Origin: Myxococcales bacterium
GTDB taxonomy: Bacteria > Myxococcota_A > Polyangia > Nannocystales > Nannocystaceae
Assembly (NCBI GenBank): GCA_020633315.1
Contig: JACKDV010000004.1
Coordinates: 448,071 to 512,070 of the forward strand
Length of the DNA stretch: 64,000 nucleotides
Direction: 5' to 3'
Part shown: positions 1 to 64,000 of the stretch, one piece after another
How positions within the stretch are numbered: position 1 is the stretch's first letter
How the letters are laid out: each line of letters begins with the position of its first letter
The notes under the pieces: model-generated
Database searches by the model: none
Told to the model about the DNA's origin: nothing
What the model saw: only the letters and a program-made list of their open reading frames with translations
Program-made: the position numbers and the translations under genes

Positions 1-597
1 GGCGACAACGACGAGTTCACCGTGGTGTGGCAGTCGGCGGGCGGCCAGGACGGCGACCTGGTGGGCATCTTCATGCGCCGCTTCACCGGCGGGGGCGCGG
101 TGATCGGCGGGGCCGAGACCCAGGTCAACCAGTTCACGGCGGGCAACCAGCAGGGCCCCTCGATCGGCATGAACCCGCTCGGCGAGTACGTGGTGGCCTG
201 GTCCAGCGAGGGCCAGGACGGCAGCTCCACCGGGATCTACGCGCGCAGCTTCGGTCCCACCGGCCTGCCCTCCACGCCGGAGTTCGCCGTCAACACCACC
301 ACCATCGGCGCGCAGAACAACCCCACCGTGGCGCTCAACGCCGACGGCGACTACGTGATCGCCTGGCAGACGGCCGACGACGGGGTGCTCACCGGGGTGT
401 TCGCCCAGCGCTACGACCAGGCCAATGCGCCCTACAACGCCGAGTTCACCGTCAACCCCACCGTGATCGGCCTGCAGGAGGAGCCCGACGTGGCGATCCG
501 CGGGCTCGACGAGATCGTCGCGGCCTGGAGCGAGGGCGACGTGGGCTTCACCGATCGCAACATCCGCCTGCAGCGCTACGTGGGCGAGTTCCCGTAG
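1..597 (+). CDS. C-terminal fragment of a secreted tandem-repeat protein (5' end lies outside the window)
   Basis: The frame is open from the window edge to the TAG stop at 595-597. The protein is built of ~48-aa imperfect repeats (DGDYVVAW..QDGS.TGIFARRF..AEFTVNTT.IG.Q..P.VA). Composition is balanced, unlike the Arg/Pro-rich alternative frame. Confidence 0.6.
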   Translation, partial: GDNDEFTVVWQSAGGQDGDLVGIFMRRFTGGGAVIGGAETQVNQFTAGNQQGPSIGMNPLGEYVVAWSSEGQDGSSTGIYARSFGPTGLPSTPEFAVNTTTIGAQNNPTVALNADGDYVIAWQTADDGVLTGVFAQRYDQANAPYNAEFTVNPTVIGLQEEPDVAIRGLDEIVAAWSEGDVGFTDRNIRLQRYVGEFP

Positions 598-644
598 GCC
601 ACGCGGGGGCGCTCGCCCGACCGCTGCGATAGGCTGGCTTCGCC

Positions 645-1883
645 ATGACCGTGCTCCATCGTCGCTCGTCTCGTGCCCGGCGCTCGGGCGCGGCCCTGGT
701 CCTGCTGCTGGTCGCCTGCGGTGGCGGTGGCGCGGACGCGGGCCCCACCACCACGGGCGACGACGCGGCCGCGAGCACCAGCTCGAGCGGCGGCGAGGCC
801 ACCACCGGCACCGGCACCGGCGAGGACGAGACCGGCGACTCCAGCGGGGCCGAGCCGCTGCCGCCGGCCAACCTGCTGCTGATGGAGAGCGTGATCTTCT
901 ACGACGGCTACGCCGAGACCGTGCGCGAGCCGGTGCCCGAGGGGATCATCCGCCACCGCAACTCGCTGGTCGCCACCCGCCTCGGCGACGAGGAGCTCGA
1001 CCTCATCCAGTCGAACCTCCAGATGCAGGTGCTGATCGGGGCGATGTGCGACAACTACGATCGCATCGGCTCGGTGCTGCTGGCCCTGGCTCCCAAGGGC
1101 GCCGAGACCTACGACCCCGCCGCCGTCCCGCGGCTGGAGCTGGCGCGCTTCATCACCCCCTTCATGAACAAGAACAAGGAGCCCGACACCGTCCCCTACG
1201 AGTGGGACATCGACGGCGTGGCCGCGATCCTCACCGACCCCGAGCTGCGGGCCCAGCACGACTTGTGGATCGAGCTCGAGGTGTTCGGAGTGCCCTACGC
1301 CGCCAACACCGAGGTGGTCGGCTGCGCGGGGCGCAACGACGTGTTCCGCGGCTGGCTCGCGCTCTACACCGACGGCAGCGACGAGCCCGCGGGCTGGCAG
1401 CGGCTCCAGCCGCTGGCGGTCGAGGAGGCCTTCAACAACTACCAAGAGGGCGCCAGCGACAGCGTGGGCCTCACCCGCAAGACGATCGAGATCACCCTCG
1501 ACGAGGATGCCGTCGACGCGCAGCTCGTGCTCATCACCTCCAACCACGGGGCCAACGCGGGCGGCGAGGAGTACATCCGTCGCGACCACTTCGTGTACCT
1601 CGATGGCGAGCTCGCGCTGCAGTACAAGCCGGGGCGCGAGAGCTGCGAGCCCTTCCGCATGTACAACACCCAGGGCAACGGCATCTACGGCACCTCGCCC
1701 ATGACCGACGAAGAGTGGCAGTCGTTCAGCAACTGGTGCCCCGGCGACGTGATCGACACGCGGGTGATCCCCTGGGGGCCCGTGGACGCGGGCACCCACG
1801 AATTCGTGATCGACGTGCCCGACGCCCAGTTCGTGGGCGGGCAGGGCGACTTCCCGTTCTCGCTGTACCTGCAGGCGCGGTAG
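645..1883 (+). CDS. Secreted lipoprotein of unknown function; globular C-terminal domain, possibly a glycosidase-like (PNGase-F-like) fold
   Basis: 412-aa ORF with an N-terminal signal peptide and lipobox (LVLLLVAC-GGG), then a G/S/T/D/E-rich linker and a W/Y/F-rich globular part. No family motif could be assigned with certainty. Confidence 0.75.
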   Translation: MTVLHRRSSRARRSGAALVLLLVACGGGGADAGPTTTGDDAAASTSSSGGEATTGTGTGEDETGDSSGAEPLPPANLLLMESVIFYDGYAETVREPVPEGIIRHRNSLVATRLGDEELDLIQSNLQMQVLIGAMCDNYDRIGSVLLALAPKGAETYDPAAVPRLELARFITPFMNKNKEPDTVPYEWDIDGVAAILTDPELRAQHDLWIELEVFGVPYAANTEVVGCAGRNDVFRGWLALYTDGSDEPAGWQRLQPLAVEEAFNNYQEGASDSVGLTRKTIEITLDEDAVDAQLVLITSNHGANAGGEEYIRRDHFVYLDGELALQYKPGRESCEPFRMYNTQGNGIYGTSPMTDEEWQSFSNWCPGDVIDTRVIPWGPVDAGTHEFVIDVPDAQFVGGQGDFPFSLYLQAR

Positions 1884-1897
1884 CGGGGCGGGCGGGC

Positions 1898-2404
1898 TCA
1901 GGGCTCGTCGCTCGTGGGCTGGGCCGCGTCGACGAAGGCGGCGGATGGGGGCACGGGCAGGGCCAGCGGCTCCACCCACTGCCCCGGGCCGCGCTGCATC
2001 GACAGCAGGTGCAGGGTGGCCGCCTCGACCAGCGCCTGCTCGGTCACGAAGGCCAGGGTCAGCTCCACCGCCTCGCCGGGCGGCACCGTGGTCTGGGCCG
2101 CGAGCGCGCCGGCCTCGGTGTCGACCAGCGGGAACTCCAGCTCGCCGTACTCCAGCAGGATGCCCTCGCGATCGAGGGTGAGCGGGGCCGTGCCGCGGTT
2201 GCTGAGCTTGGCCTGGAGCTCCACCCGGTCGAGCTCGTAGCGGGCTCCCAGCAGCTCCACCGCCACCTCGTGGCCGCGGGTCACTCGCTGCCCCGGCGGG
2301 AAGGTGGTCTGCTGCGGGCCCGGTCCGCTCGAGCCCGAGCAGGCGGCGACGAGCAGCGCCCCGAGCAGGGCACGGCGCAGCGAGGAAGCGGGACCGCGGA
2401 GCAT
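1898..2404 (-). CDS. Hypothetical lipoprotein
   Basis: An internal ATG gives MLRGPASSLRRALLGALLVAACSGSS, a lipoprotein signal. The 53 codons upstream in the track ORF (to 2563) are Arg/Pro-rich and look non-coding. The stop lies 15 nt after the convergent gene at 645..1883. Confidence 0.6.
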   Translation of the reverse strand: MLRGPASSLRRALLGALLVAACSGSSGPGPQQTTFPPGQRVTRGHEVAVELLGARYELDRVELQAKLSNRGTAPLTLDREGILLEYGELEFPLVDTEAGALAAQTTVPPGEAVELTLAFVTEQALVEAATLHLLSMQRGPGQWVEPLALPVPPSAAFVDAAQPTSDEP

Positions 2405-2561
2405 CGGGCTGCGATGGTACAGGACCCGCGGGCGCGGCTCGACCCGTCGCGGCGGCCCTCCGTCCTCGCCGCGAGCGCGGCCATCTCTCGCGACCAGGGC
2501 CGGGGGCGTGGGCCGTGCCGCGCGTTGACCCCGGTCGCGGCGCCTGGCTACGCTACGCGCC

Positions 2562-2942
2562 ATGATCTGCTCTTGCTCCCTTGCCTACCACCACGCGGAT
2601 GGCGATTGCCGTCGCCGGGGTGGCGCGCGTCGGAGGGGTGCTCGCGTCGGGGCGAGCCTGCTCGGCCTGGTGGCGGGGCTGATGCTCCTGGGCTGCACCG
2701 ACGACGACTCGAGCGCGACCTCCAGCGGCAGCTCGGGCACCACGAGCCCGATGACCACGATGACCACGATGACCACGATGACCACCGCGACGCCCGAGAC
2801 CGACTCGAGCTCGAGCGGCTCGGGGGGAGCGAGCGGCTCGGGCTCCTCGACCGCGGCGGACACCGAAGGCAGCAGCGGCACGAGCTCCGCGAGCACCACC
2901 GCGGCGGACACCGAGGAGACCACCTCCGGCACCTCCGGGTAG
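2562..2942 (+). CDS. Possible small S/T/G-rich lipoprotein (low-complexity)
   Basis: Signal-like LLGLVAGLMLLGCTDDD followed by a Ser/Thr/Gly tail. It contains an ATGACCACG x4 microsatellite (MTTMTTMTT). Low-complexity composition makes the call uncertain. Confidence 0.3.
   Translation: MICSCSLAYHHADGDCRRRGGARRRGARVGASLLGLVAGLMLLGCTDDDSSATSSGSSGTTSPMTTMTTMTTMTTATPETDSSSSGSGGASGSGSSTAADTEGSSGTSSASTTAADTEETTSGTSG
2751..2786 (+). repeat. ATGACCACG x4 microsatellite (encodes MTTMTTMTTMTT)
   Basis: Perfect 9-bp tandem copies read directly in the sequence. Confidence 0.8.
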
Positions 2943-2943
2943 G

Positions 2944-3023
2944 CCGAGCTCCTCGTGCTCGCGGGCGCGGGGCAAGCGTGGCGTCGGGAGGGGCACCACC
3001 GTCCGAGCTCCTCGTGCTCGCGG
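2944..3023. repeat. Two copies of a 21-bp element CCGAGCTCCTCGTGCTCGCGG, each containing the hairpin CGAGC-N7-GCTCG, 38 nt apart
   Basis: Direct repeat between the convergent genes 2562..2942 and 3110..3499. Confidence 0.7.
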
Positions 3024-3109
3024 CGCGGGTCCTGGTCTGAGGCACGGCGCGAGGTCGAGGAGAGCCATCGCGTGCGAGCACGCGGAGGGCCCGGCCGGGG
3101 CTGGGCTGT

Positions 3110-3499
3110 CTATCCGCCTTCGCTCATGCGGGCGCGCACGGCCTCGGCGATCGCCGCCGAGAGGTCGTCGATGCTGCGGCGGCTGGGCTCCACGTCTGCC
3201 ACCAACCCGCCGACCACCGCGTGATCGTCCTCGGTGTCGACCCGCTCGGTCACCATCGCTCGACCGTCCGTGGTCCCGAGGATCACGGCGAGGCGTACCG
3301 ACGAGCCATTGGTGAAGCCACGCACTCGCCAGGCGATCATCGAGGCCTCGACCGGCTCGGCGCGGAACACCTCGAGCACCGCGCCGCCCTCCAGCGCCAC
3401 GCGTACCGTGGGGATCGTGGGCTCGTCGGGATCGAGCCCCGCCGCCAGGGCCTCGAGGGCCGGCCATAGCCGAGCGGCCGCGTCCTCCGCCTTCGTCAC
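3110..3499 (-). CDS. Hypothetical protein (129 aa)
   Basis: Balanced composition with no low-complexity stretch. It sits immediately downstream of the LuxR-HTH fragment on the same strand. No recognisable domain. Confidence 0.55.
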   Translation of the reverse strand: MTKAEDAAARLWPALEALAAGLDPDEPTIPTVRVALEGGAVLEVFRAEPVEASMIAWRVRGFTNGSSVRLAVILGTTDGRAMVTERVDTEDDHAVVGGLVADVEPSRRSIDDLSAAIAEAVRARMSEGG

Positions 3500-3541
3500 G
3501 ATCGGAGGATTTCATTGGCCGAGCACGGGTGCAACGACTGG

Positions 3542-3718
3542 TCATTCGCGACGCTGGTCATTCGTCGAGGGGTGGAGCACGGCCAGGCGTGCCTCGAGCA
3601 GATGGAAGGCGCTGATCCGCGCGGCGACCTGGGCCACCCGGTTGCGGGTCGTGTGGGGAGAGCTGCCGAGAGCCTCTCCGATCTGCGCGTTGGTGTGACC
3701 CAGGGCCACGTGCTCCAC
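3542..3718 (-). CDS. LuxR/GerE-type HTH fragment; either a 58-aa GTG-initiated ORF or a remnant of a larger regulator
   Basis: A frame not listed in the track translates to ...PPRQRRVVEHVALGHTNAQIGEALGSSPHTTRNRVAQVAARISAFHLLEARLAV..., a complete LuxR-type HTH signature. Upstream the frame is closed by TAG with no ATG/GTG before the helix-1 region, so only a GTG at 3716-3718 can start it. Confidence 0.3.
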   Translation of the reverse strand: MEHVALGHTNAQIGEALGSSPHTTRNRVAQVAARISAFHLLEARLAVLHPSTNDQRRE

Positions 3719-3912
3719 GACCCGTCGTTGCCGAGGGGGAGGCGCCCACGGGCCGGCGGGCGAGCGGGAGCGCGGTGGCCTTGTGCCACCGCGACCCTTC
3801 GCCTACGATCGAGAGCACACCCGTGGCAGGGCGATCCGAGAGGGTCGCCCTTTTTCGTGCGCGCGTTCCCGGACTCGGGGGCGCGCGCGTTTCATTGGAG
3901 CGACATCACATC

Positions 3913-4425
3913 ATGGCTCGAGCCCACCTGCTGATCGGCCCCGTGGGGGCCGGCAAGTCCACCCTCGCCCTTCGCCTGTGCCGGGAGCACCAGGCGCTAC
4001 GACTGACCCTCGACGACTGGATGACTCGGCTCTTTCGTCCCGACCGCCCCGACGCCGGGGTGGTGGAGTGGTACGTGGAGCGAGCCGAGCGCTGCCTCGA
4101 GCAGATCTGGCGGGTCGCCCAGGATGCGCTCGCGGCCGGGACCGACGTGGTCCTGGAGATCGGCTTGATCCAGCGGCGCGATCGCGAGGCCTTCTACCGT
4201 CGGGTGGACGAGGCCGGCGTGGCGCTCGTGGTCCACCTCGTCGATGCGCCCCGCGAGCTGCGGCGGGAGCGGGTGGCCCAGCGCAACCTCGAGCGCGGCC
4301 AGACCTTCTCCATGGAGGTGCCGCCTCCGTTCTTCGAGCTGGCCAGCGACCTGTGGGAGCCGCCCGACGAGCTGGAGCAACGAGAGCGGGCCATCCACGT
4401 CTGGTCCGCCCCGGGGGTGCCCTGA
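3913..4425 (+). CDS. P-loop NTPase / small-molecule kinase-like protein (AAA_33 / zeta-toxin-like fold)
   Basis: Walker A motif LIGPVGAGKSTLALRL sits directly after an internal ATG at 3913. The 46 upstream codons in the track ORF are junk. 170 aa. Confidence 0.75.
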   Translation: MARAHLLIGPVGAGKSTLALRLCREHQALRLTLDDWMTRLFRPDRPDAGVVEWYVERAERCLEQIWRVAQDALAAGTDVVLEIGLIQRRDREAFYRRVDEAGVALVVHLVDAPRELRRERVAQRNLERGQTFSMEVPPPFFELASDLWEPPDELEQRERAIHVWSAPGVP

Positions 4426-4531
4426 GGGCGCACCGCGGGGCGCGAGCGCGGCTCGGCGGGTGGCCGCTCGGGATCGAGCCCGCAGCGGCGTCGCGCCGGG
4501 CTATCATCGTCGCATCGATCGCCTCGAGAAG

Positions 4532-6061
4532 ATGCGCCGCCGCCTGCCGGTGGTGGACCGGCTGCCCGCCCCCGGGTCGCGGCGGGCCCTGCCGCTTGCG
4601 AAGGGCGAGGCCCCCACCCCCACCTTCGCGGTGTGGGAGCTGACGCTGGCCTGCGACCATCGCTGCCGTCACTGCGGCCCGCGGGCGGCCAAGGCCCGGC
4701 CCGACGAGCTGAGCACCGACGAGTGCCTGCGCCTGGTCGACGAGCTGGCCGAGCTCGGCGTGGGCGAGGTGGTGCTGATCGGCGGCGAGGCCTACCTGCG
4801 CGACGACTTCCTGCTGGTGATCCGGGCCTGCCGCGAGCGCGGCATGTCGGTCACCATGACCACCGGCGGGTGGGGGCTGACCCCCGAGCGCTGCGCCGCC
4901 GCCAAGCAGGCCGGGCTGCGCGGGGTGTCGGTGTCGATCGACGGGCTGCGGGAGAGCCACGACCACGTGCGCCGCCCCGGGAGCTGGGACCGGGCCTTCG
5001 CCGCGCTGCGCCACGCCAAGGCGGCCGGGCTGCCCATCGCCTCCAACACGCAGATCAACCAGCGCTCGGCGGGCGAGCTGCTGCCGCTGCTCGAGCTGCT
5101 GGGCGCCGAGGGGATCCACGGCTGGCAGATCCAGCTCACCATGGCGCACGGCAACGCGGCCGATCACCCCGAGCTGCTGGTGCAGCCCCACATGCTGATC
5201 GAGCTGTACCAGAGCATCGACACGGTGATCGATCGCTGCGACGAGCTGGGGATCCGGCTGTGGCCGGCGAACAACATCGGCTACTTCGGCCCCATCGAGC
5301 AGCGCCTGCGCTTCCACCAGACGGGGGGGCGCCACTTCAGCGGCTGCAAGGCGGGGCTCCGCACCGTCGGCATCGAGAGCAACGGGACGATCAAGAGCTG
5401 CCCCAGCCTCGGCGGCCCGGTCAACGACGGGGGCTCGTGGCGCGAGCACGGGCTGCGAGCGCTGTGGGAGCGGGCGCCCGAGATCGGATACACGCGCCAC
5501 CGGACGCTCGACGATCTGTGGGGGTACTGCCGCGAGTGCTACTACGCGAGCACCTGCATGGCCGGCTGCACCGCCACCTCCGAGCCTCTGCTGGGTCGAC
5601 CGGGGAACAACCCCTACTGCCTGCACCGGGCGCTGGAGATGGATCGCATGGGGCTGCGCGAGCGCATCGAGGCGGTGCGGGGGGCCGAGGACGTGCCCTT
5701 CGGCGCCGGGCTGTTCCGGCTGATCCGCGAGCCCAAGGATCCGGCCGCGCGCGGCGAGCCGGGGGCGTGCCAGGTGGAGGAGCCGCGGGTGGATCGACGG
5801 CAGGAGCCCCATGGCCCGGGGCGGCCGGCCGCTGAGCGAAGGAGCCACCGAGGGGAGGAGGACGGCTACGCCGTGGTCGTCCCGCCCGAGCCCGAGCCGC
5901 TGCCCGTGTCCCCGCTGCCGCTCCCCGAGCCCTCCGAGCCCGAGCCGCCGTCGCTGGACTCCGAGCCCGAGCCCCCCGAGGACGAGCCCTCGGCCGCGGT
6001 GGTCGAGTCGTCGTCGGGCGGCGTGGTGTCGAGCGAGGTGTCGACCTCGGGCCCGGCGTAG
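4532..6061 (+). CDS. Radical SAM enzyme with SPASM domain (peptide/protein-modifying maturase class)
   Basis: CxxxCxxC cluster (LTLACDHRCRHCGP) and a C-terminal SPASM motif CRECYYASTCMAGC (C-x2-C-x5-C-x3-C). The internal ATG at 4532 follows 96 junk codons. The last ~110 aa are a P/E/S-rich tail running to the stop at 6061. Confidence 0.8.
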   Translation: MRRRLPVVDRLPAPGSRRALPLAKGEAPTPTFAVWELTLACDHRCRHCGPRAAKARPDELSTDECLRLVDELAELGVGEVVLIGGEAYLRDDFLLVIRACRERGMSVTMTTGGWGLTPERCAAAKQAGLRGVSVSIDGLRESHDHVRRPGSWDRAFAALRHAKAAGLPIASNTQINQRSAGELLPLLELLGAEGIHGWQIQLTMAHGNAADHPELLVQPHMLIELYQSIDTVIDRCDELGIRLWPANNIGYFGPIEQRLRFHQTGGRHFSGCKAGLRTVGIESNGTIKSCPSLGGPVNDGGSWREHGLRALWERAPEIGYTRHRTLDDLWGYCRECYYASTCMAGCTATSEPLLGRPGNNPYCLHRALEMDRMGLRERIEAVRGAEDVPFGAGLFRLIREPKDPAARGEPGACQVEEPRVDRRQEPHGPGRPAAERRSHRGEEDGYAVVVPPEPEPLPVSPLPLPEPSEPEPPSLDSEPEPPEDEPSAAVVESSSGGVVSSEVSTSGPA

Positions 6062-6267
6062 GCGGCCACTCCCATCTCGGTGGTCGTGCCCGTCCCCGCG
6101 CCCTCGTCTCCGCCGTCGTCGCCCGGGCACCCGGCGAGGGTGAGCCCCAGCACGGCCGTCGCCATCGCGGGACCGAGCGCCGAGCCGCGCGCGAGCGAGG
6201 CGTCGCAGAACGGACAGTGGCGATGATCGGTACGAACGAAGCGACGACACTCGGGACAGGGGATCAT
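5866..6267 (-). CDS. Small zinc-ribbon + single-TM protein; candidate anti-sigma factor for the adjacent ECF sigma
   Basis: From the internal ATG: MIPCPECRRFVRTDHRHCPFC (C-x2-C...C-x2-C), then a TM/lipobox-like segment MATAVLGLTLAGC and a G/S/T/D tail. It lies 73 nt downstream of the ECF sigma gene on the same strand. The tail overlaps the 3' end of the radical SAM gene. Confidence 0.45.
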   Translation of the reverse strand: MIPCPECRRFVRTDHRHCPFCDASLARGSALGPAMATAVLGLTLAGCPGDDGGDEGAGTGTTTEMGVAAYAGPEVDTSLDTTPPDDDSTTAAEGSSSGGSGSESSDGGSGSEGSGSGSGDTGSGSGSGGTTTA

Positions 6268-6340
6268 CGCTCCCAAGGTACCACGGAGGAGCACCACGGG
6301 GGCTCGCGCGATCGGACCGCCCGATGGGCACCCGCGCGCG

Positions 6341-7237
6341 CTACCGCGGAATGGCCTCCACCAGCGCCTCGAGCCGCGCCGCGAGGCCACGCCCGAGCGG
6401 CTCCTGCATCGAGCGCAGCAGCGCCCCCAGCGATGTGCCTGCGCTCGCGCTCGGTCGCGGAGCCGCAGCGGGCGGAGGCGCAGCCCCGCCCCGTCCACCC
6501 GGGATCGCGCCGCTGGATCCGGGCGGCGGAATCGCGGGCGGCCGGGCGGGCGCAGGCGGAGCGGCTCGGGGCGGCGGCGCGGTGGCGCGGGCCGACGCCG
6601 GAGCAGCGGCCATCCTCGACCTCGTCGACCGAGCTCGACCCTGCGAGATCTCGCGACGCAGCGGGTCGGGCTCGGCCCGCACGCGTGCGCGCCGGGCCCC
6701 TTCGCGGGGCGGCTCCTCGAGGGCCTCGCGCATCACCGCCAGCGCCCGGGACACCCGCATGCGCACCGTCCCCGGCCGCAGCCCGAACGCCTCCGCCAGC
6801 TCGTCGTAGCCGAGCTCGTGCTGGAATCGCAGCACCACCAGCGCGCGCTGGGACTCGTCGAGCACCCGCAGCCCTCGCTCCACCAGGGTGCGGTTGGTCA
6901 GCCACGACGACGGCAGCGGCTGCTCATCGGGCGCCTCCTCGGCGTCCACCTCGTCGTCGATCCCCCACGGCCGCGCCTTGCGTCGGCGGAGGTGATCGAT
7001 GCAGCGGTTGCGCGCGATGGCCAGCAGCCAGGTGCGGGGCGAGGCCTCGCCGCGGTAGCTGGCCAGCCCGGTGAACGCCCGGCCGAACGCATCCTGGGCG
7101 AGGTCCTCCGCGGTGGCCGGGTCGCGCACCATCGCGCGACACAGGCCGAGCACCTCGGCCCCGTGCTCGAGCACCAGCCAGCGCGCCGCTCCGCGCACGT
7201 CGCCCTGCTCCAGCCTCGAGACGAGCTCCGTCCCCAT
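6341..7237 (-). CDS. ECF-type RNA polymerase sigma-70 factor with a Pro/Ala-rich C-terminal extension
   Basis: Regions 2 and 4 are recognisable (AEDLAQDAFGRAF ... LRFQHELGYDELAEAFGLRPGTVRMRVSRAL). Start is the internal ATG at 7235-7237. Confidence 0.85.
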   Translation of the reverse strand: MGTELVSRLEQGDVRGAARWLVLEHGAEVLGLCRAMVRDPATAEDLAQDAFGRAFTGLASYRGEASPRTWLLAIARNRCIDHLRRRKARPWGIDDEVDAEEAPDEQPLPSSWLTNRTLVERGLRVLDESQRALVVLRFQHELGYDELAEAFGLRPGTVRMRVSRALAVMREALEEPPREGARRARVRAEPDPLRREISQGRARSTRSRMAAAPASARATAPPPRAAPPAPARPPAIPPPGSSGAIPGGRGGAAPPPAAAPRPSASAGTSLGALLRSMQEPLGRGLAARLEALVEAIPR

Positions 7238-7449
7238 CGTCACCAACGGTAGCCAGCCCGCGCGGGAAATTCGATCGCACGCGGGGCGCCCGGCCTCGGA
7301 GGTCGACGAGCGAGGCCGCCGTTCGTCACCAACGATTTCGATCTTTCCTCCAATCCATTGATATTGCTCGGCTATCGACGACCCTTTCAAGACCGCCGTG
7401 ACGCCCCCCGCCCCTGGCCGGTCGATCCACGCGAAAGGCCAGCGAGCCC

Positions 7450-8475
7450 ATGACCATCACCATCGACAACGACACCATCCGCTTCGGCCGTCGAGGCCTC
7501 ACCCTCAGCTTCCAGCGGACCCTGCGCATCCCCGACGACGGCAAGAGCTACCCGCTGCCCCCCGGCCTGGGTCGCTTCCCCGTGCGACGCGTGGACGACT
7601 ACGCCGAGCGCGTGCCGGCCGAGTGGGTCGAGCACGGCGGCGTGTTCCTGCCCATGTACCAGCGCGAGGCGATGTGGATCTCCTTCGGTCGCCAGGACCA
7701 CCGACCACGTGCGGTGAAGCTGGCGGTGGGCAAGGTGTGTGCGCTGACCGGCAAGCCGTGGTCCGAGTCGCTGCACGCCTCGCCGCAGGACTACCTGGTC
7801 ACGCCGCCGCAGCCGTGGCTCGACGGCATCTACGTGCGCGAGGGCGCGATCCGTCAGTTCATCGCGATGCCGCTGGGACAGGGCTACACGGTCGAGGGCC
7901 AGGTCACCGGGCAGGAGGTCCACGGCGGCCTGCAGATCGAGGTGCTCGAGCCCAAGGCGGGGCGCTTCCCCGAGCCGCCGCCGCGACGAGCCGAGGGCCG
8001 CACGCGCTCCCGCGCCACGATGGCCAGCGCCGGCGCAGCCCCTGCGCCAGCGGCCCCCTGCCGAGCCGCTCCCGGGGGCGCGGCCATGGGCCTGGCCGCG
8101 GGCGGACACATGAAGCAGAAGGTCTACCCCGATCCCCACGGCCTCGACACCTGGGATCCCCACAACACCCACCGCCTGTTCGTGCACATCTGCAACAGCA
8201 TGCAGTGGCGGGAGATCACCGGCGAGGAGGCGCCGCGCACCCCGGTGAGCGCCAAGAGCTACGCCTCGCACGGCCTGCCCTGGTTCGACCTCTACGACGA
8301 GGGCCTGGGCTCGCTGTCGCCCTCCTCCACCCTGGCTGGGGTGGCCTCGGTCAAGGACAAGGACCTCGAGCTGTTCGGCGTCGTGCAACAGGACGACGAC
8401 ACGGTGCAGCCCGGCCCCACCAAGGCGCTGTGGACCTCGGTGGCCAAGGGCGTGGTGCGCGACGGCAACTGGTAG
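7450..8475 (+). CDS. Conserved-looking hypothetical protein (341 aa)
   Basis: Balanced, W/Y/F/H-containing sequence (LPMYQREAMWISF, HICNSMQWREITGE) with one Ala-rich linker. Divergent from the ECF sigma gene. No family assigned. Confidence 0.65.
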   Translation: MTITIDNDTIRFGRRGLTLSFQRTLRIPDDGKSYPLPPGLGRFPVRRVDDYAERVPAEWVEHGGVFLPMYQREAMWISFGRQDHRPRAVKLAVGKVCALTGKPWSESLHASPQDYLVTPPQPWLDGIYVREGAIRQFIAMPLGQGYTVEGQVTGQEVHGGLQIEVLEPKAGRFPEPPPRRAEGRTRSRATMASAGAAPAPAAPCRAAPGGAAMGLAAGGHMKQKVYPDPHGLDTWDPHNTHRLFVHICNSMQWREITGEEAPRTPVSAKSYASHGLPWFDLYDEGLGSLSPSSTLAGVASVKDKDLELFGVVQQDDDTVQPGPTKALWTSVAKGVVRDGNW

Positions 8476-8538
8476 CCACCCTCGCGGCGCCGCGCGGACA
8501 TCCCCGTGGCGCCGCGATATGCTCGCCTCGCTTCGTCG

Positions 8539-11364
8539 ATGGGCATCGAGCGCGAGCAGATCACCGGGACCACCGACGCGACCGACCTGGGGGGATCGGG
8601 GCCCACCCGGGCCCTGCACCGCGAGGACCCGTCCCCGGCCGACGGCCGTGCGCCCGAGGGTGGGCGTCCCTCGGGGCGAGGCCCGGGTCGGACCCTCGGC
8701 CGCTACGTGGTGCTCGAGGATCTCGGCGCCGGCGGCATGAGCCTGGTCTCGGCGGCCTACGATCCCGAGCTCGATCGGCGGGTGGCCCTCAAGGTGATGC
8801 GCGCCGACGTGGGCGAGCGCCCCGAGCGAGCGCAGGCCCGGCTGCTGCGCGAGGCCCAGGCGATGGCCCGCCTCGCGCACCCCAACGTGGTGCGGGTCTA
8901 CGACGTGGGGGTGATCGGCTCGCAAGTGTACATGGCGATGGAGCTGGTCGAGGGCCGGACCCTGCGCGACTGGCTGCAGGCGCGCCCGCGGAGCTGGCGA
9001 GAGATCGTGGCGGTGCTCGTGCGGGCGGGCCGGGGCCTGGCCGCCGCCCACGACGCGGGCCTGGTGCACCTGGACGTCAAGCCGCGCAACATCATGGTGG
9101 GCGATGCGGGCGAGGTGAAGGTGGTCGACTTCGGCCTGGCCCGGCCGCCGCGTGCCTACGACTCCGAGTCCTTCGACGGCGTGCTGCTGCCGGAGGCCGA
9201 CGACACGATCACCCACGCCGGGCTGGTGATGGGCACGCCCGGCTACATGGCTCCCGAGCACCTCGAGGGCTCGCCCGACGCTCGCTCCGATCAGTTCTCG
9301 CTGTGCGTGACCGCCTGGGAGGCGCTGTACGGCCAGCGCCCCTACGGAGGGCGACGCCTCGACGTGTACCGGGGCGCGCTGCGGGCGGGGAAGCTCGCAG
9401 AGCCGCCGACCGAGGCCCGGGTGCCCGCACGCGTGCGACGGCTGCTCGAGCGGGGGCTGAGCATCGCGCCGGCGCAGCGCTGGCCCTCGCTGTCGCCCTT
9501 GCTCGACGCGCTGGCCGACGATCCCTGGCGACGACGCGTCCGCTACGGCGTGGTGGTGGGCATCGCGGGCGTGGCCGCGGTGGGGGCCTGGGCGCTGGGG
9601 CGGGGCCAGGCCGATCCCTGCGGCGGCGTGGACGAGCACCTCGCCCAGACCTGGGACGAGGGGCGGCGCGAGGCCGTGCGCAGCCACCTCGCGCGCGCGG
9701 GAGGCCAGCACGCCGAGGCCACCGCCTACGAGGTGGCCCAACTCCTCGACGACTACGCCGCGGACTGGAGCGCCGAGTGGACCGATGCCTGCCGGGCGGC
9801 CCAGGTGGAGCAGCGGCAATCGGCCGAGCTCCGGGACCTCCGCGACTACTGCCTGCGGCACCGGCTGCGCGCCCTCGACGGGACGGCCCGCGCCATCCTC
9901 GACTCGGAGCCCGAGACCGGCACCTCGTGGCGCGACGCGGTGCTGCGCCTGCCGTCGATCGATCGCTGCCGCGACCTGGGCTCGGTGCACGACGTGGGGC
10001 AGCCCCCCGCCGACCCCGAGCTACGCCGCGAGGTGGAGCGCATCGACTCCGAGCTCGCGCTGGCCCGCGCCCTCTACTATGCCGGGCACAACGAGGCCGG
10101 CGCGCAGAAGGCCCGCGAGGCGCTCGCCGAGGCCGAGCGACTCGATCATCCGCCGCTGCTGGCCGAGGCCAAGCTCGCCCTCGCCGAGGCGCTCAACCTG
10201 CTCGACCAGGCCGACGAGGCCGAGCGCCTCGCCTTCGAGGGCATGTGGGCCGCCGACGCGGCGCAGCTCCACGGCCTGCGCGTGGAGGCGATCATCGGCC
10301 TGGTCTACAACGTGGGGGTGCTCGGAGGTCGCTTCGAGGAGGCCGAGCACCTGGCCCAGGGCGGCATGGTGCTCGAGCGCGAGCTCGTCCACGACCCCAC
10401 GCTGCGCGCCCAGCTGCTCAACCACCTCGCGGCCGTGCACGCCACCGCGGGCGACCCGGCCCGGGCCCAGCAGGAGTACGAGCAGGCGCTTCGGATCCGC
10501 CGCGACCACCACCTGCCCGCCGACCTCGACGAAGGCTCCTCCCTCACCGGCATCGGGGCCACCGCCCTGCTGCTCGGCGACTACGAGCGCGCGCTCGCGG
10601 TGCAGCACGAGGCCTACGCGCTCTATCGCGACAACTACGGTGCCGACCACCCGGGCACCCTGGTGATCCACGAGAACGTGGCCACCACCCTGCTGGGCAT
10701 GGAGCGCTTCGAGGAGGGGCTGGCCGAGGTGGAGGAGCTGCTGCAGATCGCCCACCACGCCGGCCTCGACGACAAGACCATCGCCACCGCCGAGGCCACC
10801 CACGGGGCGGCGCTGCTCGAGCTGCGGCGCTTCGACGAGGCCCGCGAGGCGCTCGAGCACTCTCGCCGCAGCCTGGAGTCGCCGCTGCGGCGGCCGGTGC
10901 TGCTGGGGGTGGTGCGCGGGAACCTGGCGCTGGTGGCCCTCGAGCAGCGGCGCTTCGACGATGCGAAGGCGGAGGCCAACGCCGCGCTCGAGCGGCTGGG
11001 GCCGCTGCTGCCCGAGGACAACCTCTATGTGGTGTGGGCCAAGCTCGCGCTGGCCCGCGCGGAGCTGGGCCGCGGCGAGCCACGGGAGGCGCTGCGGCTC
11101 GCGAGCGAGGGCTGGGCCGTGCTGGAGACGCTCGAGGATCCGATCGGCCCGGACTTGCGCTCCGATGCGGCGCTGGTGTTGGCGCGAGCGCTGGAGGATC
11201 CCGAGGTGCTCGCGGAGCCCGGAGTGATCGAGTCGCTCGGGGGTGGGCGCTCGTCGACGCAGTGGGGCGCCCGCGCGCTGGCCGAGGCCCGCAGCGGCGG
11301 GCGCTCGGCGGAGCCGATGCGGCGACGCGCCGAGGCTTGGAAGCGCCGGCACGGCAGGCCGTGA
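8539..11364 (+). CDS. Ser/Thr protein kinase with C-terminal TPR-repeat domain
   Basis: Hanks kinase motifs are present (GAGGMSLV, VALKV, HLDVKPRNIM, DFGLAR, GTPGYMAPE), followed by a TM segment and ~550 aa of TPR-like repeats. The first ATG is 8539; the track ORF starts at an upstream GTG. Confidence 0.85.
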   Translation: MGIEREQITGTTDATDLGGSGPTRALHREDPSPADGRAPEGGRPSGRGPGRTLGRYVVLEDLGAGGMSLVSAAYDPELDRRVALKVMRADVGERPERAQARLLREAQAMARLAHPNVVRVYDVGVIGSQVYMAMELVEGRTLRDWLQARPRSWREIVAVLVRAGRGLAAAHDAGLVHLDVKPRNIMVGDAGEVKVVDFGLARPPRAYDSESFDGVLLPEADDTITHAGLVMGTPGYMAPEHLEGSPDARSDQFSLCVTAWEALYGQRPYGGRRLDVYRGALRAGKLAEPPTEARVPARVRRLLERGLSIAPAQRWPSLSPLLDALADDPWRRRVRYGVVVGIAGVAAVGAWALGRGQADPCGGVDEHLAQTWDEGRREAVRSHLARAGGQHAEATAYEVAQLLDDYAADWSAEWTDACRAAQVEQRQSAELRDLRDYCLRHRLRALDGTARAILDSEPETGTSWRDAVLRLPSIDRCRDLGSVHDVGQPPADPELRREVERIDSELALARALYYAGHNEAGAQKAREALAEAERLDHPPLLAEAKLALAEALNLLDQADEAERLAFEGMWAADAAQLHGLRVEAIIGLVYNVGVLGGRFEEAEHLAQGGMVLERELVHDPTLRAQLLNHLAAVHATAGDPARAQQEYEQALRIRRDHHLPADLDEGSSLTGIGATALLLGDYERALAVQHEAYALYRDNYGADHPGTLVIHENVATTLLGMERFEEGLAEVEELLQIAHHAGLDDKTIATAEATHGAALLELRRFDEAREALEHSRRSLESPLRRPVLLGVVRGNLALVALEQRRFDDAKAEANAALERLGPLLPEDNLYVVWAKLALARAELGRGEPREALRLASEGWAVLETLEDPIGPDLRSDAALVLARALEDPEVLAEPGVIESLGGGRSSTQWGARALAEARSGGRSAEPMRRRAEAWKRRHGRP

Positions 11365-11395
11365 GCGCTCCGATGCCGGGCTGCCCCAGCGAGGC

Positions 11396-11923
11396 TCAAG
11401 CCTCGGCGTCGGCCATCCACTCCGGCATCACGCCATCGAGCCACGGCCGCTGCTTCTTGCCCACCACCTCCACCGCCACCTCGTCCCCGCGGCGGCGAAA
11501 CACCGCGTAGGGGGTGTACGCCTCGAGGAAGTCCATCTCCTGGTGGCAGTCCTCCTCGCAGAACGCGGCGAACAGGCTGATCGCCTCGCCGTTGTCGTCC
11601 CATTCCATGATGTAGCCGGGCACGCCCTCGCTGGGCTCGTCGGGGCGGCGCCCGGGGGTGTTGACCTCATCGGGCTCGTCCCAGCCGCAGGCCCGCGCCG
11701 CGTCGAGGTCGGGCTCGTCGAGCACGCTGAACACCACGGTCCCGTGCACGGCATCGTCGGCCTCGTCGCACCAGTACTGGGCGACCAGCAGCATGGCGCT
11801 GCGCAGCTCGGGCGCGCGGGCGAGGCCCCGGCGCACGTAGGGCAGCACGAGCTCCCGTAGGTAGCGCTCGCGGCCGGCCGCGGCCTGCTCGGGGCTCATG
11901 GATCGCTGGATCTCGTCGCTCAT
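11396..11923 (-). CDS. Hypothetical protein, paralog A (176 aa, unknown family)
   Basis: Internal ATG (MSDEIQRSMSPEQ...). It shares extended similarity with the protein at 12588..13112 (RYLRELVLPYVRR.LAR.P.LRSAMLLVAQYW.DEADDAVH..V.FSVLDEPDL.AARA..W). The start overlaps the stop of the upstream TIM-barrel gene (ATGA). Confidence 0.7.
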   Translation of the reverse strand: MSDEIQRSMSPEQAAAGRERYLRELVLPYVRRGLARAPELRSAMLLVAQYWCDEADDAVHGTVVFSVLDEPDLDAARACGWDEPDEVNTPGRRPDEPSEGVPGYIMEWDDNGEAISLFAAFCEEDCHQEMDFLEAYTPYAVFRRRGDEVAVEVVGKKQRPWLDGVMPEWMADAEA

Positions 11924-12594
11924 GGGGTCTGCCTCAGGATGCCGAGCTGCTCGCGTCGCTGCGCCGCGTCGAGGCGATGCAGGTAGCTCTCGAGGATGGT
12001 ACGCGTTCCCGCGCGCAGGCGCTCGCGGGCCCAGCCCAGGCCAAAGGTACCGGGGGCAATCGGTCGGTGGGTGTCGTGGCGCCCCGCGTTGGCCGAGACG
12101 TGCACCTCGGCGATGCGATCGTGCTCCCGCAGCCTCCGCCAGGTGGGCTCTCCGACCACGCCCTGCCGGAGCTGGATGTACAGGTGCGAGACGTCGACGG
12201 CCAGCGAGAGCCCGGCCTCCATGGCCAGCTCGAGCTCGTCGCCGCGGCCCAGGCAGTAGCCGGGGTGCATGGTCTCGAACACGGTGGCCGGCCGCGCCCG
12301 CGCGGTGTCGATCCAGGTGGCCGCCGCCGGGGCGTGGCGCTTGGGCGGGTGCACCGAGTCGGAGGCCACGCACAGCGAGCCGTCGTCGGCCCACACCCGG
12401 GTCCGGTAGGCCCGCGGCGTGAACCCGTGGTGCGTGCAGGTGACCACGCCCCGCGCGGTCAGCCAGCCCTCGAAATCGGGGGTGGGCACGTTGCCGGGGG
12501 TGAGCTGCAGACCGTCGGGCCCCAGCGCCAGCAATTCCTCGGCCGCGGCCTGCATGGGACGCCCCTGCAGGCAGCTCAGCGCCAGCATCAACAT
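11920..12594 (-). CDS. Xylose-isomerase-like TIM-barrel protein (sugar phosphate isomerase/epimerase family), short form
   Basis: Motifs AVDVSHLYIQ and IAEVHVSANAGRHDTHRPI. Start is the internal ATG at 12592-12594, 1 nt after the stop of paralog B. Confidence 0.65.
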   Translation of the reverse strand: MLMLALSCLQGRPMQAAAEELLALGPDGLQLTPGNVPTPDFEGWLTARGVVTCTHHGFTPRAYRTRVWADDGSLCVASDSVHPPKRHAPAAATWIDTARARPATVFETMHPGYCLGRGDELELAMEAGLSLAVDVSHLYIQLRQGVVGEPTWRRLREHDRIAEVHVSANAGRHDTHRPIAPGTFGLGWARERLRAGTRTILESYLHRLDAAQRREQLGILRQTP

Positions 12595-13112
12595 CCGGCC
12601 TCCCCCTGCGGCATCACCCCGTCGAGCCAGGGACGCTTCATCGTGCCCACCACCTCGATGGCAATGCTGCCGTCGATGCAGCGCAGCAGCGCGTAGGGCG
12701 AGTAGGCGTCCAGGTAGCCCATGTCCTGGTGGCAGCCCTCGTCGCAGAAGGCCGCGAACAACGAGATCGCCTCGCCGTTCTCGTTCCAACCGAAGAGACC
12801 CTCATCGTCGTCGAGGTCGTCGCTGAGCACCGAGGAGTGACGCCCGGGGGTGTTGACCTCGTCCCGCTCCCAGTCCGCCGCGCGGGCGGCCTCGAGATCG
12901 GGCTCGTCGAGCACGCTGAACAGCACCTCGCGGTGGACCGCGTCGTCGGCCTCGTCGTTCCAGTACTGCGCCACCAGCAGCATCGCGCTGCGCAGGTCGG
13001 GATGCCGGGCGAGCACGCGGCGCACGTAGGGCAGCACCAGCTCTCGCAGGTAGCGCTGGCGCCCCGCCTCGGCCTGCTCGGGGGTCAGCTTGGTCTGGAC
13101 CGCGTCGCCCAC
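12588..13112 (-). CDS. Hypothetical protein, paralog B (about 175 aa)
   Basis: Paralogous to 11396..11923. The start is ambiguous: a GTG around 13112 (VGDAVQTKLTPEQ) aligns with the paralog's N-terminus, while the ATG at 13283 adds 57 non-conserved residues. Confidence 0.6.
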   Translation of the reverse strand: MGDAVQTKLTPEQAEAGRQRYLRELVLPYVRRVLARHPDLRSAMLLVAQYWNDEADDAVHREVLFSVLDEPDLEAARAADWERDEVNTPGRHSSVLSDDLDDDEGLFGWNENGEAISLFAAFCDEGCHQDMGYLDAYSPYALLRCIDGSIAIEVVGTMKRPWLDGVMPQGEAGC

Positions 13113-13267
13113 GGAGAATCTTGCCGCAATCCTTATACCCGAGGGGCGCTCCTCGGCGTTGGGGCCGTTGGGATGGTTTGGCGCACACGAGGGAACCTTC
13201 TGGGCGCCGACGCGTATGTACGGTCCGAGGGTGGGGGACGTGGGGTGCCCCCATGCGGAGGTGTGGG

Positions 13268-15283
13268 ATGGTCCGAGGCACATTTCTACTCCTGGGGGCG
13301 CTCGTGCTCGCGTCGCCGTCGTCCAGCGCGGCTTCCGAGCCCGAGCCCGCGGTGGCGAGCACCGGGCGGATCGCCGGGGTGATCCACGACGGCGCGGGCA
13401 AGCCGGTGGCCGGGGCCACGGTGACCCTGCTGTGTAGCTGCCTGACCAAGGCGACCTCCACCAAGACCAAGGCCGACGGCACCTACGTCTTCGAGGGCCT
13501 GCCGCCGGGGGTGTACTCGGTGCGCGTGCGCAAGGGCGGGCGCGACGTGGTGCAGCACCTCACCCTCGGTGAGGGCGAGCGGGTGAGCACCACCATCGCC
13601 CTGGCCTCGCCGCCCAAGGAGGAGCCCGCGACCAGCAAGCCCGCCAAGAAGTCCAAGGGACGGGTGGCAGCCAAGACCGTCGATCCCATGGGGCTGCTCG
13701 ATCCGAGCGCCTCGACCAGCCGCTCGACCTCGCGGGCCGCCCGCAAGCGCGACGCGGCCGGGGTCGCGGGCGGAGTACCCGGGGGAGTGGTCGGCGGCAC
13801 GCTGGGAGGCCGCAGCGCCGGCGTGGCCGCGCTGCGCGTCCCGGTGGAGCCCGCCAACACCGAGGGCTACGCCCACATCCGCGAGAACGACTTCGTCGCC
13901 GTCTCCGATGCCCCGCTGTCGACCTTCTCGGCCGACGTCGACACCGCCTCGTACAGCAACGTGCGGCGCTTCCTCTCGCAGGGCCAGCGCCCGCCGATCG
14001 ATGCGGTGCGGGTGGAGGAGCTCGTCAACTACTTCGAGTACGACTACGTCACCCCGCCCGACGACCGGCCGGTGACCGTCAACTGGGAGGTCGGCCCCTG
14101 CCCGTGGAACGAGGACCACCAGCTCGTTCGCATCGGGCTGCAGACCAAGCCGATCGCCGACGCCGAGGTGCCCCCGCGCAACCTGGTGTTCCTCGTCGAC
14201 GTGTCGGGCTCGATGCAGTCGCCCGACAAGCTGCCCCTGCTGGTGCGCTCGATGGGCCTGCTGGTCGACCAGCTCCGCGAGCAGGACATGGTGAGCCTGG
14301 TGGTGTACGCCGGCGCCTCCGGGCTGGTGCTGCCGCCCACCTCGGGCGCGTACCGGGACCGCATCCGCGACGCGCTGGCCGAGCTGACCCCGGGCGGCTC
14401 GACCAACGGCGCGGCCGGGATCCGCCTGGCCTACCAGCAGGCCCGCAACGCCTTCATCGAGGGCGGGATCAACCGGGTGATCCTCGCCACCGACGGCGAC
14501 TTCAACGTGGGCACCACCAGCGACGGCGACCTGGTGCGGCTCATCGAGCAGGAGCGCGAGTCGGGGGTGTTCCTGTCGGTGCTGGGCTTCGGCCAGGGCA
14601 ACCTACAGGACGCCAAGATGGAGCAGCTCGCCGACGAGGGCAACGGCAACTACGCGTACATCGACGACCTGCACGAGGGCCGCAAGGTGCTGGTGCAGCA
14701 GGCGGGCGCCACCCTGGTCACCGTGGCCAAGGACGTCAAGCTCCAGGTGGAATTCAACCCGGCCCTGGTCGCGGAGTATCGGCAGGTGGGCTACGAGAAC
14801 CGCCGGCTGCGCGACGAGGACTTCAACGACGACACCAAGGACGCGGGCGAGATGGGGGCGGGGCACTCGGTGACCGTGCTCTACGAGATCGTCCCCGCCA
14901 GCGGAGGTGAGGGGGGCGGCACGGCGCCGCGCCGCGTGGATGCGCTCAAGTACCAGGGTGAGCGCACCACCACCGCCGCCGCGGCCAGCGACGAGCTGAT
15001 GACGGTGAAGGTCCGCTTCAAGCGTCCGCAGGGCAGCAAGAGCCGGCTGATGTCGGTGGCCGTGCGCGGCACGCCCTCGACCTTGGCGAAGACCTCGGAC
15101 GACTTCCGCTTCGCCGCCGCGGTGGCCGAGCTGGGGATGATCCTGCGCGACTCGGAGCACAAGGGCAGCGCCACCCTCGAGTCGGTCGCGATGCTGGCCC
15201 GCAAGGCCCAGGGCAAGGACCCGCACGGTCACCGCAAGGGCCTGCTGGAGCTGGTCGAGCAGGCGCGCGCCGTGGGGTACTGA
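13268..15283 (+). CDS. Secreted vWA-domain protein (YfbK/BatA-like: carboxypeptidase-regulatory-like domain + vWA + DUF3520-type C-terminus)
   Basis: Signal peptide MVRGTFLLLGALVLASPSSSAASEP. The ATG at 13268 is preceded by GGAGG. The MIDAS motif is VFLVDVSGSM. Confidence 0.85.
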   Translation: MVRGTFLLLGALVLASPSSSAASEPEPAVASTGRIAGVIHDGAGKPVAGATVTLLCSCLTKATSTKTKADGTYVFEGLPPGVYSVRVRKGGRDVVQHLTLGEGERVSTTIALASPPKEEPATSKPAKKSKGRVAAKTVDPMGLLDPSASTSRSTSRAARKRDAAGVAGGVPGGVVGGTLGGRSAGVAALRVPVEPANTEGYAHIRENDFVAVSDAPLSTFSADVDTASYSNVRRFLSQGQRPPIDAVRVEELVNYFEYDYVTPPDDRPVTVNWEVGPCPWNEDHQLVRIGLQTKPIADAEVPPRNLVFLVDVSGSMQSPDKLPLLVRSMGLLVDQLREQDMVSLVVYAGASGLVLPPTSGAYRDRIRDALAELTPGGSTNGAAGIRLAYQQARNAFIEGGINRVILATDGDFNVGTTSDGDLVRLIEQERESGVFLSVLGFGQGNLQDAKMEQLADEGNGNYAYIDDLHEGRKVLVQQAGATLVTVAKDVKLQVEFNPALVAEYRQVGYENRRLRDEDFNDDTKDAGEMGAGHSVTVLYEIVPASGGEGGGTAPRRVDALKYQGERTTTAAAASDELMTVKVRFKRPQGSKSRLMSVAVRGTPSTLAKTSDDFRFAAAVAELGMILRDSEHKGSATLESVAMLARKAQGKDPHGHRKGLLELVEQARAVGY

Positions 15284-15363
15284 AGCAACGGGCCGGAGAA
15301 CGACGAAGGGCCGGGCCGACCTGCGGCCCGGCCTCACGAAGGCCGGAGCGAGGAGCGAGGCGC

Positions 15364-17454
15364 TCAGCTCGGCGGGGGCAGCCCCTTGCCGCCCAGCTTC
15401 TCCGACGAGCGGCACAGCGGCGGGAAGCGGGTGCGAGTGCAGGCATCCTCGTAGAACGCCCGGGCGATGCCCTGGTCGACGGCCTCGAGCTGCTTGCCCA
15501 GCGCGGTGCAGGACGAGACGTCCTTGTCGTCGCAGGCGCGGCGCAGGATCTGCTCGGCCTTGGCGGGATCCTTCTTCAGCCCCTTGGCGCCCTTGGCATG
15601 GATCGCGGACAGCTCCACGCAGGTGAAGCGGCGGTGATCCGAGCAGCCGCGCTCCAGCACGGCCACGGCGTCCTTGGCCGTGCCGCCGCCCTTGCCCGCC
15701 TGGTAGAGCCCCGCCAGGGTGGTGCAGGCCTGCGACGACAGGGAGATGAAGCGGGCCCCGGGCTCGGGCGTCGGGCAGCCGCGCTCCAGCAGCGCGACCC
15801 CGGTCCGGAGGTCGCGCTTGATCGGGGCCTTGCCCTCCACGAGCTCCTTGCCGGCGCGACCGCAGGCGCTGGTGTTGCCCAGGTCGCAGGCGCGCCGATC
15901 GTGCTCCAGCGCCCGCTCCGGTCGCTTGCCCGCCGCGCTGCGGCCCATGCGGTGGATCATCGCCAGGTCCACGCACTCGTTGGCCTCGCCGCGCTCGCAG
16001 CCGAGCTCGAGCATCCGCAGGCCTCGCGGCTCGTCGAGGTGGAGGTCGACGAGGTTGATGGCCAGCGAGCGGCACGAGGAGGAGCGCCCCATGCCGCAGG
16101 CACGCTCGAGCAGGGCGACCCCGCGCTCGGGAGCGGCCGTGAGCTCGTCGCGACCCCGCAGCAGCGTGTAGCCCAGGGTGTCACAGGCGGCCGAGTCTCC
16201 GCGATCGCAGCCGCGCTGCAGCACCTCGGCGTAGGGCTTCCATTGCTTGGCGCGGCTGAGCTCGAACGACGCGGCGGTGCACGCCTTGGCGGGCCCGTCG
16301 TCGGCCTTGCAGGCGGCGAGGAAGCGCTGCTGGGCCAGCTCGGGCTGGCGCTCGCGCCCCGAGCCGCCCGAGCGGAGCATCACGCCCAGGTTGTAGCAGC
16401 TCGGCCCGTTGCCGCGCTCGCACTGCTGGGTGCACTGCTCGAAGTCCATGGGGGCGCACTGGAACGAGGCCACCTGCTGGGGCGGCGTGCACTTGCCCCC
16501 CGCCCGCACGAAGCCCGACGGGCACTTGGTCTCGAGCGCCTCCACCTCGGGCGGCGCGGACTCGCCCGAGCCCTCGTCGTCGCCCTGGGCCACCGCCGGG
16601 CGCTCCTCCGCGATGGGGTACAGCTCGATGGTGATCGCGGCGCGGCACTGCTCGGGCGGCGCGGAGTCGCCGGGCTTGGCGTTGTTGCAGTCCTCGGGCT
16701 TGCCGTCGCGGTTGGCGACGCGGCGGTTGGCCTCGCTGCCCGCGGCCGCCCCGGCGCCGAAGATCTCGGCCGCGGCGCGGGCCTTGCCCTGGGTGCCCTT
16801 CTCCACCGCGAAGGCGCCCACGATCGCCGAGCGCACGAAGTGGGTGGCGCCCTCGCAGCCGGGGCCCTTCAGATCCTCGCGCGCGACCATGTCGTCGCGG
16901 ATTGACTTGCGGCCCACCATCACCAGGCCGATGTCGATGGCGGCCCCCGAGGTGACCTCGCCCTCGAGCTGGACGGCGCTGGCGGGGAGGTTGGCCCGGA
17001 GCTGATCGATGGTGTCGATCTGCACCTGGTCCTCCTTCATCGACACTCCCACGAAGGTGTAGGGATCGACGGCGCTGCCCACCGTGCACCCCCGCAGCAC
17101 CTCGAGCCCGTCGCAGTCGTAGCGGACCACGGCGATGCCCTCGGACATCACCGCCTCGAGGTGGCTGCGGTCGGCCCCGCGCAGGTCGACCACGTAGGGC
17201 TCGGCGACGGTGCTGGTGTTGGTGCAGGTGATGGTCTGCCCCAGCGCATCGGTGGCGCTGGGATCGGGGGGCGCGAGCTTGCTGCCCAGGTTGTTGGTGC
17301 CGCAGCCGGTGCCGCCCCACAGACCCAGGCCCAGCACGAGGCCGAGGCCGGCGAGACGACGGAGCCCGAGCGAGCCGGGCCCGCGGGCGGGCGCTCGCGC
17401 CGAGGCACGGGGAGGAGCGGGGCTGGTCCAGGGGGGAGCCGCGGAGGTTGACAT
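15364..17454 (-). CDS. Cysteine-rich Sel1-like repeat (Hcp-like) lipoprotein
   Basis: Lipoprotein signal ...LVLGLGLWGGTGCGT. It has multiple repeats of the RGCD.GD..AC..LG...L.G.G / ERAC..G...C..L type, as in Sel1/Hcp proteins. 696 aa. Confidence 0.75.
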   Translation of the reverse strand: MSTSAAPPWTSPAPPRASARAPARGPGSLGLRRLAGLGLVLGLGLWGGTGCGTNNLGSKLAPPDPSATDALGQTITCTNTSTVAEPYVVDLRGADRSHLEAVMSEGIAVVRYDCDGLEVLRGCTVGSAVDPYTFVGVSMKEDQVQIDTIDQLRANLPASAVQLEGEVTSGAAIDIGLVMVGRKSIRDDMVAREDLKGPGCEGATHFVRSAIVGAFAVEKGTQGKARAAAEIFGAGAAAGSEANRRVANRDGKPEDCNNAKPGDSAPPEQCRAAITIELYPIAEERPAVAQGDDEGSGESAPPEVEALETKCPSGFVRAGGKCTPPQQVASFQCAPMDFEQCTQQCERGNGPSCYNLGVMLRSGGSGRERQPELAQQRFLAACKADDGPAKACTAASFELSRAKQWKPYAEVLQRGCDRGDSAACDTLGYTLLRGRDELTAAPERGVALLERACGMGRSSSCRSLAINLVDLHLDEPRGLRMLELGCERGEANECVDLAMIHRMGRSAAGKRPERALEHDRRACDLGNTSACGRAGKELVEGKAPIKRDLRTGVALLERGCPTPEPGARFISLSSQACTTLAGLYQAGKGGGTAKDAVAVLERGCSDHRRFTCVELSAIHAKGAKGLKKDPAKAEQILRRACDDKDVSSCTALGKQLEAVDQGIARAFYEDACTRTRFPPLCRSSEKLGGKGLPPPS

Positions 17455-17691
17455 CGCGGCGGGTGGTTCCGAGATCGGCGTGGCGGTTTAAGGCGACGGT
17501 CGAATTTCAGCTGAGCGGTGCCGAGCCCCGCCCCGGCGCCCGTGAGCGCGCAGAGCTCCCGAGGGGCACGAGCGCGAGGGTGATCGAGCGAGCCGCGCGT
17601 CCGTGGTCGCCGCGCCCACGAGCGCACCGCGCCCACCCCCTCGATTCGTGCTTGAAACCCCCACCCAGGTGCGAGACCGTCGGCCCGGGGC

Positions 17692-18432
17692 ATGGGCAAG
17701 GGACTCGCAGCCGGGCTCGTCGTAGGCGTGCTGCTCGGGTGCTCGGGAGGGAACGCGGACTACGATCCCTCCGAGGGCGACGGGGACGGCTCGCGGGGTG
17801 ATGGCGTGGAGACCGGCGTCGGCTCGGGCCACGAGGCCACGAGCGCGGCCGAGGGCACCACCGAGAGCGTGGACGAGCCGCAGGTCGAGCACCTGCAGAA
17901 CGCACCGCAGGGCACCTGCGAGCTGCCGCTGTGGTGCTTCGTCAACGGCAACGTCTGGAATCCGCTGGGGGCCCCGATCGCCGCCCAGGAGTGCTTCGAG
18001 TCGAGCCTGACCCCGCCGCTGCGGCTGCAGACGGTGCACGCGGTGGTGGCCGCCCGCACGCCGAGCCTCGGCCCGGTGTTCCTGCGGGTGCGGAGCTGGG
18101 GCGACGACGAGCGTCCCGGCGAGGTGCTGGCCGCGGTGCAGCTCGCTCCCCAGCAGGTGGAGACCGGCGACGACGAGCTCCGCATCGACGAGCTGGCCGC
18201 CCCCATCGAGATCGACACCAACCGCTTCTGCGTGGGCCTGGAGCTCGACGACGGAGGCTTCGGCTCCGCGCTCGGCATGAGCGTGGACCAGGGCTCCACC
18301 CTGGTCGGCTCGTCGTTCCTGCGCATCGACGGTCCCGGCGACTGCTCGATCCCGGCCTTCGTCGACGTCATCGCCCGCATGCCGTACCCCACCGGCAACT
18401 GGTGCATCGACGTCGAGGTGAGCGCCCCGTAG
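17692..18432 (+). CDS. Hypothetical lipoprotein
   Basis: MGKGLAAGLVVGVLLGCSGG lipobox, acidic linker, globular C-terminus. Confidence 0.65.
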   Translation: MGKGLAAGLVVGVLLGCSGGNADYDPSEGDGDGSRGDGVETGVGSGHEATSAAEGTTESVDEPQVEHLQNAPQGTCELPLWCFVNGNVWNPLGAPIAAQECFESSLTPPLRLQTVHAVVAARTPSLGPVFLRVRSWGDDERPGEVLAAVQLAPQQVETGDDELRIDELAAPIEIDTNRFCVGLELDDGGFGSALGMSVDQGSTLVGSSFLRIDGPGDCSIPAFVDVIARMPYPTGNWCIDVEVSAP

Positions 18433-18541
18433 TCGGGCATTGCTCGTCGGCCCACGCTCCTTGGCCCACGGCCTGGCTCGACCTGGCACCTCCTCGATGG
18501 AGGACGGCGAGGCGGCAGGCCGCTCGCCCTGCGGGTCGGCG

Positions 18542-19855
18542 CTACCCCAGCTCGATCGCGTCGTCGCCCCGCGAGGCCGCCTGCTCGCCGGCCTCGCCCA
18601 CCTCGCCCATGCTCGGCCGCTCGTCGGGCAGCGGCAGCGGCCGCCCGTCGTCGTCCTTGCGGTAGGGGCTGAAGCGCGCGAGCTGGCCCATGTACTGGCC
18701 CACCTCCATCGCCTCGCCCCGCAAGAAGCGCTCCACGCCCTCGTGCAGCCCGGGGTGACGCATCCAGTGGTTGCTGAAGGTGGGCGCGGGCATGAAGCCG
18801 CGCAGCAGCTTGTGCTCGCCCTGCGCCCCCGCCTCGAACAGCGGCAGGCCCTCGCGGATGCAGTGCTCGATGCCCGCGTAGTAGGCCACCTCGAAGTGCA
18901 GGAAGGGGATCTCCTCGCAGCAGCCCCAGTAGCGGCCGTAGAGCGCGTGCTCGGTCTGGAAGCACAGCGCCCCCGCCACGATCTGGCCGGCCCGGCGCAC
19001 CCGCACGAAGCGGGCACGCTGGGGCATCATGCGGGGCAGCAGCTCGAACAGCTCGGGGGTCAGGTAGCCCTCGTTGCCGTGCGCATAGCAGGTGCGGCGG
19101 TAGAAGGACTCGAGCCGCGCGATGTCGTGGCGCGTCCACTCGGCCGCGGGCACGAATTCCACCGGACCATCCACCGCCGCGAGGGCCCGCGCCCGCTCCT
19201 TGCGGATCTGCTTGCGCTTGCGCGAGCTGAGGGTGGCCAGGAACGCGTCGAAGTCGGCGTAGCCGTGGTTGCGCCAGTGGAACTGGAAGCTCGCGCGCGG
19301 GCAGAAGCCGGCCTCGGCCAGGCGCCCGTGCTCGCTCGCGCTGCAGAACAACCAGTGCACCGAGCTGCAGTCGAGCTGGTCGGCCACCGTGCGCACGCCC
19401 TCGACCAGCGCGGCCTCGATCGCCACGCGCTCGCTCGGCGCGAGCGAAGGGCTCAGCAGGATCCGCCGTCCGGTGGCGGGCGTGACCGGGGCCGCGACGA
19501 CGAGCTTGGGATAGTAGGGCAGCCCCGCTCGCATGCAGGCCCGCGCCCAGCCGAAGTCGAAGATGTACTCGCCGTAGCTGTGGTCCTTGCGATAGGCAGC
19601 CACCGCCCCCACGAGCGTGCGTCCCTGACTCGGACTGCCGGCGTCCTCTGCGCTGGGATCCTCGGGCTCGGCCTCCACCAGCACGTAGTGCGGCTCCCAG
19701 CCCGTGCCCGGCCCCACCGAGCCCGACAGCTCGAGCGCCCGCAAGAAGCCGTGCTCCGTGAACGGGCTGGGCCCGTGATCGAGGGCATCCCACTGCGCGG
19801 GATCGACGCCTGCGAGATCCGGGACGACGCGAGTGACGAGGCGCACCGCGAGCAT
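18542..19855 (-). CDS. DUF482 / FemAB-like GNAT-fold acyltransferase family protein (COG3146-like)
   Basis: Family-typical HSYGEYIFDFGWA, plus WGCCEEIPFLHFEVAYY. Start is the internal ATG at 19853-19855. Confidence 0.75.
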   Translation of the reverse strand: MLAVRLVTRVVPDLAGVDPAQWDALDHGPSPFTEHGFLRALELSGSVGPGTGWEPHYVLVEAEPEDPSAEDAGSPSQGRTLVGAVAAYRKDHSYGEYIFDFGWARACMRAGLPYYPKLVVAAPVTPATGRRILLSPSLAPSERVAIEAALVEGVRTVADQLDCSSVHWLFCSASEHGRLAEAGFCPRASFQFHWRNHGYADFDAFLATLSSRKRKQIRKERARALAAVDGPVEFVPAAEWTRHDIARLESFYRRTCYAHGNEGYLTPELFELLPRMMPQRARFVRVRRAGQIVAGALCFQTEHALYGRYWGCCEEIPFLHFEVAYYAGIEHCIREGLPLFEAGAQGEHKLLRGFMPAPTFSNHWMRHPGLHEGVERFLRGEAMEVGQYMGQLARFSPYRKDDDGRPLPLPDERPSMGEVGEAGEQAASRGDDAIELG

Positions 19856-19986
19856 CCTGACCGTGTGATCGGGGAGGTGCAAACCCCGGCCATCGGCGCG
19901 GGCCCGAGGCCCGGCCCTGCCCGTTCGGGCGGGGGGCATCGATCCACGGGCCTGCTAGGATCGACGCCGAAGGAACCCGACGGCCC

Positions 19987-20320
19987 GTGAGCGACAAGCG
20001 CGAAGAGCAGAACGAAAGTGGAGTCGCGACCCTCGAGCGCACCAAGAAGAAGCTCAAGCGCCCGCGCATGTACCGCGTCGTCCTTCACAACGACGACTAC
20101 ACCCCCATGGACTTCGTGGTCCGGCTGCTCGAGACGGTGTTCCACCGCAGCGAGTCCGAGGCCACCCGCATCATGCTCCACGTGCACAACCACGGGTCCG
20201 GCGTGGCGGGGATCTACACCCACGAGATCGCCGAGACCAAGGTCGCCCAGGTCCATCTCCTGGCGCGGAAGAACGACCACCCCTTGATGGCCTCGATGGA
20301 GCCGGAAGACGACGGCGAAG

Positions 20321-20331
<11 letters not shown>
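19987..20331 (+). CDS. clpS: ATP-dependent Clp protease adaptor ClpS
   Basis: 114 aa: KRPRMYRVVLHNDDYTPMDFVVRLLETVFH...ATRIMLHVHNHGSGVAGIYTHEIAETKV. Confidence 0.95.
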
Positions 20332-22774
<2,443 letters not shown>

Positions 22775-22859
22775 GGCCGACCGCGGGGGGCTCGGCGAGG
22801 CCGGAGGCGCGGCCGCCCCGGCCTCGTCCGCGGGGGGCCGCGTCGTCGTATGCTGGGCC

Positions 22860-23495
22860 GTGGCCCGCCCCACCTGCTACCGCTGCCTGCGTCCGCGGGT
22901 GAGCTGCGTGTGCGGCCTGATCACGCCGGTGGACAACCGCACGCGGGTGGTGATCGTGCAGCACCCCCGCGAGCGGCGGCACCCCTTCGGCACGGTGCGG
23001 CTGGCCCGGCTGGGGCTGCGCAACGCCGAGCTGCACGTGGCCTCGCGAGACGACGACGAGCGCACCCGCTGCCCTCCCCGGGCCCCGCCCGGGGCGGCCC
23101 TGCTGTACCCCGGGCCCACGGCGCGGCCGCTGGGCGAGGACGAGCCCCCCGCCGCGCTGGTGGTGCTCGACGGCACCTGGCCCAGCTCGCGGGTGCTGCT
23201 GCGCGACAACCCCTGGCTGCAGGCGCTGCCGCGGGTGTGCCTGCGGCCGGCCGGCCCCGGGCGCTACCGCATCCGCCGGGCCCCGCGGCCGGGGGTGCAG
23301 CTGTCCACCATCGAGGCGATCGTGGGGGCGCTGCGGATCCTCGAGCCCGACACGCCGGGCCTGCTGGAGCTGCTGGCCGCCTTCGACGGCATGATCGACC
23401 ACCAGCTCGCCCTGGCCGCGGGCCGGGCCGCGGCCGGGGAAACCTCGCGGCCCCCGGCGGACACCAAGCCTCCCGAGGCCCTGCCCCCATCATGA
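22860..23495 (+). CDS. DTW-domain protein (TapT/YfiP-like tRNA aminocarboxypropyltransferase family)
   Basis: N-terminal Cys cluster CYRCLRPRVSCVCG and the VLDGTWPSS (DTW) motif. 211 aa. Confidence 0.75.
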   Translation: MARPTCYRCLRPRVSCVCGLITPVDNRTRVVIVQHPRERRHPFGTVRLARLGLRNAELHVASRDDDERTRCPPRAPPGAALLYPGPTARPLGEDEPPAALVVLDGTWPSSRVLLRDNPWLQALPRVCLRPAGPGRYRIRRAPRPGVQLSTIEAIVGALRILEPDTPGLLELLAAFDGMIDHQLALAAGRAAAGETSRPPADTKPPEALPPS

Positions 23496-24823
23496 CCAAG
23501 CTCCCCCCCGGCCCACGAAACACGGCATGGACGATGCTCCGCTACCTCCGTGATCCGATGGGGGTGATGCCCAAGCTCGCGGCCAAGCACGGCGACCCCT
23601 TCACGATCCCCGGCAAGGAGCCGCTGGTGTGCACGGGCGATCCCGAGGGGATCAAGGCGATCTACTCCGCCGACCCCATGTCGCTCGAGCCCTTCAACGT
23701 GGACCTGGCGTTCATCCTGGGCCCGGAGTCGCTCATCCTCATCGGCGGCCCCGAGCACCGTCGCAAGCGCAAGCTGATGATGCCGCCGTTCCTGGGCGCG
23801 CGCATGCGGGCGTACGGCGAGGCGATGCGCCGACTCACGCGCCAGCACCTGGCGGACTGGGAGGCGGGTCGCATGGTGAGCGCCTCGGCGACCGCCCAGC
23901 GGATCTCCCTCGACGTCATCCTCGAGGCGGTGTTCGGCGTGCACGACCCGCAGGGGCGCCACGAGCTGGGCCAGGCCCTGCTCGAGCTCGTCGAGGGGTT
24001 CTCGCCGCTCATCGCCTTCATCCCCGCGCTGCGCCGCGAGCTCGGGGGCATCGGCCCCTATGCGTCGTTCCGGCGGCGTCAACGAGCCGTCCACGCCCGG
24101 CTCGACGCCCTCGTGGCCCAGGCCCGCCGCGAGGAGCCCCGCGACGACATCCTGAGCCTGCTCGTCGCCGCTCGCTACGAGGACGGCGAGCCGATGACCG
24201 ACGACGACATCCGGGCCCAGCTCTTGCTGTTGGTCGTGGCCGGGCACGAGACCACGGCCATCTCGATCGCCTGGGCCCTGTACGCGCTGCACCGCCCCGA
24301 GAACGCGGAGGTGCTCGAGCGCCTCCGCGAGGAGCTCGACACCCTGGGCCCCGAGCCCGAGGTCGACGTGCTGGCCAAGGCGACCTACCTCGACGCGGTC
24401 TGCAACGAGACGCTGCGCCGATTCCCGCTCGCCCCCGCCCCCGCCCCGCGGCGCCTGCTCGCGCCGCTCGAGCTGATGGGCTACTCGCTGCCCGCCGGCG
24501 TGGGGGTGGGCGCGGCGATCGGCGTCGCGCACCTGCGGGAGGAGACCTACCCGGAGCCGCTGCGCTTTCGCCCCGAGCGATTCCTCGAGCGCAAGTTCTC
24601 GCCCTTCGAGCTGCTGCCCTTCGGCGGCGGAGCCCGGCGCTGCCTGGGCGCGGCCATGGCCGCCTACGAGATGCGGGTCGTGGTGGGCACCATCGTCGGC
24701 GACCTCCGCCTGCGGCTCGCGTCGCTGCGACCGGATCCCGGCAAGGTCCGGGCGGCCAACGTGGGGCCGGCCCACGGGGTGAAGCTGGTGATCGAGGGCC
24801 GCCGCACGCCGGGCACCAGCTGA
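23492..24823 (+). CDS. Cytochrome P450
   Basis: Internal ATG (MTKLPPGPRNTAW...), I-helix AGHETT, EXXR (ETLRR) and heme-binding FGGGARRCLGAAMA. The start overlaps the DTW gene stop (ATGA). Confidence 0.85.
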   Translation: MTKLPPGPRNTAWTMLRYLRDPMGVMPKLAAKHGDPFTIPGKEPLVCTGDPEGIKAIYSADPMSLEPFNVDLAFILGPESLILIGGPEHRRKRKLMMPPFLGARMRAYGEAMRRLTRQHLADWEAGRMVSASATAQRISLDVILEAVFGVHDPQGRHELGQALLELVEGFSPLIAFIPALRRELGGIGPYASFRRRQRAVHARLDALVAQARREEPRDDILSLLVAARYEDGEPMTDDDIRAQLLLLVVAGHETTAISIAWALYALHRPENAEVLERLREELDTLGPEPEVDVLAKATYLDAVCNETLRRFPLAPAPAPRRLLAPLELMGYSLPAGVGVGAAIGVAHLREETYPEPLRFRPERFLERKFSPFELLPFGGGARRCLGAAMAAYEMRVVVGTIVGDLRLRLASLRPDPGKVRAANVGPAHGVKLVIEGRRTPGTS

Positions 24824-24971
24824 GCCAGGCATGCACCAGACCGGCGAGCCACCGCAGGACCGGTGGCACGGCGCTCGCCGGCGTCAGAGATCCCATTGCA
24901 TCGCCCTTCACCGCGTCCGCGGCCGTGACCTTTCCCTTGTGGCGCCCGAGGCCACGTGATAGCCCCGATCC

Positions 24972-27368
<2,397 letters not shown>

Positions 27369-27377
27369 CCTCACTCG

Positions 27378-28175
27378 ATGTGGGATTCTAGAATACCAAT
27401 TCTCACTTCGATGCTGCTCGCCGGGGGGCTCGTCGTCGGGGTCGGCTGCGGAGCGCAGCCCGACGACGAGCTCGAGGAGCTCGAGTTCCGCGAGGACACC
27501 ACTGCGCGCAAGGGCTCGTCGTTCGGCTACATCAACAACGGCCTGCACGATCCCGAGCTGAGCGGGCTCGATCCGGCCTACTCGCTCGCGCTGCAGGGGC
27601 TCGAGGGCAGCCGGCTCGACTCCCCCGATCGCCTGGCCACCGCCGTGTACGCGGTGGAGTGCGCGCTGCCGGCGGGTGAGCGCGTCACCAAGATCGTCGA
27701 CGGCGAGAGCGTGGACTTCGAAGGGGCGCTGGGCCTGGCGCCCGAGTGGGCCGAGGGCCCGTGCGACACCGACTGCCAGGAGTGGGTCTCCGCCTGCCTG
27801 CTCGCGCGCACCAACGTGAGCGAGCAGGAGGTGGAGCTGTGGCTGCAGGCCGATCACCCGGCCCTCGGCTTCGACTCGAGCCCCGACTACCCGACCTACG
27901 AGGCGAGCTTCTTCGGCAACCTGTTCTCGGGCCCGGACCACGAGTACGTGTGCCCGTCGAGCACGCTGGTGGGGCCGCTGCTCGCCCAGCTACAGGGGCG
28001 CACCTGCTCCTCGGCGATCGGCGGCTGCGAATTCAGCTCGTACACCGGCTGCGAGCTGCACCGCTGCAGCTTCGTGGGCCTGCTGCAGCCCACCGCGGTG
28101 GGCTGTCGCGCGGGGCTCTTGCCCAGCGGCCCGCGGCTGAACACCATCAGCACCTACGTGGCCGCGCCGCTGTAG
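27378..28175 (+). CDS. Cysteine-rich secreted lipoprotein, unknown function
   Basis: MLLAGGLVVGVGCGAQ lipobox with 12+ Cys in the mature part. It starts 10 nt after the kinase stop, in a locally AT-rich stretch. Confidence 0.65.
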   Translation: MWDSRIPILTSMLLAGGLVVGVGCGAQPDDELEELEFREDTTARKGSSFGYINNGLHDPELSGLDPAYSLALQGLEGSRLDSPDRLATAVYAVECALPAGERVTKIVDGESVDFEGALGLAPEWAEGPCDTDCQEWVSACLLARTNVSEQEVELWLQADHPALGFDSSPDYPTYEASFFGNLFSGPDHEYVCPSSTLVGPLLAQLQGRTCSSAIGGCEFSSYTGCELHRCSFVGLLQPTAVGCRAGLLPSGPRLNTISTYVAAPL

Positions 28176-28287
28176 CGGGTCGAGCCGGCCACCGCCCGGT
28201 CGTCTCGGCCGGGCCTGCACGCGCGTTCCCAGTGGATCCGCCGTTTCTTTGGTGCGCCCGAGAAACTGTGGGAATGGGTAGGACAAG

Positions 28288-29403
28288 GTGGCACACCAAG
28301 CCGAGACCCACTCCCCCGCGCGCTCCCCCCTTTCCGCGGACCCCGCCCGCCGCAAGAAGGTGATCCTCTTGTGCTCCGAGGAGCTCCGCTTCGTCGCCTG
28401 TGGTCTCGAGGAGGCGCTGCGCAGCCGGGGCTGGAACGTGTGTGCGGAGTTCGGTCGGGATGCTCGCCCGTGGATCCAGCAGACCCCCGTGGAGCGACCG
28501 TCGCTGCGCGTGCTGTGCATCCCCGGCTCGGTCGACCGCGAGCTGGCGGACAAGCTGCGCGCGGCCTATCGCCCCGAGCCCGACGCCGACCTCCACATCC
28601 TGGGCGTGGACGACTCCCGCGGGCTGGTGCAGGAGGTCGAGCGCCTCGCCGGCGTGCGGACCCTCGGGCGCCGCCCGCTGAGCGCCGCGCCGCGTCTGGC
28701 CCACCCCACCCTCGTGGAATCCACCGTACGATCCGATCGCGGCTGGCGGATCGGAGCCGCGGCGGCGGTGGCTGCCTTCGCCCTGGTGATCGGCGGGGGG
28801 ATGCTGGCCCGGGGTGGTGACTCGGGCATCCGCACCTCCGTGCTGCCCGCGGGTATGGGCAGCGCCATCACCCAGCCCGTGACCCAGGAGCCCGCGCCCA
28901 GCTCGGCGCAGGCGCGGGCCGACGCCACCGTGTTCTCCAACCTGAGGCCCTACGACTTCGAGGAGGCCTACGAGCTCGACCCCCTGCCCGAAGAGGAAGA
29001 GGAGCTCATCATCATCCTCGAGGACGACGAGCCGGAGCTCGACGCCCCGGTTGAGCGGGTCTCGATCGGCGCGCCCTCGGGCCTGCCCTCGACCTCGGTG
29101 ACGACGCCCCTCGAGCTCGGCGAGGCCCCGGTGACCGACAAGAGCGGCATCGAGCTCCCCCGCGGCTTCCTTCCCGTGGCCGGCCTGGGCGTGGCCGAGC
29201 CCGGCCCCCAGCTCCCCGCCGGATTCCTGCCCGTGGCCGGCCTGAGCGTGCGCCCCGGCGAGGACCCGGTGAGCCTCGGAGGCCTCGTGGCCGTAGTCAC
29301 CGTCGACCCCTTCACCGAGGAGGGACCGGTGACCGCGAGCGACCCGAGCGAGGTCGCCACCGTCGATCCCTTCGTGTCGCTCTCCGACGTCTCCGCTCCG
29401 TGA
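28288..29403 (+). CDS. Membrane-anchored hypothetical protein: N-terminal cytoplasmic domain, one TM, acidic repeat-containing C-terminus
   Basis: GTG start. N-terminal domain KKVILLCSEELRFVACGLEEAL..., TM segment IGAAAAVAAFALVIGGGML, and internal repeats LPRGFLPVAGLGV / LPAGFLPVAGLSV. Confidence 0.6.
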   Translation: MAHQAETHSPARSPLSADPARRKKVILLCSEELRFVACGLEEALRSRGWNVCAEFGRDARPWIQQTPVERPSLRVLCIPGSVDRELADKLRAAYRPEPDADLHILGVDDSRGLVQEVERLAGVRTLGRRPLSAAPRLAHPTLVESTVRSDRGWRIGAAAAVAAFALVIGGGMLARGGDSGIRTSVLPAGMGSAITQPVTQEPAPSSAQARADATVFSNLRPYDFEEAYELDPLPEEEEELIIILEDDEPELDAPVERVSIGAPSGLPSTSVTTPLELGEAPVTDKSGIELPRGFLPVAGLGVAEPGPQLPAGFLPVAGLSVRPGEDPVSLGGLVAVVTVDPFTEEGPVTASDPSEVATVDPFVSLSDVSAP

Positions 29404-29419
29404 GACCATCGCGGCGCCC

Positions 29420-30319
29420 ATGCCCGCGCCGTGGACCGCCGAGCGCGTCGTCTCCCCCGCGGAGGCGCTCGCGCTCGTTGCCGCTGCCCACCCCTCGCTG
29501 TCGGCCTCGCGCATCGAGGCCCTGGGCGAGGGCTGGGACAACACCGCCTACCTCGTCGACGACACCTGGGTGTTCCGCTTCCCCCGGCGCCAGATCGCGG
29601 TGGAGCTGATCGAGATCGAGTCGCGGGTGCTGCCTGCGATCGCCGGTCGGCTACCGCTGCCGATCCCGGTGCCCGAGTTGCTCGGCGAGCCGAGCGAGAG
29701 CTTCCCGTGGCCGTTCTCGGGCTACCGACGGCTCCACGGGCGCACCGCCGACCGAGCCGCGCTCGACCCCACGCGCAAGGCCGCGCTGGCCGAGCCGCTC
29801 GCCGAATTCCTGGCGGCCCTGCACGCGGTGGACGGCCGCGCGACGGGAGCCCCCGTCGACACCCTCGCTCGCACCAACACCGAGCGCGTCGTCCCCGTGG
29901 TGCGGTCCGGGCTCGAGGCCGCCGTCGCGGCGGGGCTGATCGACGACCTCCGACCCTACGAGCCGCTGCTGGCCCAGGTCCACGGCCCGCTGCCGCCCCG
30001 CGCCGTGCTGGTGCACGCCGACCTCTACGTGCGGCACGTGCTGGTCGACGACGCGAGCCGGGCCTGCGGGGTGATCGACTGGGGCGACGTGCACCTGGGC
30101 CACCCCGGCCTCGACCTCGCCCTGGCCTTCAGCCTGCTGCCCCCCTCGGCCCGGTCGCGCTTCGCCCGGGCCTACGGCCCCATCGACGACGAGTCGTGGG
30201 CCCTCGGACGCCAGCGCGGCCTGCTCTACGGCGCGGTGCTGTGCGCCTACGGGCTGGACATCGGCGACTCGGCCCTCGTGGCCGAGGGCCAGCAGGCGCT
30301 GCGCTGGGTGCTCGAGTAG
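29420..30319 (+). CDS. Phosphotransferase enzyme family protein (APH/choline-kinase-like fold)
   Basis: Brenner/catalytic motif VLVHADLYVRHVLVD and DWGDVHLGHPGLDLA. 299 aa. Confidence 0.8.
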   Translation: MPAPWTAERVVSPAEALALVAAAHPSLSASRIEALGEGWDNTAYLVDDTWVFRFPRRQIAVELIEIESRVLPAIAGRLPLPIPVPELLGEPSESFPWPFSGYRRLHGRTADRAALDPTRKAALAEPLAEFLAALHAVDGRATGAPVDTLARTNTERVVPVVRSGLEAAVAAGLIDDLRPYEPLLAQVHGPLPPRAVLVHADLYVRHVLVDDASRACGVIDWGDVHLGHPGLDLALAFSLLPPSARSRFARAYGPIDDESWALGRQRGLLYGAVLCAYGLDIGDSALVAEGQQALRWVLE

Positions 30320-30322
30320 CGC

Positions 30323-31051
30323 TCAGGTGTTGCCGTCGACCGTCAGCATCCACTGGGCCGGCGGCGCGCACATGTCGTTCTTGGCCACGACCTCCACCGC
30401 GACCCAGGCGCTGTCGTCGACGCCGTTGGCCAGCAGGCCCTCGCCCCAATTCATGGTGACCTCGTCGATGCCGCCGCCGTTGGTGGACGACTGCATGAAG
30501 CCGCCGCAGCCGGTGCCGCCGCCCTCCACCCCGCGATACACGTAGAGGTCGAAGTCGGCCCCCGGCGGGCTGGTGAGGGTCACGGTGAAGGACATGCCCG
30601 CGCCGTCGATCGAGTCGTCGTCCTCGGTCACGCGGAAGGTGAGCCAGTCGGGCTGCGCTCCGCTGCCGTCGAGCCCGGGCGAGCCCTGGTCTCCGCTCAC
30701 GCTGCCCAGCGAGCCCGCGCTCTGGCAGGTGCCGGGATCGGAGCAGTTGCCCATCGGGCCGTCGTCGCCCCCCGAGGACTCGCCGCCGTCGGTGGTGCTG
30801 CCGTCGTCGCCGGGGCCCGTGGTCCCCTCGTCGGAGGGACCGGTGGTCAGCGGCGCGTCCTCGCCCGAGCCGTCGGGCACCCCGAAGGTGGCGCCCTCGT
30901 CGTCGCCGCTCATCGTGGTCGCGCCGTCGTCCGACGGAGGCCCGCTGCCCGGCGCCGGACCGAAGGTCGTGGTGTCGTCGGTCTTGGCCCCGCCCGCGCA
31001 GCCGAGCGCGAGGATCGTCGCCAGCCAGAGCCATCGCCTGCGGTGCACCAC
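30323..31051 (-). CDS. Hypothetical lipoprotein with D/G/S/T-rich linker and ~100-aa C-terminal beta-rich domain
   Basis: RRRWLWLATILALGCAGG lipobox. The start is uncertain: a GTG around 31048-31051 or an ATG 28 codons further upstream. Confidence 0.55.
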   Translation of the reverse strand: MVHRRRWLWLATILALGCAGGAKTDDTTTFGPAPGSGPPSDDGATTMSGDDEGATFGVPDGSGEDAPLTTGPSDEGTTGPGDDGSTTDGGESSGGDDGPMGNCSDPGTCQSAGSLGSVSGDQGSPGLDGSGAQPDWLTFRVTEDDDSIDGAGMSFTVTLTSPPGADFDLYVYRGVEGGGTGCGGFMQSSTNGGGIDEVTMNWGEGLLANGVDDSAWVAVEVVAKNDMCAPPAQWMLTVDGNT

Positions 31052-31459
31052 CGCGATCAGGATACCACTGCTGCTCGGGCTCCGAGCCTCACGCCAGGCG
31101 CCACACGTCACGGGTGCGGTGGGCCAGCGCATAGAGCCCATCGCCGGCAACCACGATTTCGTCCGCAGCTCCCCCCGGGCGGGGGGTCCGCGGCCGCCCG
31201 GTAGTCCAGCGCCGCGTAGACCATGCCCCCCGCGCGCCCCTCGATGCACAGCCGCCAGCCGTGGGGCGGCGGGGCCTCGATGCGGGCGTCCGGGAAGCCG
31301 TTGGGGAAGCGGAAGCCGTGCTCCGCCGCGCGGAAGCGAGGCGGAGCACGGCCAGGCGCAGGGGCACGAGGCACCGCGGGGCTCGACTCGGACATGGCGG
31401 GGCCGAGCCCACGCGACCGCCTTTCGTCGGCGCCCCGCGGCCGATCGCCGCGCGCCGGT

Positions 31460-32743
31460 CTACGGCAGCCGCGACAGGATGCCCGCGGCCATCGACGCGA
31501 ACGCGGGCCCGAAGTCCTGGTCGCAGATCGAGTGCAGGTTGCCGGGGCCGCTCACCGACTGGACCAGGTGCCGGATCCGTACCGGCGGGACCGCCCGCCC
31601 GCTCAGCGACGAGCAGCCGGGGCCGATCCCGAAGTCCTCCTGGAACTGCGGATCCTCGAGCGAGTCGGCGTAGATCACCGAGCCGCCCGGCCCCACGCCG
31701 TTGATCGCCATCACGTACGCGCCCCGATCGCTCAGCTCCTCCACGTAGCCCGCCAGCGGGCGCATCACCGCCTCGATCTCGGGGTCGCCCGCCACCGGGC
31801 TGCCGTCCTCGTCGAGGTTCACCGGGAGGCAGTCGTCGTAGGGGCTGGTCCCGGTGCACTGCACCCCCGCGTTCCAGCACACGGCCGAGCTCGGGGCCGG
31901 AGTCCCCGGGTCGGACCAGAACACGCGGTTGCCGTCGGGCAGGAACACGGTGTCGTGGGAGGGATTGGTGGAGCAGTCGACCTCGTCGGTGACCAGCACC
32001 ACCGCCAACAGAGCGCCGGGGCGCAGGAAGCCCGCGTTGGGATTGCCGGGACTCTCGGCGCGCAGCAGCGCCATCGACAGCGACTCCAGCGGCTGCTCGA
32101 AGCCGCAGCCGTTGATCCCCTGCGGCAGCAGGCAATGCAGCGCCGACGCCACGTCGCCGCCGGGTGCGTTGGTGGTCCCGGTGCTGCGCGCCACATCGAT
32201 CCACGGCACGCTCAGCCCCAGGTTCTCCTGGTCGCACACCGACAGGCAGGCCTCCTCGGTGGAGTCGATGACCGTGGCCCCCTCGAACACGAAGTCCGAG
32301 GAGCGGCTGCGGCAGCTGGTGCCGCGGAAGGTCCCCGCCTCCGGGGTGGTGGTCTGACACCAGGGATTGCCGTTGTCGGTGGTCGTCACCGCGATGCGGT
32401 AGTCCACCGGCGGCACCGCCCCGTCGAGCGCGTTCACCAGCGCATCGACGCCCTGCACCAGCTTGGCCTGCTCCTCGCCCATCGAGCCGGAGTTGTCCAC
32501 CACGAACACGATGTCCACCGCACGCTCGGTGGGCACCACGCCCGTGTCGCTGCCGCCGTCCGAGCCCTCGGAGCCGTCCGAGCCGTCGCTGGTGGCCGAG
32601 GGGTCGTCGGCGCCGGAGTCGGCGCTGCCGCCCGTATCGCCCTCGGTGGTGTCGGTGTCGCCCTCGGGATCGATCAGCACGATGCAGCCGGGCAGCAGGG
32701 CGAGGGTGAGCGGCAGGGCGTGGACGGAGCGGAAGGAACGCAT
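31460..32743 (-). CDS. vWA-domain lipoprotein
   Basis: Internal ATG: MRSFRSVHALPLTLALLPGCIVL (lipobox), acidic linker, then VFVVDNSGSM (MIDAS). Confidence 0.8.
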   Translation of the reverse strand: MRSFRSVHALPLTLALLPGCIVLIDPEGDTDTTEGDTGGSADSGADDPSATSDGSDGSEGSDGGSDTGVVPTERAVDIVFVVDNSGSMGEEQAKLVQGVDALVNALDGAVPPVDYRIAVTTTDNGNPWCQTTTPEAGTFRGTSCRSRSSDFVFEGATVIDSTEEACLSVCDQENLGLSVPWIDVARSTGTTNAPGGDVASALHCLLPQGINGCGFEQPLESLSMALLRAESPGNPNAGFLRPGALLAVVLVTDEVDCSTNPSHDTVFLPDGNRVFWSDPGTPAPSSAVCWNAGVQCTGTSPYDDCLPVNLDEDGSPVAGDPEIEAVMRPLAGYVEELSDRGAYVMAINGVGPGGSVIYADSLEDPQFQEDFGIGPGCSSLSGRAVPPVRIRHLVQSVSGPGNLHSICDQDFGPAFASMAAGILSRLP

Positions 32744-32968
32744 GGAGGGCCTCGAGGGGAAGGGGGAAATCGGAGGCAGGCGAGGAGACCGCTCCTCGTC
32801 TTCGGCCCCGCCATGGCCGGCTCGCCGAGAATCCGTCAGAAAAAAGCATCGCCCCGCCCGAGGCCCCCGCCGACCCACGCGGGCGCATCACCGCGCCTCG
32901 CCGGCCCTCGAGCGGATCGAGCCCGTGACCATCGGCGCCCCGGCGCGTATGAAAGGAAGGGATCGGCC

Positions 32969-33361
32969 ATGGACGCGCTCGTCGACCAGACCCACGCCCA
33001 GCACCTGGCCACGGCCGCTCGCTGGCTGGGCTTCGGGGTGGCCTCGCTGCCCGTGCTCGACCTCGCTGATCGCGCTGGCCTGTTCGTCCTGCTCGCCTCC
33101 CCCTCCTCGCTCGAGCTGGGCGGGCTGCTGCTGCCCCTGCTCCAGATCGCCTTCTTCGTGGCAGTGGGCGTGGGCGCCAGCATGGTGCTCCGACGCCACC
33201 GCCCGCCTGCGCGCCCGTGGTTCTTCGCCGGCTGCGTGCTGCCGGTGATCGTCTATGTGCTGTCCACCGGCCTGCGCCTCGCGGCGGTGGCGTCGCTCGT
33301 CGCCCTGTGCCTCGCCTTCGTCCAGCTGCGGCTGGCGCGGAGCACCGAGCCCTCGCGATGA
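32969..33361 (+). CDS. Small polytopic membrane protein (130 aa), unannotated sub-ORF
   Basis: ATG preceded by GAAAGGAAGG 9 nt upstream. The translation MDALVDQTHAQHLATAARWLGFGVASLPVLDL...LLLPLLQIAFFVAVGVGASMVL...FFAGCVLPVIVYVLSTGLRLAAVASLVALCLAFVQL has 3-4 TM helices. In the track it is buried in the artefact ORF 31223..33361. Confidence 0.55.
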   Translation: MDALVDQTHAQHLATAARWLGFGVASLPVLDLADRAGLFVLLASPSSLELGGLLLPLLQIAFFVAVGVGASMVLRRHRPPARPWFFAGCVLPVIVYVLSTGLRLAAVASLVALCLAFVQLRLARSTEPSR

Positions 33362-33495
33362 CATGAGGAATGTCTCGCACCGCGCCCCAGCGGTTGCGCG
33401 ACCACGACTCGTCCCCGCCCTGCACCCCGAGGGAGGCGACGATCGACGTCTCCGTGGTCTTGAAGCTTCGGTGGTAGTGCTCCATACATGAGCCG

Positions 33496-34929
33496 ATGCT
33501 CCGCCGCCTTCGCCTGCCCTTCGTGATCGCCTGCACCCTCGCTTGGCCCGCGGCAGCGCTCGCCGCCACGCCGAGCGCCGAGGCGCAGTCGAGCGACGAC
33601 GAGCCGGTGGGGGTCTACGGCGGCGACTTCGTGCAGGACTGCGGCTGGCCCACCACCGTCTCGATGGAGGGCCAGTGCACCGGCACCCTCATCCACCCGC
33701 AGGTGGTGGTCTACGCGGCGCACTGCGGCAGCAACTACGGCAGCGTGCAGCTCGGCGAGGAGATCGCCCCGGGCCACGCCCGCTCGGTGAGCACCGAGTA
33801 CTGCCGCACCTACGGCAACTTCGACGCGGGGGCCGGCACCGACTGGGCCTTCTGCGTGCTGTCCGAGCCGCAGGACGACATCGCCATCGTGCCGCCGCTG
33901 ATGGGCTGCGAGCTCGACGTGCTGGAGCCCGGCACCCCGGTGACCATCGTGGGCTTCGGCCAGGCCGAGACCGGCTACGGCAGCAAGAAGGAGGTCACCA
34001 CCGAGTTCGGCTTCTTCGCGGGCGACGAGGTGTTCCTGGGCGGCGGCGGCGAGGATGCCTGCAGCGGCGACTCGGGCGGTCCCGTGTTCGTGCAGATGCC
34101 CGACTCGGGGAGCTGGCGGGCCTTCGGCATCACCTCCTACGGCTCGGCCAACTGCCTTCAGGGCGGCTACTACTCGCTCATCCCGCTGGGCATGCCCTGG
34201 TTCGAGTCCGAGACCGGCTTCGACCTCACGCCCTGCCACGACGCCGACGGCAACTGGACCCCGGGCCCGCGCTGCCAGGACTTCCCCCTCATGCCCATGA
34301 GCGCGGGCGGAGCCTGGGCCGACGGCTGCGATCCGGGCGACCTCGGGGGCGCCGAGTCCACCTGCGGCGCGGCCTTCGATCCCTCCGACGACACCGTCGC
34401 GCCGATCGTCGCGTTCGTGCAGCCCCCCAACGAGAGCCGCTTCGAGAGCGACCCCGAGACCGGCACGGCCAACGTCGCCATCGAGATCAGTGCACAGGAC
34501 GAGGGCTACGGCGTGGACACGGTGGAGCTGCTGATCAACGGCAGCAGCATCCCCGGCGGCGTGCTCGAGGTGGAGCCCTACACCTTCAACCTGCTGCTGC
34601 CGCCCGGCAGCTACGAGCTCGATGCCATCGCCACCGACTTCTCGGGCAACCAGGGCGAGGCCGAGCCCCTCTACGTGGGCGTGGACATGGATCCGGTGGT
34701 GCCCGATCCCGAGCCGGCCGACGACAGCGGCGGCACCGGGCTCGACACCGGCAGCGAGACCGACGGCCTGCCCGGCGGCACCGGGAACGACGGAAGCGGC
34801 AGCGGCAACCCCGGGGCCGACGGCGACGCGAGCGGCTGCGGCTGCCGCAGCTCCGGCTCGAGCCCGGGCGCGCTGGTCCTCGGCCTGCTGGGCCTGATGC
34901 TGGTCCGCCGCCGTTCGTCGGCGGCCTAG
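33496..34929 (+). CDS. Trypsin-like (S1) serine protease with MYXO-CTERM sorting tail
   Basis: Signal peptide, TGTLIHPQVVVYAAHC (His) and GDSGGPVF (Ser). The C-terminus GCGCRSSGSS-PGALVLGLLGLMLVRRR is MYXO-CTERM. Confidence 0.9.
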   Translation: MLRRLRLPFVIACTLAWPAAALAATPSAEAQSSDDEPVGVYGGDFVQDCGWPTTVSMEGQCTGTLIHPQVVVYAAHCGSNYGSVQLGEEIAPGHARSVSTEYCRTYGNFDAGAGTDWAFCVLSEPQDDIAIVPPLMGCELDVLEPGTPVTIVGFGQAETGYGSKKEVTTEFGFFAGDEVFLGGGGEDACSGDSGGPVFVQMPDSGSWRAFGITSYGSANCLQGGYYSLIPLGMPWFESETGFDLTPCHDADGNWTPGPRCQDFPLMPMSAGGAWADGCDPGDLGGAESTCGAAFDPSDDTVAPIVAFVQPPNESRFESDPETGTANVAIEISAQDEGYGVDTVELLINGSSIPGGVLEVEPYTFNLLLPPGSYELDAIATDFSGNQGEAEPLYVGVDMDPVVPDPEPADDSGGTGLDTGSETDGLPGGTGNDGSGSGNPGADGDASGCGCRSSGSSPGALVLGLLGLMLVRRRSSAA

Positions 34930-34985
34930 TCCTGGGCCTGCTGGGCCTGGTGCTGGTCCGCCGCCGTCCTTCGGCCGTGGTCTAG
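34873..34985 (+). repeat. Tandem ~57-bp duplication of the MYXO-CTERM tail coding segment
   Basis: The second copy begins at the protease stop codon and encodes LVLGLLGLVLVRRRPSAVV* in another frame. The first copy encodes LVLGLLGLMLVRRRSSAA*. Confidence 0.75.
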
Positions 34986-36283
34986 CCCTCGGCCTGCTTG
35001 GCCTGCCAGCGCCGCGCCGCCGGCGAGTCGAGCGGATCGCCGCCGGTGGTGAACAGGGTGATGCCCTGCGCGCTCGCGGGCGGCCCCGCGTGCACGATGT
35101 GGTGCACGCTGCCCACGAAGGGCTGGGCCAGCCACTGCTGGAAGTTGGCGATCGGCTGCACGTTGTAGCGGTAGTCGTCGTTGGCCGCCTTGGCGGTGAT
35201 GGTGCGCAGCAGCACCGCGTCGTCGGCCCACGGCAGCGAGGCCACGCTCTGCCGGAACACGGGAGAGTAGCGCTTCCAGTACTGCTCGGCGTTGCTGAGG
35301 TAGAGCACCCGCAGCGGGACCCCCAGGGCCTGGGCCGCCTCGCCGATGCCGGCGAGCCCCTCGCGCTCGAGCAGGTTCACCCGCAGGGCCCGGATGCGCC
35401 GCTGCTCGAGCATCAGGCGCACGTAGTCGTAGGTCTCCTGGTCGTCGAAGACCGTGGGCACGCCCACCTTGGCCATGCGACGCCGGACCGCCCGCAGGCG
35501 ACCGTGGATCCGCCCGCTGCCGCTGCGGTACCAGTAGCGGAGCTCGCGAGCGCGCGGCTCGGGGTGGGCGGCGGCGATGATCTCGAGCGCCCGGGGTCGC
35601 CCGCCCTCCGACCACAGCGCGACCATCTCCTGGGGCGTGTCGGCGTGGAGGAAGAACAGGCGATACAGCTCGTGGATCTCCTGCACCGCGGGGTCGTAGT
35701 CCACCAGCCACGCGAGCTCCGAGCGGGCCCAGCCCACGAACAGGTAGCCCTGGTCGGTGCCCACGCCCAGGTACCCGCCGCCCACGCCCGCAAGCGCGGA
35801 GTGGAACGCATCGAGGGCCTTCTCGTTGCTCGACAGGTAGTGCTTGTTCTCCTGCGAGGGCGCCACGCCGCCGCGGTGCACCGGCACCGGATCCTCGGCC
35901 GTGCCGAACAGGATCGCAACCTGCTCCTCGTCGAGCGGGACCAGGCCGCCCGCGCTCGGGGTCGCGGCCGCGACCTCGGCCGACGGCTCCACCCTCGCCG
36001 ACGGCTCCACCCTCGCCGACGGCTCCACCCTCGCCGACGGCTCCACCCTCGCCGACGGCTCCACCCTCGCCGGCGGCTCGGCGGGAGCCTCCACCGCGGC
36101 TCGCGGCTCGCGGGGGCTCGGGGCCTCGGCGACGGCGGCAGCCTCCTCGGGCCGTGGCCCCCCGTCGGGGCTCGTCGCTCCCCCCTGCGCGGTGCAGGCG
36201 AGCAGGCCGAGGACGACCAGGGCGGAGGCGAGGGGGCGGTGGCTCACCCGAGATCTCATGCGCCCACCCGTCGCGAAGCGCAA
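34982..36283 (-). CDS. Hypothetical lipoprotein with (ARVEPS)x5 repeat
   Basis: ASALVVLGLLACTAQGG lipobox and a Pro/Ala/Glu linker containing 5 tandem 6-aa repeats. The conserved-looking C-terminal domain has YLGVGTDQGYLFVGWARSELAWLVDYDP. Confidence 0.7.
   Translation of the reverse strand: MRFATGGRMRSRVSHRPLASALVVLGLLACTAQGGATSPDGGPRPEEAAAVAEAPSPREPRAAVEAPAEPPARVEPSARVEPSARVEPSARVEPSARVEPSAEVAAATPSAGGLVPLDEEQVAILFGTAEDPVPVHRGGVAPSQENKHYLSSNEKALDAFHSALAGVGGGYLGVGTDQGYLFVGWARSELAWLVDYDPAVQEIHELYRLFFLHADTPQEMVALWSEGGRPRALEIIAAAHPEPRARELRYWYRSGSGRIHGRLRAVRRRMAKVGVPTVFDDQETYDYVRLMLEQRRIRALRVNLLEREGLAGIGEAAQALGVPLRVLYLSNAEQYWKRYSPVFRQSVASLPWADDAVLLRTITAKAANDDYRYNVQPIANFQQWLAQPFVGSVHHIVHAGPPASAQGITLFTTGGDPLDSPAARRWQAKQAEG
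35982..36071. repeat. 18-bp x5 in-frame tandem repeat (GACGGCTCCACCCTCGCC) inside lipoprotein gene
   Basis: Five perfect copies plus a degenerate sixth. They encode (ARVEPS)5 on the minus strand. Confidence 0.85.
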
Positions 36284-36354
36284 GCTTCCGGCGAACGGAG
36301 CAGGCCCGGGTGGTATGGTGCATCACCCCGCGCCCGGAGGGACGGGGACCTGCC

Positions 36355-36831
36355 ATGCGGATCGTGTGCATCTCCGACACGCACGGACGCCACGCGCGGC
36401 TGGAGGTCCCGCCCTGCGACCTGCCGATCCATGCCGGCGACGCCACCCGCCGCGGTCGCCTCGAGGAGCTGCGCTCCGCCCTGGCCTGGATGTCCCGCCG
36501 CTTCCGTCGCATGGCCTACAACCGCGAGCGCGGCCCGGAGATCGCCGCACACTGGGCCGCGATCCCCGAGGGCCTCGACCTGCTGCTCACCCACGGCCCC
36601 CCGCGGGGGGTGGGCGACCGGGCGATCCTCGGGGTGAACGCGGGCTGCGACGACCTGCTGGCGCGCGTGCACCTGGTGCGGCCGCGGGTGCACGTGTTCG
36701 GGCACATCCACGAGGCGGCCGGGGAGTACCGCCTGCCCGGCCTGCCCACGCGCTTCTACAACGTGGCGAGCAGCCGCCTGCTGGGCTGGACCCGCGCGCC
36801 GGTGGTGCTCGAGCTGCCGCCCTCGTGCTAG
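36355..36831 (+). CDS. Metallophosphoesterase (calcineurin-like, YfcE/MJ0936-type)
   Basis: Internal ATG after GAGGGA: MRIVCISDTHGRH, IHAGD, LLTHGPP, VFGHIHE. Confidence 0.8.
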   Translation: MRIVCISDTHGRHARLEVPPCDLPIHAGDATRRGRLEELRSALAWMSRRFRRMAYNRERGPEIAAHWAAIPEGLDLLLTHGPPRGVGDRAILGVNAGCDDLLARVHLVRPRVHVFGHIHEAAGEYRLPGLPTRFYNVASSRLLGWTRAPVVLELPPSC

Positions 36832-36842
36832 ATGCCACCGCG

Positions 36843-37859
36843 ATGACCTCGAACCGCAGCTTCACCCTCGTCTCGCGCCCCCAGGGCGAGCTCGCCGATT
36901 CCGACCTCGCCTTGCACGAGGCGCCGATCGTCGCGCCCGCCAAGGGCCAGATCCAGGTGCGGACCACCTGCATCTCCCTCGATCCCACCAACCGCATCTG
37001 GATGAGCGACGTGCCGCAGTACATGCCGCCGATCGCGATCGGCGAGGTGGTGCGAGCGCTCGGCGTGGCGGTGGTGGAGCAGTCGGCCCACCCCGACTTC
37101 GCGGTGGGCGATCGCGTGGTGGGCCTGCCCGGCTGGGCCACGCACCCCACCATGGATCCGGCCGCGGCCGCGTTCCAGAAGCTCCCGGCCGGGCTCGACA
37201 TGTCCGACGCCAAGGTGCTCGGCCTGCTCGGCACCACCAGCGGGATGACGGCCTACTTCGGCCTGCTCGACGTGCTCGAGCCCACGGCGGGGCAGACCCT
37301 GGTCGTCGACGCGGCGGCGGGCTCGGTGGGCTCGCTGGTCGGACAGATCGCCAAGCTCCACGGCTGCCGCGTGGTGGGCATCGCGGGCGGCCCCCGCAAG
37401 GTCCAGTACCTCACCGAGACCCTCGGGCTCGACGCGGGCATCGACTACAAGAACGAGGACGTGGGCGCCGCGCTCGACCGGCACTGCCCCGACGGGATCG
37501 ACCTGTGCTTCGAGAACGTGGGCGGCCCGATCTTCGACGAGATCCTCATGCGCATGAACAACCACGGCCGCGTGTCGCTGTGCGGGCTGATCTCCGGCTA
37601 CAACGCGGCCGGCATCGAGCGGGTGCCGGGCCCCTACGCCTTCGGCATGATCCTCATGCGTCGGCTGCGGGTGCAGGGCTTCATCATCCTCGACTACGCA
37701 CCGCGCTTCGCCGAGGCCACGGCCACGCTGCTGGAGTGGGGCCAGCAGGGCAAGCTCGTCACCCTGGAAGACGTGCGCACGGGCTTCGACCAGCTGCCCG
37801 AGTCGCTGCGCCAGCTCCTTCGCGGCGAGAAGCACGGCAAGATGGTGCTCGTGCCGTAG
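36843..37859 (+). CDS. NADP-dependent oxidoreductase, MDR superfamily (CurA/YncB/PTGR-like)
   Basis: Internal ATG 11 nt after the preceding gene. Rossmann motif AAAGSVGSLVGQIAKLHGCRVVGIAGG. 338 aa. Confidence 0.85.
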   Translation: MTSNRSFTLVSRPQGELADSDLALHEAPIVAPAKGQIQVRTTCISLDPTNRIWMSDVPQYMPPIAIGEVVRALGVAVVEQSAHPDFAVGDRVVGLPGWATHPTMDPAAAAFQKLPAGLDMSDAKVLGLLGTTSGMTAYFGLLDVLEPTAGQTLVVDAAAGSVGSLVGQIAKLHGCRVVGIAGGPRKVQYLTETLGLDAGIDYKNEDVGAALDRHCPDGIDLCFENVGGPIFDEILMRMNNHGRVSLCGLISGYNAAGIERVPGPYAFGMILMRRLRVQGFIILDYAPRFAEATATLLEWGQQGKLVTLEDVRTGFDQLPESLRQLLRGEKHGKMVLVP

Positions 37860-38037
37860 CGCCCGCGATCGCACGGGCCCCCGTCGATCGCGCCGGGCGC
37901 CCGCGAGGATCACCCTCCCGCCTCCGTCCTCGCCGCCTGCGCGCCGTCTTCGCCGAAGCCCGCGAGATCCCTCGATCATCGGCTCGTTCGGCCGCCGCGC
38001 CGAGCTCGCTGGCGATACGTTCCGCGCTCTCGTACCG

Positions 38038-38694
38038 TTGTCCATCCCAGTGAGCCGACCGAGCCTCTTCGCCTCTGCGAGCTTGCCCGCGGCTGCCGCC
38101 GCGGACGGCAGCGTGTGGGTGTGGCCCGCGGAGGCAGAGCCGGAGGCCCCCGATGCAACGCGGGCCGAGCCCGTCGACGAGGTGCCCTGGGACGACATGA
38201 TGCGTCGCCACGGCCGTCGCGTGGTGGTGGCCCTGGTCGCGCAGGGCGTGCCGCTCGAGCGCGCCAAGGAGCTGGCCCAGGATGCGTGGCTGCGGGTGAT
38301 CGATCGTCACCGCCGCGGCCACATCACCGACCTGCAGCTGCCGGGGCTGGTGATCGCCCAGGCCGGCTTCCTCGCCCGCGACGACATGCGTCGTCGCGAT
38401 CGACGCTCGCGGCTCGACGAGCCGCACCGCCAGGCGGCCGCCAACGACCTGAGCCTCGATCTCGAGGATCAGCTCGACGCGCGGCAGCGGCTGCGAGTGG
38501 TGCGGAGCGTGCTCGACCGCGCCTCGCCCAACGCCCAGCGGGTGTTCGGGCTGCTGTACGGCGAGCGGGCCATGAGCCCCGCCGAGGTGGCGACCGAGCT
38601 GGGCCTGTCGGTCCAGCGCGTACGACAGATCGTCTGTGAGCTCCGCAAGCGCATGCGGGCGGCAATCGCCGAGCCCGGGAGGAAGCTGCGATGA
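38038..38694 (+). CDS. ECF-type RNA polymerase sigma factor
   Basis: Region 2 (ERAKELAQDAWLRVIDRH) and region 4 (MSPAEVATELGLSVQRVRQIVCELRKRM). The start is uncertain: the track start is TTG, and the first ATG is around 38197. Confidence 0.8.
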   Translation: MSIPVSRPSLFASASLPAAAAADGSVWVWPAEAEPEAPDATRAEPVDEVPWDDMMRRHGRRVVVALVAQGVPLERAKELAQDAWLRVIDRHRRGHITDLQLPGLVIAQAGFLARDDMRRRDRRSRLDEPHRQAAANDLSLDLEDQLDARQRLRVVRSVLDRASPNAQRVFGLLYGERAMSPAEVATELGLSVQRVRQIVCELRKRMRAAIAEPGRKLR

Positions 38695-39284
38695 AGGTCA
38701 TTGTCCTCGATGGCCATCCTCGTCAAGAGGAGCTGGCCGACTACGTCAGCGATGCACTGTCCGCCGCGCAGAGCGAGCGGCTCGAGGAGCACCTGCTCGA
38801 CTGCCCGCGCTGTGCCGCTCGCCTGCAAGAGGCCGCGAGCTTCCAGCTGCTCCTGCACGAGGCCGCCGAGTCCCTCGAGTCCGATCGCCGCGCGCCGCCC
38901 TCGAGGCTCCGCCGCGTGGGTCGACGCCTGGGCGCCGTGGGCGGGCTGTGGGGTGCCGCGGCTGCGTTCGCGCTGGTGCTCATGCGACCGCCCACCGACG
39001 ACACCGAGCCGGTGCCCGTGGTGACCCTGGCCGACGATCCCTCGCCCGAGCGCTCCGACGATCGCCGCTGGAGCGGGGAGTGCGACCCGACCGACATCGG
39101 CTGCGCCGAGGCCCTGCTCGCCAGCGTCGATCCCCTCGAGAGCGTCGACCCGCTCTCCTCGTGGCCCGACGATCCCCTGGTGCGCTCGGTGTTCGACTCC
39201 GAGCCCAGCCTGGAGCCCTGCGGCTCGGGCGAGGACGGGGGCATGCTCGTCTGCCCGGTGGACGACGATCCGTTCTCCGGCTAG
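38691..39284 (+). CDS. Anti-sigma factor, zf-HC2 (ZAS) type, single TM
   Basis: EEHLLDCPRC matches H-x3-C-x2-C. The TM segment is LGAVGGLWGAAAAFALVLM. The start overlaps the sigma gene stop (ATGA). Confidence 0.8.
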   Translation: MKVIVLDGHPRQEELADYVSDALSAAQSERLEEHLLDCPRCAARLQEAASFQLLLHEAAESLESDRRAPPSRLRRVGRRLGAVGGLWGAAAAFALVLMRPPTDDTEPVPVVTLADDPSPERSDDRRWSGECDPTDIGCAEALLASVDPLESVDPLSSWPDDPLVRSVFDSEPSLEPCGSGEDGGMLVCPVDDDPFSG

Positions 39285-39550
39285 CGCCTGCTGCAGCGCC
39301 GCACCGAAGGCGGTCTGCACCGGACCCGCCGAGCCCGCCACGACCGGCGGGCAACCGAGCCATGGCTCGCACGGGGGCACTCGGGGCACGCGGGGGCACG
39401 CGGGGGAAAAAAGTAGAGCCCGTCGTGCGCGAGACCGAGGCGCATCGAGCGGCATCATGCTCCCGAGCGCCCGGGATCCCGCATTTGCTCCCACGACCGC
39501 GACGACCGAGCCCGATCGCTTGACCGCGCACACGCCCGCACCTAAAACCG

Positions 39551-42478
39551 ATGGTGCGGATTCGCAGGTTCGTTGTGAATAGAACGCTTGCCCTCGCTCT
39601 CGTCGCCGTCCTGTGGCCTCTCACCGCGGAGGCGATCGAGGCTCCCACGGGCGCCCTCGCGACCGGCCCCGGTCGCCTCGAGCTGGCCGATGGTCGCGTG
39701 CTCGTGCCCGCCGTCCCGCATCGCTGGCGCGCCAGCGCGGCCGCGCCCTCGCAGGCCCGGGCCTTCGATGCCCTGGTCGCGGAGCTCGGTCCCACCTGGG
39801 CCACCTGGGATCCCACCGGCGAGCACCCCCGCCAGATCCTCACCACCGGGCTCGAGGCTCCGGGCACGGTGGCCCACGCGGCCGAGGCCGAGCGCTTCGC
39901 TCGCGAGCTGCTCGAGCGCCACCTCGAGCTGCTCGCCCCCGGCACCAGCCCCGGCGACTTCGTGGTGATCGCCAACGAGCTGTCGGGGGGCCTGCGCAGC
40001 GTGGGCTTCGCCCAGCGCTCGGGCGGTCGCGAGGTGGTGGGCGGACAGATCGGCATGGTCTTCGCCCACGACCGCCTGGTGATGATCAACAGCCTGGCGC
40101 AGCCGCACGTGCTGGTGCCGACCACTGCCTCGCGGATCTCCGACGCCACCGCGCGCGACCGGGCCCAGCGCTGGATCACCGACGACCTGGCCGCCGCCAC
40201 CCTGCGCACCCGCCCGACCGTCGAGGGCCCGCTGGTGCTGCCAGTGGGCGACGCGAGCGGGCCTCGCTACCGCGAGGTGCTGCGCGCCGAGGTCCGCACC
40301 GAGCAGCCGCTGGGGCGCCTGTGGGTCTACCTCGACGCCGAGACCGGCGAGCCCGTGGCCCGCGAGTCGCGGATGCACTACGCCAGCGGGCAGGTCGTCT
40401 ACGACACGCCGCAGCGCAGCCCCACCCTCGGGCGCATCCTCGTGCCGGCGCCCTTCACCGAGCACGTGGTCGGCGGCTTCGCCCAGGTCAGCGATCCCTC
40501 GGGCTTCGTCACCTTCCCCGGCCCCACCACCAACGTGCAGCCCGGCCTGCACGGCCCCCTCGCGGCGGTCACCGACGAGGCGGGCCCGCTGGCGAGCTCC
40601 TCGCTGTTCCTCCCCGACGGCGGCAGCGCGACCTGGAGCGCCGCCACCAGCGAGCTCGCCGACGCGCAGCTCACCACCTACGCCCACACCCTGGCGGTCA
40701 AGAGCTACGTGCGGGCCTTCGCGTCGGACCTCGCCTGGCTCGACCAGCAGATCAGCACCACCGTCAACATCGACGACGTGTGCAACGCGATGTCGGACGG
40801 CGACTCGCTGTTCTTCCTGCGCTCGAGCCCCGCCTGCGAGAACTCGGGGCGGATGCCCGACGTCGTCTACCACGAGTTCGGCCACTCGGTTCACCATCAG
40901 TCGCTCATCCCCGGCGTGGGCCTGTTCGACGGCGCGCTCTCGGAGGGCATCTCGGACTACCTGAGCGCCACCATCCAGAACGACTCGGGCGTGGGGCGTG
41001 GCTTCTTCTACACCAGCGAGCCGCTGCGCGAGCTCGACCCCGACGGCTTCGAGTGGACCTGGCCGCAGGACAACGGCGAGGTGCACGACGCCGGCCGCAT
41101 CATCGGCGGCACGCTGTGGGACCTCCGCACCCTGCTCATCGCCAAGTACGGCCAGGCCGAGGGCGTGCGCCAGGCCGACACGCTCTACTACCAGGCCACC
41201 CGCCGCGCGGTCGACATGCCCTCGATGTACGGCGCGGCCCTCATCGCCGACGACGACGACGGCGACCTGGGCAACGGCACGCCCAACGTGTGTGAGATCA
41301 ACGCGGCCTTCGGCGCCCACGGCCTGTTCTCCAGCAGCGATCCCGGGGCCGAGCGCATCTACGCCGACGAGCTGCCCGAGGGGCTGCACGTCTACGTGGC
41401 CCTCGACCTGCCCAACTTCGAGGCCTGCCCCCTGGGGGCCTCGGTGCAGATCGAGTGGGGCCCCCGCGACGGCGACGGCACCACCCAGGTCGCCGAGATG
41501 TTCCCCATCGAGGGCGGCTTCCAGAACGTGATCCCGCCGCTGCCCTCCGGGCAGGTGATGCGCTACCGCGTGCACGTGCGCTACGACAACGGGGCCGAGC
41601 GGCAGGTGCCGGCCAACCTCGGCGATCCCTGGCTCGAGCACTGGTTCGGCGAGGTCGAGCCGATCTACTGCACCAGCTTCGCCGACGGCACCAGCGACGG
41701 CTGGAGCGCGCCCGCCCCCTGGGACGTGGACGCCCCGCTGGGCCTGGCCGGCGATCCGGCGGCCACCGCCGGGCCCGATCCCTTCGTGCTAGGCCTCGAT
41801 CTCAACGGCGACGGCTACTACCTGCCCTGGTCCACCGCCACCGCCGAGAGCCCGGAGATCACCATCCCGCGGGCCTACGAGTCGATCCGCCTGCACTACC
41901 AGCGCTGGCTCACCGTGGAGGACGGCTTCTACGACCAGGCCCACATCCTGGTCGACGGCGACGAGGCGTGGAGCAACTACGCCAGCCCCGACGACTTCAA
42001 CGGCGCCACCACCCACCACCGCGACGCCCAGTGGGCGTTCCACGACGTGGACATCACCGAGTGGGCCCTGGACGGCTCGGTGCGCCTGGGCTTCACCCTC
42101 GCCAGCGACGGCGGCCTGGAGATGGGCGGCTGGAACGTCGACGAGCTGTGCGTGGTGGGCTACTCGCCGCTGGGCGAGCCCCCGCCGCCCGGCTGCGGCG
42201 ACGGGGTGGTCGACGCGGGCGAGGAGTGCGACGACGGCAACGTGTTCGACGGCGACGGCTGCAGCTCGCAGTGCCTGATGGAGGGCACGGACGACGGCGA
42301 TCCCTCGAGCTCGGGCGACGACTCCGGGGGAGGCGGGGGCGGCAGCGGGGGCCTGGTGGACGGTCACCTCATCGATCGCGGCTGCGCGTGCCAGGCCGAG
42401 CCGGGCGGCGGCCGCGGGCGCTGGGGCCTCGCCCTGCTGCCGCTGCTGTGGGCGGCGGTGCGTCGGCGCCGACGCTGA
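39551..42478 (+). CDS. Secreted thermolysin-like (M4-type HExxH...E) zinc metalloprotease with Myxococcus cysteine-rich repeat and MYXO-CTERM
   Basis: Signal peptide, VVYHEFGHSVHH plus GALSEGISDY (third zinc ligand, as in thermolysin), CGDGVVDAGEECDDGNVFDGDGCSSQC repeat, and the ending GCACQAEPGGG...LLPLLWAAVRRRRR. Confidence 0.85.
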   Translation: MVRIRRFVVNRTLALALVAVLWPLTAEAIEAPTGALATGPGRLELADGRVLVPAVPHRWRASAAAPSQARAFDALVAELGPTWATWDPTGEHPRQILTTGLEAPGTVAHAAEAERFARELLERHLELLAPGTSPGDFVVIANELSGGLRSVGFAQRSGGREVVGGQIGMVFAHDRLVMINSLAQPHVLVPTTASRISDATARDRAQRWITDDLAAATLRTRPTVEGPLVLPVGDASGPRYREVLRAEVRTEQPLGRLWVYLDAETGEPVARESRMHYASGQVVYDTPQRSPTLGRILVPAPFTEHVVGGFAQVSDPSGFVTFPGPTTNVQPGLHGPLAAVTDEAGPLASSSLFLPDGGSATWSAATSELADAQLTTYAHTLAVKSYVRAFASDLAWLDQQISTTVNIDDVCNAMSDGDSLFFLRSSPACENSGRMPDVVYHEFGHSVHHQSLIPGVGLFDGALSEGISDYLSATIQNDSGVGRGFFYTSEPLRELDPDGFEWTWPQDNGEVHDAGRIIGGTLWDLRTLLIAKYGQAEGVRQADTLYYQATRRAVDMPSMYGAALIADDDDGDLGNGTPNVCEINAAFGAHGLFSSSDPGAERIYADELPEGLHVYVALDLPNFEACPLGASVQIEWGPRDGDGTTQVAEMFPIEGGFQNVIPPLPSGQVMRYRVHVRYDNGAERQVPANLGDPWLEHWFGEVEPIYCTSFADGTSDGWSAPAPWDVDAPLGLAGDPAATAGPDPFVLGLDLNGDGYYLPWSTATAESPEITIPRAYESIRLHYQRWLTVEDGFYDQAHILVDGDEAWSNYASPDDFNGATTHHRDAQWAFHDVDITEWALDGSVRLGFTLASDGGLEMGGWNVDELCVVGYSPLGEPPPPGCGDGVVDAGEECDDGNVFDGDGCSSQCLMEGTDDGDPSSSGDDSGGGGGGSGGLVDGHLIDRGCACQAEPGGGRGRWGLALLPLLWAAVRRRRR

Positions 42479-42512
42479 GGCCTCGATCTCCCTCCTGCGA
42501 CCAGTCGTCCCC

Positions 42513-43451
42513 ATGAAGCTCATCGGTGCATGCCAGCCTCGCTCGGGGACGATGTCCCTGCTGACCGCCATCGAGCGGATGGGCGGGCGCTGCTACCACA
42601 TGAAGGTCGTCCTGCAGAACACGCTCGAGGGGCGGGGCGACCTCTACAAGTGGTTCCGCATCGCGGCGCTCGAGCCCTTCGACGCGGAGCGCCTGCGGCT
42701 GCTCCGGGAGCTCTTCGCCGGCTACGACGCCTGCGTCGATGCCCCCGCCTGCTACGTCTACGAGGAGCTGCGCCACCTCTTCCCCGACGCGCGCGTGGCC
42801 CTCACCAAGCGCGATGCCTCGAGGTGGCTCGCGTCGGTGTGCGACACCGTCCTGCGTCCGCACCGCTTCGCCCAGCGGCCGCTGGTGCGGGTGTGCATGG
42901 CCATCGTCGACCTCGTGTGGCGGATCCCGGTCGTGGGCGGCATCGGCATCATCGGCAAGATCGCCGCCCTGCCCCCAGCCGTCGCGATGCGCCCCTACCT
43001 CGACGAGCACGGCGAGCTGCTGGATTTCTACGACGAGCACAACCACGACGAGATCCGGGCGCGCTACCACCACTACATCGAGGGCGTGGAGCGAGCCGTG
43101 CCCGCGGACCAGCTCGTCGTGCTCGAGGCGCCCTACGAGGATGCCTACCGCGAGCTCGGCCCGATCTTCGGGGTGGAGATCCCCGCCGACGAGCCCTGGC
43201 CCCACGTCAACGACCGCAAGGACGTCAACCGCAGCCTCGACATCGTGATGGCCTTGCTGGTGATCGTGCCCCTGACCTTCGTGGGCGCCCTGCTGGCGCT
43301 GGTCTACGCGCTGCTCACCGCGCCGCGGCTCGCGGTGGTGGTGGTGGCCGTCGTGGTGGCGACGATCGTCGGGGTGCGGTGGTTGCTGCGGTGGCTGCTC
43401 GCCCGGGTCGGCCAGCACGACGCGGCCAAGCGCAGCCCCGCCCCACCGTGA
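42513..43451 (+). CDS. Sulfotransferase-family protein with C-terminal TM helices
   Basis: PAPS 5'-phosphosulfate-binding-type motif CQPRSGTMS. The hydrophobic C-terminus is LLVIVPLTFVGALLALVYALL.... Confidence 0.65.
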   Translation: MKLIGACQPRSGTMSLLTAIERMGGRCYHMKVVLQNTLEGRGDLYKWFRIAALEPFDAERLRLLRELFAGYDACVDAPACYVYEELRHLFPDARVALTKRDASRWLASVCDTVLRPHRFAQRPLVRVCMAIVDLVWRIPVVGGIGIIGKIAALPPAVAMRPYLDEHGELLDFYDEHNHDEIRARYHHYIEGVERAVPADQLVVLEAPYEDAYRELGPIFGVEIPADEPWPHVNDRKDVNRSLDIVMALLVIVPLTFVGALLALVYALLTAPRLAVVVVAVVVATIVGVRWLLRWLLARVGQHDAAKRSPAPP

Positions 43452-43472
43452 GCCCGCGAGCGGGCGTCGGCG

Positions 43473-45761
43473 CTACGACCCCGGCCGCGGGTGCTCGGCG
43501 AGGAAGCGCGCCAGCACCTCCGGCACCGGGCCGGGCTTCGCGATCGCCTCGAGCAGGTCGAGCTGGTACCGCAGCGTGTCCAGCTCGCCCCGCCCCACGC
43601 CCCACCAGCGCATGCGACCCCAGCCGTAGGACAAGAGCTGGTTGTCGTCGGTGACGGCCTCCTCGAGCTGGGCGTAGCGCTCGAGCGCGTCGGGGCCGTA
43701 GCGCAGGCGCGCCGCCACCTCGGCCGGCGCGAGGTCTCGCGGCACGTCGCGCTCCAGGCCGGGGAACAGCGGGCCCTCGCCCTTGCGCCCCACGAGGATC
43801 CCGGTGCCCTCGGGATCGATCCACAGGAAGCCCTGCGGAAAGTGCTGGAGGAAGGCCCCCACGATCGCGGCGGACTCCTCGGGAGACACCAGGTGGAAGG
43901 GCAGCCACTGGGCGATCACGCCGTCGGCCGCGAGGCGCTCGTATGCGAGGGCGTAGAAGTCCGCGGAGTAGAGCGCGTTGGAGCCAGCAAAGGTGGGCGG
44001 CATGGGCTCGAGGGTGATCACGTCGTACGCGGTGTCGGTGCGCCGCAGCCACGCCCGCCCGTCCATCACCCGCGGGGTGACGCGGGGGTCGTCGAGCACG
44101 CCCTCGTTCTCGGGGAAGTGCGGGGCCATCTGCAGCACGGTGCCGCTGACGTCCACCACGTCGAGGTGGGCGGGGCCCTCCTTGCGCACCGCGTTCGCGG
44201 TCTGGCCGGTGCCGAAGCAGATCACCAGGGCCTGCCGGGGATCGGGGTGCATCAGCATGGGCAGGTGCCCCATCCACGGCATGTAGTGCGAGCCCGAAGA
44301 GGTGGTCGACGCGTAGAAGCCGTCGATCACCAGGTGCCGCCCGCCGTCGGCGTGCTCGATGACCGAGACGGTGGCATCGGGGCCCTCCTTCGAGGCGATC
44401 ACCACGTGCGCCTCGTCGAGGTTGGTCTGCACCCGCAGCGTGCCCACCTCGCTGGCCCCGGCCACCGCCACCACCACGCCGAGCCCGGCGACCACCAGGT
44501 GACGGACGCGACGGGAGCGGTCGAGCAGCAGCGCCGCGCCGGCGAGCACCGCCGCCGCCACCCAGGCCGTGCGGGCGAAGCCGATGCCGGGCAGCAGCAC
44601 CCAGGCGGCGAGCAGCGAGCCGAGGGTGGCCCCGAGGGTGTTGAGGGCGTACAGGAGCCCCACGCCCCGCGAGTCGCGGGTGGCCTCGAGCACCCAGGGC
44701 AGGCCCACCCCGATGAGCGCCATCGAGGGGCCGAGCACGGCGAGCGCGAGCCCCAGCCGTCGCGCGACCGCATGGGTGAAGGTGCTCGGCTCGGAGGCGC
44801 CGACCAGCACGAGGTCGATGCGCTCGATCACCGGCGTGGTCACCAGCACCACGAAGGCCGCGGCGACGAGGATGGTGCCGAGCGAGGGGCGAGCGCGTCG
44901 GGCCAGCCAGGGAGCCACCGCGCCGCCGAGGGCCAGGGGCAGCAGCACGCCGAAGAGCACCAGCGCGAAGCTGTCGGTGGTGGCCTGGTAGGCGGCGCGT
45001 AGCGATCGGAACCACGCAACCTCGAGCGCGAAGGTGGCGAAGCCCGTGCAGAGCACCACCGTCCGCGCCACGCGGGGTGGCAGGGGAGCGATCGGCGAGC
45101 GATCGGCGGGCTCGGCCTCGCGGCGGTCGGGCTCGGCCTCGGCCTCGGCGCGCGCCCGCACCCGTGCCCGCGCCCGCGCCCGCGAGGCCAGCCCGAGCAG
45201 GGCCGCCCCGATGAGCCCGTCGATCAGGCTGGCGATCGAGACCGTGAGGCTCACGCCGACGGCGGGGATGAAGACGAACGAGGCCGCGATGATCCCCACC
45301 GCCGCCCCGGCCACGTTGGCCGCGTACAGGCGCCCGATGGAGAGCGCGCGCTGCCTCGCCACGCCCGCGAGCACCGGGATCGTGGCGCCCATCAGCGCGG
45401 CGGGCACGGTCAGCAGCAGCAGCATGCCGGCGAGCTGGACCAGGGGAGCCAGGCCCGGCGAGCTGCGCCACACCGCGGTGTCGAGCTCGGCCAGCGCCGC
45501 GAAGCCGGGCTCGAGGGCCTGGCCGCACAGGGCGACGCCGATCTCCAGCGCGCCCCACAGCGCGAGCAGGCTCGCCGCGGGGTGTCGCGCGAGCCAGCGC
45601 CCGCCGAGCTCGGCTCCCAGCGCCAGGCCGATCGAGAACGCCACCAGGGTGAGCGCCGCCCCCTGCGACGAGATCCCGAGCGAGAGCGCCGTGTAGTGCA
45701 GCCACAGGAGCTCCCACGCCAGCCCGGCCACGCCACCGAGGGCCGCGATCGCGTAGAGCAT
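43473..45761 (-). CDS. Polytopic membrane protein fused to spermidine-synthase-like (class I SAM MTase-fold) domain
   Basis: About 8 N-terminal TM helices, then a PABS-like core (LVICFGTGQTA, DVITLEP). Paralog of 53937..56399. Confidence 0.75.
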   Translation of the reverse strand: MLYAIAALGGVAGLAWELLWLHYTALSLGISSQGAALTLVAFSIGLALGAELGGRWLARHPAASLLALWGALEIGVALCGQALEPGFAALAELDTAVWRSSPGLAPLVQLAGMLLLLTVPAALMGATIPVLAGVARQRALSIGRLYAANVAGAAVGIIAASFVFIPAVGVSLTVSIASLIDGLIGAALLGLASRARARARVRARAEAEAEPDRREAEPADRSPIAPLPPRVARTVVLCTGFATFALEVAWFRSLRAAYQATTDSFALVLFGVLLPLALGGAVAPWLARRARPSLGTILVAAAFVVLVTTPVIERIDLVLVGASEPSTFTHAVARRLGLALAVLGPSMALIGVGLPWVLEATRDSRGVGLLYALNTLGATLGSLLAAWVLLPGIGFARTAWVAAAVLAGAALLLDRSRRVRHLVVAGLGVVVAVAGASEVGTLRVQTNLDEAHVVIASKEGPDATVSVIEHADGGRHLVIDGFYASTTSSGSHYMPWMGHLPMLMHPDPRQALVICFGTGQTANAVRKEGPAHLDVVDVSGTVLQMAPHFPENEGVLDDPRVTPRVMDGRAWLRRTDTAYDVITLEPMPPTFAGSNALYSADFYALAYERLAADGVIAQWLPFHLVSPEESAAIVGAFLQHFPQGFLWIDPEGTGILVGRKGEGPLFPGLERDVPRDLAPAEVAARLRYGPDALERYAQLEEAVTDDNQLLSYGWGRMRWWGVGRGELDTLRYQLDLLEAIAKPGPVPEVLARFLAEHPRPGS

Positions 45762-45927
45762 TCCTCGACGATATCAACCCCGCGGGCCCGAGCCCCCGCC
45801 CGGCACCCTCGCCCGCAGGCACGACGGCGGGCCTCGGTCGCCGCGACCAACGACGAGGGGCCGGGGTGGCACCCGAGCCCGCGGCCACGGCCGCGGCCCG
45901 CGGGGCGCAAAGCACCGGCCAAGCGGG

Positions 45928-45953
45928 GAATTTCGCCACGAGCCGCGAAATTC
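45928..45953. promoter_or_regulatory. AT-rich perfect palindrome GAATTTCGC-N8-GCGAAATTC in divergent intergenic region
   Basis: 9-bp perfect inverted arms in a 72% GC background, 53 nt upstream of the DUF481 gene start. Confidence 0.4.
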
Positions 45954-46005
45954 GGGCTCGACCGCGGGAAGCCGGCCGGGAACACGAGTAGGATGGGCGC
46001 CGCTC

Positions 46006-46944
46006 ATGCGACGACGCCTCGCAATCGCCGCGGCCGGGCTCGCGACCTCGCTGCTCGCCAACGTGGCGGCCGCGGCCGGTCCCGCCGAGTCCGAGCCTGC
46101 TCCTCCGGCCGGAACCGCCACCAAGGACCCCGCCACCTCGGGCTCGACCGAGCTCGCCGGACAAGGCTCGTTCGGCACCGTGGCCACACAGGACGAGGAG
46201 GCGGGCGACACCCTCGAGTGGGACCTGTCCTTCGGCGCGCTGCTGAGCACCGGCAACGCGCGCAGCACCGCGATCACCGGCGGCACCAACTTCCTGCTCC
46301 GCCGCGGCCGCCACCAGATCTACGCGACCTTCCTGGGTAACTACGGCCGCGCTGCCGCGAGCGTGAACGACGAGGTCGTCGACACGGTGGGCAACCTGCA
46401 GGGCCGCGCCCGCTACGACCTGTTCGTGGGCAAGCGCTGGTCGGTGTTCGGCATGGTCACCGCGCGCCACGATCCCTTCCAGCGCCTCGACCTGCGGCTC
46501 AACGTGGACCCGGGCGCCGCGCTCTACGTGATCAACCGCGCCAAGGAGCAGCTCCGCTTCGAGGCCGGCTACGACTTCCAGCTCGACGTCCGCGATCCCG
46601 ACTCGGCGGTGGAGCTCGAGGCCGACGGCTCGCCGGTGTACGACGCCCAGGGCAACTTCATCCCGCTGGACCACACCCGCATCACCCACGCGGCACGCCT
46701 GGCCGCGGGCTACAGCAACAAGGTCAACGAGGCCGTCGGCTTCTCCACCGAGCTCGAGTACCTGCAGAGCCTGCTCCAGGCCCAGCGCTGGCGCCTCAAC
46801 TGGGTGACCAGCCTCTCCACCGTGCTCGTGCGCAAGCTGTCGCTGTCCGCCACCTTCAACCTGCGGATGGACAACGACCCCCTGCCCGGCGTCAAGCACC
46901 TGGACACCATCACCTCGGTCAACCTGGTCTATCGCTTCTTGTAG
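46006..46944 (+). CDS. DUF481-family outer-membrane beta-barrel protein
   Basis: Signal peptide and alternating amphipathic beta strands. C-terminal ...VNLVYRF-L, typical of OMP beta-barrels. Confidence 0.7.
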   Translation: MRRRLAIAAAGLATSLLANVAAAAGPAESEPAPPAGTATKDPATSGSTELAGQGSFGTVATQDEEAGDTLEWDLSFGALLSTGNARSTAITGGTNFLLRRGRHQIYATFLGNYGRAAASVNDEVVDTVGNLQGRARYDLFVGKRWSVFGMVTARHDPFQRLDLRLNVDPGAALYVINRAKEQLRFEAGYDFQLDVRDPDSAVELEADGSPVYDAQGNFIPLDHTRITHAARLAAGYSNKVNEAVGFSTELEYLQSLLQAQRWRLNWVTSLSTVLVRKLSLSATFNLRMDNDPLPGVKHLDTITSVNLVYRFL

Positions 46945-47021
46945 GCGCGACCTCACGGGCCGCCACCCGCCCGAGACGTCCCGGTCGCTCCGTCGTCACC
47001 TCGTCGCGAAAGAGTCCACCC

Positions 47022-48473
47022 GTGCTCCACCGATCGCTCCCGCCCCTGGCGGCGCTCGCCCTCGCCGCTGCCCTGCCCGCCAAGGCCACCGCCGCCCCCG
47101 TCGAGCTGGTCGAGCTCGGCGAGGACGGCGAGGTCGCCGAGGAGGAGGCTCCCGATCCCGCGCTGCAGCGCCCGTGGATCCGCCGCTACACGCCGCGCCG
47201 CGGCATGTGGGAGACGGGCTTCTTCGGCGGGGTGTGGCTGCCCTCCGACGTCATCGAGCTGCACGACCGCAACCTGCCGCCCATCCGCTATGACCTCGGG
47301 GCCGAGCTCGGCCTGCGCCTGGGCTACTACCCGCTGCGCCACCTGGGGCTCGAGGGCGAGCTGGCCATGATCCCCACGCGGGTGGAGACCGAGCAGCGGG
47401 CGTTCGTCTCCACCGCCCGCGCCGGCGCCGTGGTGCAGCTCGGCCTGTTCCGCCTGGTGCCCTTCGCGGTGATCGGCGGCGGCGTGATCGCGGTGCGCAG
47501 CGAGCCCGACGCGGCCGGCCGCAACGGCGACGAGATGCTCTACGTGGGCGGCGGCCTCAAGTACTTCGTCAACCAGCACATCGTGCTGCGCCTGGAGGGG
47601 CGCGACATGATGTCGCCCAAGGAGGGCCGCACCCCCGCCGCGCCCGCCCACAGCGGCGAGGTGCTGCTGGGCTTCTCGCTCGCCTTCGGCCCCCGCGGCG
47701 CCGACGAGCCCCCGCCGCCGCCCGACAGCGACGGCGACGGCTTCCTCGATCCCGACGACGCCTGCGTCGACGAGGCCGGCATCGCCCCCGACGGCTGCCC
47801 GGCTCGCGACGCGGACGGCGACGGCTTCCTCGACGCCGAGGATGCCTGCGCCGACGAGGCCGGCACGGCTCCCGACGGCTGCCCCGTCCCCGACAGCGAC
47901 GGCGACGGCTTCCTCGATCCCGACGACGCCTGCATCGACGAGGCGGGCGAGGAGCCCGACGGCTGCCCCATCCGCGACGAGGACGGCGACGGCCTGCTCG
48001 CGCCGCAGGACCAGTGCCCCCAGGAGCCCGAGACGGTCAACGGCTTCGACGACGACGACGGCTGCCCCGATGAGCTGCCCGAGGAGGTCAAGAAGTACAC
48101 CGGGGTGATCGAGGGCATCTTCTTCGACACCGGCCGGTCCTCCATCCGCGACGAGTCCTTCCCCACCCTCGACGCGGCGGTGAAGGTGCTCGCCGACTAC
48201 CCCTCGCTGCGGGTGGAGATCAGCGGGCACACCGACGACCGCGGCAAGCGGGACAAGAACCTGGGGCTGTCGCAGGATCGCGCCGACGCGGTCAAGCAGT
48301 ACATGGTCGACAAGGGCATCGACGCGGGGCGCATCACCACCCGCGGGGCCGGTCCCGACGAGCCGATCGGCGACAACAAGACCAAGGCGGGCCGACAGCA
48401 GAACCGACGCATCGAGTTCAAGCTGATCACCGAGCCGGCGAAGGCCACCTTCGTCGCGCCCGAGCCCTCGTGA
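47022..48473 (+). CDS. OmpA-family protein: N-terminal beta-barrel, thrombospondin type-3 (Ca-binding) repeats, C-terminal OmpA peptidoglycan-binding domain
   Basis: GTG start. It has four DSDGDGFLDPDDAC.DEAG..PDGCP repeats. The OmpA-like motif is ISGHTDDRG...NLGLSQDRADAVKQYM. Confidence 0.9.
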   Translation: MLHRSLPPLAALALAAALPAKATAAPVELVELGEDGEVAEEEAPDPALQRPWIRRYTPRRGMWETGFFGGVWLPSDVIELHDRNLPPIRYDLGAELGLRLGYYPLRHLGLEGELAMIPTRVETEQRAFVSTARAGAVVQLGLFRLVPFAVIGGGVIAVRSEPDAAGRNGDEMLYVGGGLKYFVNQHIVLRLEGRDMMSPKEGRTPAAPAHSGEVLLGFSLAFGPRGADEPPPPPDSDGDGFLDPDDACVDEAGIAPDGCPARDADGDGFLDAEDACADEAGTAPDGCPVPDSDGDGFLDPDDACIDEAGEEPDGCPIRDEDGDGLLAPQDQCPQEPETVNGFDDDDGCPDELPEEVKKYTGVIEGIFFDTGRSSIRDESFPTLDAAVKVLADYPSLRVEISGHTDDRGKRDKNLGLSQDRADAVKQYMVDKGIDAGRITTRGAGPDEPIGDNKTKAGRQQNRRIEFKLITEPAKATFVAPEPS

Positions 48474-48477
48474 TCCG

Positions 48478-48498
48478 CGGTGTGTTGAAACACCGTCG
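48478..48498 (+). terminator. Hairpin CGGTGT-GTTGAA-ACACCG 5 nt after the OmpA-family gene stop
   Basis: 6-bp perfect stem with no U-tract. Confidence 0.25.
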
Positions 48499-48656
48499 CA
48501 GCACTGCAACGCCGACGCGCTCGACCTCGGATCCACGTATCGTGCCAGCTCCTGCCCCGGGGGTGCGACCGGGCGCATGAGGCCTCGACGCGCTACAGTG
48601 TTGGCATCGAAGACGCCAAGGACAATCCAGAGCAACCACATGGCTGGCGGGCCATC

Positions 48657-49004
48657 GTGGGCAGCGATCCCCGCGAGGTGGGCAAGGAGCCCGACTACCG
48701 CTTCAGCCTCGCCAACGAGCGGACCTTCCTCGCCTGGATCCGCACCTCGCTCGCGCTGCTGGCCGGCGGCCTGGCCGTGGCCAAGTTCCTCCCCCTGTTC
48801 GGAGGGAGCCTCGCGCTGTCGCTGCTGCTGATGGCCCTGGGGCTGATCCTCGCCGCCACCTCGTATCGCCGGTGGTCCCGCACCGAGATCGCCCTGCGCA
48901 CGGGCGCCCCGCTGCCCACCTCGCGCCAGCCCGTGCTCCTCGCCCTCGGCGTCACGCTGGTGGGCCTGGCCACCGCCGTGCTCATCGTGTTCGGGGCGAA
49001 GTGA
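48657..49004 (+). CDS. DUF202 (YidH-like) small membrane protein
   Basis: NERTFLAWIRTSLALLAGGLAV signature and two TM helices. GTG start. Confidence 0.7.
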   Translation: MGSDPREVGKEPDYRFSLANERTFLAWIRTSLALLAGGLAVAKFLPLFGGSLALSLLLMALGLILAATSYRRWSRTEIALRTGAPLPTSRQPVLLALGVTLVGLATAVLIVFGAK

Positions 49005-49336
49005 GGCACACCCAGCCCAACAAGGTCTTCGACTCGGGCCTCCAGCAGGAGCGCACCGCCCTCGCCTGGGACCGCACCGGCCTGTCGATGATGGTCGCGG
49101 GCGCGGTGCTGCTGCGCTCGCCCTCGAGCACCTTCATGTTCCTGCCGATCATCGTGGGCGGCGTGGTGGTGGTGACCGGCGCGTGGCTGACCCTCGTGGC
49201 CCACCTGCGCTACAGCAAGCTGCACCGCGTGCTCCGTGCGGAGCAGAGCATCCTCAACCCACGCCTCATCCGCTGGGTCGGCTTCACCACGATGGCCCTG
49301 GCGCTCGCGTCGATCCTCGACGTGCTCGCGATGTGA
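49001..49336 (+). CDS. DUF202 (YidG/YidH-like) small membrane protein, second of a pair
   Basis: QERTALAWDRTGLSMMVAGAVLL signature. The GTG start overlaps the preceding TGA (GTGA). Confidence 0.65.
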   Translation: MRHTQPNKVFDSGLQQERTALAWDRTGLSMMVAGAVLLRSPSSTFMFLPIIVGGVVVVTGAWLTLVAHLRYSKLHRVLRAEQSILNPRLIRWVGFTTMALALASILDVLAM

Positions 49337-49428
49337 ATCCGAAGGCGCGAGTCCTCGACTGCCGGTGGTGAGGCGCTCACGCGAGCGTCGACGAAGCCCG
49401 GGCGGGCGGGGCCAGGGCGAGCGGCGTC

Positions 49429-50862
49429 TCACCCCCTCGTCGCGCCGCCGCGGCCGAGCGCGCCCAGGTCGATGCGATCGAGCACCTCCTTGGTCACCGG
49501 TCGCTTGGCGTCGCGGAACACCAGCGCCCGCAGCAGCGCCCGCACGGGCTCCGAGCGCAGCCCGGCCAGCGCGACGCGAGCCCGGGCCTCGTCATCGAAG
49601 CCGATGGAGTAGCAGGTGTCGTCGAGCAGCGTGGGTCGGCCCTGCGCATCGGGACCCACCAGGGTGAAGGCCGGCTGCTTGGCGAGGCCCGAGATCGCGA
49701 CCTTCCACGGCGCAAAGGAGTACTCGCCCAGGCCGAACACGCAAAAGCGCGGTCGATCACGATAGATGGTGCTGCGCCGGGCGTCGAGGGCCTCCGCGTG
49801 CCCACACAGGTAGCGCCAGGCCCGAGGCGCACGCTCGGCCAGCCGCGAGGTGTCCTCGCCCAGGCGGCGCTGCGGCAGCAGCAGCCACCGCCGCACGCGG
49901 GGCAGGTCGTGGCCGCGCAGGTCCGAGGTCTTGAGCAGCGGGAAGATCACCGCGTCCTCCACCTCCACCCGCTCGCCCAGGCCGTTGACGAGGCCCTCGC
50001 CGTCGCGCCGCAGCTCCATCACGCGGGCGCAGTCGTGCTTGATCCCCGAGCGCCACGGCGGGTCGGCCACGCCGAGCACGGGGCGCGCCCGATCGTAGGC
50101 CGCGGCGTCGGCCACCAGCGTGCCGCCCCGGACGGCGATCTCGCCCTCGGCCCGCTCCGCGTCGAGCTCGGCGTGCACCGAGCAGGCGATCGCGGCGGCC
50201 CGCCGCGTGCCGAAGCAGAACAGGCCGGCGTCCACCGCCGCCCCGAAGCTGGCGCGCGCGTCGATGCGGTGCAGCGAGGCGTCGTGCAGCGCGAGCTCCC
50301 GGCGATGGGCATGCTCGAGCACCCGCCGCGCCACCGCGGTCTTGACCAGCATCGCCACCGCGAGCTCGCGCCCCTGCCCCAGCTCGAGCCAGCGCCGCAG
50401 CATCCAGGTGGAGACGTCGAAGTTGGACTTGCCGGTGAGCGCGGCCAGGCCGGGCAGCCCATCGTCGTTGGTGCGGGCCGGCCGATTGTCGATGCCCAGC
50501 ACGGTGAGCGCCGCGTTGGTCACCCACGGCGGATTGCCCAGCACCAGCACCGGGGGCTCCCAGCCGGCGAGGCGCTCGGCCCAGGGCTCGGTGAAGGCAT
50601 CGCCCACGCGCACCTCGGCGGCGGAGCCCGCTCGTCGCAGCCGCTCGCGAGCGGTCGTCGCCCGGCCGGCGTCGATCTCCAGGCCGAAGCCGCGCGCCCG
50701 CGGGAAGGCCTCGGCCGCCGCGAGCAAGAAGGCTCCCTCGCCGCAGGTGGGCTCGACCACGGTGGCCGGGGCGTGCCCCCGCCGGGCCAGCCATGCGCAC
50801 ACGCGTCGGGCCAGCGCGAGCGGGGTCTGGAAGTCGCCGTAGGCGGCCTTGGCCGTGCTCAC
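49429..50862 (-). CDS. Gamma-class N6-adenine DNA methyltransferase (M.TaqI/Eco57I-like), apparently orphan
   Basis: Motif X YGDFQTPLALARRV, motif I VVEPTCGEGAFLLAA, motif IV LGNPPWV. The GTG start is preceded by GGGAGG 7 nt upstream. Upstream of it in the 873-aa track ORF is junk. Confidence 0.8.
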   Translation of the reverse strand: MSTAKAAYGDFQTPLALARRVCAWLARRGHAPATVVEPTCGEGAFLLAAAEAFPRARGFGLEIDAGRATTARERLRRAGSAAEVRVGDAFTEPWAERLAGWEPPVLVLGNPPWVTNAALTVLGIDNRPARTNDDGLPGLAALTGKSNFDVSTWMLRRWLELGQGRELAVAMLVKTAVARRVLEHAHRRELALHDASLHRIDARASFGAAVDAGLFCFGTRRAAAIACSVHAELDAERAEGEIAVRGGTLVADAAAYDRARPVLGVADPPWRSGIKHDCARVMELRRDGEGLVNGLGERVEVEDAVIFPLLKTSDLRGHDLPRVRRWLLLPQRRLGEDTSRLAERAPRAWRYLCGHAEALDARRSTIYRDRPRFCVFGLGEYSFAPWKVAISGLAKQPAFTLVGPDAQGRPTLLDDTCYSIGFDDEARARVALAGLRSEPVRALLRALVFRDAKRPVTKEVLDRIDLGALGRGGATRG

Positions 50863-51557
50863 GGCGAGGCCTCCCGACCGGCGAGGGTGATCTCGCCCTC
50901 GGCGTCGATCCACAGCTCGAAGGCGAGGGGCTGCTCCCCCCTGCGCCCTCGCTCGCGGCGAAGGTGGTGCACCCCGTGGAGGCGCGCCCGGTACTCGCCC
51001 TCCCCGATCTGCTCGTCGCTCACGCAGAGGTCGGCGCCGAGCTGCCAGTAGCTGCGCACCACGCCCGCGCGCAGCAGCAGCTCGAGCACGCCGCGATCGC
51101 CCAGGGCCTCGCGGGCGTGCGCGGTGACCCGGCCGATCGACTCCACCGCGCCCGGCGCGACCACGGTGGCATCCACCGCCCGCAGCGGCGCAAAGGCAGC
51201 GCCGTCGAGCACCACCACGTCGAGCGCCTTGCTGTACCAGGCGATCGGGCGGCCCTCGATGCCCAGCCCCGCGGTCGCGCTCACCGGTCGCTGCTCGGCC
51301 GGATCGATCTCGGCGGCGGGGAAGCGCGGCTGGAGGTCGCTCCCGCCCCCGCCGAGCTCGCGCAGCTCGGTCGAGGGCGAGTCCTCGTGATCGAGGGTGT
51401 AGGTGGCCCGGCACTCCCCCTCGCCGAAGCGGTGGGGATCGCCCAGCCCGCGGGCACAGCCGAGCGCGAGCAGGGCCAGCGCCACCAGCCAGGCTCCGGC
51501 CCCCTGGGACCGGAACCGGCTCAGCAGTTGGCGTTCTCCTCGCAGGTCGCGACCAAC
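50859..51557 (-). CDS. Hypothetical lipoprotein (start approximate)
   Basis: ...AGAWLVALALLALGCARG lipobox. The stop overlaps the MTase GTG (GTGA). Start codon choice is unclear (GTG/CTG region 51527-51593). Confidence 0.5.
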   Translation of the reverse strand, partial: VGRDLRGERQLLSRFRSQGAGAWLVALALLALGCARGLGDPHRFGEGECRATYTLDHEDSPSTELRELGGGGSDLQPRFPAAEIDPAEQRPVSATAGLGIEGRPIAWYSKALDVVVLDGAAFAPLRAVDATVVAPGAVESIGRVTAHAREALGDRGVLELLLRAGVVRSYWQLGADLCVSDEQIGEGEYRARLHGVHHLRRERGRRGEQPLAFELWIDAEGEITLAGREASP

Positions 51558-52201
51558 GAAGCGTTGTCGACTTGGTCGAAGATGCAGTCCCATGAGTCGC
51601 AGGAGGCGAACGAGACCGCACCGTAGACCCTCGTGGCCTCGTAGAAGCACAGGTCGAGGGAGTCGTCGTTCGTCCGCCACATCGTACCGTCGGCCGCCAC
51701 GTGATAGCGCGAGCTGGTGAAGATCGAGATGTTCCGGGTCTCGTGCCCGAAGCCGAAGGCCACGCCGTCCGCGTCGGCCTCGAGGATGCAGGCCACCACG
51801 GCCTCGTTGGCCGAGGCCAGCTCGGCGCACTGCTCGGCCAGACCGTCGTCCGTGCTCTCCTCGCCACCGCCGGAGCTCCCGCCGTCGGAGCCACCGCCGC
51901 CCGTGCCGTCGGAGCCACCGCCCGTGCCCCCACCGCCGCCCGTGTCCCCGCCCACGTCCGTGCCGCCCTCGTCCGTGGCGCCGTCGCTACCGGCCTCACC
52001 CCCTCCCACGCTCTCGCACTGCAGGTCGTGGTTCTCCACGTAGGTTCCACAGTCCCGCTCGGAGGCCGAAGGATCGATCGCGGAGCACTCGGGGGCCGAG
52101 CCCGCGTCCTCGTTGCCCTCCTTGGTCGAGCCGCATGCGAGCAGCAGCCCCAGCGACAGAACGATCATCGAGCGAGCGCTCGTGCTCATGGTCATGGTCA
52201 T
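51521..52201 (-). CDS. Hypothetical lipoprotein with Gly/Asp/Thr-rich linker and Cys-containing C-terminal domain
   Basis: MTMTMSTSARSMIVLSLGLLLACGS lipobox. The C-terminal domain has ~8 Cys (DCGTYVENHDLQCE...CDSWDCIFDQVDNASLVATCEENANC). Confidence 0.65.
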   Translation of the reverse strand: MTMTMSTSARSMIVLSLGLLLACGSTKEGNEDAGSAPECSAIDPSASERDCGTYVENHDLQCESVGGGEAGSDGATDEGGTDVGGDTGGGGGTGGGSDGTGGGGSDGGSSGGGEESTDDGLAEQCAELASANEAVVACILEADADGVAFGFGHETRNISIFTSSRYHVAADGTMWRTNDDSLDLCFYEATRVYGAVSFASCDSWDCIFDQVDNASLVATCEENANC

Positions 52202-52377
52202 GGGTACGTCAATCCAGTCTGGGGCGGAGCCCCGCAAGTCTTGGGCGAACGCTGACACGACGACCCGAGGCCGTCGAGCCATGCACCCCCTACCAGACGC
52301 GACCGCGGGCCAATCGATCGCTCGGGACCCGACGATTCCTCGGCGCACGGGCAGCGCAGCTTGCGCTTCGCTCGGCT

Positions 52378-53838
<1,461 letters not shown>

Positions 53839-53936
53839 ACGGTCGCCCCGTCGCGGTCGTCGCGCGGGGCTCGATTCGCCAGAGCGCGGGCCGTTGCCGT
53901 ATCCTCCGCTGCGACCGCTCCCGCTGCCGCCGCCCC

Positions 53937-56399
53937 ATGGATCACCGCAAGACCTACGCCGGCGTCTTCCTCGTGGCGCTCTCGACCCTGGTGCTCGAGA
54001 TCCTGCTCACCCGGATCACCTCGGTCGTCGCCTGGTACCACCTGGCGTTCTTCGTGATCTCGCTGGCCATGCTGGGCATGACGGCAGGCGCGGTGATCGT
54101 GTTCGTGCGCCCCGAGTCGTTCCGCGACGATCTCGTGCCCCGCCGCGCCACCGAGGCCTGCCTGGCCCTGGCCGCCACCGCGCCCGTGGCCATCGCGGCC
54201 GCGCTGGCCATCCCCCTGCGCCCCATCACCTCCACCGAGGGCTTCGTGGCCATGCTCGGCTACGGCGGGGCGCTGGCCGTGCCCTTCACCCTCAGCGGGA
54301 TCGTGCTCACCCTGGTGCTCACGCGGGCCGGGCTGCCGCCGGGGCGGGTGTACGGCGTGGATCTGGTGGGCGCGGCGGCGGGCTGCGGCGTGGTCATCCC
54401 CCTGCTCGACTGGCTCGATGCTCCCAGCGCGGTGCTGGTGGCCTCGGCCCTGGCCGCCCTGGCCGCCCTGGCCTTCGCCCTCGCCCGCGACGACGCCCGC
54501 GCGCGCCCCCACGCCCGCTTCGCCGGCTTCCTGAGCCTGGTGCTGGTGGTGCTCGGCCTGCTCAACGCCACCGCCGACTCGCCGTGGCTGCGACCGCAGC
54601 AGGTCAAGGGCGAGGCCGAGGATCCCTCCGACTTCCTCTACAACGGCTGGAACACCTACTCGCGGGTCACCGTGGACGACACCCTCGTGATGCCGCCCGC
54701 GCTGTGGGCCGGCGGGCGGCTCACCCCGCTGGAGGTGCTGCGCCCCCTGCCGCAGCGCGCGATCAAGATCGACGGAGCCGCCGGCACGGTGATGGTCGAC
54801 TTCGATCGCGACCCCGACGACGGTCAGCCGGCCTCGCTCGCCGCCCACGACTACCTCGAGTGGGACGTGACCTCCTTCGCCCACCGCCTGCGCCCCACGG
54901 GCCCGGCCGCGGTGATCGGCGTGGGCGGAGGCCGCGACGTGCTGGAGGCGGCGCGGGTGGGGCACCAGCCGGTGGTGGGCCTCGAGCTCAACGCGCTCAT
55001 CGTGGGCCTGCACCAGGGCTCGATGCGAGAGTTCAGCGGCATCGCCGACCTGCCCGGCGTGCGCCTGGTCAACGACGAGGCGCGCTCGTTCATGGCCCGC
55101 GACCGCCAGCGCTACGAGGTCATCACCATGTCGCTCATCGACACCTGGGCCTCGACCGGCGCCGGTGCCTATGCGCTCTCGGAGAACGGCCTGTACACGG
55201 TGGAGGGCTGGCAGATCTTCCTGCGCCGCCTCACCCCCACCGGCATCTTCACCGTCTCGCGCTGGTACAAGCCCGACTCGCCCGGCGAGACCGCCCGCAT
55301 GCTGGCCCTCGCCATGGAGACCCTGTGGTCGCTGGGGGTGGAGGAGCCGCGCCGACACATCATGATGCTGCAGAGCATGAGCATCGCCACCATCCTCGTC
55401 ACGCCCACGCCCTTCACGAGCGCCGACGTGATGACGATGCAGAAGGAGGCGGTCGCGCGCGGCTTCAACATGCTGCTGGCCCCCGGGCGCCTGCCCATCA
55501 ACCCCATGCTGCGCGAGCTGGCCCAGGTCCCCGACCGCGCCGGCATGTGGGCCTGGGCCACCAGCCAGTCCCTCGACCTCACCCCGCCCACCGACGCGCG
55601 GCCGTTCTTCTTCAACATGATCAAGCCGGCGACCTGGCTGTCGGAGCCCGAGCAGGTCGACGAGCTCGACTACGCCTTCCTCGGCAACCTCCACGCCACC
55701 CGCACCCTGGTGTGGGCCATCGCCATCAGCGCGATGCTCACCGCGGTGGCCGTGCTGCTGCCCCTGTGGTCGCGACGCCGCGATCTCAACGCCTACGCCG
55801 GCGCCGACGTGATCGCCTCGAGCTCCTACTTCGCGCTCATCGGCCTGGGCTTCATGTTCGTGGAGATCGGCCTGCTGTCGCGCCTCAACGTGTTCCTGGG
55901 CCACCCCACCCTGGCCCTGGCCGTGCTGCTGGGGGGGATCATCTTCTTCACCGGCGTGGGCAGCATGGCGAGCGGGCGGATCCCGCTCCGGCGGCCGTGG
56001 GTCGCCCGGCTGTACCCGCTGCTGCCCGCGGCGCTGGTGCTGGTGGTGGCCGCCCTGCTCGACCCGGTGATGGGGGGCCTGGTGGCCGCGGGCACGGCCG
56101 TGCGCGTGACGGTGGGCCTGGGGCTGGTGGCCCTGCCCGCCCTGGGCCTGGGCCTGTGCTTCCCCCTCGGCCTGCGTCTGGTGGAGGGGCTCGCGGGCTC
56201 CGAGGCGCCCTCGATGGGCCCGTGGATGTGGGGGATCAACGGCGCATGCGGGGTGGTGGCCAGCGGCCTGGCCCTCACCTCGTCGATGGCGTGGGGCATC
56301 GGCACCACCCTGCTCATCGGGGCGGGCTGCTATGCGCTGCTGCCCTTGTGCACGAGCCGGCTGCAGCGCTCGCAGGCGCGGTCGGGCGCGCCTGCGTGA
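53937..56399 (+). CDS. Polytopic membrane protein fused to spermidine-synthase-like domain (paralog of 43473..45761)
   Basis: Internal ATG (MDHRKTYAGVFLVALSTLVLEIL...) and N-terminal TM bundle. The PABS-like core has VIGVGGGRDV and EVITMSLIDTW, followed by a C-terminal TM bundle. Confidence 0.8.
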   Translation: MDHRKTYAGVFLVALSTLVLEILLTRITSVVAWYHLAFFVISLAMLGMTAGAVIVFVRPESFRDDLVPRRATEACLALAATAPVAIAAALAIPLRPITSTEGFVAMLGYGGALAVPFTLSGIVLTLVLTRAGLPPGRVYGVDLVGAAAGCGVVIPLLDWLDAPSAVLVASALAALAALAFALARDDARARPHARFAGFLSLVLVVLGLLNATADSPWLRPQQVKGEAEDPSDFLYNGWNTYSRVTVDDTLVMPPALWAGGRLTPLEVLRPLPQRAIKIDGAAGTVMVDFDRDPDDGQPASLAAHDYLEWDVTSFAHRLRPTGPAAVIGVGGGRDVLEAARVGHQPVVGLELNALIVGLHQGSMREFSGIADLPGVRLVNDEARSFMARDRQRYEVITMSLIDTWASTGAGAYALSENGLYTVEGWQIFLRRLTPTGIFTVSRWYKPDSPGETARMLALAMETLWSLGVEEPRRHIMMLQSMSIATILVTPTPFTSADVMTMQKEAVARGFNMLLAPGRLPINPMLRELAQVPDRAGMWAWATSQSLDLTPPTDARPFFFNMIKPATWLSEPEQVDELDYAFLGNLHATRTLVWAIAISAMLTAVAVLLPLWSRRRDLNAYAGADVIASSSYFALIGLGFMFVEIGLLSRLNVFLGHPTLALAVLLGGIIFFTGVGSMASGRIPLRRPWVARLYPLLPAALVLVVAALLDPVMGGLVAAGTAVRVTVGLGLVALPALGLGLCFPLGLRLVEGLAGSEAPSMGPWMWGINGACGVVASGLALTSSMAWGIGTTLLIGAGCYALLPLCTSRLQRSQARSGAPA

Positions 56400-56570
56400 T
56401 GGCGTAGGCGCGTGGTCGGCCCGGGTGGACCCGAGGGCGCGCTGTGGCTCCGCACCGAGCTGCGCTACTGAACGATCGTCCCGTCGGCTCGCTCACGCAC
56501 CGGCGCCCCGGGCCGAAGGGCCGGGTCGATCGATCGGTGCGTCGCGACGCCTCCCGCGGTATGAAGGGTC

Positions 56571-57389
56571 GTGGCACTGCTTCGTACGGACTGGAAGGAC
56601 GAGATCAAGGCTCCCACCAAGGCGATCGCCAGCGGGACCAAGGGGGAGTGGGCACGCAAGGTACAGGAGTGGCTCAACCTGCACCGCTACCACACGCCGC
56701 GCTTCAAGGTGGGAATCTCGGTCGACGGCGACTACGGGGCCGCCACCGAGTCGGCGGTGAAGAAGTTCCAGAAGGTCACCAAGCTGCCGATCACCGGCAT
56801 CGTCGACGCGGAGACCTGGAAGGTGCTGGTCGCTCCGATGGTGCGGGCCTTCGACGACGTCGACCTTCCCTCCGATGCCTCGTTCCGCAAGACGGTCCTG
56901 CACGTGGCCGCCCGCTTCGAGAAGGAGCACCCCACCGAGCTGCGCGGCAACCGGGGCCCGTGGGTGCGCGCCTTCATGAAGGGCAACGACGGCGACGACT
57001 GGGCGTGGTGCGACGGCTTCGTCTCCACCGTGCTCGACCACACCTGCAACCACCTCGGGCGTCGCCTCGACTCGGTGATCCCGTGGAGCATGTCGTGCAC
57101 CAAGACCCGCCGCTACGCCGAGTCGGGCGACTACGCCTGCGCCTGGATCGATCCCGAGGACGTGGAGGCCAACCCCGGCCAGGTGGTGCCCGGCGATCTG
57201 ATGCTGGTGGTCAAGCCCGGCAGCAGCAACGCCCGCCACATCGGCATCGTGACCGAGGTGAGCGGCAAGGTGCTGCACACCATCGAGGGCAACACCAACG
57301 ACGAGGGCTCGCGCGAGGGCTACGAGGTCTGCGAGCTGCGCCGCAACACCGCCTCGGGCAAGTACGGCGCGGTGCACTTCACGCTGTGA
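56571..57389 (+). CDS. Peptidoglycan-binding (PG_binding_1) + CHAP-like cysteine peptidase/amidase, no signal peptide
   Basis: ARKVQEWLNL...DGDYGAATESAVKKFQ (PG-binding), then WAWCDGFVS (Cys) and ARHIGIVTE...HTIEGNTN (His). GTG start. Local GC is visibly lower than in flanking genes. Confidence 0.75.
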   Translation: MALLRTDWKDEIKAPTKAIASGTKGEWARKVQEWLNLHRYHTPRFKVGISVDGDYGAATESAVKKFQKVTKLPITGIVDAETWKVLVAPMVRAFDDVDLPSDASFRKTVLHVAARFEKEHPTELRGNRGPWVRAFMKGNDGDDWAWCDGFVSTVLDHTCNHLGRRLDSVIPWSMSCTKTRRYAESGDYACAWIDPEDVEANPGQVVPGDLMLVVKPGSSNARHIGIVTEVSGKVLHTIEGNTNDEGSREGYEVCELRRNTASGKYGAVHFTL

Positions 57390-57440
57390 GCCGCCGGCCC
57401 GCGCCCGGGCACGCCGACCGCCGCCCGCCCGGCGATGGGC

Positions 57441-59894
57441 TCACGGCAGGCTGAGCGCTCGCGTGAGCCGCTCGGCCTCGAAGTTCCAGGTGAGCTCCAC
57501 GGCCCAGGCCACCTCCACCACGCAGTCCGTCATCGCCCGGCTGGCGCGGCCGGTGGCCTGGACGTCGACGATCTCCTGCGAGGTGGTCTCCACCGCGAGC
57601 TCGAGGCCCCAGCCCTCGGCGGGGTGGTGCGCGGCCACGCAGGCCTCCACGCCGGGGGCCATCAGCTCGGCCAGGGTCCAGCGCTTGCGCGGGCCTCCGC
57701 CCCCGCCGCCCTTGCCGATGAGCCCCACGCCGCCCAGGCCGATGGTGCCCTCGCCCGAGCCCCCTCCCCCCGCGCCGCGCCCCTCGATCCCGATGGTGGA
57801 GGGGCGCACCCCGGGCTCGACGGCGAGGTAGGAGGTGACCGGGGAGACCGCGCGCCCCCGCATGGCGATCTTCATCATCTGCTCGGGGCTCAGGTCGTGG
57901 TGCTCGTCCTCGGAGAACACGAAGGCCGCGGTCGCGTCGCCGAAGCCCCGGCTCGATCGCACCACCCGACGGAAGTCCCGGCCCCAGATCTTGCCGTGGA
58001 GCAGCAGGCGGCCGGGGGCACGGGCGGACTCGATCATGAAGCCGTAGCTGGTGCCCTCCGCGAAGACCTCGGGCGGCTCGGGGGCGAGGGTGAGGTCGAC
58101 CCCGTCGATGGAGAAATCGTCGATCGCGATGGGTCGCACCAGCGCCAGCGCGCCGGGCTCGAGCGCCTTGTCCTCGTGGAGGCTCCGCAGGCCGAAGAGC
58201 ACGCCGCCGCTGGCCGCGGGGATGGGAGCGAGCGGGTGGCCGTCGTCGCGCTCGAGCAGCTCGGCGGCCCGGGAATCGCCGGGCACCACGAGGTGGGCCA
58301 CGGTGTCGCGCGGGGCGAGCTCCAGGCCGCGCAGGCCGTCGTCGAGGGCGAAGCGCGAGCGCAGGCGGGCGTCGGTGAGCAGCACGATGCGCTTGGGCCC
58401 CGCGCGGCCCCGCAGCGCGCGGCCGGCCACCCGCAGGCCCTCCTCGAGCGCGCTGCCGTTGCCGAGCTCGAGGCGCCCGGCCGTCTCGGCCCGCTCGAGC
58501 TCCGCCCACAGCTTCTCGGCGGGCAGGAAGTCGCCGGCGATGCGCTCGGCCTTGCGTCGGAACAGCACCACCTCGGCCTCGGCATCGGGCACGTGGGCCA
58601 TGTAGGCGCGAGCGAGCCGGAGCTGGGCGAGCACGTCGTCGGCCACCGAGCGCGAGGCATCCACCACGAACACCACCGAGGCCTTGCGCGGCAGCGCCTG
58701 CAGCTCGGGCGCCACCTCGAGCTCCAGCCGCAGGAAGTGGGAGTCGGCGTCCACCTCCACCCGCCCGTAGCGCGCCGCGAGCTCGTCGATCGGCCCCGGC
58801 GCGATCTCGATGAGGGCCAGCCCCTCGTCGCGATCGCCCTCGGGCGCGTCGGGGATGAACACCGGCAGGTCGGTCGCCGCCCGCTCGTGGAAGCCCGGCG
58901 CGGCGGGGTCCTCCCCCGCCGCGAGCTTGAGGCTCCAGGCGTCGATGGTGCCCACGTCGAGGCCGGCGTGATCGGAGACCAGCAGGTGCCAGGTGCCGCG
59001 GGCCTCGGTGTCCTCGGGCAGCTCCACGTCGAGGTCCTCGCTCACGTCGTTGTCGCTGCCCTCGAAGTCGGCGAGCGCGATGTGGGTCCCGGCCGGGGTG
59101 ACGAGGGTGGCCCGCAGATCGCCGCGGTAGGTGTGATCGAGGTCGAGCGAGACCCGGGCCGAGCGCACGGAGCCGTCCTGATCGATCTCGACCCGGCTCC
59201 ACGCGTAGCCCACCCTGGGGTCGGGCTCGCCCTCGCCGATCCACGGCGGCCGCACGGGAGGCCCGAGCACCACCGGGGTGTCGGGAGCGACGGGGGCACC
59301 GTCGATGCGCACCATGGTGGTGGCGTCGCCGTGCCCGGGATCGACCCGCAGCACCGGGGTGGCGAGGGCGAGGGCATCGTTGCCCGTCGCGATCGCCCGC
59401 GGATACGAGAGCACGTAGCGCCCCTCGCGGTAGTGCAGCGGAGCGGTGAGCGTGTACTCCACCGTGCTGGTGCCCGCGGGCAGCACGGGGAACACCTGCA
59501 GGTGCATGCGATCGGCCCACACCCACTGCAGCAGCGCGGGGTCCTTGGGCTGCCAGGCTCCCATCGAGGTCAGCTCGTGGTAGCACTGGGCGGCCTCGTC
59601 CGCCTCCATGAGGTCGGCGTCGTACCAGCGGTCGCGCGCCCGGATCCGCAGCCCGGTGACCGCCGCCCCCATGGGCAGGTCGATGTCGAGCTGGGCTTCG
59701 TCGGCGCGCCCCCCCGGGTTGGCGAAGGTACGTCGCACCACGTAGATCGCGGTGCCGTCCTCGATGCGCAGGTCGACGGAGTGCGAGACCTCGGCCAGCG
59801 GCTGCGAGAGGGTAGCGTTCAGCTCGTCGCCCATCGCCGTGCGGGGAGCGGCGATCACGGCGAGCGCGACGAGCGAGACGCCCCATCGGCTCAT
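57441..59894 (-). CDS. Secreted VIT-domain + proprotein-convertase-type P-domain + vWA-domain protein
   Basis: Internal ATG with signal peptide MSRWGVSLVALAVIAAPRTAMG. P-domain signature GDLRATLVTPAGTHIALADF...GTWHLLVSDHAGLDVGTIDAWSLKL. vWA MIDAS VVFVVDASRSV. Gly-rich C-terminal segment. Confidence 0.8.
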   Translation of the reverse strand: MSRWGVSLVALAVIAAPRTAMGDELNATLSQPLAEVSHSVDLRIEDGTAIYVVRRTFANPGGRADEAQLDIDLPMGAAVTGLRIRARDRWYDADLMEADEAAQCYHELTSMGAWQPKDPALLQWVWADRMHLQVFPVLPAGTSTVEYTLTAPLHYREGRYVLSYPRAIATGNDALALATPVLRVDPGHGDATTMVRIDGAPVAPDTPVVLGPPVRPPWIGEGEPDPRVGYAWSRVEIDQDGSVRSARVSLDLDHTYRGDLRATLVTPAGTHIALADFEGSDNDVSEDLDVELPEDTEARGTWHLLVSDHAGLDVGTIDAWSLKLAAGEDPAAPGFHERAATDLPVFIPDAPEGDRDEGLALIEIAPGPIDELAARYGRVEVDADSHFLRLELEVAPELQALPRKASVVFVVDASRSVADDVLAQLRLARAYMAHVPDAEAEVVLFRRKAERIAGDFLPAEKLWAELERAETAGRLELGNGSALEEGLRVAGRALRGRAGPKRIVLLTDARLRSRFALDDGLRGLELAPRDTVAHLVVPGDSRAAELLERDDGHPLAPIPAASGGVLFGLRSLHEDKALEPGALALVRPIAIDDFSIDGVDLTLAPEPPEVFAEGTSYGFMIESARAPGRLLLHGKIWGRDFRRVVRSSRGFGDATAAFVFSEDEHHDLSPEQMMKIAMRGRAVSPVTSYLAVEPGVRPSTIGIEGRGAGGGGSGEGTIGLGGVGLIGKGGGGGGPRKRWTLAELMAPGVEACVAAHHPAEGWGLELAVETTSQEIVDVQATGRASRAMTDCVVEVAWAVELTWNFEAERLTRALSLP

Positions 59895-59943
59895 GGAGGG
59901 CTTGGACAGCGCGCCCGAGCAAAGGTTCCGCCGCGGGGGCGGA

Positions 59944-60900
<957 letters not shown>

Positions 60901-61032
60901 CGGGACGCGAGATCGTAGCCGAAGCCGGGAGCCTCGTACGAACCGCCCAAGCTACCGGAATTCATGGGGGATCACACGGCACGATGCGGGACGCTGATCA
61001 TCCGGCTCGGGTGAGCACGACGGCTCGCGGCC

Positions 61033-61863
61033 TCATGGCTGGGCTCGGGGCGCCCCATTGGCGGACGAGGGAGTCGGGCGAAAGAAGCCCGGGAGGCCGA
61101 ACAAGCGCCCCGGGCCGGCCTGCTGGTGGCAGCCCGAGCACGACTCGATCGCCCCCACCGCGCTCACCGTCATCAGGTCGGGCTCCACGGTGGCGTAGAT
61201 CCAGCCGGCGTCGGTGCCGGGGAGCTCGCCCTTGGTCTGCATCATGATGAACAGGCCCTGGCGCTCGCCGGGCACGAAGCGCTGGCCGTCGCGGATCGCC
61301 GGTCGTAGGTCGCTGAAGAAGACGCCCTTGGCATCTTGGGCCTCGTCCCACGGCACCGGTCGGAACGACTCCTTGACGATCACCTGCTGGAGCTCGGGCA
61401 GCTCGGGCGAAACGCCCGGGCGCAGTGCCGACGGCTCCGCCCCGTAGGCCACCGGATCCATCGCATAGACGGTGTAGAGCTTCTCGCCGTGGGTGCCTCG
61501 ATCGTCGCTCTCGCTGATCCGAGCGGAGGCCGGCAGCGGCATGCGGCACAGGAACGGCGCCCACCGAGCCTCGTCGTCCACCCGCCCCCAGGCCGAGTAG
61601 GTGCCGACCACCTGCCGCACGGCATCGACCCAGCGCGGATCGTAGGGACGCTCGGGCTCTGCCGCCTCGGCCTCCGCCGTCTCGGGCTCCGCCGCCTCGG
61701 GCTCGCCAGGGCTCGCCGCGAGCTCGGCCCTCGGTGACTCGACCGCCACCATCGCCTGCTCGTCCGCCGGGGGCGTCCCGGGCTCGTCCGAGGACAGCTC
61801 CCCGGCGCAACCAGCACCGAGCAGACCGAGGAGCACCGGGGGCGACCACCACGCACGCGTCAT
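61033..61863 (-). CDS. Lipoprotein with C-terminal CxxCH haem-binding motif (possible cytochrome P460 / c'-beta family)
   Basis: Internal ATG: MTRAWWSPPVLLGLLGAGCAG lipobox. A single CSGCH lies ~35 aa from the C-terminus, the placement typical for P460/c'-beta. Confidence 0.6.
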   Translation of the reverse strand: MTRAWWSPPVLLGLLGAGCAGELSSDEPGTPPADEQAMVAVESPRAELAASPGEPEAAEPETAEAEAAEPERPYDPRWVDAVRQVVGTYSAWGRVDDEARWAPFLCRMPLPASARISESDDRGTHGEKLYTVYAMDPVAYGAEPSALRPGVSPELPELQQVIVKESFRPVPWDEAQDAKGVFFSDLRPAIRDGQRFVPGERQGLFIMMQTKGELPGTDAGWIYATVEPDLMTVSAVGAIESCSGCHQQAGPGRLFGLPGFFRPTPSSANGAPRAQP

Positions 61864-62046
61864 CGCCCCAGCATACGCACGAGGGCCCCGACGCGGTGGA
61901 TCGCCGCGACCCCTTCGAGCCCCGCGCCTCAGTGAGAGGACGCGTTGCGCAGGAACCGTGAGATCCGCAGCCACGTCGACTCGAAACCCCGCGGGCCGGG
62001 GATCAGGATCACGTGGGCGGCGGACATCGGCGACAGTGCCCCGAGT

Positions 62047-63060
62047 CTAGGACACCCGGATGCAGATCTTGCCCTGGTGCGCGCCCGATCTCAGGTGCTC
62101 GAACGCGGTCCGGGCCTCGTCGAAATCGAGCACGCGATCGACGAGCGGCCGGGTCTGGTGCAAGGAGAAGGCCCGGCCCATGGCCTCGAAGCCCTCGCGA
62201 TGGCCCACGAAGATGCCCTGCACCCGGACCTGGTTCATCAGCACCGGGGTGAGGGAGAGGTCGGCCCCGCCCGCCGCGAGCACCCCGATGAGGCTCACCG
62301 TGCCGCCGGGTCGCACCGCTCGCAGCGACTGCGCCATGGTCCCCACGCCCCCCACCTCCACCACGTGGTCGACCCCGCGGCCGCCGGTGAGGCTGCGTGC
62401 GGTCTTGCCCCACTGCGGATCCTGTCGGTAGTCGATGACCCTCCAGGCCCCGCGCGCCAGCAGGTCCTCGGCCTTGGCGGGCGAGCTGGTCGTCGCGATC
62501 ACCCGCGCCCCGTGCATGCGGGCGATCTCGAGCGCGAAGCTGCTCACGCCGCCCGTGCCCTGCACCAGCACCGTGTCGCCGGCCGCGATCCGTCCCTCGC
62601 CGACCAGCGCGCTCCAGGCCGTGAGCGCGGCGCAGGGCAGCGTGGAGGCCTCCACGTCGTCGAGGTGCTCGGGCACGCCGACCACCCCGCCCGCCTCGAG
62701 CACCACCTGCTGCGCCAGCATCCCGTCGAGCGGGCCGCCCAGGGTGCTGCGCTGGGCCTCGGCGCTGGGCGAGCCGGCCACCCAGCGCTGCACGAACAGG
62801 CCGGCCACGCGCTCGCCCACCTTCACCCCGCGCACGCCCTCGCCCACCGCATCGACCATGCCCACGCCATCGGAGCAGGGCACCAGCGGCAGGGGCTGCC
62901 GCGGGTTGTAGCGCCCCTCCACCATCATGAGATCGCGGTAGTTGAGCGAGACGGCCCGCACGCGCACGCGGACCTGACCGGGACCGGGCGTGGGCTCGGG
63001 TCGCTCCACGCGGGTGAGGTGGTCCAAGCCGAAGGCGTCGCGGATCTCGTAGGCCTGCAT
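62047..63060 (-). CDS. Zn-dependent alcohol dehydrogenase / quinone oxidoreductase family (MDR)
   Basis: VLVQGTGGVSSFALEIARMHGARVIATT Rossmann motif. 337 aa. Confidence 0.85.
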   Translation of the reverse strand: MQAYEIRDAFGLDHLTRVERPEPTPGPGQVRVRVRAVSLNYRDLMMVEGRYNPRQPLPLVPCSDGVGMVDAVGEGVRGVKVGERVAGLFVQRWVAGSPSAEAQRSTLGGPLDGMLAQQVVLEAGGVVGVPEHLDDVEASTLPCAALTAWSALVGEGRIAAGDTVLVQGTGGVSSFALEIARMHGARVIATTSSPAKAEDLLARGAWRVIDYRQDPQWGKTARSLTGGRGVDHVVEVGGVGTMAQSLRAVRPGGTVSLIGVLAAGGADLSLTPVLMNQVRVQGIFVGHREGFEAMGRAFSLHQTRPLVDRVLDFDEARTAFEHLRSGAHQGKICIRVS

Positions 63061-63106
63061 CGCCGGGGACCTTAGCGACCCGGGGCGAGGGCGTCGACGG
63101 TCGGGC

Positions 63107-63946
63107 TCAGCCGCCCGCCCCCTCGCCCGTGGGCTCGAGCCGGGTGCGTCGACGCTCGAGCCGGGAGGCCATGGTCCCGCCCTCGCCGACCAGGGGATGG
63201 GGACGGAATTCCACCGACATCTCCATGATCTCCTCGTGCTCCAGCAGCACGCCGCGCTGGGGGTCGATCCACAGGTGCCCGTGCAGGCCCAGCTCGGACT
63301 CGCCGATCACCGTGGCCATCGCCGGGGTGGGCTCGAGGGTGCCCTCGCCCCGCAGCGCCACCACCACCATGGTCGGGGTCACGCTGCTCACCTCGTACTG
63401 GATCTCGTAGCGGACCGTGGCCTGGAACAGCGAGGGCACCCGCATGCGCTGCGTCCAGCTCGTGCCCTCCACGACGGGCTCGCTCGGCAGCGGGGGGCGC
63501 AGGCCCTGCTCGCTGACCCGCACCGCCAGGCTGCGCAGCTCGATCTCGAGGGCGGCGCGGGCATCCTCTTGCTGCTGGGGAGGCTGCGCCCCGGCCAGCG
63601 CCTCGAAGCGGGTCCGCACCGCGGCGACGTAGGCCTCGGCGTCGTGCACCTGCTCGACCGCCCCGCGCGAGGTGATGCTGGCCACCAGCGGGACGTCGAG
63701 GTGCGCCAGCTTCTGGGCAGCGAGGCCGTCACGCAGCTCCGCCGCCGCCGTGCCCTGATCGAAGCTCTCCTCGCGCCCCCCCTCGTGGATGGTGACCTTC
63801 ATCGACACGGGGGTCCGCGACAGCCGAGCGCGGGTGTCGGTGGCCTCGAGCACCTCGAAGCGCTCGACGATCTCGGTGAGCATCACCGGCTGCTCGGGAT
63901 CCACGCTCTGCTTGGGGTGCCGCAGCAGGAACATCCGCTCGCGCAC
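63107..63946 (-). CDS. Hypothetical protein (279 aa)
   Basis: Balanced composition with no recognisable motif. The N-terminus is near the window edge, so the start is uncertain. Confidence 0.5.
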   Translation of the reverse strand: MRERMFLLRHPKQSVDPEQPVMLTEIVERFEVLEATDTRARLSRTPVSMKVTIHEGGREESFDQGTAAAELRDGLAAQKLAHLDVPLVASITSRGAVEQVHDAEAYVAAVRTRFEALAGAQPPQQQEDARAALEIELRSLAVRVSEQGLRPPLPSEPVVEGTSWTQRMRVPSLFQATVRYEIQYEVSSVTPTMVVVALRGEGTLEPTPAMATVIGESELGLHGHLWIDPQRGVLLEHEEIMEMSVEFRPHPLVGEGGTMASRLERRRTRLEPTGEGAGG

Positions 63947-64000
63947 CTGCTCCTGCCATTGCTCACCCGTCCCGAACGACCACTGCAGGCGAAGACCAGC

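Follow-up and report, generated by a model that had tools for sequence, protein, structure and literature searches.

Which genes at this locus act together with its radical SAM (rSAM)/SPASM enzyme, and what does that enzyme modify? A sequence-only reading of the window, the whole stretch of 64,000 nucleotides analyzed here, had paired the enzyme with a kinase and had seen no precursor. Open reading frame calls and Pfam profile searches showed that all of the genes it named are real, and the interval between the kinase and rSAM genes (4426–4531) was 106 nt, as it had reported. The genes are as follows:

3542–3718, minus strand: LuxR-HTH fragment, sub-threshold matches only
3913–4425, plus strand: kinase of 170 aa with Walker A motif GPVGAGKST (Pfam AAA_33, E = 2e-25)
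4532–6061, plus strand: rSAM enzyme of 509 aa (Pfam Radical_SAM, E = 1.7e-25)
5866–6267, minus strand: zinc-ribbon protein of 133 aa, convergent to the rSAM gene
6341–7237, minus strand: ECF sigma factor with Sigma70_r2 and r4_2 domains

The LuxR-HTH label holds only in part. A weak match is present, but the fragment scored below the Pfam cut-off for both GerE (20.9 vs 23.5 bits) and Sigma70_r4_2 (22.8 vs 25.7 bits). Because its frame has no start codon upstream of 3718, the fragment resembles a remnant.

The adjacency, shared direction and 106-nt spacing of the two plus-strand genes fit the proposal of a new RiPP class in which the rSAM enzyme is paired with the AAA_33 kinase and regulated in an ECF- or LuxR-type manner, with a substrate encoded by a tiny ORF, by the enzyme's own tail or in trans. 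However, when we compared 83 homologous rSAM loci with 8-kb flanks, no tblastn match to the kinase was found in any of them. Kinase orthologues (60–78% identical) were widespread, occurring in Sorangium, Archangium, Myxococcus, and a betaproteobacterium, and no rSAM gene lay near the orthologue in the three contexts examined. One of these contexts was in the closest related MAG, the same one that holds an 81%-identical rSAM enzyme. About 10 of the 83 loci, none of them from the window's own clade, contained the ECF sigma gene, and the LuxR remnant matched none of the 83; neither is a conserved neighbor. The sequence-only reading had made its pairing depend on conservation of the kinase–rSAM adjacency in related genomes. 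As this adjacency is not conserved, the cassette is refuted, and we give a kinase-based RiPP class almost no probability. We read the kinase, the LuxR remnant, and the ECF sigma factor as neighbors by chance.

The rSAM enzyme contains the following parts:

4532–5830, plus strand: conserved rSAM/SPASM core (residues 1–433), splicease-like by Radical_SAM, NCBIfam profiles, and homologues
4652–4675, plus strand: CX3CX2C motif C41-D-H-R-C45-R-H-C48, read directly from the sequence and invariant in alignment A1
5345–5620, plus strand: SPASM region with seven cysteines invariant in A1 and two predicted auxiliary Fe-S clusters
5831–6061, plus strand: non-conserved P/E/S-rich C-terminal extension

The CX3CX2C motif binds the radical SAM [4Fe-4S] cluster. 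In the SPASM region, C333, C336, C342, and C346 form the motif C-x2-C-x5-C-x3-C, and C272, C290, and C363 complete the invariant set of seven. The enzyme passed the cut-off of Pfam PF04055 (90.6 vs 29.5 bits) and scored below that of Pfam SPASM (16.9 vs 21.5 bits); NCBIfam SPASM-family profiles span its Cys region. Judged by these cysteine motifs, the enzyme is a member of the radical SAM/SPASM superfamily. Its AF2 model has a confident TIM-barrel core, and its nearest matches among solved folds are SkfB, PqqE, and SuiB. Homologues of 440–460 aa with 62–83% identity were found in Nannocystaceae.

Among curated families, TIGR03913 gave the highest score (397 bits, cut-off 591.75; profile positions 18–391 of 477 aligned), followed by TIGR04103 (389 bits, cut-off 725; positions 5–382 of 412). 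As both scores are below the cut-offs, the enzyme lies outside both families, which counts against the splicing reading developed below. The next-best NCBIfam family reached 131 bits, about one-third of these scores. Four other clade representatives showed the same profile pattern, and other clade members scored 411–421 bits against TIGR04103. P0246, which scores 771 bits and is a true member of TIGR03913, shares 47% identity with the window enzyme.

That these two profiles far outscore the rest supports the earlier assignment of the enzyme as a maturase of peptides or proteins, and not as a heme enzyme or an anaerobic sulfatase-maturating enzyme (anSME). It could instead be a cofactor enzyme (AhbD/NirJ-like) or an anSME with substrates in trans: one source names a Plesiocystis homologue 'heme biosynthesis protein', AhbD and NirJ profiles reach 93–128 bits, and anSME is among the structural matches. 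However, the AhbD/NirJ scores are one-third of those of TIGR03913 and TIGR04103 and far under their own cut-offs of 500–650. In addition, several rSAM paralogues occur per genome, each beside a different Tyr-motif protein, unlike a housekeeping cofactor enzyme. An anSME identity was rejected, as anSME was not in the best 25 NCBIfam matches and its structural match is a generic one. We therefore consider a cofactor or anSME role highly improbable.

The precursor is probably encoded by the zinc-ribbon gene, which the sequence-only reading had listed as a neighbor of the sigma gene when it saw no visible precursor. Members of its family were identified by an HMM search seeded with the window protein, and linkage was counted in 81 of the rSAM loci. 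Ribbon-family members adjoined rSAM paralogues in 75 of them, with no recognizable ribbon partner in the other six. Overall, 74 of 103 ribbon-family matches were within 500 bp of an rSAM gene; 74 matches fell in the 79 kb near rSAM genes vs 9 in the 767 kb beyond 2 kb, an ~80-fold enrichment. Unbiased clustering of neighbors detected no other generally conserved rSAM partner and no conserved third small gene, Y protein, or RRE partner. The expectation that a SPASM substrate is encoded nearby thus held, and none of the three options (tiny ORF, own tail, in trans) fits. The rSAM gene (4532–6061, plus strand) and the zinc-ribbon gene that converges on it (5866–6267, minus strand) probably form a two-gene cassette that acts as the functional unit. 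The features of the zinc-ribbon gene are as follows:

5866–6267, minus strand: zinc-ribbon-headed, lipoprotein-type precursor of 133 aa and predicted substrate, adjoining rSAM paralogues in relatives
6205–6258, minus strand: zinc ribbon C4-P-E-C7-x10-C18-P-F-C21, conserved family-wide, proposed cytoplasmic 'leader' recognition element
6127–6186, minus strand: signal-peptide-like uncharged stretch G28–G46 with lipobox L44-A45-G46-C47, conserved across the family
6049–6066, minus strand: predicted modification site A68-A69-Y70-A71-G72-P73 (Tyr codon 6058–6060), a conserved island in the tail

Family members have in common a C-x2-C-x10-CPFC ribbon, a short run of hydrophobic residues that leads up to the Cys of a lipobox, a tail that is acidic and rich in Ser, Thr, and Gly, and the Tyr motif. 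The pattern C-x2-C-x10-C-x2-C was present in all 102 members (CPFC in 99), and the ribbon was invariant within the window's own clade. Two CxxC knuckles at fixed spacing identify it at the sequence level as a zinc ribbon, for which metal binding is predicted; its matches to Pfam UPF0547 (20.2 vs a cut-off of 29 bits) and to NCBIfam ribbon profiles were weak. In 94 of the 102 members, a Cys comes after at least 8 consecutive uncharged residues (median length 17), most commonly with LAGC, LAAC, or LVGC at positions −3 to +1. The window protein carries a lipobox of the form [LVI][ASTVI][GAS]-C after its hydrophobic region, and L40-G41-L42 and C47 are invariant in alignment A2. The 'zinc-ribbon single-TM protein' of the earlier reading thus keeps its ribbon, but its supposed transmembrane segment is more plausibly the signal peptide of a lipoprotein (G28–G46, leading to L-A-G-C47), which suggests lipidation and signal peptidase II cleavage. 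A ribbon ahead of a signal peptide, if folded, is an unusual arrangement and counts against the splicing reading. The ATG is preceded, 5 nt upstream, by GGGAG.

The position of the ribbon gene also allows a different role. It lies 73 nt downstream of the ECF sigma gene on the same strand, and its product has a Cys4 element at the N-terminus with a hydrophobic segment behind it, the order typical of pairs of ECF sigma factors and zinc-binding anti-sigma factors. This order also counts against the splicing reading. The protein might thus be a membrane anti-sigma factor for the sigma factor at 6341–7237, with the rSAM target encoded elsewhere. However, its cytoplasmic part is only ~27 residues, and it contains no anti-sigma domain, nor does it match Pfam zf-HC2. 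The order is not conserved in related loci, where the rSAM gene adjoins the ribbon gene far more often than a sigma gene occurs at all, and an anti-sigma role would not explain the conserved lipobox and Tyr motif. We consider this role very unlikely.

In the tails of the ribbon family, the motif x-Y-[G/A]-[G/A/P]-P occurs between one and four times and is the sole conserved island; the window copy is AAYAGP. In the window's clade, A69, Y70, G72, and P73 are invariant in A2 and form the sole conserved island outside the N-terminus. Although Tyr makes up 1.8% of tail residues across the family, 100 of the 102 members contain at least one, and X-Y-[G/A] is likewise present in 100 of 102. The family consensus around it is [GDSE][GA][ASPV][TDLA]-Y-[GA]-[GAP]-[PA]. 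Among 213 Tyr residues with full context, 163 were followed by Gly (108) or Ala (55), Gly was the commonest residue at +2 (103), and Pro occupied +3 in 106.

The enzyme and the motif have diversified together. Neighbor-joining clades of the rSAM enzymes match the gene order and the motif variants, which are AAY[GA]GP, PLYGPV, LPYGAP, FIYG, S[YF]YAGP, ADYGGP, and [VS]TYAGP. Identity between rSAM enzymes was 75.5% when the same residue preceded the neighbor's Tyr vs 63.0% otherwise, a difference reached in none of 2000 label permutations. At least two to five paralogous pairs per genome were present among the loci kept. Part of this co-diversification comes from gene pairs having been duplicated together, and it therefore speaks for linkage rather than for catalysis.

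The PlpX spliceases make up family TIGR04103, to which IPR026482 corresponds. PlpX is a member of IPR026482, and its substrates are Nif11/NHLP precursors (PMC11002830). Spliceases excise tyramine at X-Y-G motifs, accept protein-sized substrates as well as a short core 'splice tag', and include binary systems without a Y protein (PMC11414181; PMC11626197; PMC10533398). PlpX and PcpX are type I spliceases with a Y protein, whereas RhaX/RhaA, RcsX, and RasX are type II and binary; the window system is binary too, in line with the described systems of this kind (PMC11414181). Its enzyme falls in the TIGR04103 profile neighborhood over nearly the full length of the profile, and it has an adjacent precursor gene with an X-Y-G-type motif, where known precursors carry one or several X-Y-G sites. 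Most likely, the rSAM/zinc-ribbon pair belongs to these tyramine-splicing (spliceotide) systems. There are differences, however. The enzyme scores below the TIGR04103 cut-off, the precursor is a zinc-ribbon-headed lipoprotein with a long low-complexity tail rather than an NHLP/Nif11 peptide or one with a helical leader, there is no dedicated protease or transporter, and many paralogous pairs occur per genome. The splicing chemistry is inferred here from these likenesses.

The same enzyme and precursor might instead undergo other radical chemistry at Tyr, namely a C-C or C-O crosslink, β-hydroxylation, or epimerization. The sub-cut-off profile scores and the identity of the closest folds would be consistent with this, and SPASM enzymes carry out diverse chemistries at aromatic motifs. 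About a quarter of the motifs are Y-A rather than Y-G. The window site, A-Y-A, is among them and thus departs from the canonical splice motif; the sites documented as spliced in the splicease literature surveyed are X-Y-G only. On the other hand, the two splicease-like profiles score three times any other SPASM family. Triceptide/XYE cyclophane maturases are also rSAM/SPASM enzymes with short, often repeated aromatic motifs in an adjacent precursor, but their crosslink requires a β-carbon at +2, which Gly, mostly found there, does not offer; their profiles were not among the best NCBIfam matches of the enzyme. Furthermore, neither the family tails nor the window clade conserve a Cys, Lys, Glu, or any other candidate partner close to the Tyr. 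Other chemistry is therefore unlikely, though more probable than the alternatives above.

Two further systems resemble the window pair. TIGR03913, the GDL-motif peptide maturase family, includes the top-scoring profile and P0246, but its partner family is unrelated (the partner described in PMC12114271 differs), and no DUF1842/DUF1843 Pfam matches were found among the window's neighboring ORFs. The C-terminal part of that family is missing from the window enzyme, as only part of the profile aligned. anSMEs likewise modify a short motif of an export-bound protein in the cytoplasm before translocation, as predicted here; their motif (Cys/Ser-x-Pro/Ala-x-Arg) is different, and their substrates are usually encoded in trans, whereas the gene for the predicted substrate here adjoins that of the enzyme.

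On balance, we favor a splicease system of two genes in which, before a lipoprotein precursor is exported, tyramine is probably excised at its Tyr motif. From the N-terminus on, the precursor would consist of a zinc ribbon in the cytoplasm, a signal peptide of the lipoprotein type, and a disordered acidic Ser/Thr/Gly-rich tail with the AAYAGP site. The rSAM enzyme would recognize it in the cytoplasm, probably through the ribbon and/or a ~14-residue core around Tyr, cleave SAM reductively, and excise a tyramine equivalent (C8H9NO) from Tyr70, as PlpX-type spliceases do. Sec would then export the modified, unfolded chain, Cys47 would be lipidated, and signal peptidase II would remove the ribbon and signal peptide, much like RiPP leader removal. 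The product would be a membrane-tethered disordered protein bearing an electrophilic ketoamide, which might serve in protease inhibition at the cell surface.

The enzyme's own tail, once a candidate substrate, has a simpler origin. An alignment with 12 homologues placed the end of the conserved core near residues 431–434, leaving ~75 aa rather than the ~110 aa proposed earlier, and this extension was missing in all 12. Residues 434–509 had AF2 pLDDT values below 50 and are predicted to be disordered. Its coding sequence shares 196 nt with the 3′ end of the lipoprotein gene on the opposite strand, and the enzyme's tail is an antisense shadow of the low-complexity tail encoded there; the rSAM stop codon itself (TAG, 6059–6061) is the complement of gcC-TAc around the Tyr codon of the ribbon protein.

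The region has a G+C content of ~73%, and all the genes named in the sequence-only reading, which had placed a kinase and a radical SAM (rSAM) enzyme under ECF/LuxR-type control, were present. The genes considered here were as follows:

645-1883, + strand: PNGase F-like protein with N-glycanase_N and N-glycanase_C domains
2562-2942, + strand: ordinary lipoprotein with an LLGC lipobox, a Ser/Thr/Gly-rich tail and a (TTM)n repeat
3542-3790, - strand: putative helix-turn-helix (HTH) remnant, GerE / sigma-70 region 4-like (PPRQRRVVEHVALGHTNAQIGEALGSSPHTTRNRVAQVAARI)
3913-4425, + strand: AAA_33 P-loop kinase (Pfam E=2e-25)
4532-6061, + strand: rSAM/SPASM enzyme of 509 aa, bearing the CDHRCRHC motif and a complete SPASM region of seven Cys
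5866-6267, - strand: zinc-ribbon protein of 133 aa
6341-7237, - strand: ECF sigma factor with a Pro/Ala/Arg-rich C-terminal extension of ~120 aa (6341-6700)
7450-8475, + strand: 341-aa ORF lacking relatives in the fetched loci
8506-11364, + strand: Ser/Thr kinase-like protein of 952 aa with TPR-like repeats
25020-27278, + strand: paralogue of the 952-aa protein
60025-60897, - strand: second paralogue of the 952-aa protein

The element earlier called a LuxR fragment (3542-3718, - strand) did show HTH-like matches, but both were sub-threshold (GerE, 20.9 bits; Sigma70_r4_2, 22.8 bits). As no start codon gave a complete domain, we regard it as a remnant, and the element at 3542-3790 is probably a decayed regulator gene. 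The extension of the ECF sigma factor had no Pfam match, and a promoter scan of this high-GC region returned no sigma-70-like sites. About 60 nt before the kinase gene begins there is a strong terminator-like hairpin (3828-3851, + strand) of 10 pairs, seven being G-C, with a TTTTT run after it; no obvious + strand gene terminates at this point.

Conservation of these neighbours was assessed by tblastn in 83 homologous rSAM loci, comprising 80 from species-representative genomes with 8-kb flanks and three retrieved by exact look-up. The kinase had no match in any of them. Orthologues with 60-78% identity to it are found widely across Sorangium, Archangium, Myxococcus, Minicystis and Nannocystis, and one occurs in a betaproteobacterium; in the three contexts examined they were surrounded by unrelated genes, one context being a MAG whose 81%-identical rSAM lies on a different contig. 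The kinase was therefore rejected as a partner, and the proposed kinase-rSAM cassette is refuted on its own terms, since the adjacency is absent from all 83 loci. The ECF sigma factor was found in ~10 of the 83 loci, with no case in the clade to which the window belongs, and the LuxR remnant and the window's other neighbours were never found. None of the ECF sigma, the LuxR remnant, a 129-aa ORF, a 126-aa lipoprotein, the PNGase F-like gene and the 341-aa ORF was kept as a conserved neighbour. The local order of sigma gene then ribbon gene mimics a sigma factor with its anti-sigma partner; however, the ribbon protein contains no anti-sigma domain, and the arrangement is not conserved.

A tiny unannotated ORF had also been suggested as the substrate. 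Scanning 2900-7600 for ORFs of at least 20 aa gave only spurious high-GC ORFs and no conserved small peptide. Unbiased clustering of all neighbouring ORFs in the loci yielded no other generally conserved partner, the exception being an HTTM-domain membrane protein confined to one clade and missing from the window. This protein (~800 aa, multi-pass, vitamin-K-carboxylase-like; PF05090, 32.9 bits) is encoded after the ribbon-lipoprotein gene in L036 (10227-12650, + strand) and in 15 other loci of the [VS]TY[AG]GP clade (e.g. L024, L032, L037, L039, L051, L060, L062, L070). It may be a clade-specific third component.

The neighbour that did recur in the tblastn searches, directly beside the rSAM gene, was the zinc-ribbon protein. 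We then searched all six-frame ORFs of the loci with an iterative HMM seeded with its first 60 residues. This gave 103 matches in 75 of 81 non-redundant loci. The earlier view that no precursor was visible is not supported. Seventy-four of the 103 lay within 500 bp of the rSAM gene; the density was 74 in 79 kb of near flank versus 9 in 767 kb beyond 2 kb, an ~80-fold difference. Partners were located either directly upstream and co-directional, with gaps of 12-46 nt, or directly downstream, in convergent or co-directional orientation. The sole family member in the 64-kb window was the one beside the enzyme. A word-indexed search of a 5.8-billion-protein set with the ribbon protein returned three matches only, owing to the shortness and low complexity of the query. 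The enzyme and the ribbon gene are very probably functionally linked.

The ribbon proteins share a distinctive architecture. A zinc ribbon, C-x2-C-x10-C-x2-C, was present at the N-terminus of all 102 members, with CPFC in 99. It is followed by a short positively charged linker and an uncharged stretch (median 17 residues), which in 94 of 102 members closes with a Cys in a lipobox-like context (LAGC, LAAC, LVGC), usually followed by G-D-D or G-G-D. The uncharged stretch is too short for a typical membrane helix, and the segment bears the signature of a lipoprotein signal peptide rather than of a membrane anchor. The single TM segment described earlier is better read in this way. The ordinary lipoprotein at 2562-2942 has neither zinc ribbon nor Tyr motif; its match to the ribbon-family HMM was only weak (E=9e-6) and came from the signal peptide and the make-up of the tail, so that it is a useful negative control.

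The tails are of low complexity (T 22%, S 17%, G 15%, D 12%). Tyr is rare there (1.8%) and falls almost always within [GDSE]-[GA]-[ASPV]-[TDLA]-Y-[GA]-[GAP]-[PA]-[DP]; the next residue is G or A in 163 of 213 cases, and P is found at +3 in 106 of 213. At least one Tyr was present in 100 of 102 proteins, frequently two to four. In the window's clade the invariant positions were the four ribbon Cys, P19-F20, L40-G41-L42, the lipobox Cys47 and A69-Y70-x-G72-P73, the last within a conserved core of ~14 residues, (S/G)VAAY(G/A)GP(D/E)VDT. These proteins have no Pfam or NCBIfam model, and searches with eight members matched no family. In some members the Tyr motif is followed by a folded-looking, Cys-rich domain at the C-terminus (FIYG[AT]PD...ECD...DCP..EKC); in others an MXAN_6577-like Cys-rich segment precedes a terminal LPYGAPMP (members with Cys-rich segments: L076 9347-10129, L045 4084-6321, L058 1832-2869, L052 3935-4954, L066 9347-10231). 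The modified site is thus predicted to be able to adjoin a structured extracellular domain.

The enzyme's own C-terminal tail had been another candidate substrate. Its homologues in Nannocystaceae (Paraliomyxa, Nannocystis, Plesiocystis, Enhygromyxa and many MAGs) are 62-83% identical and 440-460 aa long, and end just past a conserved GPGRP; the final ~75 residues of the enzyme had no counterpart in any aligned homologue, whereas a C-terminal beta-hairpin at residues 364-416 is conserved. Residues 434-509 were predicted to be disordered (AlphaFold2, pLDDT <50). The enzyme gene shares 196 nt with the lipoprotein gene that converges on it (5866-6061), so that the tail DNA is the antisense of the partner's Gly/Ser/Asp/Thr-rich tail codons, and the enzyme's stop codon (TAG, 6059-6061) complements the region of the partner's only tail Tyr codon (TAC, 6058-6060). 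Being unmatched, predicted to be disordered and an antisense shadow of the partner gene, the tail was discarded as a substrate. Comparable read-through extensions were seen in four other loci (L004, L010, L028, L052).

Against NCBIfam, two families were far ahead for the enzyme, with alignments of almost full length: TIGR03913, the GDL-motif peptide maturase profile (397 bits), and TIGR04103, 'nif11-class peptide radical SAM maturase 3' (389 bits). The third-ranked family scored 131 bits, and the heme (AhbD, NirJ), PqqE, MftC, SCIFF and sactipeptide profiles fell below that. As both scores are under the curated cut-offs (592 and 725, respectively), the enzyme is a member of neither curated family, but it falls within the larger clade around them. 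This placement was confirmed with HMMER across the full set of 1.84 billion cluster representatives: the closest relatives beyond the enzyme's own family were 43-49% identical, one of them (P0246) being a true TIGR03913 member (771 bits) and the remainder intermediate between the two models. The names 'heme-biosynthesis' and 'AlbA-like' are unsuitable as annotations for these enzymes. PDB sequence and fold searches returned generic rSAM/SPASM maturases only (top matches SkfB, PqqE, SuiB and anSME) and no splicease structure. In the literature, no paper was found under the name TIGR03913, 'GDL motif' retrieved only unrelated transcriptome work, and publications on DUF1842/1843 were silent on chemistry. 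We take IPR026482 to be equivalent to TIGR04103. The prototype tyramine splicease, PlpX, belongs to IPR026482 and acts on Nif11/NHLP precursors (PMC11002830).

Most genomes contain several enzyme-substrate pairs, the 80 loci retained showing at least 2-5. When the enzymes were placed on a neighbour-joining tree, every clade proved to have its own motif and its own gene order. The window's clade has AAY[GA]GP in a convergent downstream gene, and the PLYGPV clade has an upstream, co-directional gene with an 18-46-nt gap; further clades carry LPYGAP, FIYG[AT]P, S[YF]YAGP, ADYGGP or [VS]TY[AG]GP. Mean enzyme identity was 75.5% when the neighbours shared the same pre-Tyr residue versus 63.0% otherwise, a gap attained in 0 of 2000 label permutations. 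Although this co-diversification partly reflects duplication of pairs as units, it matches the pattern of enzyme-substrate pairs and is unexpected for chance neighbours.

Published spliceases are rSAM/SPASM enzymes acting at X-Y-G sites, from which they remove a tyramine equivalent (C8H9NO); some systems are binary and lack the Y protein, and short core tags are also accepted within whole proteins (PMC11414181; PMC11626197; PMC10533398; PMC9811515). For PlpX, PcpX and RhaX, the Tyr motif is reported to be placed at the SAM cluster in structural models. We propose a splicing mechanism from three concordant observations: the enzyme's position among the families, the conservation of the X-Y-[G/A] island, and the joint diversification of enzyme and motif. 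The cytoplasmic enzyme would excise Tyr70 from the AAYAGP site of the neighbouring precursor. Sec would then export the chain, Cys47 would be lipidated, and signal peptidase II would make a cut that takes off the ribbon and the signal peptide together in the manner of a leader. Gene linkage, motif, co-diversification and family placement are observed, whereas the chemistry, the part played by the ribbon, export, lipidation and any protease-inhibiting function at the surface are inferred. Counted against splicing were the two sub-cut-off profile scores, the Y-A rather than Y-G motif in the window, the unusual position of a folded domain before a signal peptide, the local sigma-then-ribbon gene order, and the six of 81 loci that had no recognisable partner. 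Overall, we moderately favour a two-gene splicease-like cassette acting on a zinc-ribbon lipoprotein precursor by the full mechanism proposed.

The proposed cassette resembles known spliceotide systems in combining a splicease-like enzyme with a Tyr-motif precursor. On the evidence gathered, it differs from the described NHLP/Nif11 and helical-leader types in having a zinc-ribbon-headed lipoprotein precursor, a Y-A motif variant and a multi-paralogue expansion in Nannocystaceae, features for which there is no curated model. The survey of Scott et al. (Chem 2022, 8:2659), as described in PMC10849128 and PMC10533398, gave 939 predicted systems in 189 genera, from a screen for YG-rich ORFs adjoining rSAM-SPASM genes. 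The Nannocystaceae loci may already be in that survey, in which case they would be a new member of a listed type.

A broader reading, tentative and in our estimate rather unlikely as a whole, is that a Nannocystaceae splicease family acts on lipoproteins instead of secreted peptides, with ribbon and signal peptide forming a leader removed through Sec, Lgt and signal peptidase II. Each paralogous pair would install a different ketoamide, derived from Ala, Leu, Pro, Ile, Phe/Tyr, Asp or Thr, giving a panel of surface-tethered electrophilic 'warheads' with differing P1 specificities, with which these predatory bacteria could block or capture proteases at their surface.

If the splicing prediction itself holds, installation of backbone beta-amino acids (ketoamides) would extend past small secreted peptides to membrane-anchored lipoproteins; an ordinary lipoprotein signal peptide would at the same time act as the leader to be removed, and the zinc ribbon would serve as a recognition handle. 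The paralogous pairs, varying in the pre-Tyr residue, would form a natural splicease/splice-tag library for protein engineering. They would also make the native function of spliceotides accessible to testing; according to a 2022 review (PMC9811515), the final products in native hosts were still elusive.

Residues 3-29 of one ribbon protein (L040 9163-9870, + strand) matched the C-terminal part of the TIGR03913 enzyme profile (positions 430-456 of 477) very weakly (E=0.046). In GDL-type maturases a ribbon of this kind may be attached to the enzyme and not to the substrate, or the match could be due to chance.

Follow-up and report, generated by a model that had tools for sequence, protein, structure and literature searches.

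Endonuclease IV (Endo IV or Nfo; AP endonuclease family 2), which cleaves DNA, and the MbnB-type multi-iron oxidases (MNIOs), which oxidize peptides, are enzymes with three-metal sites. We take the trinuclear Zn site of Endo IV to be formed by H69, H109, E145, D179, H182, H216, D229, H231, and E261, and to our knowledge Endo IV is a housekeeping repair enzyme that works alone and has no partner gene. Epimerases have a four-residue, one-metal site. The C-glycoside deglycosidases (DgpB/C, CarB/C, and DfgA/B), which resemble the system described here in pairing a xylose-isomerase-like TIM barrel with a small second subunit that it needs, also use a single metal and sit with a sugar oxidoreductase. 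A different kind of resemblance is offered by EsaD-EsaG and YeeF-YezG (DUF600 immunity arrays), in which a nuclease gene is followed by one or several diverged copies of a gene for a small acidic protein. MbnB, the methanobactin MNIO, binds Fe through H54, H90, E133, D163, N166, H192, D208, H210, and E239, of which the Asn is described as highly conserved, and its barrel is capped by MbnC, which consists of an N-terminal helical part and a four-stranded antiparallel sheet that bears two helices (PMC9060507).

We analyzed a 64,000-nucleotide window from a Myxococcales bacterium (contig JACKDV010000004.1) that contains three adjoining genes on the minus strand. Partner paralogue B (positions 12588 to 13112) has a GTG start and encodes an acidic alpha+beta protein of 174 aa (pI 4.3) from an unnamed family; it was identified by ORF analysis, BLASTP, and an HMM built from the aligned family (E = 7.7e-70), and its product is hypothetical in the NCBI annotation. 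In some gene calls B starts instead at an in-frame ATG at 13283, which would extend it to 231 aa. The middle gene (11920 to 12594; hereafter TIM) encodes a minimal xylose-isomerase-like TIM-barrel protein of 224 aa, and partner paralogue A (11396 to 11923) encodes a 175-aa protein (pI 4.3) of the same family as B. A sequence-only reading of this DNA had placed both paralogues at these positions and had recognized the middle gene as a TIM barrel of this type, and both observations hold.

We placed the TIM start at the ATG at 12594 by alignment with 40 homologues, all of which share an MLxLALSCLQGRP N-terminus. TIM had been described as starting 1 nt after the B stop, but with this start its first codon (12594-12592) and the B stop codon (12590-12588) lie within a 7-nt overlap (ATGTTGA, 12588 to 12594); a second in-frame ATG at 12588 would reduce the overlap to 1 nt. 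At the other junction, the TIM stop codon overlaps the A start codon by 4 nt (ATGA, 11920 to 11923), as had been noted, and the same 4-nt overlap is present in gene calls of M. stipitatus and Ahniella. We also read GGAGG at 12603-12599, 4 nt 5' of the TIM ATG, and GAGG at 11935-11932, 8 nt upstream of the A start. The overlaps are compatible with the proposed translational coupling of the three genes. The genes do converge on a Ser/Thr kinase gene (8506 to 11364). Kinase genes occur at 12 of 82 loci, mostly in Myxococcota, whose genomes are rich in Ser/Thr kinases, and none lies beside the pair in Ahniella, M. stipitatus, or cyanobacteria; we treat a functional link to the kinase as rejected and the convergence as coincidence.

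Comparison across genomes showed that the actual unit is a pair, a TIM barrel of about 220 aa and a partner of about 175 aa, rather than two paralogues bracketing an enzyme. Starting from the TIM gene, the partner was present at 69 of 76 assessable genome loci; starting from the partner, the TIM gene was present at 51 of 56 assessable metagenome loci, giving a linkage of approximately 90% in both directions. The partner normally lies downstream (immediately downstream at 60 of 80 genome loci, immediately upstream at 4, and nearby at 5), with a median of approximately 38 nt between the two HMM matches. The pair is conserved in at least six bacterial phyla, with carriers in Myxococcota, Cyanobacteria, Actinomycetota, Acidobacteriota, Planctomycetota, and Alpha- and Gammaproteobacteria. 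This reciprocal co-occurrence rules out chance adjacency, and the partner family goes with the TIM gene instead of being scattered independently of it, which had been raised as an outcome that would undo the proposed association. We conclude that the pair is a real functional unit, the chemistry of which is uncharacterized. No further neighboring gene is conserved around it across phyla in the loci of several lineages, and we found no mention of either protein in literature searched by TIGR02996, by locus tags, and by TIM-barrel/Myxococcus.

The linkage has exceptions. Seven genome loci have room on both sides of TIM and no partner, and at five loci (L014, L039, L042, L051, and L053) TIM retains the full set of 12 key residues but has no recognizable partner within 6 kb, also at relaxed thresholds. 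Conversely, the partner occurs without a TIM gene at five metagenome loci. Given these five to seven TIM loci and five partner loci, either TIM and partner can in some cases dispense with each other or the missing gene is encoded in another part of the genome.

The flanking second copy in the window is one of many lineage-specific duplications of the partner. The A and B proteins share 113 of 174 residues (65% identity, BLASTP E = 8e-78), including all four of the sequence blocks on which their paralogy had been based. Identity is 83 to 88% across the N-terminal core but 40% across the central loop. The duplication had been called recent, but the genes are only 75.8% identical at the nucleotide level, with dS of 0.57 and dN/dS of 0.39; judged from these values, the duplication is old and both copies are under purifying selection. 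An assembly artefact, which had been named as a possible source of the two copies, is ruled out by this divergence (76% DNA identity, dS 0.57) and by the annotation of the same B-TIM-A trio in two independent MAG assemblies (H6712_11040-11050 and KC501_15525-15535).

The TIM structure model, like that of the partner, is very confident; it predicts a (beta/alpha)8 barrel that resembles solved structures of the xylose-isomerase-like superfamily and is the smallest barrel among the structural matches listed. Sequence profiles place the family less readily. The TIM protein of the window scores 15.5 bits against PF01261 (AP_endonuc_2), under the gathering cutoff of 31.1, and 13 of 41 family members match this profile at E ≤ 5 (best E = 1.4e-5). 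Only 2 of 41 match PF05114 (MbnB_TglH_ChrH; DUF692), with a best E of approximately 0.1. A TIM profile had no match among PDB sequences at E ≤ 10, and the family HMM scored −0.3 bits, which is not significant, against E. coli Nfo (hmmsearch). In an alignment of 40 homologues, eleven His, Asp, and Glu positions are invariant (H55, H82, E107, D134, H137, E163, H165, D174, H176, E202, and H206) and H56 is nearly so; these residues form a putative multinuclear metal site.

We compared this ligand set with those of the two three-metal enzymes. D134, H137, H165, D174, H176, and E202 align with D179, H182, H216, D229, H231, and E261 of Nfo in an hhalign comparison with a probability of only 3.9%, which would match six of the nine Zn ligands of Endo IV, including the D-x-x-H pair; H55, H82, and E107 are plausible counterparts of the other three by motif and strand position only. 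TIM differs from Endo IV in length (224 versus 285 aa), and its family has no significant profile match to Endo IV proteins. The order H, H, E, D, H, D-x-H, E also corresponds to the MbnB pattern, compared by order and spacing only. The third-site Asn166 of MbnB is replaced by His137, the family has no significant PF05114 match, and the barrel is approximately 40 to 60 residues shorter than the solved MbnB chains (260 to 264 aa).

The same residues bear on whether TIM could be an ordinary isomerase, epimerase, or lyase of a sugar or other small molecule, with the partner as an accessory subunit as in DgpB/C and CarB/C. Some family members carry the JGI name "sugar phosphate isomerase/epimerase," which would suit such an enzyme. 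However, TIM appears to keep the two N-terminal His residues and the D-x-H loop that are the hallmark of the three-metal sites in both Endo IV and MbnB, and no transporter, oxidoreductase, kinase, or sugar-metabolism regulator is conserved beside the pair; the sugar-oxidoreductase context of the C-glycoside deglycosidases is not seen. Their small subunits are not similar to the partner, nor is any solved small subunit, and partner arrays and fusions to LRR modules would be hard to explain for a metabolic enzyme. We consider a metabolic role of this kind very improbable.

The partner belongs, as had been suggested, to no known family: A and B had no match in Pfam, NCBIfam (including TIGR02996), PADLOC, or PHROGs, and the partner profile matched PDB sequences only through a spurious ferritin hit (E = 1.1). 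Its structure model (pLDDT 92) had no significant structural match. Judged against the published description, the model has the same inventory of secondary-structure elements as MbnC. Family members are acidic (median pI 4.5, median net charge −17) and consist of a conserved core and, in the center, a hypervariable loop of 30 to 91 aa. The core comprises a QYWxDEAxDAVH beta-hairpin, a W..NG.AI..FAA.C.E...Q segment, and a C-terminal RPWLDG motif, and approximately 13 polar residues are invariant across phyla. The partner is often multicopy (2 to 5 copies, with arrays of 4 to 5) and has been duplicated independently in at least six lineages. Tandem two-domain fusions also occur, often of a canonical and a degenerate domain, and in some relatives the partner is fused, at either end, to TIGR02996+LRR modules; a fused Myxococcota homologue matches TIGR02996 with 49.7 bits (cutoff 29.05). 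TIGR02996 is named after Gemmata and has many paralogues in Myxococcus and Gemmata, and its link to the partner is a domain fusion in relatives only. By its model, the partner seems to have a new fold, one that evolution has handled as a module, duplicating it, tandemizing it, letting it degenerate, and fusing it to LRRs. Such multiplication and LRR fusion set it apart from MbnC, for which we know of neither.

Multiple and tandem-domain partners would also fit a system in which TIM is an MNIO-like oxidase or other modifying enzyme and the partner is its substrate, several paralogues being several substrates as in multi-precursor RiPP clusters. The metal ligands are arranged in a way compatible with MbnB, and the invariant polar cluster of the partner could be a modification or metal site. 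All carriers belong to lineages that we take to be aerobic or oxygenic. Adjacent peptides, and possibly whole proteins, are reported targets of MNIOs (PMC12452194). On the other hand, the contact of the TIM family with PF05114 is confined to the two weak matches given above, the highly conserved MNIO Asn is a His, and neither Cys of the partner C...CH motif is invariant, whereas a Cys motif is found in most MNIO substrates. The partner is modeled as a well-folded 175-aa protein without leader/core organization. The pair has no precursor peptide gene: no adjacent precursor with a conserved Cys motif, no partner of the MbnC, TglI, or DUF2063 type, and no RRE, protease, or exporter was found nearby. 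We also clustered all ORFs of 15 to 90 aa within 900 nt of the module at every locus; the sole cluster shared across lineages was the C-terminus of the partner itself, which rules out a RiPP cluster with a hidden short precursor. On balance, we think it unlikely that the partner is a substrate in this sense.

A second use for an acidic partner would be restraint. TIM could be an Endo IV-like nuclease or phosphodiesterase that is harmful when free, with the partner plugging its metal site or mimicking nucleic acid and additional copies serving as spare or orphan immunity genes. This would suit a self-contained two-gene module with overlapping genes, a patchy distribution over many phyla, and variable neighborhoods, as well as a D-x-x-H ligand like that of Endo IV and unlike the MNIO Asn. 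It would also suit a very acidic protein found in arrays and as orphans, and the LRR fusions recall the Imm-LRR immunity proteins that occur in polymorphic toxin systems (PMC3482391). However, tblastn found no match to either protein among 72,556 plasmids and none to TIM among 50,697 phages; a single IMG/VR contig had a match, and no PADLOC model matched. TIM is a free cytoplasmic barrel with no secretion or delivery domain, in contrast to EsaD-EsaG and YeeF-YezG, and its identity of 50 to 60% across phyla is unusually high for a conflict gene. The invariant polar residues of the partner are likewise unlike fast-evolving immunity proteins. Although approximately 90% of loci are paired, at the five partner-free loci the enzyme occurs with no supposed antidote within 6 kb, although one could lie elsewhere in those genomes. 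The earlier suggestions of a chaperone or substrate-binding pair and of an immunity-like duplication are each conceivable, and the latter is weakened by the lack of plasmid and phage matches and by the intact TIM genes without a partner; an inhibitor or immunity role seems unlikely to us.

The reading we prefer, with a probability of roughly 40%, is that TIM and the partner form an obligate two-subunit metalloenzyme, the partner being a specificity subunit docked on the barrel. The three genes of the window would then be one self-contained system. The 224-aa barrel would be the catalytic subunit, carrying a multinuclear, probably trinuclear, metal center of the Endo IV or MbnB-type multi-iron oxidase kind, and its chemistry may be hydrolytic or oxidative. 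The acidic protein of about 175 aa would be its dedicated partner, made in step through the overlapping start and stop codons, and would dock on the barrel at its open face by way of the QYWxDEAxDAVH hairpin, the W..NG.AI..FAA.C.E...Q segment, and the RPWLDG motif. It would work as a capping or specificity subunit, as MbnC does for MbnB, and the target would be selected or presented by the hypervariable acidic loop at its center or, in lineages that have one, by the appended TIGR02996+LRR module. A and B may be alternative partners of one enzyme or halves of a heterodimeric partner. The LRR fusions fit an adaptor bearing a protein-binding module. The two-subunit reading is weakened because the neighborhood encodes no candidate target (no short ORF recurs across phyla), because a partner with a median net charge of −17 would be just as much in keeping with an inhibitor that blocks the active site or mimics DNA, and because TIM and partner each occur alone at some loci.

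The pair could also represent a new two-component class, a miniature three-metal barrel like Endo IV or the MNIOs that acts on macromolecules, with the partner, whose fold has no solved relative, as a portable docking module; we offer this tentatively, as rather unlikely. The enzyme would act either on the partner or on proteins that the partner recruits, and lineages that multiply the partner and fuse it to LRR receptors would thereby retarget the enzyme, a logic analogous to that of substrate-receptor adaptors. In that case the enzyme family and the fold family would both be new, as would the chemistry, be it post-translational or on nucleic acids.

TIM and its partner are unnamed and fall in no Pfam or NCBIfam family above threshold, yet they are linked at approximately 90% across at least six phyla. 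The system is small, with two genes and soluble proteins, and is directly testable. Knowing what the partner domain does would also offer a first way into the uncharacterized TIGR02996+LRR proteins. TIM is a small barrel that appears, from its alignment, to hold the ligand set of the three-metal enzymes, and its metal and substrate, once known, would extend Endo IV or MNIO chemistry into new territory.

The minus strand of the window (G+C approximately 73%) carries a head-to-tail run of three genes: partner paralogue B (12588-13112; GTG start, 174 aa), the gene for a 224-aa xylose-isomerase-like TIM-barrel protein (11920-12594; here, the TIM gene), and partner paralogue A (11396-11923; 175 aa). 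The NCBI annotation of this Myxococcales MAG reports all three as hypothetical proteins (H6712_11040 to H6712_11050). The TIM start is the ATG at 12594, which aligns with the start of every homologue (MLxLALSCLQGRP); its first 7 nt (ATGTTGA) are also the last of B, and GGAGG lies 4 nt upstream. The TIM stop codon in turn shares ATGA with the start codon of A, which GAGG precedes by 8 nt. For B, homologue alignment and the NCBI annotation back the GTG at 13112; an in-frame ATG at 13283, chosen in several ENA/Logan gene calls, would lengthen the protein to 231 aa. The operon is bordered 3' by a convergent Ser/Thr kinase-TPR gene (8506-11364) and 5' by a divergent YfbK-like VWA gene (13253-15283). 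A consensus scan at the operon detected neither a sigma-70-like promoter nor an intrinsic terminator; the promoter must lie in the 140-nt stretch between B and the VWA gene, where no sigma-70-like site was found. On the plus strand, a 341-aa ORF without a Pfam match (7450-8475) stops 30 nt before the kinase gene and may be cotranscribed with it. We rejected as genes the long ORFs in other frames over the kinase gene (7387-11510, both strands; 867 aa minus, 1370 aa plus), which are arginine/alanine-rich low-complexity translations, typical artefacts at 73% G+C.

A and B are 65% identical as proteins (E 8e-78) and 75.8% identical as DNA, with a dS of 0.57 and a dN/dS of 0.39. The sequence-only reading of the window had taken them for a recent duplication on the basis of shared blocks; those blocks are indeed present in both proteins, but the DNA identity and dS indicate that the duplication is old. 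Given these values, and because a second, independent MAG also carries the B-TIM-A trio (KC501_15525-15535), we consider the duplication to be real, old, and maintained by selection; the divergence and the second trio exclude an assembly artefact.

Searching with A returned 112 clusters (90% identity), none of them named or assigned a Pfam domain; among them are proteins of Myxococcus stipitatus, Corallococcus (Citreicoccus), Ahniella affigens, and Pleionea; searching with the TIM protein returned 440. In M. stipitatus and Ahniella, a TIM homologue (52-54% identical) is directly upstream of the A homologue with a 4-nt overlap, as in the window. Using the TIM protein as query, we retrieved 80 genome loci and searched each for both families by HMM. 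The partner was immediately downstream of the TIM gene on the same strand in 60 loci, immediately upstream in 4, nearby but nonadjacent in 5, and absent despite room on both sides in 7, while 4 loci stopped at a contig edge. When metagenome loci were instead found via the partner (n = 64), a TIM gene adjoined it in 51, 8 were cut by a contig end, and 5 had no TIM gene despite room on both sides. The partner family is therefore tied to TIM genes rather than occurring independently of them, so the condition that the sequence-only reading had named as its refutation did not hold.

The whole partner family is small: 1.84 billion representatives yielded 486 clusters at 50% identity. Carriers of the pair belong to Myxococcota, Actinomycetota (Acidimicrobiales), Acidobacteriota (Blastocatellia), Planctomycetia, Gammaproteobacteria, Alphaproteobacteria, Candidatus Blackallbacteria, and cyanobacteria (Nostoc, Aerosakkonema, Hormoscilla, Chamaesiphon, Hyella), lineages known as aerobic or oxygenic. 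Neighbour clustering around the pair revealed no further conserved gene, only lineage-specific synteny, and all five annotated contexts differ. Neither protein matched any of 72,556 plasmids, and the TIM protein matched none of 50,697 phage records. A single IMG/VR contig has the pair (IMGVR_UViG_3300030108_006260; 240 kb, 48% G+C), with the TIM gene and a partner bearing a C-terminal extension at the contig end (L148, 4330-5801); possible explanations are a jumbo phage, the flank of a prophage, and misclassification of the contig. Five TIM genes encoding all 12 putative active-site residues (L014, L039, L042, L051, L053) have no recognisable partner in the fetched flanks, even with filters off; 3' of the TIM gene, L053 has a Rho-like gene (judged by eye from the sequence) and L014 a Ser/Thr kinase. 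In Pleionea sp. CnH1-48 (L075 6001-6665 / L151 7364-7998), an apparent frameshift divides the TIM gene into two ORFs (94 and 125 aa) upstream of an intact partner gene, reflecting either a pseudogene or a sequencing error.

By its predicted fold, the TIM protein is a member of the xylose-isomerase-like superfamily. Its listed structural neighbours (score, percentage) are tagatose-epimerase-like MJ1311 (15.3, 16%), Thermus thermophilus endonuclease IV (Endo IV; 14.5, 20%), MbnB (7FC0; 14.1, 18%), Escherichia coli Endo IV (Nfo; 13.5, 14%), TglH (8HCI; 11.5, 14%), and UVDE (10.2, 17%). MbnB and TglH belong to the multi-iron oxidase (MNIO) family (DUF692; PF05114). Judged by sequence profiles, the TIM protein falls below the thresholds of both Endo IV/AP_endonuc_2 and MNIO: its PF01261 score is 15.5 bits against a cutoff of 31.1, it has no NCBIfam or PDB sequence match, and among 41 family members 13 match PF01261 weakly and 2 touch PF05114.

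Columns invariant in these 41 diverse members include H55, H82, E107, D134, H137, E163, H165, D174, H176, E202, and H206, and H56 is nearly invariant; all twelve residues are found in 72 of the 85 TIM matches in the fetched loci, the remainder being mostly fragments. In an hhalign comparison with Nfo, which had a probability of only 3.9%, D134/H137/H165/D174/H176/E202 align exactly with D179/H182/H216/D229/H231/E261, residues that make up six of the nine zinc ligands at the trinuclear site of Endo IV. For the other Nfo ligands, H69, H109, and E145 (in LPHDSY, NFHPG, and IENTAG), TIM-protein counterparts appear to lie in THHGF, SVHPP, and LETMYPG, where the matching strands end. The iron ligands of MbnB are H54, H90, E133, D163, N166, H192, D208, H210, and E239 (PMC9060507). 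They match TIM-protein residues in order and spacing, and the sole difference in the ligand pattern is at the "highly conserved" Asn166, which is His in the TIM protein, as in Endo IV. Because the ligand set is conserved and follows the order and spacing of Endo IV and MbnB, a centre of two or three metals in the TIM barrel is very probable. The superfamily's sugar epimerases, in contrast, have a single-metal site. Both the ligand set and the lack of metabolic gene context make it highly improbable that the TIM protein is an ordinary sugar enzyme for which the partner is an accessory subunit. The D-x-x-H ligand favours phosphoester hydrolysis (Zn or Mn) over oxygen activation (Fe); the restriction to lineages known as aerobic or oxygenic mildly favours oxygen activation.

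The partner has no described family and no solved structural relative. Its AF2 model is confident (pLDDT 92.3) and comprises a 26-residue N-terminal helix, a beta-hairpin (residues 42-66) bearing QYWxDEAxDAVH, a short helix, a long loop, a helix with the FAAFCxExxxQ segment after it, a second hairpin, and the RPWLDG motif. The invariant residues are R18, Q49, W51, D53, A55, D57, V59, S66, P71, E124, Q128, P160, and G164. Conservation follows a bipartite pattern, with hairpins and motifs kept and a central loop (residues 73-107 in A) that ranges from 30 to 91 residues. This loop is also the main difference between A and B, which are 40% identical there versus 83-88% in the N-terminal core. An MNIO-like enzyme that modifies the partner itself would fit the MNIO structural neighbours, the multiple copies of the supposed substrate, and the aerobic hosts; we regard it as unlikely in view of the Asn-to-His change, a substrate that is a folded 175-aa protein, the absence of other RiPP genes by the module, and the two cysteines of the C...CH motif, which are not invariant.

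Of 69 partner-bearing genome loci, 16 have two to five partner ORFs, although in L016 the two ORFs probably represent one split gene. Within the window and within L005, L038, L044, L049, and L074, copies are more closely related to one another than to other partners (56-79% identical), indicating that duplication occurred independently several times. Copies in L064, L067, L071, and three arrays of four to five partners (L031, L036, L045) are old and orthologous between genomes. These arrays, from one Blastocatellia MAG and two Actinomycetota MAGs, lie approximately 2.1 kb from the TIM gene (L031 6001-11244, L036 6001-11579, L045 3037-8989); in L031, the one array examined for it, the gap holds a gene for a secreted alkyl-sulfatase-like metallo-beta-lactamase (6700-8724; Pfam Alkyl_sulf_dimr, Alkyl_sulf_C, Lactamase_B). 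One array copy is 96-97% identical between Blastocatellia and Actinomycetota contigs, therefore reflecting recent horizontal transfer or mis-binning. In L071 (5977-9885), four genes whose starts and stops overlap come after the TIM gene; among them, canonical partners (6703-7479, 8219-9091) alternate with ORFs (7476-8222, 9088-9885) that are colinear with the family, lack QYWxDEAxDAVH, and may, tentatively, be degenerate paralogues (hhalign probability only 3%).

Seven proteins (P0233-P0238, P0240) have two tandem partner domains, often one degenerate and one canonical; in several, the first has lost the acidic hairpin motif and the second retains it, hinting that the partner works as a dimer in which one "active" protomer is sufficient. 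At approximately 30 Myxococcota loci (e.g., L041 4543-6273, L058 6653-8130), the partner domain forms the N-terminal part of a 450-590-aa protein that continues with a TIGR02996 domain (E 2.3e-13, above cutoff), itself from an uncharacterised group of proteins, and a region that is LRR-like by eye and matched no repeat family in Pfam or NCBIfam. The order is reversed in P0345 and P0319, and partners in other lineages carry helical tails of 100-135 aa. The copies on either side of the enzyme, which the sequence-only reading had singled out, are thus a real arrangement but only one case of a general tendency to multiply the partner.

The partner family is strongly acidic (median pI 4.5, median net charge -17), and the enzyme is near neutral. 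This acidity, the Endo IV-type His, and the arrays and orphan partners are what a nuclease or phosphoesterase with an acidic inhibitor, in the manner of toxin-antitoxin or immunity systems, might show; such a function is doubtful, however, given that plasmids, phage collections, and PADLOC yielded no match, that intact TIM enzymes exist without a partner, and that both proteins are highly conserved.

What the data show is two confidently modelled protein folds, a multi-metal set of ligands that is conserved, tight gene linkage in both directions with overlapping starts and stops, and a partner that has been duplicated and fused repeatedly; no other gene is conserved with the pair. The best reading, at a probability of roughly 0.4, is that the pair is an obligate two-subunit metalloenzyme with a docking partner for target recognition. 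The conserved core of the partner would dock on the TIM barrel, and its variable loop, or an appended LRR, would recognise a putative target; A and B would then serve the enzyme either as alternatives or as the two halves of a heterodimer. In function, the partner would resemble MbnC, a protein that caps the barrel of MbnB and is made of a similar set of secondary-structure elements (PMC9060507); a weak point is that the partner has no detectable structural similarity to MbnC. The two-subunit reading explains why conservation is bipartite, why diverged copies are numerous and some tandems pair a canonical with a degenerate domain, why fusions occur on either end, why the plasmid and phage collections gave no match, and why some enzymes survive with no partner.

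The literature searched contains no mention of the TIM protein, the partner, or TIGR02996, and an MNIO landscape study does not describe the pair. It falls within a known type, in which a putative metalloenzyme of the TIM-barrel fold has its own small partner. A system that modifies macromolecules and can be retargeted by way of a new docking fold would be categorically new, and we consider this unlikely. The functions considered here are proposed candidates, and because the system is compact and directly testable, it should interest enzymologists and those who work on MNIOs, RiPPs, and conflict systems.

Follow-up and report, generated by a model that had tools for sequence, protein, structure and literature searches.

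Tandem duplication of the 3' end of a trypsin-like protease gene at a convergent gene junction in a Myxococcales bacterium

In the stretch of Myxococcales DNA analysed here, the 3' end of a gene encoding a trypsin-like serine protease is followed directly by a second, slightly altered copy of itself in head-to-tail orientation. The stretch (hereafter the window) comprises 64,000 nt of one strand (GCA_020633315.1, JACKDV010000004.1:448071-512070), and all positions are counted from its first letter unless another sequence is named. The duplication is genuine and goes beyond what chance would produce. We consider it likely, and hold this reading with good confidence, that it is a fixed tandem duplication of small size, originally about 56 nt and today 53 nt, in which the end of the protease gene was copied and the copy has no function of its own.

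The repeat array and the convergent gene behind it

The whole array is about 130 nt long. TRF placed it at 34876-35005 with a period of 53, 2.4 copies, 85% matches and a score of 188, and a second repeat search gave three units at spacings of 53 and 56 nt (Table 1). The local alignment of the last 60 nt of the protease gene with the next 200 nt scored 75, the null being 18.5 +/- 3.1. The first 24 nt of the unit matched three sites only, all of them inside the array, when both strands of the 64 kb (G+C 72.9%) were searched with up to 3 mismatches, and the number of such matches expected by chance was 0.00 (100 shuffles). An earlier note, made from the sequence without database searches, had described a tandem duplication at 34873-34985, and the peptides and coordinates that it gave proved to be exact.

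In a global alignment the two full copies are identical in 51 of 60 columns and differ by 6 substitutions and one 3-nt indel; the longest stretch that they have in common without a difference measures 17 nt in the window and reaches 33 nt in a closely related metagenome contig (L001, see below), in either case much less than the length of a sequencing read. Copy 1 is translated as LVLGLLGLMLVRRRSSAA followed by the stop, and the conceptual peptide of copy 2 is LVLGLLGLVLVRRRPSAVV, likewise followed by a stop. The tetranucleotide CTAG at 34926-34929 is common to both copies, so that copy 2 begins on the protease stop codon; it ends on another CTAG (34982-34985), which is shared with the stop of a gene converging from the opposite strand.

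Table 1. Positions of the features discussed, in window numbering
Feature	Position	Strand	Basis or remark
Trypsin-like S1 serine protease gene, 477 aa	33496-34929	+	ORF; homologues with PF00089
Cys signature G447-C448-G449-C450	34834-34845	+	Upstream of the duplicated segment
Repeat copy 1 (57 nt): helix, Arg cluster, stop; translated	34873-34929	+	Frame 0 of the protease ORF
Perfect 7-bp GC hairpin GCCGCCG-TTCGT-CGGCGGC	34907-34925	+	MFE fold; degraded in copy 2
Repeat copy 2 (60 nt), untranslated	34926-34985	+	Frame +2 relative to the protease gene
Third, partial unit (a')	34982-35005	+	21/24 bases match the start of copy 1
LIC_10091-family / DUF7790 putative lipoprotein gene, 433 aa	34982-36283	-	ORF, NF047518, PF25046

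Judged by its profile matches, the convergent gene appears to be a relative of the LIC_10091/DUF7790 family and not an equivalog: it scored 197.5 bits against NF047518 (E = 3e-58), the equivalog cut-off being 350. PF25046 was found in 107/107 of its homologues, some of which are named LIC_10091 family protein. In the N-terminal linker of this gene, behind the lipobox, there is a short repeat at 35974-36079 (an 18-nt unit, 5.8 copies, 97% match) that encodes ARVEPS about 6 times; homologues carry different repeats of the (A/T)KAEP type at this place, which suggests that slippage alters the length of this linker.

The stop of the convergent gene (CTA on the plus strand, 34982-34984) and the TAG that closes copy 2 (34983-34985) together make one CTAG. 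Read on the minus strand, the third unit encodes the last residues of the neighbour, ...RRWQAKQAEG and the stop. This C-terminus, DSPAARRWQAKQAEG in the minus-strand reading, aligns residue for residue with that of the orthologue, SSPVGRRWQRRQAEAG, and a C-terminal motif DSP..RRW.(AK/KA)Q.., with RRW.(AK/KA)Q(AE) as its conserved part, recurs in the closest LIC_10091/DUF7790 homologues that we read (RRWQAKHG, GRRWQAKHG.., KRWRKAQAERAAS, SSPVGRRWQRRQAEAG, SAKRWRKAQAERAAS, SAKRWHKAQAEKDAG). Since the motif is conserved in the family, the third unit has been inherited as a part of the neighbour gene and predates the duplication.

The likeness of this unit to the start of copy 1 is explained by the fact that the antisense of the conserved ...QAKQAEG end reads as Leu and Gly codons. 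The Leu codons CTG and CTC are the reverse complements of the Gln and Glu codons CAG and GAG, and the Gly codon GGC pairs in the same way with the Ala codon GCC; read in antisense, a Q-A-x-Q-A-E-G string consequently becomes a Leu/Gly run. On the strength of the genetic code we infer that the resemblance would have arisen from codon complementarity in a high-GC genome. At 73% GC such antisense complementarity between Leu/Gly and Gln/Glu/Ala codons can create direct repeats able to seed a duplication.

The sorting signal and its state in relatives

The protease has homologues in Nannocystaceae and other Myxococcota, which contain PF00089 with or without Big_7; they are named trypsin-like serine protease, and many are labelled by the sources as MYXO-CTERM domain-containing protein. 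The MYXO-CTERM signal (TIGR03901) consists of a Cys signature with an invariant Cys, a transmembrane helix and an Arg-rich end that is short (PMC11980579). It is processed by the myxosortase MrtX (Guo, Haft & Wall 2025, PMC11980579; Haft 2023, bioRxiv 10.1101/2023.06.07.544157), and cleavage depends on the Cys signature (PMC11980579). The C-terminus of our protease scored 23.5 bits against TIGR03901, above the cut-off of 20, over residues 446-473 of 477. It has the same tripartite architecture, laid out as GCGC-RSSGSSPGA-LVLGLLGLMLV-RRR-SSAA, and G447, C448 and C450 are nearly invariant in an alignment of 121 sequences. By these sequence features the protease tail (residues 446-477, copy 1 included) is a MYXO-CTERM signal.

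The earlier note spoke of a duplicated MYXO-CTERM tail. This description holds for the helix and the Arg cluster, which make up the whole of the duplicated segment, and does not hold for the Cys signature (G447-C450), which lies outside the repeat. Copy 2 accordingly differs from a MYXO-CTERM signal in having the helix and Arg parts only and in being out of frame; it scored 13.7 bits, below the cut-off of 20, there is no Cys in its conceptual peptide, and no credible independent start for it was found among the ORFs. Judged from these features, copy 2 is a DNA relic of a part of the signal and would be unusable for sorting, in agreement with the view of the earlier note that the second copy, starting at the stop codon in a shifted frame, cannot be used. 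For annotation, 34929 is to be taken as the end of the protease, and the tail-like sequence downstream is neither the frameshifted end of a gene nor a pseudogene.

The window contains one more MYXO-CTERM-like ORF end (...CACQAEPGGGRGRWGLALLPLLWAAVRRRRR and stop, at about 42300-42478 on the plus strand, the stop ending at 42478). No copy of the tail was found past the stop of this second gene, and its end showed no nucleotide similarity to the protease tail, with which it shares no 24-mer.

Below strain level the nearest relatives have 74-78% protein identity, and none were found between 78% and 99.6% amino acid identity. A comparison of orthologous 3' ends, which the earlier note had suggested, could be made with the closest orthologues that keep this neighbour, equally oriented, at two loci (L003, from the Nannocystaceae MAG GCA_040883285, and L004) with 74% amino acid identity. 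Both are single-tailed, and in both the protease TAG and the stop of the neighbour overlap in one CTAG (protease at 3001-4476, DUF7790 gene at 4473-5654, minus strand); measured from one conserved anchor to the next, the window exceeds L003 by about 50 nt. Seven other loci (L002, L005, L006, L009-L012) also have a single tail, with different genes downstream. Our search for a single-copy allele in a close relative found none, the search of genome contigs giving relatives of 69% identity or less only; in metagenome contigs neither a related locus nor an exact match to the neighbour's 3' end turned up, and for the strain variant P0229 there was no contig on record.

No doubled tail occurs in those of the 120 best homologues that reach their C-terminus, each of which has one Cys-helix-Arg tail, and alignment of the tail with the downstream sequence gave no post-stop copy in the nine related loci. 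Recurrent duplication of the tail can be discarded on these grounds together with the lack of a post-stop copy at the second MYXO-CTERM gene of the window. The same observations leave the proposal that such events mediate shuffling of MYXO-CTERM tails without support, and this locus gives no evidence for a general mechanism of sorting-signal shuffling. The related idea of recombination at sorting-signal sequences is not supported either, because the homology flanking the duplicated segment is the antisense of the DUF7790 C-terminus and not a sorting signal.

The gene content of this region varies between lineages (window 34982-36831; L002 2159-2816; L003 4473-7239). In L002 the protease gene is followed directly by a metallophosphoesterase gene. 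The window has a single DUF7790 gene separating the two (the metallophosphoesterase ORF falling within 36154-36831), and L003 has both a DUF7790 gene and a methyltransferase gene there.

Other readings of the second copy

The duplication is present in two further assemblies. An ENA metagenome contig (L001) differs from the window by 4 SNPs and a 4-nt indel in 3870 nt (99.79% identity), and a contig of the Logan assembly of SRR12358676 (L013) is 99.87% identical over 2954 nt, with 4 mismatches. The indel lies at window position 32762, where GCAG is present in L001 and missing in the window, and is a strain-level difference in an intergenic stretch between two genes called in L001. Copy 2 of L013 is identical to that of the window, and this contig spans the entire array and runs on for about 720 nt into the neighbour gene, with unique sequence on both sides.

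The chance that the genome truly has one tail and that an assembler looped through the repeat appears to us close to negligible. One observation could be read in its favour: L001 stops 11 nt into the third unit (L001 3860-3870, corresponding to window 34986-34996), which is a possible sign of a graph tangle or of population heterogeneity; the contig may also end here through low coverage, or because strains or copy numbers are mixed at this site in that sample. Against it, two copies are present in three separately assembled and slightly different sequences, L013 crosses the repeat between unique flanks, and an array of about 130 nt fits within one read or read pair. Moreover, the copies differ by 6 positions and an indel, and the longest exact match between them in the window is 17 bases, so that no k-mer loop of the usual size could form. 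The worry about an assembly artefact that accompanied the earlier claim is thus answered by three concordant assemblies. Just as little can be said for the idea that programmed frameshifting or stop readthrough gives access to copy 2 and provides an alternative C-terminus, which we hold to be scarcely credible. The frame of copy 2 is indeed open through the whole gene (ORF 33543-34985), but at 73% GC alternative frames can be expected to stay open over long distances, no slippery heptamer precedes the stop, and readthrough in frame 0 gives SWACWAWCW..., which is not tail-like. A frameshift past the helix would, furthermore, stack a second helix behind the first, an architecture that does not occur among the C-termini of the listed homologues. 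We have discarded recoding on the sequence evidence, namely the missing slippery site and the product that does not resemble a tail.

Two further readings give the second copy a use or a different ancestry. The spacer may have been kept because it is useful, in that it un-overlaps the two stops and offers a GC-rich stem-loop as a 3' stabiliser or bidirectional insulator; this seems unlikely to us, although the folding of the region gives it some substance. The plus strand at 34860-35010 folds with an MFE of -85.6 kcal/mol (z = -2.7, with 2/200 shuffles as stable), copy 2 forms a long imperfect hairpin with the third unit, the 7-bp hairpin of copy 1 is perfect, and three strain variants are all fixed for the duplication. 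These variants, however, are more than 99.7% identical to one another, so that the fixation is uninformative on selection, and such folding is expected from GGCC/CTGG-, CCTGG-rich repeats. The minus-strand fold is unremarkable (z = -1.4), there is no U-tract, no terminator-like site was found in 34500-35400, the hairpins lacking a T run, and no promoter-like site was seen. Rfam gave no relevant match here (a chance miRNA match elsewhere had E = 0.44), and the orthologue copes with a 4-nt overlap and no spacer at all. Less probable still is that copy 2 or the third unit is the relic of another MYXO-CTERM gene or of older tails. The antisense of an old tail would then have been overprinted by the C-terminus of the neighbour, and recurrent tail turnover or shuffling would be implied. 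What speaks for such an ancestry is the tail-like appearance of the third unit, which in the frame of the repeat reads LALGLLGLPAPRRRRVE, resembling a helix and Arg cluster, and which is 60% identical to the repeat unit across 53 nt. Yet the same bases encode the neighbour's C-terminus, alignable with that of the orthologue and with the family motif, and members of the family with unrelated neighbours carry the RRW..Q..E tail as well; besides, neither in-frame nor post-stop tail copies exist in the 120 homologues and the nine loci, and the other MYXO-CTERM gene of the window contains no 24-mer of the protease tail. The third unit as an overprinted old tail copy was discarded for the first of these reasons, the C-terminal motif being kept across the family. 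A target-site duplication caused by insertion of the DUF7790 gene was likewise rejected, as no further copy of the unit exists elsewhere in the window.

Origin, age and later history of the tandem duplication

Small tandem duplications arising by slipped-strand mispairing or unequal crossing-over between short direct repeats are a general class of bacterial mutation, and replication slippage, which the earlier note also named, or unequal recombination is the best explanation of the tandem duplication described here. Taking the 74%-identical orthologue as a guide, the single-copy state of the L003 type was probably ancestral for this lineage. The ancestral layout can be written as a-X-a', in which the protease and DUF7790 genes would have overlapped by their stops in the palindrome CTAG that opens a'. 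The first bases that code for the helix (a = CTGGTCCTCGGCCTGCTGGGCCTG) would have been similar to the sequence behind the stop (a' = CTAGCCCTCGGCCTGCTTGGCCTG), and slipped-strand mispairing or unequal sister-chromatid exchange between a and a' would have converted a-X-a' to a-X-a*-X-a', where a* is the new junction unit. In the window a' is the sole other near-match to a in 64 kb, and it lies exactly in register. In L003 and L004 a 12-nt exact direct repeat, GCCTCGGCCTGC, is found at the corresponding places, in the helix-coding part and just past the CTAG; the score of this shared core in L003 (24, null 18 +/- 3) is not significant when taken alone.

The junction unit a*, observed as CTAGTCCTGGGCCTGCTGGGCCTG (CTAGTCCTG...), has the A of a' at position 3, the T and G of a at positions 5 and 18, and a private change at position 9. 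It is the chimera that the slippage or exchange model predicts, with CTAG from a' followed by the sequence of a. The switch falls within the first 4-5 bases of a*, and positions 5-24 of the two units, with 18/20 matches, could have served for re-annealing. With CTAG at its start, a* leaves copy 1 with an in-frame TAG and the neighbour with its own stop and C-terminus. Both proteins are unchanged, and a 4-nt overlap has turned into a 52-nt non-coding spacer between the stop codons. With the crossover in the first 4-5 bases, CT(G/A)G microhomology by itself would yield the same product, and the junction does not prove that the longer a/a' similarity took part; nevertheless, a pre-existing a/a' direct repeat as the seed of slippage or unequal crossing-over is plausible and appears to us the most likely origin.

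The locus shares the usual properties of duplications produced by slippage or unequal exchange, namely head-to-tail copies of tens of bases, a bracketing short repeat, a chimeric junction, and a single-copy orthologue in which the short repeats are already in place. It departs from the usual case in two respects. The downstream repeat is the antisense of the conserved C-terminus of another gene, and the event regenerates the shared CTAG, leaving both overlapping convergent genes intact. Convergent stops overlapping in CTAG are shown for this same gene pair by L003 and L004; in the window the stop of the neighbour still shares a CTAG, now with the TAG of copy 2, whereas the functional protease stop has come to lie 56 nt upstream (53 after the indel), which sets the coding regions apart. 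The result is a clean and datable short tandem duplication at a convergent junction, in which both proteins were left untouched because the palindromic CTAG stop was regenerated at the junction. It adds one more case to a familiar class of mutation and matters little in itself.

The two copies differ by about 10-15% and the three strain variants by 0.1-0.2% only, so the duplication predates the strains by a wide margin; from the comparison of sequences it would be younger than the split from L003. After the event the copies would have diverged, and a 3-nt indel would have reduced the unit from about 56 to 53 nt. This is the sole length difference between the copies (RRRSSAA against RRRPSAVV before the stop), and being a multiple of three it leaves the translated copy in frame whichever copy it arose in. 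As a single observation, this fits with selection acting on the translated copy. The duplication itself is probably neutral, an ordinary mutation scar.

In the membrane helix, codon 468 (34897) is ATG (Met) in the window and in L013 and GTG (Val) in L001 and the NCBI variant P0229. At the equivalent position GTG is also present in copy 2 and in L003, and for this reason the Met is probably derived; conversion from copy to copy would be the other explanation.

It is also conceivable that the locus is one example of something wider. The quasi-repetitive coding of Leu/Gly helices (CTG GGC CTG CTG GGC CTG) might make MYXO-CTERM ends slippage hot-spots in high-GC Myxococcota, with the antisense of Gln/Ala/Glu-rich convergent ends among the partners and with the resulting spacers being co-opted as insulating 3' stem-loops. 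We put this forward as a speculation that is quite unlikely to be correct.

Elsewhere in the window, at 47730-48000, there is a further tandem array with an 84-nt unit (3.2 copies, 83% match) that is Asp-rich; its consensus encodes DGDGFLDPDDACVDEAGKAPDGCPVRDA-like units, and these are probably repeats of the calcium-binding type in a surface protein.

What the first reader, a model, noticed from the sequence alone, without database searches (positions are those of the whole stretch)
38038..43451. ECF sigma / ZAS anti-sigma pair followed by a MYXO-CTERM thermolysin-like protease and a membrane-tethered sulfotransferase
The sigma gene (38038..38694) and the zf-HC2 anti-sigma gene (38691..39284) overlap by ATGA. 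A 266-nt spacer follows, containing a tandem GGGGCACGCG x2 and a GGGGGAAAAAAG tract (39383-39413), unusual in this GC background. Then comes a 975-aa secreted M4-like metalloprotease carrying the Myxococcus cysteine-rich repeat and MYXO-CTERM, and 35 nt later a sulfotransferase. This looks like an envelope-stress or developmentally controlled secreted protease module. The sulfotransferase partner is unexplained.
Basis: partly seen in the sequence, partly recalled or inferred. Interest (0 to 1): 0.5.

Follow-up and report, generated by a model that had tools for sequence, protein, structure and literature searches.

The report
Sigma-linked surface protease cluster; sulfotransferase inserted
A stress-type sigma factor, its membrane anti-sigma factor and a cell-surface thermolysin-like protease form a gene cluster kept together across a group of myxobacteria, but the protease has its own different promoter, and the sulfotransferase is a recent insertion found only in this organism.

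Summary
I make three small corrections.
- The sigma gene most likely starts at GTG 38050, not TTG 38038.
- The protease most likely starts at GTG 39575, not ATG 39551.
- The gap before the sulfotransferase is 34 nt, not 35.

Comparison with more than 20 related loci shows a conserved unit: small membrane protein, ECF-type sigma, zinc-finger (ZAS) anti-sigma, MYXO-CTERM protease. One clade adds a DUF481 protein and an OmpA-like outer-membrane protein.

All sigma-linked proteases form a single clade within a family of several hundred myxobacterial paralogues.

The sigma gene is preceded by a conserved ECF-type promoter, P1 (GCGATAYR-N16-CGTTG). Its start codon lies 9-11 nt after P1, so the mRNA is probably leaderless.

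The protease has a different conserved promoter, P2 (TTGACC-N17-TAMAAC). No second P1 copy exists anywhere in the window or in the related loci.

The G-rich repeat and A6 tract in the spacer are statistically unusual. They are absent from every related locus.

The sulfotransferase (PF17784) and the convergent spermidine-synthase-like gene fill a 3.5-kb block. This block is absent from all relatives.

Verdict: an ordinary, undescribed member of the sigma/anti-sigma-plus-neighbour type. Whether the sigma regulates the protease is unresolved. The sulfotransferase partnership is rejected.

The parts
32969..33361 (+). Gene for a ~130-aa small membrane protein. In most relatives it sits directly upstream of the sigma gene; here it is 4.7 kb away.
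   Evidence: tblastn finds it directly upstream of sigma in 12 related loci. ORF shown. Hydrophobic spans.
34914..36359 (.). Block present in the window but absent from the closest relative L084. It holds a DUF7790 gene on the minus strand.
   Evidence: blastn of window against L084. Pfam hit.
36823..37995 (.). Block present in the window but absent from L084. It holds a zinc-type alcohol dehydrogenase/MDR gene ending at 37859.
38012..38040 (+). P1, an ECF-type bipartite promoter: GCGATACG-N16-CGTTG.
   Evidence: It is the only match in the 64 kb. The same motif with a fixed 16-nt spacer lies upstream of sigma in 17 further loci. The PWM gives 22-35 bits at these sites and at most 11 bits anywhere else.
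38050..38694 (+). ECF-type sigma factor of 214 aa. It has a conserved N-terminal extension and probably a leaderless mRNA, since the start codon lies 10 nt after P1.
   Evidence: TIGR02937 and Sigma70_r4 hits. The N-terminus is conserved with synonymous codon changes. An independent gene call in the cluster look-up also gives 214 aa. The fold matches SigE, AlgU, SigL and SigW.
38691..39284 (+). Single-pass ZAS anti-sigma factor. Its ~95-aa extracytoplasmic tail carries four conserved cysteines.
   Evidence: zf-HC2 hit. Alignment of 10 orthologues. Membrane span at residues 80-98. ATGA overlap with sigma.
39373..39413 (+). G-rich 10-nt tandem repeat with four G4-5 runs, followed by A6. It is specific to this lineage.
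   Evidence: It is absent from all seven orthologous spacers. DNA similarity to L084 resumes only at 39507.
39520..39548 (+). P2, a sigma-70-family-type bipartite promoter: TTGACC-N17-TAAAAC.
   Evidence: It is the only match in the window, with 0 expected by chance. It is conserved upstream of the protease in 12 other loci of clades A and B and occurs nowhere else in 1.34 Mb.
39575..42478 (+). Thermolysin-fold gluzincin protease of 967 aa. Its order of parts is: signal peptide, PepSY-like propeptide, catalytic domain, two beta-sandwich domains, cysteine-rich repeat, MYXO-CTERM.
42477..45961 (.). A 3.5-kb block absent from all relatives. It holds the sulfotransferase and the spermidine-synthase-like gene.
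   Evidence: blastn against L084. tblastn finds neither gene in 83 loci. The same block occurs only in same-species assemblies.
42513..43451 (+). PF17784 (Schistosoma-type) sulfotransferase with a PRSGT PAPS loop, a hydrophobic insertion and a hydrophobic tail.
43473..45761 (-). A 762-aa multi-pass membrane protein with a spermidine-synthase-like domain, convergent with the sulfotransferase.
45927..46008 (+). Conserved upstream region of the DUF481 gene: GGAATT-N14-GAAATT, followed by AGTAGGATGGGCGCCGCTCATG.
46006..46944 (+). DUF481 outer-membrane beta-barrel protein. In relatives it directly follows the protease.
47022..48473 (+). OmpA-family outer-membrane protein, the last gene of the clade-A cluster.

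Best explanation
The window holds one copy of a gene cluster conserved in Nannocystaceae-like myxobacteria.

Gene order. Small membrane protein, ECF-type sigma, transmembrane ZAS anti-sigma, surface protease. One clade adds a DUF481 protein and an OmpA-like outer-membrane protein.

Sigma and anti-sigma.
- Shown: the two genes are translationally coupled.
- Shown: they follow a conserved ECF-type promoter, P1.
- Inferred: P1 produces a leaderless mRNA, and the sigma drives P1 itself.
- Inferred by analogy with sigmaW/RsiW: the anti-sigma holds the sigma at the inner membrane through its zinc-finger domain. It releases the sigma when its cysteine-containing periplasmic tail is cleaved or altered.

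Protease.
- Shown: it has a thermolysin fold, a complete catalytic residue set and a tripartite C-terminal sorting signal.
- Inferred: it is exported, loses its PepSY-type propeptide, and is anchored on the cell surface through MYXO-CTERM and myxosortase.
- Shown: a conserved bipartite motif, P2, precedes it and differs from P1.
- Inferred: P2 is its own promoter. So it is not simply the distal gene of the sigma operon, and it is not driven by a P1-type site.
- Inferred: the long-retained linkage means the pair and the protease work in the same envelope or surface process.
- Unresolved: whether the sigma reads P2.

Insertions.
- Shown: the sulfotransferase plus spermidine-synthase-like block (42477-45961) and the blocks at 34914-36359 and 36823-37995 are additions specific to this lineage.
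- Inferred: the sulfotransferase is probably co-transcribed with the protease by accident of position. It is not a functional partner.
For: Conserved cluster.
- Seven loci with 49-75% protease identity show sigma, anti-sigma, protease, DUF481, OmpA.
- Clade B has a 725-aa minus-strand gene in between. Clade C has a minus-strand GAF gene in between.
- The sigma-linked proteases are monophyletic among 95 family members.
- The protease hit list and the sigma hit list share 21 exact contig lengths.

P1.
- It has fixed 16-nt spacing in 18 loci.
- The start codon lies 9-11 nt downstream in 10 of 10 aligned loci.
- Ser codons vary between AGC and TCC and Arg codons between CGA, CGT and CGC in the first codons. 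This proves they are translated.

P2.
- It occurs in 13 loci and only upstream of these proteases.

No second P1 site.
- The PWM gives at most 11 bits elsewhere, against 22-35 bits at true sites.

Protein identities.

Insertions.

MYXO-CTERM sorting mechanism: PMC11980579.
Against: - No transcript data exist, so both promoters and the leaderless start are inferred from conservation and geometry only.
- P2 lacks the T at the last position of the -10 hexamer that housekeeping sigma-70 promoters normally keep. The tool's canonical scan finds no sigma-70 promoter in the region.
- The recognition helix of the sigma (QRVRQI) resembles RpoD and RpoS rather than typical ECFs. It could therefore read a TTGAC-type -35 such as that of P2.
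- P2 is not recognisable in clade C.
- No intrinsic terminator was found between the anti-sigma gene and the protease. Read-through from P1 is therefore possible in this clade.
Confidence: 0.6

Rival explanations
1. The adjacent sigma factor directly transcribes the protease, and with it the sulfotransferase, from a promoter in the 39285-39550 spacer. In that case P2 is the sigma's own target promoter, and P1 is read by another sigma.
For: - The linkage is retained in three clades even when other genes intervene.
- P2 occurs only where the sigma is nearby.
- Region 4.2 of the sigma is RpoD/RpoS-like, which fits a TTGACC -35.
- The -10 of P2 lacks the -7 T, as expected for a sigma without region 1.2.
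Against: - P1 and P2 share no element.
- By established knowledge of ECF sigmas, most drive their own operon. That makes P1 the expected cognate motif.
- P1 is conserved in clade C, but P2 is not.
- The co-occurrence of P2 and the sigma is confounded by shared ancestry.
Confidence: 0.3
2. The protease acts upstream of the sigma. It, or peptides it releases, alters or cleaves the cysteine-rich periplasmic tail of the anti-sigma and so switches the sigma on.
For: - The linkage is conserved without a shared promoter.
- The anti-sigma has a conserved extracytoplasmic tail of unknown function.
- Before export, a MYXO-CTERM protein is held in the inner membrane facing the periplasm (PMC11980579).
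Against: - There is no direct evidence.
- The mature protease is expected to sit outside the outer membrane.
- No interaction test could be run.
Confidence: 0.1
3. The adjacency is inherited gene order with no functional connection.
For: - The promoters differ.
- All linked loci descend from one ancestor.
Against: The trio survives down to 42-46% protease identity while flanking and intervening genes change repeatedly.
Confidence: 0.15
4. The sulfotransferase is a functional partner. It would sulfate the protease, its substrates or a surface molecule.
For: - The gene lies 34 nt downstream on the same strand with no terminator between.
- It is membrane-associated.
Against: - It is absent from all 83 related protease loci fetched first and from the orthologous loci fetched later.
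- Homologues at 64-67% identity lie in unrelated neighbourhoods.
- Its nearest solved relatives are small-molecule sulfotransferases, including the oxamniquine-resistance enzymes.
- Inference: its PAPS-binding domain must face the cytoplasm, while the protease is extracellular.
Confidence: 0.05
5. The G-rich repeat and A6 tract (39373-39413) form a regulatory element for the protease, for example a G-quadruplex or an upstream promoter element.
For: - It is the only such G-run array in the 64 kb (simulated mean 0.08) and one of two A6/T6 runs.
- It lies about 110 nt upstream of the -35 of P2.
Against: - It is absent from all orthologous spacers, including the closest relative.
- The spacer does not fold unusually well (z = -1.77).
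- There is no Rfam match.
Confidence: 0.1

Closest known systems
Bacillus subtilis sigmaW / RsiW (ECF sigma with a single-pass ZAS anti-sigma, released by regulated proteolysis)
   Same: - A two-domain ECF-fold sigma. The SigW-RsiW structures 5wuq and 5wur are among the best fold matches.
- The anti-sigma has an H-x3-C-x2-C motif, one membrane span and an extracytoplasmic tail.
- The two genes are translationally coupled.
   Different: - Sequence similarity is very low.
- The sigma has a conserved ~45-residue N-terminal extension, an RpoD/RpoS-like QRVRQI helix and a probably leaderless mRNA.
- The anti-sigma tail is a short four-cysteine segment.
- No PrsW-type or RasP-type protease was identified here.
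- The release mechanism is inferred from knowledge of that system, not tested.
M4 peptidases (thermolysin, vibriolysin MCP-02, aureolysin, LasB)
   Same: - The HEXXH motif, with Glu 20 residues after the second His, then Asp at +4, and Asp-x4-His further on.
- Fold match with target TM-scores of 0.61-0.68.
- A weak profile match to the M4 propeptide.
   Different: - Sequence identity is 13-18%, and there is no Pfam M4 hit.
- It has about 370 extra C-terminal residues: beta-sandwich/MAM-like domains, a cysteine-rich repeat and MYXO-CTERM.
MYXO-CTERM surface proteins sorted by myxosortase MrtX, for example TraA of Myxococcus xanthus (PMC11980579)
   Same: The C-terminal signal has three parts: a Cys motif (GCAC), a membrane helix and an Arg-rich tail.
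   Different: - The TIGR03901 score of 19.1 is just under the cut-off of 20.
- Sorting was not tested, and no myxosortase gene was sought.
Schistosoma mansoni oxamniquine sulfotransferase and bacterial PF17784 enzymes (PDB 4mua, 5tiz, 9kf1, SgdX2 8y9p)
   Same: - A full-length PF17784 match.
- The N-terminal PAPS loop and the C-terminal segment align.
   Different: It has a hydrophobic insertion (residues 123-159) and a 60-residue hydrophobic tail that the solved, soluble enzymes lack. Its substrate is unknown.

Membership tests
ECF (group 4) sigma-70 family | Only the sigma-2 and sigma-4 domains are present, at a length of about 200 aa. | tested here: met
   TIGR02937 scores 50.8 bits against a cut-off of 42.9, covering residues 72-209. 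The model has two helical domains, and its top fold matches are SigE, AlgU, SigL, SigW, BldN and CnrH.
ECF (group 4) sigma-70 family | Pfam Sigma70_r2 and Sigma70_r4_2 signatures. | tested here: not met
   There is no r2 hit. r4_2 reaches only E = 0.037. The best hit is Sigma70_r4 (PF04545) at 23.9-24.0 bits against a cut-off of 24.1.
ECF (group 4) sigma-70 family | A co-transcribed cognate anti-sigma gene. | tested here: met
   An ATGA overlap. The two genes overlap in 10 of 10 orthologous loci.
ECF (group 4) sigma-70 family | The sigma drives its own operon from a promoter with a CGT-type -10 element. | tested here: inconclusive
   A conserved GCGATAYR-N16-CGTTG motif lies upstream in 18 loci. 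Which sigma reads it cannot be shown from sequence.
ZAS (zinc-binding) anti-sigma factors | An H-x3-C-x2-C motif with an upstream fourth ligand. | tested here: met
   PF13490 scores 27.1 bits against a cut-off of 22.2. H34, C38 and C41 are conserved in all ten aligned orthologues. H9, the candidate fourth ligand 25 residues upstream, is conserved in nine of ten and falls in a gap in L004.
ZAS (zinc-binding) anti-sigma factors | Zinc binding and sigma binding. | not testable with these tools
   Needs biochemistry.
Peptidase family M4 (thermolysin) | HEXXH, a Glu 20 residues downstream as third zinc ligand, and a downstream catalytic His. | tested here: met
   H441, E442, H445, E465, D469 and H512 are invariant, and D507 is at least 90% conserved, in 31 sequences.
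Peptidase family M4 (thermolysin) | Sequence-profile membership (Pfam Peptidase_M4 and Peptidase_M4_C). | tested here: not met
   No hit at E <= 0.1. The PDB profile search matches only the propeptide region, at E = 0.02.
Peptidase family M4 (thermolysin) | The two-lobed thermolysin fold. | tested here: met
   Foldseek top hits are thermolysin, MCP-02, aureolysin and LasB, with E from 1.8e-9 to 1e-5 and target TM-scores of 0.61-0.68. The model pLDDT is 77 overall and above 85 in the core.
MYXO-CTERM sorting signal | The TIGR03901 profile score is above its cut-off. | tested here: not met
   19.1 bits against a cut-off of 20. This is borderline.
MYXO-CTERM sorting signal | A conserved Cys motif, then a membrane helix, then an Arg-rich C-terminus. 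| tested here: met
   The sequence reads GCACQ...WGLALLPLLWAAVRRRRR. G944, C945 and C947 are at least 90% conserved and R971 is invariant. The architecture is as defined in PMC11980579.
Sulfotransfer_4 (PF17784) | A full-length profile match and a PAPS-binding loop. | tested here: met
   127.6 bits against a cut-off of 22.8, covering profile positions 1-214 of 215. The PRSGT loop aligns with GRTGT of 9kf1.
   The sulfotransferase is in none of the 83 related protease loci and in none of the orthologous loci fetched later. It is absent from the closest relative. Its homologues lie elsewhere.

The most novel reading that the evidence does not exclude
The sigma could be a hybrid type: ECF-sized and ECF-folded, but with an RpoD/RpoS-like -35 recognition helix, a conserved N-terminal extension and a leaderless mRNA. 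It would be dedicated to one target, the surface protease, through P2. P2 is a promoter with a housekeeping-like TTGACC -35 and a TACAAC -10 that lacks the usual final T. P1 would then be read by a different sigma, giving a two-step sigma cascade that controls a surface protease.
Probability: 0.25. Interest if true: 0.5.

Novelty: new member of a known kind. Interest (0 to 1): 0.3.

Why it matters
It defines a compact, conserved sigma/anti-sigma/surface-protease unit in a poorly studied group of myxobacteria, the Nannocystaceae and their relatives. It gives two precise promoter motifs and corrected start codons that can be tested directly in a cultured relative.

It also removes a false lead. 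The sulfotransferase is an inserted gene, not part of the system. Beyond that, the locus is an ordinary example of an ECF sigma with conserved neighbours.

Tried and rejected
- Terminator and canonical sigma-70 promoter scan of 37800-46100: nothing found.
- Rfam search of 37700-46200: only a chance miRNA hit.
- RNA folding of the spacer: not significant, z = -1.77.
- Search for repeats bounding the 3.5-kb insertion as a sign of a mobile element: only short chance matches.
The close orthologues had to be fetched one by one.
- The metagenome scan with the sigma profile gave only 10 loci, mostly short.
- Look-up of the NCBI copy of the sigma (P0168) found no contig on record. The source could only be named through cluster members: the 'Myxococcales bacterium' MAGs, one with locus tag H6712_11165 for the sulfotransferase and one with KC501_35750.
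- A literature search for ECF sigmas in Nannocystis, Plesiocystis or Enhygromyxa found nothing specific.
- I considered a sigma-32-type reading of P2 (CTTGAA ... CCCCAT). I dropped it because clade B lacks the CC.
- I considered a P1-like site upstream of the clade-C protease. I dropped it because the spacing is 3 nt too short.
Full report
**What is in the sequence**

The window is about 73% G+C. Codon-position GC shows real genes on the + strand at 38038/38050-38694, 38691-39284, 39551/39575-42478 and 42513-43451. A convergent gene lies at 43473-45761 on the minus strand. Two further + strand genes lie at 46006-46944 and 47022-48473.

The first gene is an ECF-type sigma factor.
- TIGR02937 scores 50.8 bits against a cut-off of 42.9. 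The only near-threshold Pfam hit is Sigma70_r4.
- An AlphaFold model built on 40 homologues (pLDDT 83.6) has two helical domains. Its best PDB matches are the ECF sigmas SigE, AlgU, SigL, SigW, BldN and CnrH.

The second gene overlaps the first by ATGA.
- It has a zf-HC2 motif (H34-x3-C38-x2-C41), with H9 as the likely fourth ligand.
- It has one membrane span at residues 80-98 and a ~95-residue outer tail with four conserved cysteines.

The third gene has no Pfam peptidase hit, but three lines of evidence mark it as thermolysin-like.
- H441, E442, H445, E465, D469 and H512 are invariant in 31 homologues, with thermolysin spacing.
- A PDB profile search touches the M4 propeptide region.
- The model (pLDDT 77) matches thermolysin, vibriolysin MCP-02, aureolysin and LasB best.

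It ends with the cysteine-rich repeat (TIGR02232, E = 7e-11) and a MYXO-CTERM-type signal. The signal scores 19.1 bits against a cut-off of 20, and its three-part architecture is intact. Myxosortase cleaves such signals and places the protein on the cell surface (PMC11980579).

The fourth gene is a full-length PF17784 sulfotransferase (E = 8e-37). It is related to small-molecule sulfotransferases. It also has a hydrophobic insertion and a 60-residue hydrophobic tail.

**Comparison with relatives**

The protease belongs to a family of several hundred myxobacterial proteins.

Loci with 49-75% protease identity are L084, L001, L002, L085, L086, L087 and L004. All of them show sigma, anti-sigma, protease, DUF481 and OmpA in that order. 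None has a sulfotransferase.

More distant loci keep the sigma, anti-sigma and protease trio, with something in between:
- a 556-aa + strand gene in L002;
- a 725-aa minus-strand gene in L099;
- a minus-strand GAF gene in L102-L104, where the protease is 46% identical.

Most of the other 76 loci fetched from genome contigs are paralogues without a nearby sigma. A neighbour-joining tree of the catalytic cores places all sigma-linked proteases in one clade among 95 sequences. The protease and sigma hit lists share 21 exact contig lengths.

A ~130-aa membrane protein gene lies directly upstream of the sigma gene in 12 loci. In the window it is 4.7 kb away, at 32969-33361.

**Promoters**

Upstream of the sigma gene, every locus with sequence available carries GCGATAYR-N16-CGTTG. 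I call this P1; in the window it spans 38012-38040.
- Its 16-nt spacer has a fixed length and is poorly conserved apart from a short TC element.
- A start codon follows 9-11 nt later in 10 of 10 aligned loci.
- The first codons vary synonymously (AGC/TCC for Ser; CGA/CGT/CGC for Arg), so they are translated.
The real start is most likely GTG 38050, which leaves no room for a ribosome-binding site. The mRNA is therefore probably leaderless.
- An independent gene call also gives 214 aa.

Upstream of the protease, DNA similarity to the closest relative is lost after the anti-sigma stop and returns at 39507. From there, all loci of clades A and B share:
- TTGACC-N17/18-TAMAAC, which I call P2 (window 39520-39548). 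Clade B has TTGCTY ... TACAAC, and one locus has TACAAA.
- Then GCAGGTTTnGTnGTGAAT.

This points to a start at GTG 39575 and a good signal peptide.

P2 occurs nowhere else in 1.34 Mb of fetched sequence. A P1 weight matrix scores 22-35 bits at the true sites and at most 11 bits anywhere else in the window or the orthologous loci. The protease therefore has its own promoter, of a different type from P1.

Two cautions apply.
- P2 lacks the final T of a canonical -10, and the tool's sigma-70 scan rejects it.
- The recognition helix of the sigma (QRVRQI) resembles RpoD and RpoS.

For these reasons I cannot exclude that this sigma reads P2. P2 is not recognisable in clade C, while P1 is.

**The spacer tract**

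GGGGGCACTCGGGGCACGCGGGGGCACGCGGGGG followed by A6 (39373-39412) is the only four-fold run of G4+ in the 64 kb. Simulations give a mean of 0.08. The tract also holds one of two A6/T6 runs in the window. TRF reports period 10 with 3.6 copies.

The tract is absent from all seven orthologous spacers. The spacer does not fold unusually well, and there is no Rfam match. I treat it as a feature specific to this lineage with no demonstrated role.

**The sulfotransferase**

Alignment with the closest relative shows three blocks found only in the window: 34914-36359, 36823-37995 and 42477-45961. The last block holds the sulfotransferase and the spermidine-synthase-like gene. It sits exactly where the relatives go from the protease straight to DUF481.

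The same block occurs only in assemblies of the same species. Sulfotransferase homologues at 64-67% identity lie in unrelated neighbourhoods. No repeat marks the block as a mobile element.

The 34-nt gap has no terminator and no clear ribosome-binding site. Co-transcription with the protease is therefore likely, but incidental.

**Mechanism proposed**

Shown:
- the domain content of each protein;
- the coupling of the sigma and anti-sigma genes;
- the conserved cluster;
- two distinct conserved promoter motifs;
- the insertions.

Inferred:
- The sigma drives P1 and is held by the anti-sigma until an envelope signal acts on the periplasmic tail. This is by analogy with sigmaW/RsiW, from established knowledge of that system.
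- The protease is exported, activated by loss of its propeptide, and anchored on the surface by myxosortase.
- The trio serves one envelope or surface process.

Unresolved: whether the sigma controls the protease (through P2, or by read-through from P1) or is instead influenced by it.

**Verdict**

This is an undescribed but conventional member of the class of ECF sigma with conserved neighbours, and its interest is modest.

Noticed in passing
window 32969-33361 (+): A ~130-aa small membrane protein gene lies directly upstream of the sigma gene in 12 related loci. In the window and in L084 it is separated from the sigma gene by inserted genes. It is probably part of the ancestral cluster.
   Followed up: partly
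window 45927-46008: The region upstream of the DUF481 gene is conserved. It has GGAATT-N13/14-GAAAWW (also a palindrome AATTTCGC..GCGAAATT in the window), then an invariant AGTAGGATGGGCGCCGCTCATG. This is a third, different promoter-like element in the cluster.
   Followed up: partly
window 34914-36359 and 36823-37995: Two further blocks are absent from the closest relative L084. One holds a DUF7790 gene on the minus strand and the other a zinc-type dehydrogenase gene. The locus appears to collect accessory genes.
   Followed up: partly
window 37859-37906: A 19-nt tandem repeat (GCGCCCGCGATCGCACGG, 2.6 copies) lies just after the dehydrogenase stop codon, upstream of P1.
   Followed up: no
window 47715-48000: The OmpA-like gene contains internal repeats, seen as multiple offset blastn matches to L084. 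In the orthologues this region carries faint TSP_3 hits.
   Followed up: no
window 43452-43465: A short GC hairpin (GCCCGC-GA-GCGGGC) fills most of the 21-nt gap between the convergent sulfotransferase and spermidine-synthase-like genes. No T-run follows it.
   Followed up: no
window 38050-38190 (sigma residues 1-45): The sigma has a conserved N-terminal extension (MSRPSxFAP...PAAAAA.DG.VW.WP). The model predicts it to be disordered, and its role is unknown.
   Followed up: partly
L003 6001-11812 (Nannocystis punicea): Two paralogous proteases of this family lie in tandem with no sigma factor nearby. This shows the family expands by local duplication.
   Followed up: no
L088 2456-6556: A 67%-identical sulfotransferase follows a DUF4215/RCC1-like secreted protein and a leucine-rich-repeat protein in a marine metagenome contig. 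This may be coincidence, but it is a second case of this sulfotransferase lying downstream of a cysteine-rich-repeat protein.
   Followed up: no

Follow-up and report, generated by a model that had tools for sequence, protein, structure and literature searches.

CIRCE, the operator of HrcA, consists of TTAGCACTC-N9-GAGTGCTAA. The positions of UP elements and of class I activator sites are known from E. coli, and promoters of the ECF type are built from two short boxes about 16–17 bp apart. The hallmark of an ECF promoter is AAC in the −35 and CGT in the −10 element (PMC8103513), and the sites recognized by NagC and Mlc are 23-bp palindromes whose sole invariant bases are the TT/AA located ±5,6 from the centre (PMC4288165). 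Our search of the literature on DUF481/YdiY regulation and on myxobacterial transcription starts found nothing applicable to the locus described here.

We analysed a 64-kb stretch of Nannocystaceae DNA (the window), in which the original prediction placed an AT-rich perfect palindrome, with the geometry of a dimeric transcription-factor operator, in a divergent promoter between a spermidine-synthase-like gene and a DUF481 outer-membrane protein gene. Direct reading confirmed the palindrome with its perfect 9-bp arms, and Pfam matches confirmed its location in non-coding DNA between the SpeE-like (Spermine_synth) and DUF481 genes. The GC-rich setting, put at about 72%, also holds, with a G+C content of 72.9% over the window. 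The repeat and the genes around it are as follows:

42513–43451, plus strand: sulfotransferase gene (Pfam PF17784), without a counterpart in the orthologous loci
43473–45761, minus strand: gene for a SpeE-like membrane protein of 762 aa (Pfam PF01564, Spermine_synth)
45928–45953, no strand assigned: AT-rich inverted repeat GAATTTCGC-cacgagcc-GCGAAATTC, read directly
46006–46947, plus strand: gene for a DUF481 (YdiY-like) outer-membrane protein (Pfam PF04338, E = 6.6e-36)
47022–48476, plus strand: OmpA-like gene (Pfam PF00691, E = 3.3e-22)

The arms of the repeat occupy 45928–45936 (GAATTTCGC) and 45945–45953 (GCGAAATTC), separated by the 8-bp spacer cacgagcc at 45937–45944, and complementarity stops at the arm ends. 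From the end of the palindrome it is 53 bp to the DUF481 ATG, and 167 bp lie between the palindrome and the SpeE-like ATG. The pattern GAATTTCGC-N8-GCGAAATTC has this single match in the window even when 3 mismatches are allowed, and the 9-mer half-site has no further copy in the 64 kb, with one-mismatch copies at chance level. Perfect 9-bp inverted repeats with a spacer of ≤20 number 44 in the window, compared with 29 ± 7 in dinucleotide shuffles, and among these 44 the repeat at 45928–45953 alone has ≥5 A/T per arm. An AT-rich perfect 9-bp repeat arose in 5% of 200 shuffled windows (mean 0.065). Taken alone, the palindrome is only modestly improbable by chance. It is identical in L145, a second metagenomic strain of the same species (protein P0038: 99% identity, covering 60% of the query), which differs from the window by 3 SNPs in the ~110 bp upstream of the palindrome and by none from the palindrome to the ATG.

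The DUF481 protein has 440 homologues, the nearest of which belong to Nannocystaceae, and these assign the source organism to that family of the Myxococcota. Relatives share the gene order sigma, anti-sigma, DUF4215, DUF481, OmpA, and the window has genes for an ECF-like sigma factor, a zf-HC2 anti-sigma factor and a large DUF4215 protein on the upstream side. An OmpA gene follows DUF481 in the orthologous loci too. A minus-strand open reading frame at 46953–48641 (562 aa) was rejected as spurious: it matches nothing in Pfam, and in tblastn it lines up with the antisense strand of the OmpA genes of relatives. The genuine gene there is the OmpA-like frame on the plus strand, so DUF481 and OmpA constitute a conserved gene pair.

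For the SpeE-like gene, tblastn found no counterpart in any orthologous locus. Together with the sulfotransferase gene, it is an insertion between DUF4215 and DUF481 that is specific to the window's lineage. We observed that the DUF4215/DUF481 junction is an insertion hot spot (window 42479–45925; L082, L135 and L138). DUF4215 stands directly upstream of DUF481 in L001, L085 and L086, whereas the junction holds a trypsin-like gene and a 252-aa gene in L082, an Inhibitor_I42 gene in L135 and a ParE toxin/antitoxin pair in L138. Given such varied insertions, the 'divergent promoter' of the window is a recent accident of its lineage. A promoter region shared by the two divergent genes, as initially proposed, was thus not borne out, as the conserved element stays with DUF481 whatever gene is upstream. 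Because the module is kept under any upstream gene, DUF481 rather than the SpeE-like gene is its owner, and its retention in all loci despite their differing upstream genes implies that DUF481 needs a promoter of its own within ~100 bp.

In the non-conserved part of the intergenic region, on the SpeE-like side, lie two 36-nt direct repeats (45802–45837 and 45868–45903) that are 78% identical and begin with GGCAC, the second being preceded by T to give TGGCAC. We considered this TGGCAC at 45868 as a sigma-54-type site and rejected it, as the GC of the would-be −12 element is shifted by one base from its register and the region is unconserved.

Other promoter-like sequences were seen in the neighbourhood and in related loci. 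Upstream of DUF4215, positions 39520–39548 read TTGACC-N17-TAAAAC, and TTGACC-N17-TA(A/C/G)AAC is found in 7 genomes with a conserved leader after it. The annotated DUF4215 ATG at 39551 follows this −10 box by just 2 nt, and translation therefore probably starts at an in-frame GTG, at 39575. The ECF-like sigma gene probably starts at GTG 38050 and is preceded by GCGATACG-N16-CGTTGT (region 38012–38052), which is conserved in L088 and in L091, a locus of the cultured Paraliomyxa miuraensis SMH-27-4 that carries the DUF481 module. This motif (GCGATAYG-N16-CGTTGT) is a probable autoregulated ECF-type promoter; since just 8 nt separate it from the start codon, the mRNA would be nearly leaderless. 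Paralogous DUF481 genes of other Myxococcota (L025, L116, L118, L111, L050, L021; L093, L106) are preceded by sigma-54-type promoters, TGGCCC-N5-(C/A)TGCA, so that promoter types differ between DUF481 subfamilies. Close to the DUF481 homologue in L050, L109 and L117, we also noted sequence that is antisense to the conserved AAA+ motif found in genes for sigma-54 activators.

We compared 18 distinct DUF481 upstream regions from Nannocystaceae (protein identity 66–86%) and found that ~100 bp before DUF481 are retained across the orthologous loci. The palindrome is part of this conserved cis-regulatory stretch, which is kept before DUF481 in all 18. Its order is a left block, a right block ~20 bp on, ~30 bp that are almost unconserved, a near-invariant segment and the ATG. 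In the window, its parts are:

45925–45939, plus strand: left block GGGGAATTTCGCCAC (consensus GGGGAATTTCGCCCC), the best conserved part of the element
45945–45953, plus strand: right block GCGAAATTC, in orthologues usually (G)CGAAAww or, as in L088, a plain A-tract
45986–46008, plus strand: near-invariant pre-start element GAGTAGGATGGGCGCCGCTC-ATG, with at most 1 base difference in the orthologues found with the pattern
45989–45994, plus strand: TAGGAT, invariant except for TAGCAT in L134
45993–46007, plus strand: 15-nt GC-rich near-palindrome ATGGGCGCCGCTCAT, overlapping the start codon and almost invariant in the 18 orthologues

Exact copies of GGAATTTCG occur in 8 of the 18 orthologues and of GCGAAA in 7. 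The left block starts 59–64 bp upstream of TAGGAT throughout. Within the right block, the 6-mer richest in A/T begins 17–22 bp past the left-block start and 40–45 bp before TAGGAT; the distances from the blocks to TAGGAT are held within ±2 bp. Positions −40 to −37 relative to TAGGAT are A/T in 89–100% of the 18 sequences, and A/T-rich peaks lie at −68, −58, (−48) and −39, a period of ~10 bp. Beyond these orthologues, AATTTCG recurs upstream of some more distant DUF481 homologues (L019, L024 and the L025 group), a weak hint of an older regulatory link. Among them, L024 carries GGGAATTTCGCC-N7-CGAAAG ~55 nt ahead of an ATG whose ribosome-binding site, GGAGAGGA, is clear.

The geometry of a dimeric operator, which the original prediction saw in the palindrome, is not upheld by the orthologues, in which the dyad is not conserved, the arms do not co-vary, the spacer varies and conservation is asymmetric. 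The palindrome itself largely fails the conservation looked for in orthologous intergenic regions, but its left half-site persists there together with a right block rich in A/T. Arms of ≥8 bp are found in only 2 of 18 sequences, the window and L002 (AATTTCGCC-N5-GGCGAAATT), and the symmetry is otherwise not kept. The best arm complementarity is 9/9 in the window, 8–9/9 in L002 and 4–6/9 in the other 16. On average, arms paired within a sequence are no more complementary than arms paired across sequences (5.42/9 versus 5.41/9). Likewise, 56.2% of cells pair in the 18-sequence alignment versus 55.9% after shuffling (a level at least as high as that observed came up in 244 of 500 shuffles), and covariation is absent. 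In the DUF481 tree, the window's sisters L082 and L085 lack the right arm and keep the left block and the A/T tract, while L002 falls in a different clade and is not sister to the window. Only 3 of 18 sequences retain ATTC, the outer part of the right arm, and the GGGG...CCCC flanks of the left block, although strongly conserved, are not mirrored on the right. The inner arms are N6–N9 apart overall, and N7–N9 apart where a TTTCGC-like arm faces an exact GCGAAA. The consensus inner arms, TTTCGC and GCGAAA, remain mirror images, and L134 retains TTTCGC-N8-GCGAAA.

We searched the window and 143 related loci (~1.2 Mb) for further copies, using a fuzzy left block, the exact half-site, the inner dyad, a bipartite pattern and a two-block weight matrix. 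The window contains no half-site, left-block, inner-dyad or bipartite copy beyond chance, and the only convincing matches in the 143 loci are the orthologous DUF481 sites. All non-orthologous matches lie in coding sequence, namely in an ECF sigma gene (L010/L011), in AAA+ activator genes and at a 3′ gene end (L031/L033). A repetitive extragenic palindrome or miniature mobile element was rejected, as the sequence is present in a single copy per locus, always upstream of DUF481.

The near-invariant segment before the start codon can also be written GAGTAGGATGgGCGCCGCTC-ATG, or (A)ATCGCGAGTAGGATGgGCGCCGCTC-ATG with an optional first A; its exceptions are L092, which is short by 2 bases, and L134, with its TAGCAT. 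The hexamer TAGGAT may be read either as a −10-like element (TAnnnT) or, through AGGA, as a Shine–Dalgarno-like core 12 nt before the ATG. The near-palindrome ATGGGCGCCGCTCAT spans the end of TAGGAT/AGGA together with the A and T of the DUF481 ATG, and is the only conserved hairpin reported by RNAalifold. At its position 4, L082, L085 and L137 have A in place of G, so that the pair becomes perfect; L092 lacks both partners of this pair (ATGGCGCCGCCAT), and one pair is broken in each of L003 and L086. As a hairpin, ATGGGCGCCGCTCAT could occlude the start codon; alternatively, it could be the DUF481 promoter's real operator. A sigma-54 promoter in the invariant leader (GGGCGC-N5-ATGCG) was rejected: the GG/GC spacing fits, but the −12 element would include the start codon and the transcription start would fall inside the signal-peptide coding region.

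We consider it probable that the two blocks form a functional, asymmetric, AT-rich element in the promoter region of the DUF481–OmpA operon, and that the symmetry is incidental. The left block (GGGGAATTTCGCC) would simply happen to face an A/T-rich right block that reads, in the window, as its reverse complement. From here on, we infer promoter function, sigma-factor type and transcription start.

The mechanism that we rank first, albeit tentatively, is that a non-housekeeping sigma factor uses the two blocks as its −35-like and −10-like boxes. RNA polymerase carrying such a factor would read GGAATTT as the −35-like and CGAAAww as the −10-like box, and transcription would start near 45958–45962. 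The resulting leader of ~45–50 nt would end in the invariant segment that comprises AGGA, the small hairpin and AUG. The start-to-start spacing of the blocks, which varies by a few bp (17–22 bp), suits −35 and −10 boxes better than a rigid dimer. In the same clade, a conserved 5′ leader comes after the housekeeping-type promoter of DUF4215 (TTGACC-N17-TAnAAC). The invariant segment before the DUF481 ATG may, by analogy, be a leader with its promoter further upstream, and nothing but the two blocks is conserved on the upstream side of this leader-like segment. The pair of boxes at the more distant homologue L024 also favours this reading. A 45–50-nt leader with AGGA also makes more translational sense than one of 4–5 nt.

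Several results count against the blocks as sigma-factor boxes. Among all consensuses tested, they match neither that of sigma-70 nor the AAC/CGT hallmark of ECF promoters, and the window and the 143 related loci hold no second instance of the bipartite motif. Scanning 45600–46200 with the sigma-70 consensus revealed no TTGACA/TATAAT-like pair 16–18 bp apart, and the clade's own TTGACC-N17-TAnAAC form is absent upstream of DUF481. In addition, the TAGCAT of L134 keeps TAnnnT but breaks AGGA, which favours the rival reading of the blocks as an upstream activating region.

It is possible, if somewhat doubtful, that GGGGAATTTCGCC-N(7–9)-CGAAAww is a Nannocystaceae recognition sequence for an uncharacterised alternative sigma factor or activator, dedicated to DUF481–OmpA and acting together with ATGGGCGCCGCTCAT. 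If this is true, the operon would have two layers of control, and the traces of the left block at L019, L024 and L025 would reflect an old, family-wide regulatory link.

The rival that survives best, although we regard it as rather unlikely, makes the blocks the upstream activating region of a promoter whose −10 element is TAGGAT. Transcription would then start near 46001–46002, with a leader of only 4–5 nt. A UP-like contact for the RNA polymerase alpha subunit would be provided by the right A/T block, which would span about −54 to −48, and an activator site by the left block, with its centre near −70; the midpoint of the two, at about −60.5, would occupy a classical class I position. In support of this arrangement, TAG[G/C]AT is invariant in the 18 orthologues and fits TAnnnT, its sole change (L134) keeping the pattern, and the blocks lie at a constrained distance (±2 bp) from it. 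No conserved −35 element was located 17 bp upstream of TAGGAT, which would imply dependence on an activator, and A/T peaks every ~10 bp lie on one face of the helix. However, a leader of 4–5 nt (2–3 nt in L092) is neither leaderless nor led by a Shine–Dalgarno sequence, and would sit awkwardly with the secretion of an outer-membrane protein. A −10 element needs far fewer bases than the 25 that are invariant ahead of the ATG, the TG of an extended −10 is absent, and the positions of UP elements and class I sites are those of E. coli and may not apply to this host.

Less probable still is the model of the original prediction, a dimeric transcription factor bound to the inverted repeat as an operator or activator site, which we consider unlikely. 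This would suppose an ancestral site close to AATTTCGC-N8-GCGAAAAT that decayed unequally among lineages. The perfect dyad in the window and L002, and TTTCGC-N8-GCGAAA in L134, are consistent with such a site, as is the 9-N8-9 geometry, which is like that of long-spaced operators such as CIRCE. As exact GCGAAA is scattered over the tree in 7 of 18 orthologues, the inner arms were probably mirror images ancestrally. On the other hand, the closest relatives, L082 and L085, have lost the right arm, ATTC persists in 3 of 18 only, the GGGG...CCCC flanks are unmirrored, the spacer runs from N6 to N9 and the arms show no co-variation. There is also no further copy in the window or the 1.2 Mb of related loci, and no conserved gene for a one-component regulator adjoins the operon, only the ECF-like sigma/anti-sigma pair. 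The mirrored consensus inner arms leave some probability to a degenerate dimer site, which is not the simplest reading of these sequences.

We think it quite improbable that the palindrome arose by chance in AT-richer intergenic DNA and has no function of its own. Such a repeat does appear in ~5% of shuffled windows, and its symmetry is not conserved, but both blocks keep their position and composition in the 18 orthologues amid a neighbouring ~30 bp that is scrambled, which argues that the sequence is constrained even if the symmetry is not. A nucleic-acid hairpin, whether an RNA stem-loop in the leader, a terminator or a DNA cruciform, is effectively refuted by the lack of conserved pairing and highly improbable: nine perfect base pairs are possible and the RNA fold of 45920–45960 has z = −1.96, but the minimum-energy RNA fold makes no use of the palindrome arms, RNAalifold gives no structure over the palindrome with 11 or 18 orthologues, the arms pair no more than in shuffled controls, there is no T-run or terminator-like site, and an Rfam scan of 45000–47000 (E ≤ 10) returned only sub-threshold chance matches, none at the gathering score.

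The two-block element would provide a defined, conserved promoter module for the DUF481–OmpA operon of marine and soil myxobacteria, for which promoter data are almost lacking, although its importance beyond this lineage is small. The locus also holds a lesson, in that a perfect palindrome in one genome can be the by-product of two independently constrained A/T-rich promoter blocks. Comparison of orthologues is needed before such a palindrome is named an operator.

Set against described systems, the palindrome bears a superficial likeness to the NagC/Mlc sites of ROK-family regulators, with AT-rich arms, a GC-containing centre and TTT...CGC / GCG...AAA, but its TTT/AAA lie at ±8–10 from the centre. 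It shares with CIRCE the 9-bp arms, a spacer of 8–9 bp and a site just upstream of a gene, and differs in its sequence, in a symmetry that orthologues do not conserve and in downstream genes that are not chaperone genes. Both NagC/Mlc-like and CIRCE-like operators were rejected on these misfits of spacing and sequence.

ECF-type promoters offer a further comparison, sharing with the element two short boxes and a spacing tolerance of ±1–2 bp. The GGAAT of the DUF481 element resembles −35 elements of the GGAAC type, the right box often starts with CG, and the conserved cluster that contains DUF481 also encodes an ECF-like sigma/anti-sigma pair. In contrast to ECF promoters, the left box is GGAAT or GGAAA and the right box CGAA, CGGA or an A-tract, with neither AAC nor CGT, and the gap from GGAAT to CG is ~13–15 nt, shorter than usual. 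The adjacent sigma gene's own motif, GCGATAYG-N16-CGTTGT, is unrelated to the blocks. An ECF promoter was rejected on the missing AAC/CGT and this difference from the motif of the adjacent sigma gene.

With sigma-70 promoters that combine a UP element and a class I site, the DUF481 element would share an A/T tract ~50 bp, and a second conserved site ~70 bp, upstream of the start deduced from TAGGAT, along with A/T peaks phased at ~10 bp; it differs in having no −35 element and an implied leader of 4–5 nt. Overall, the DUF481 element would act like a promoter recognition or upstream element, an ordinary kind of cis-regulatory feature that is real and conserved.
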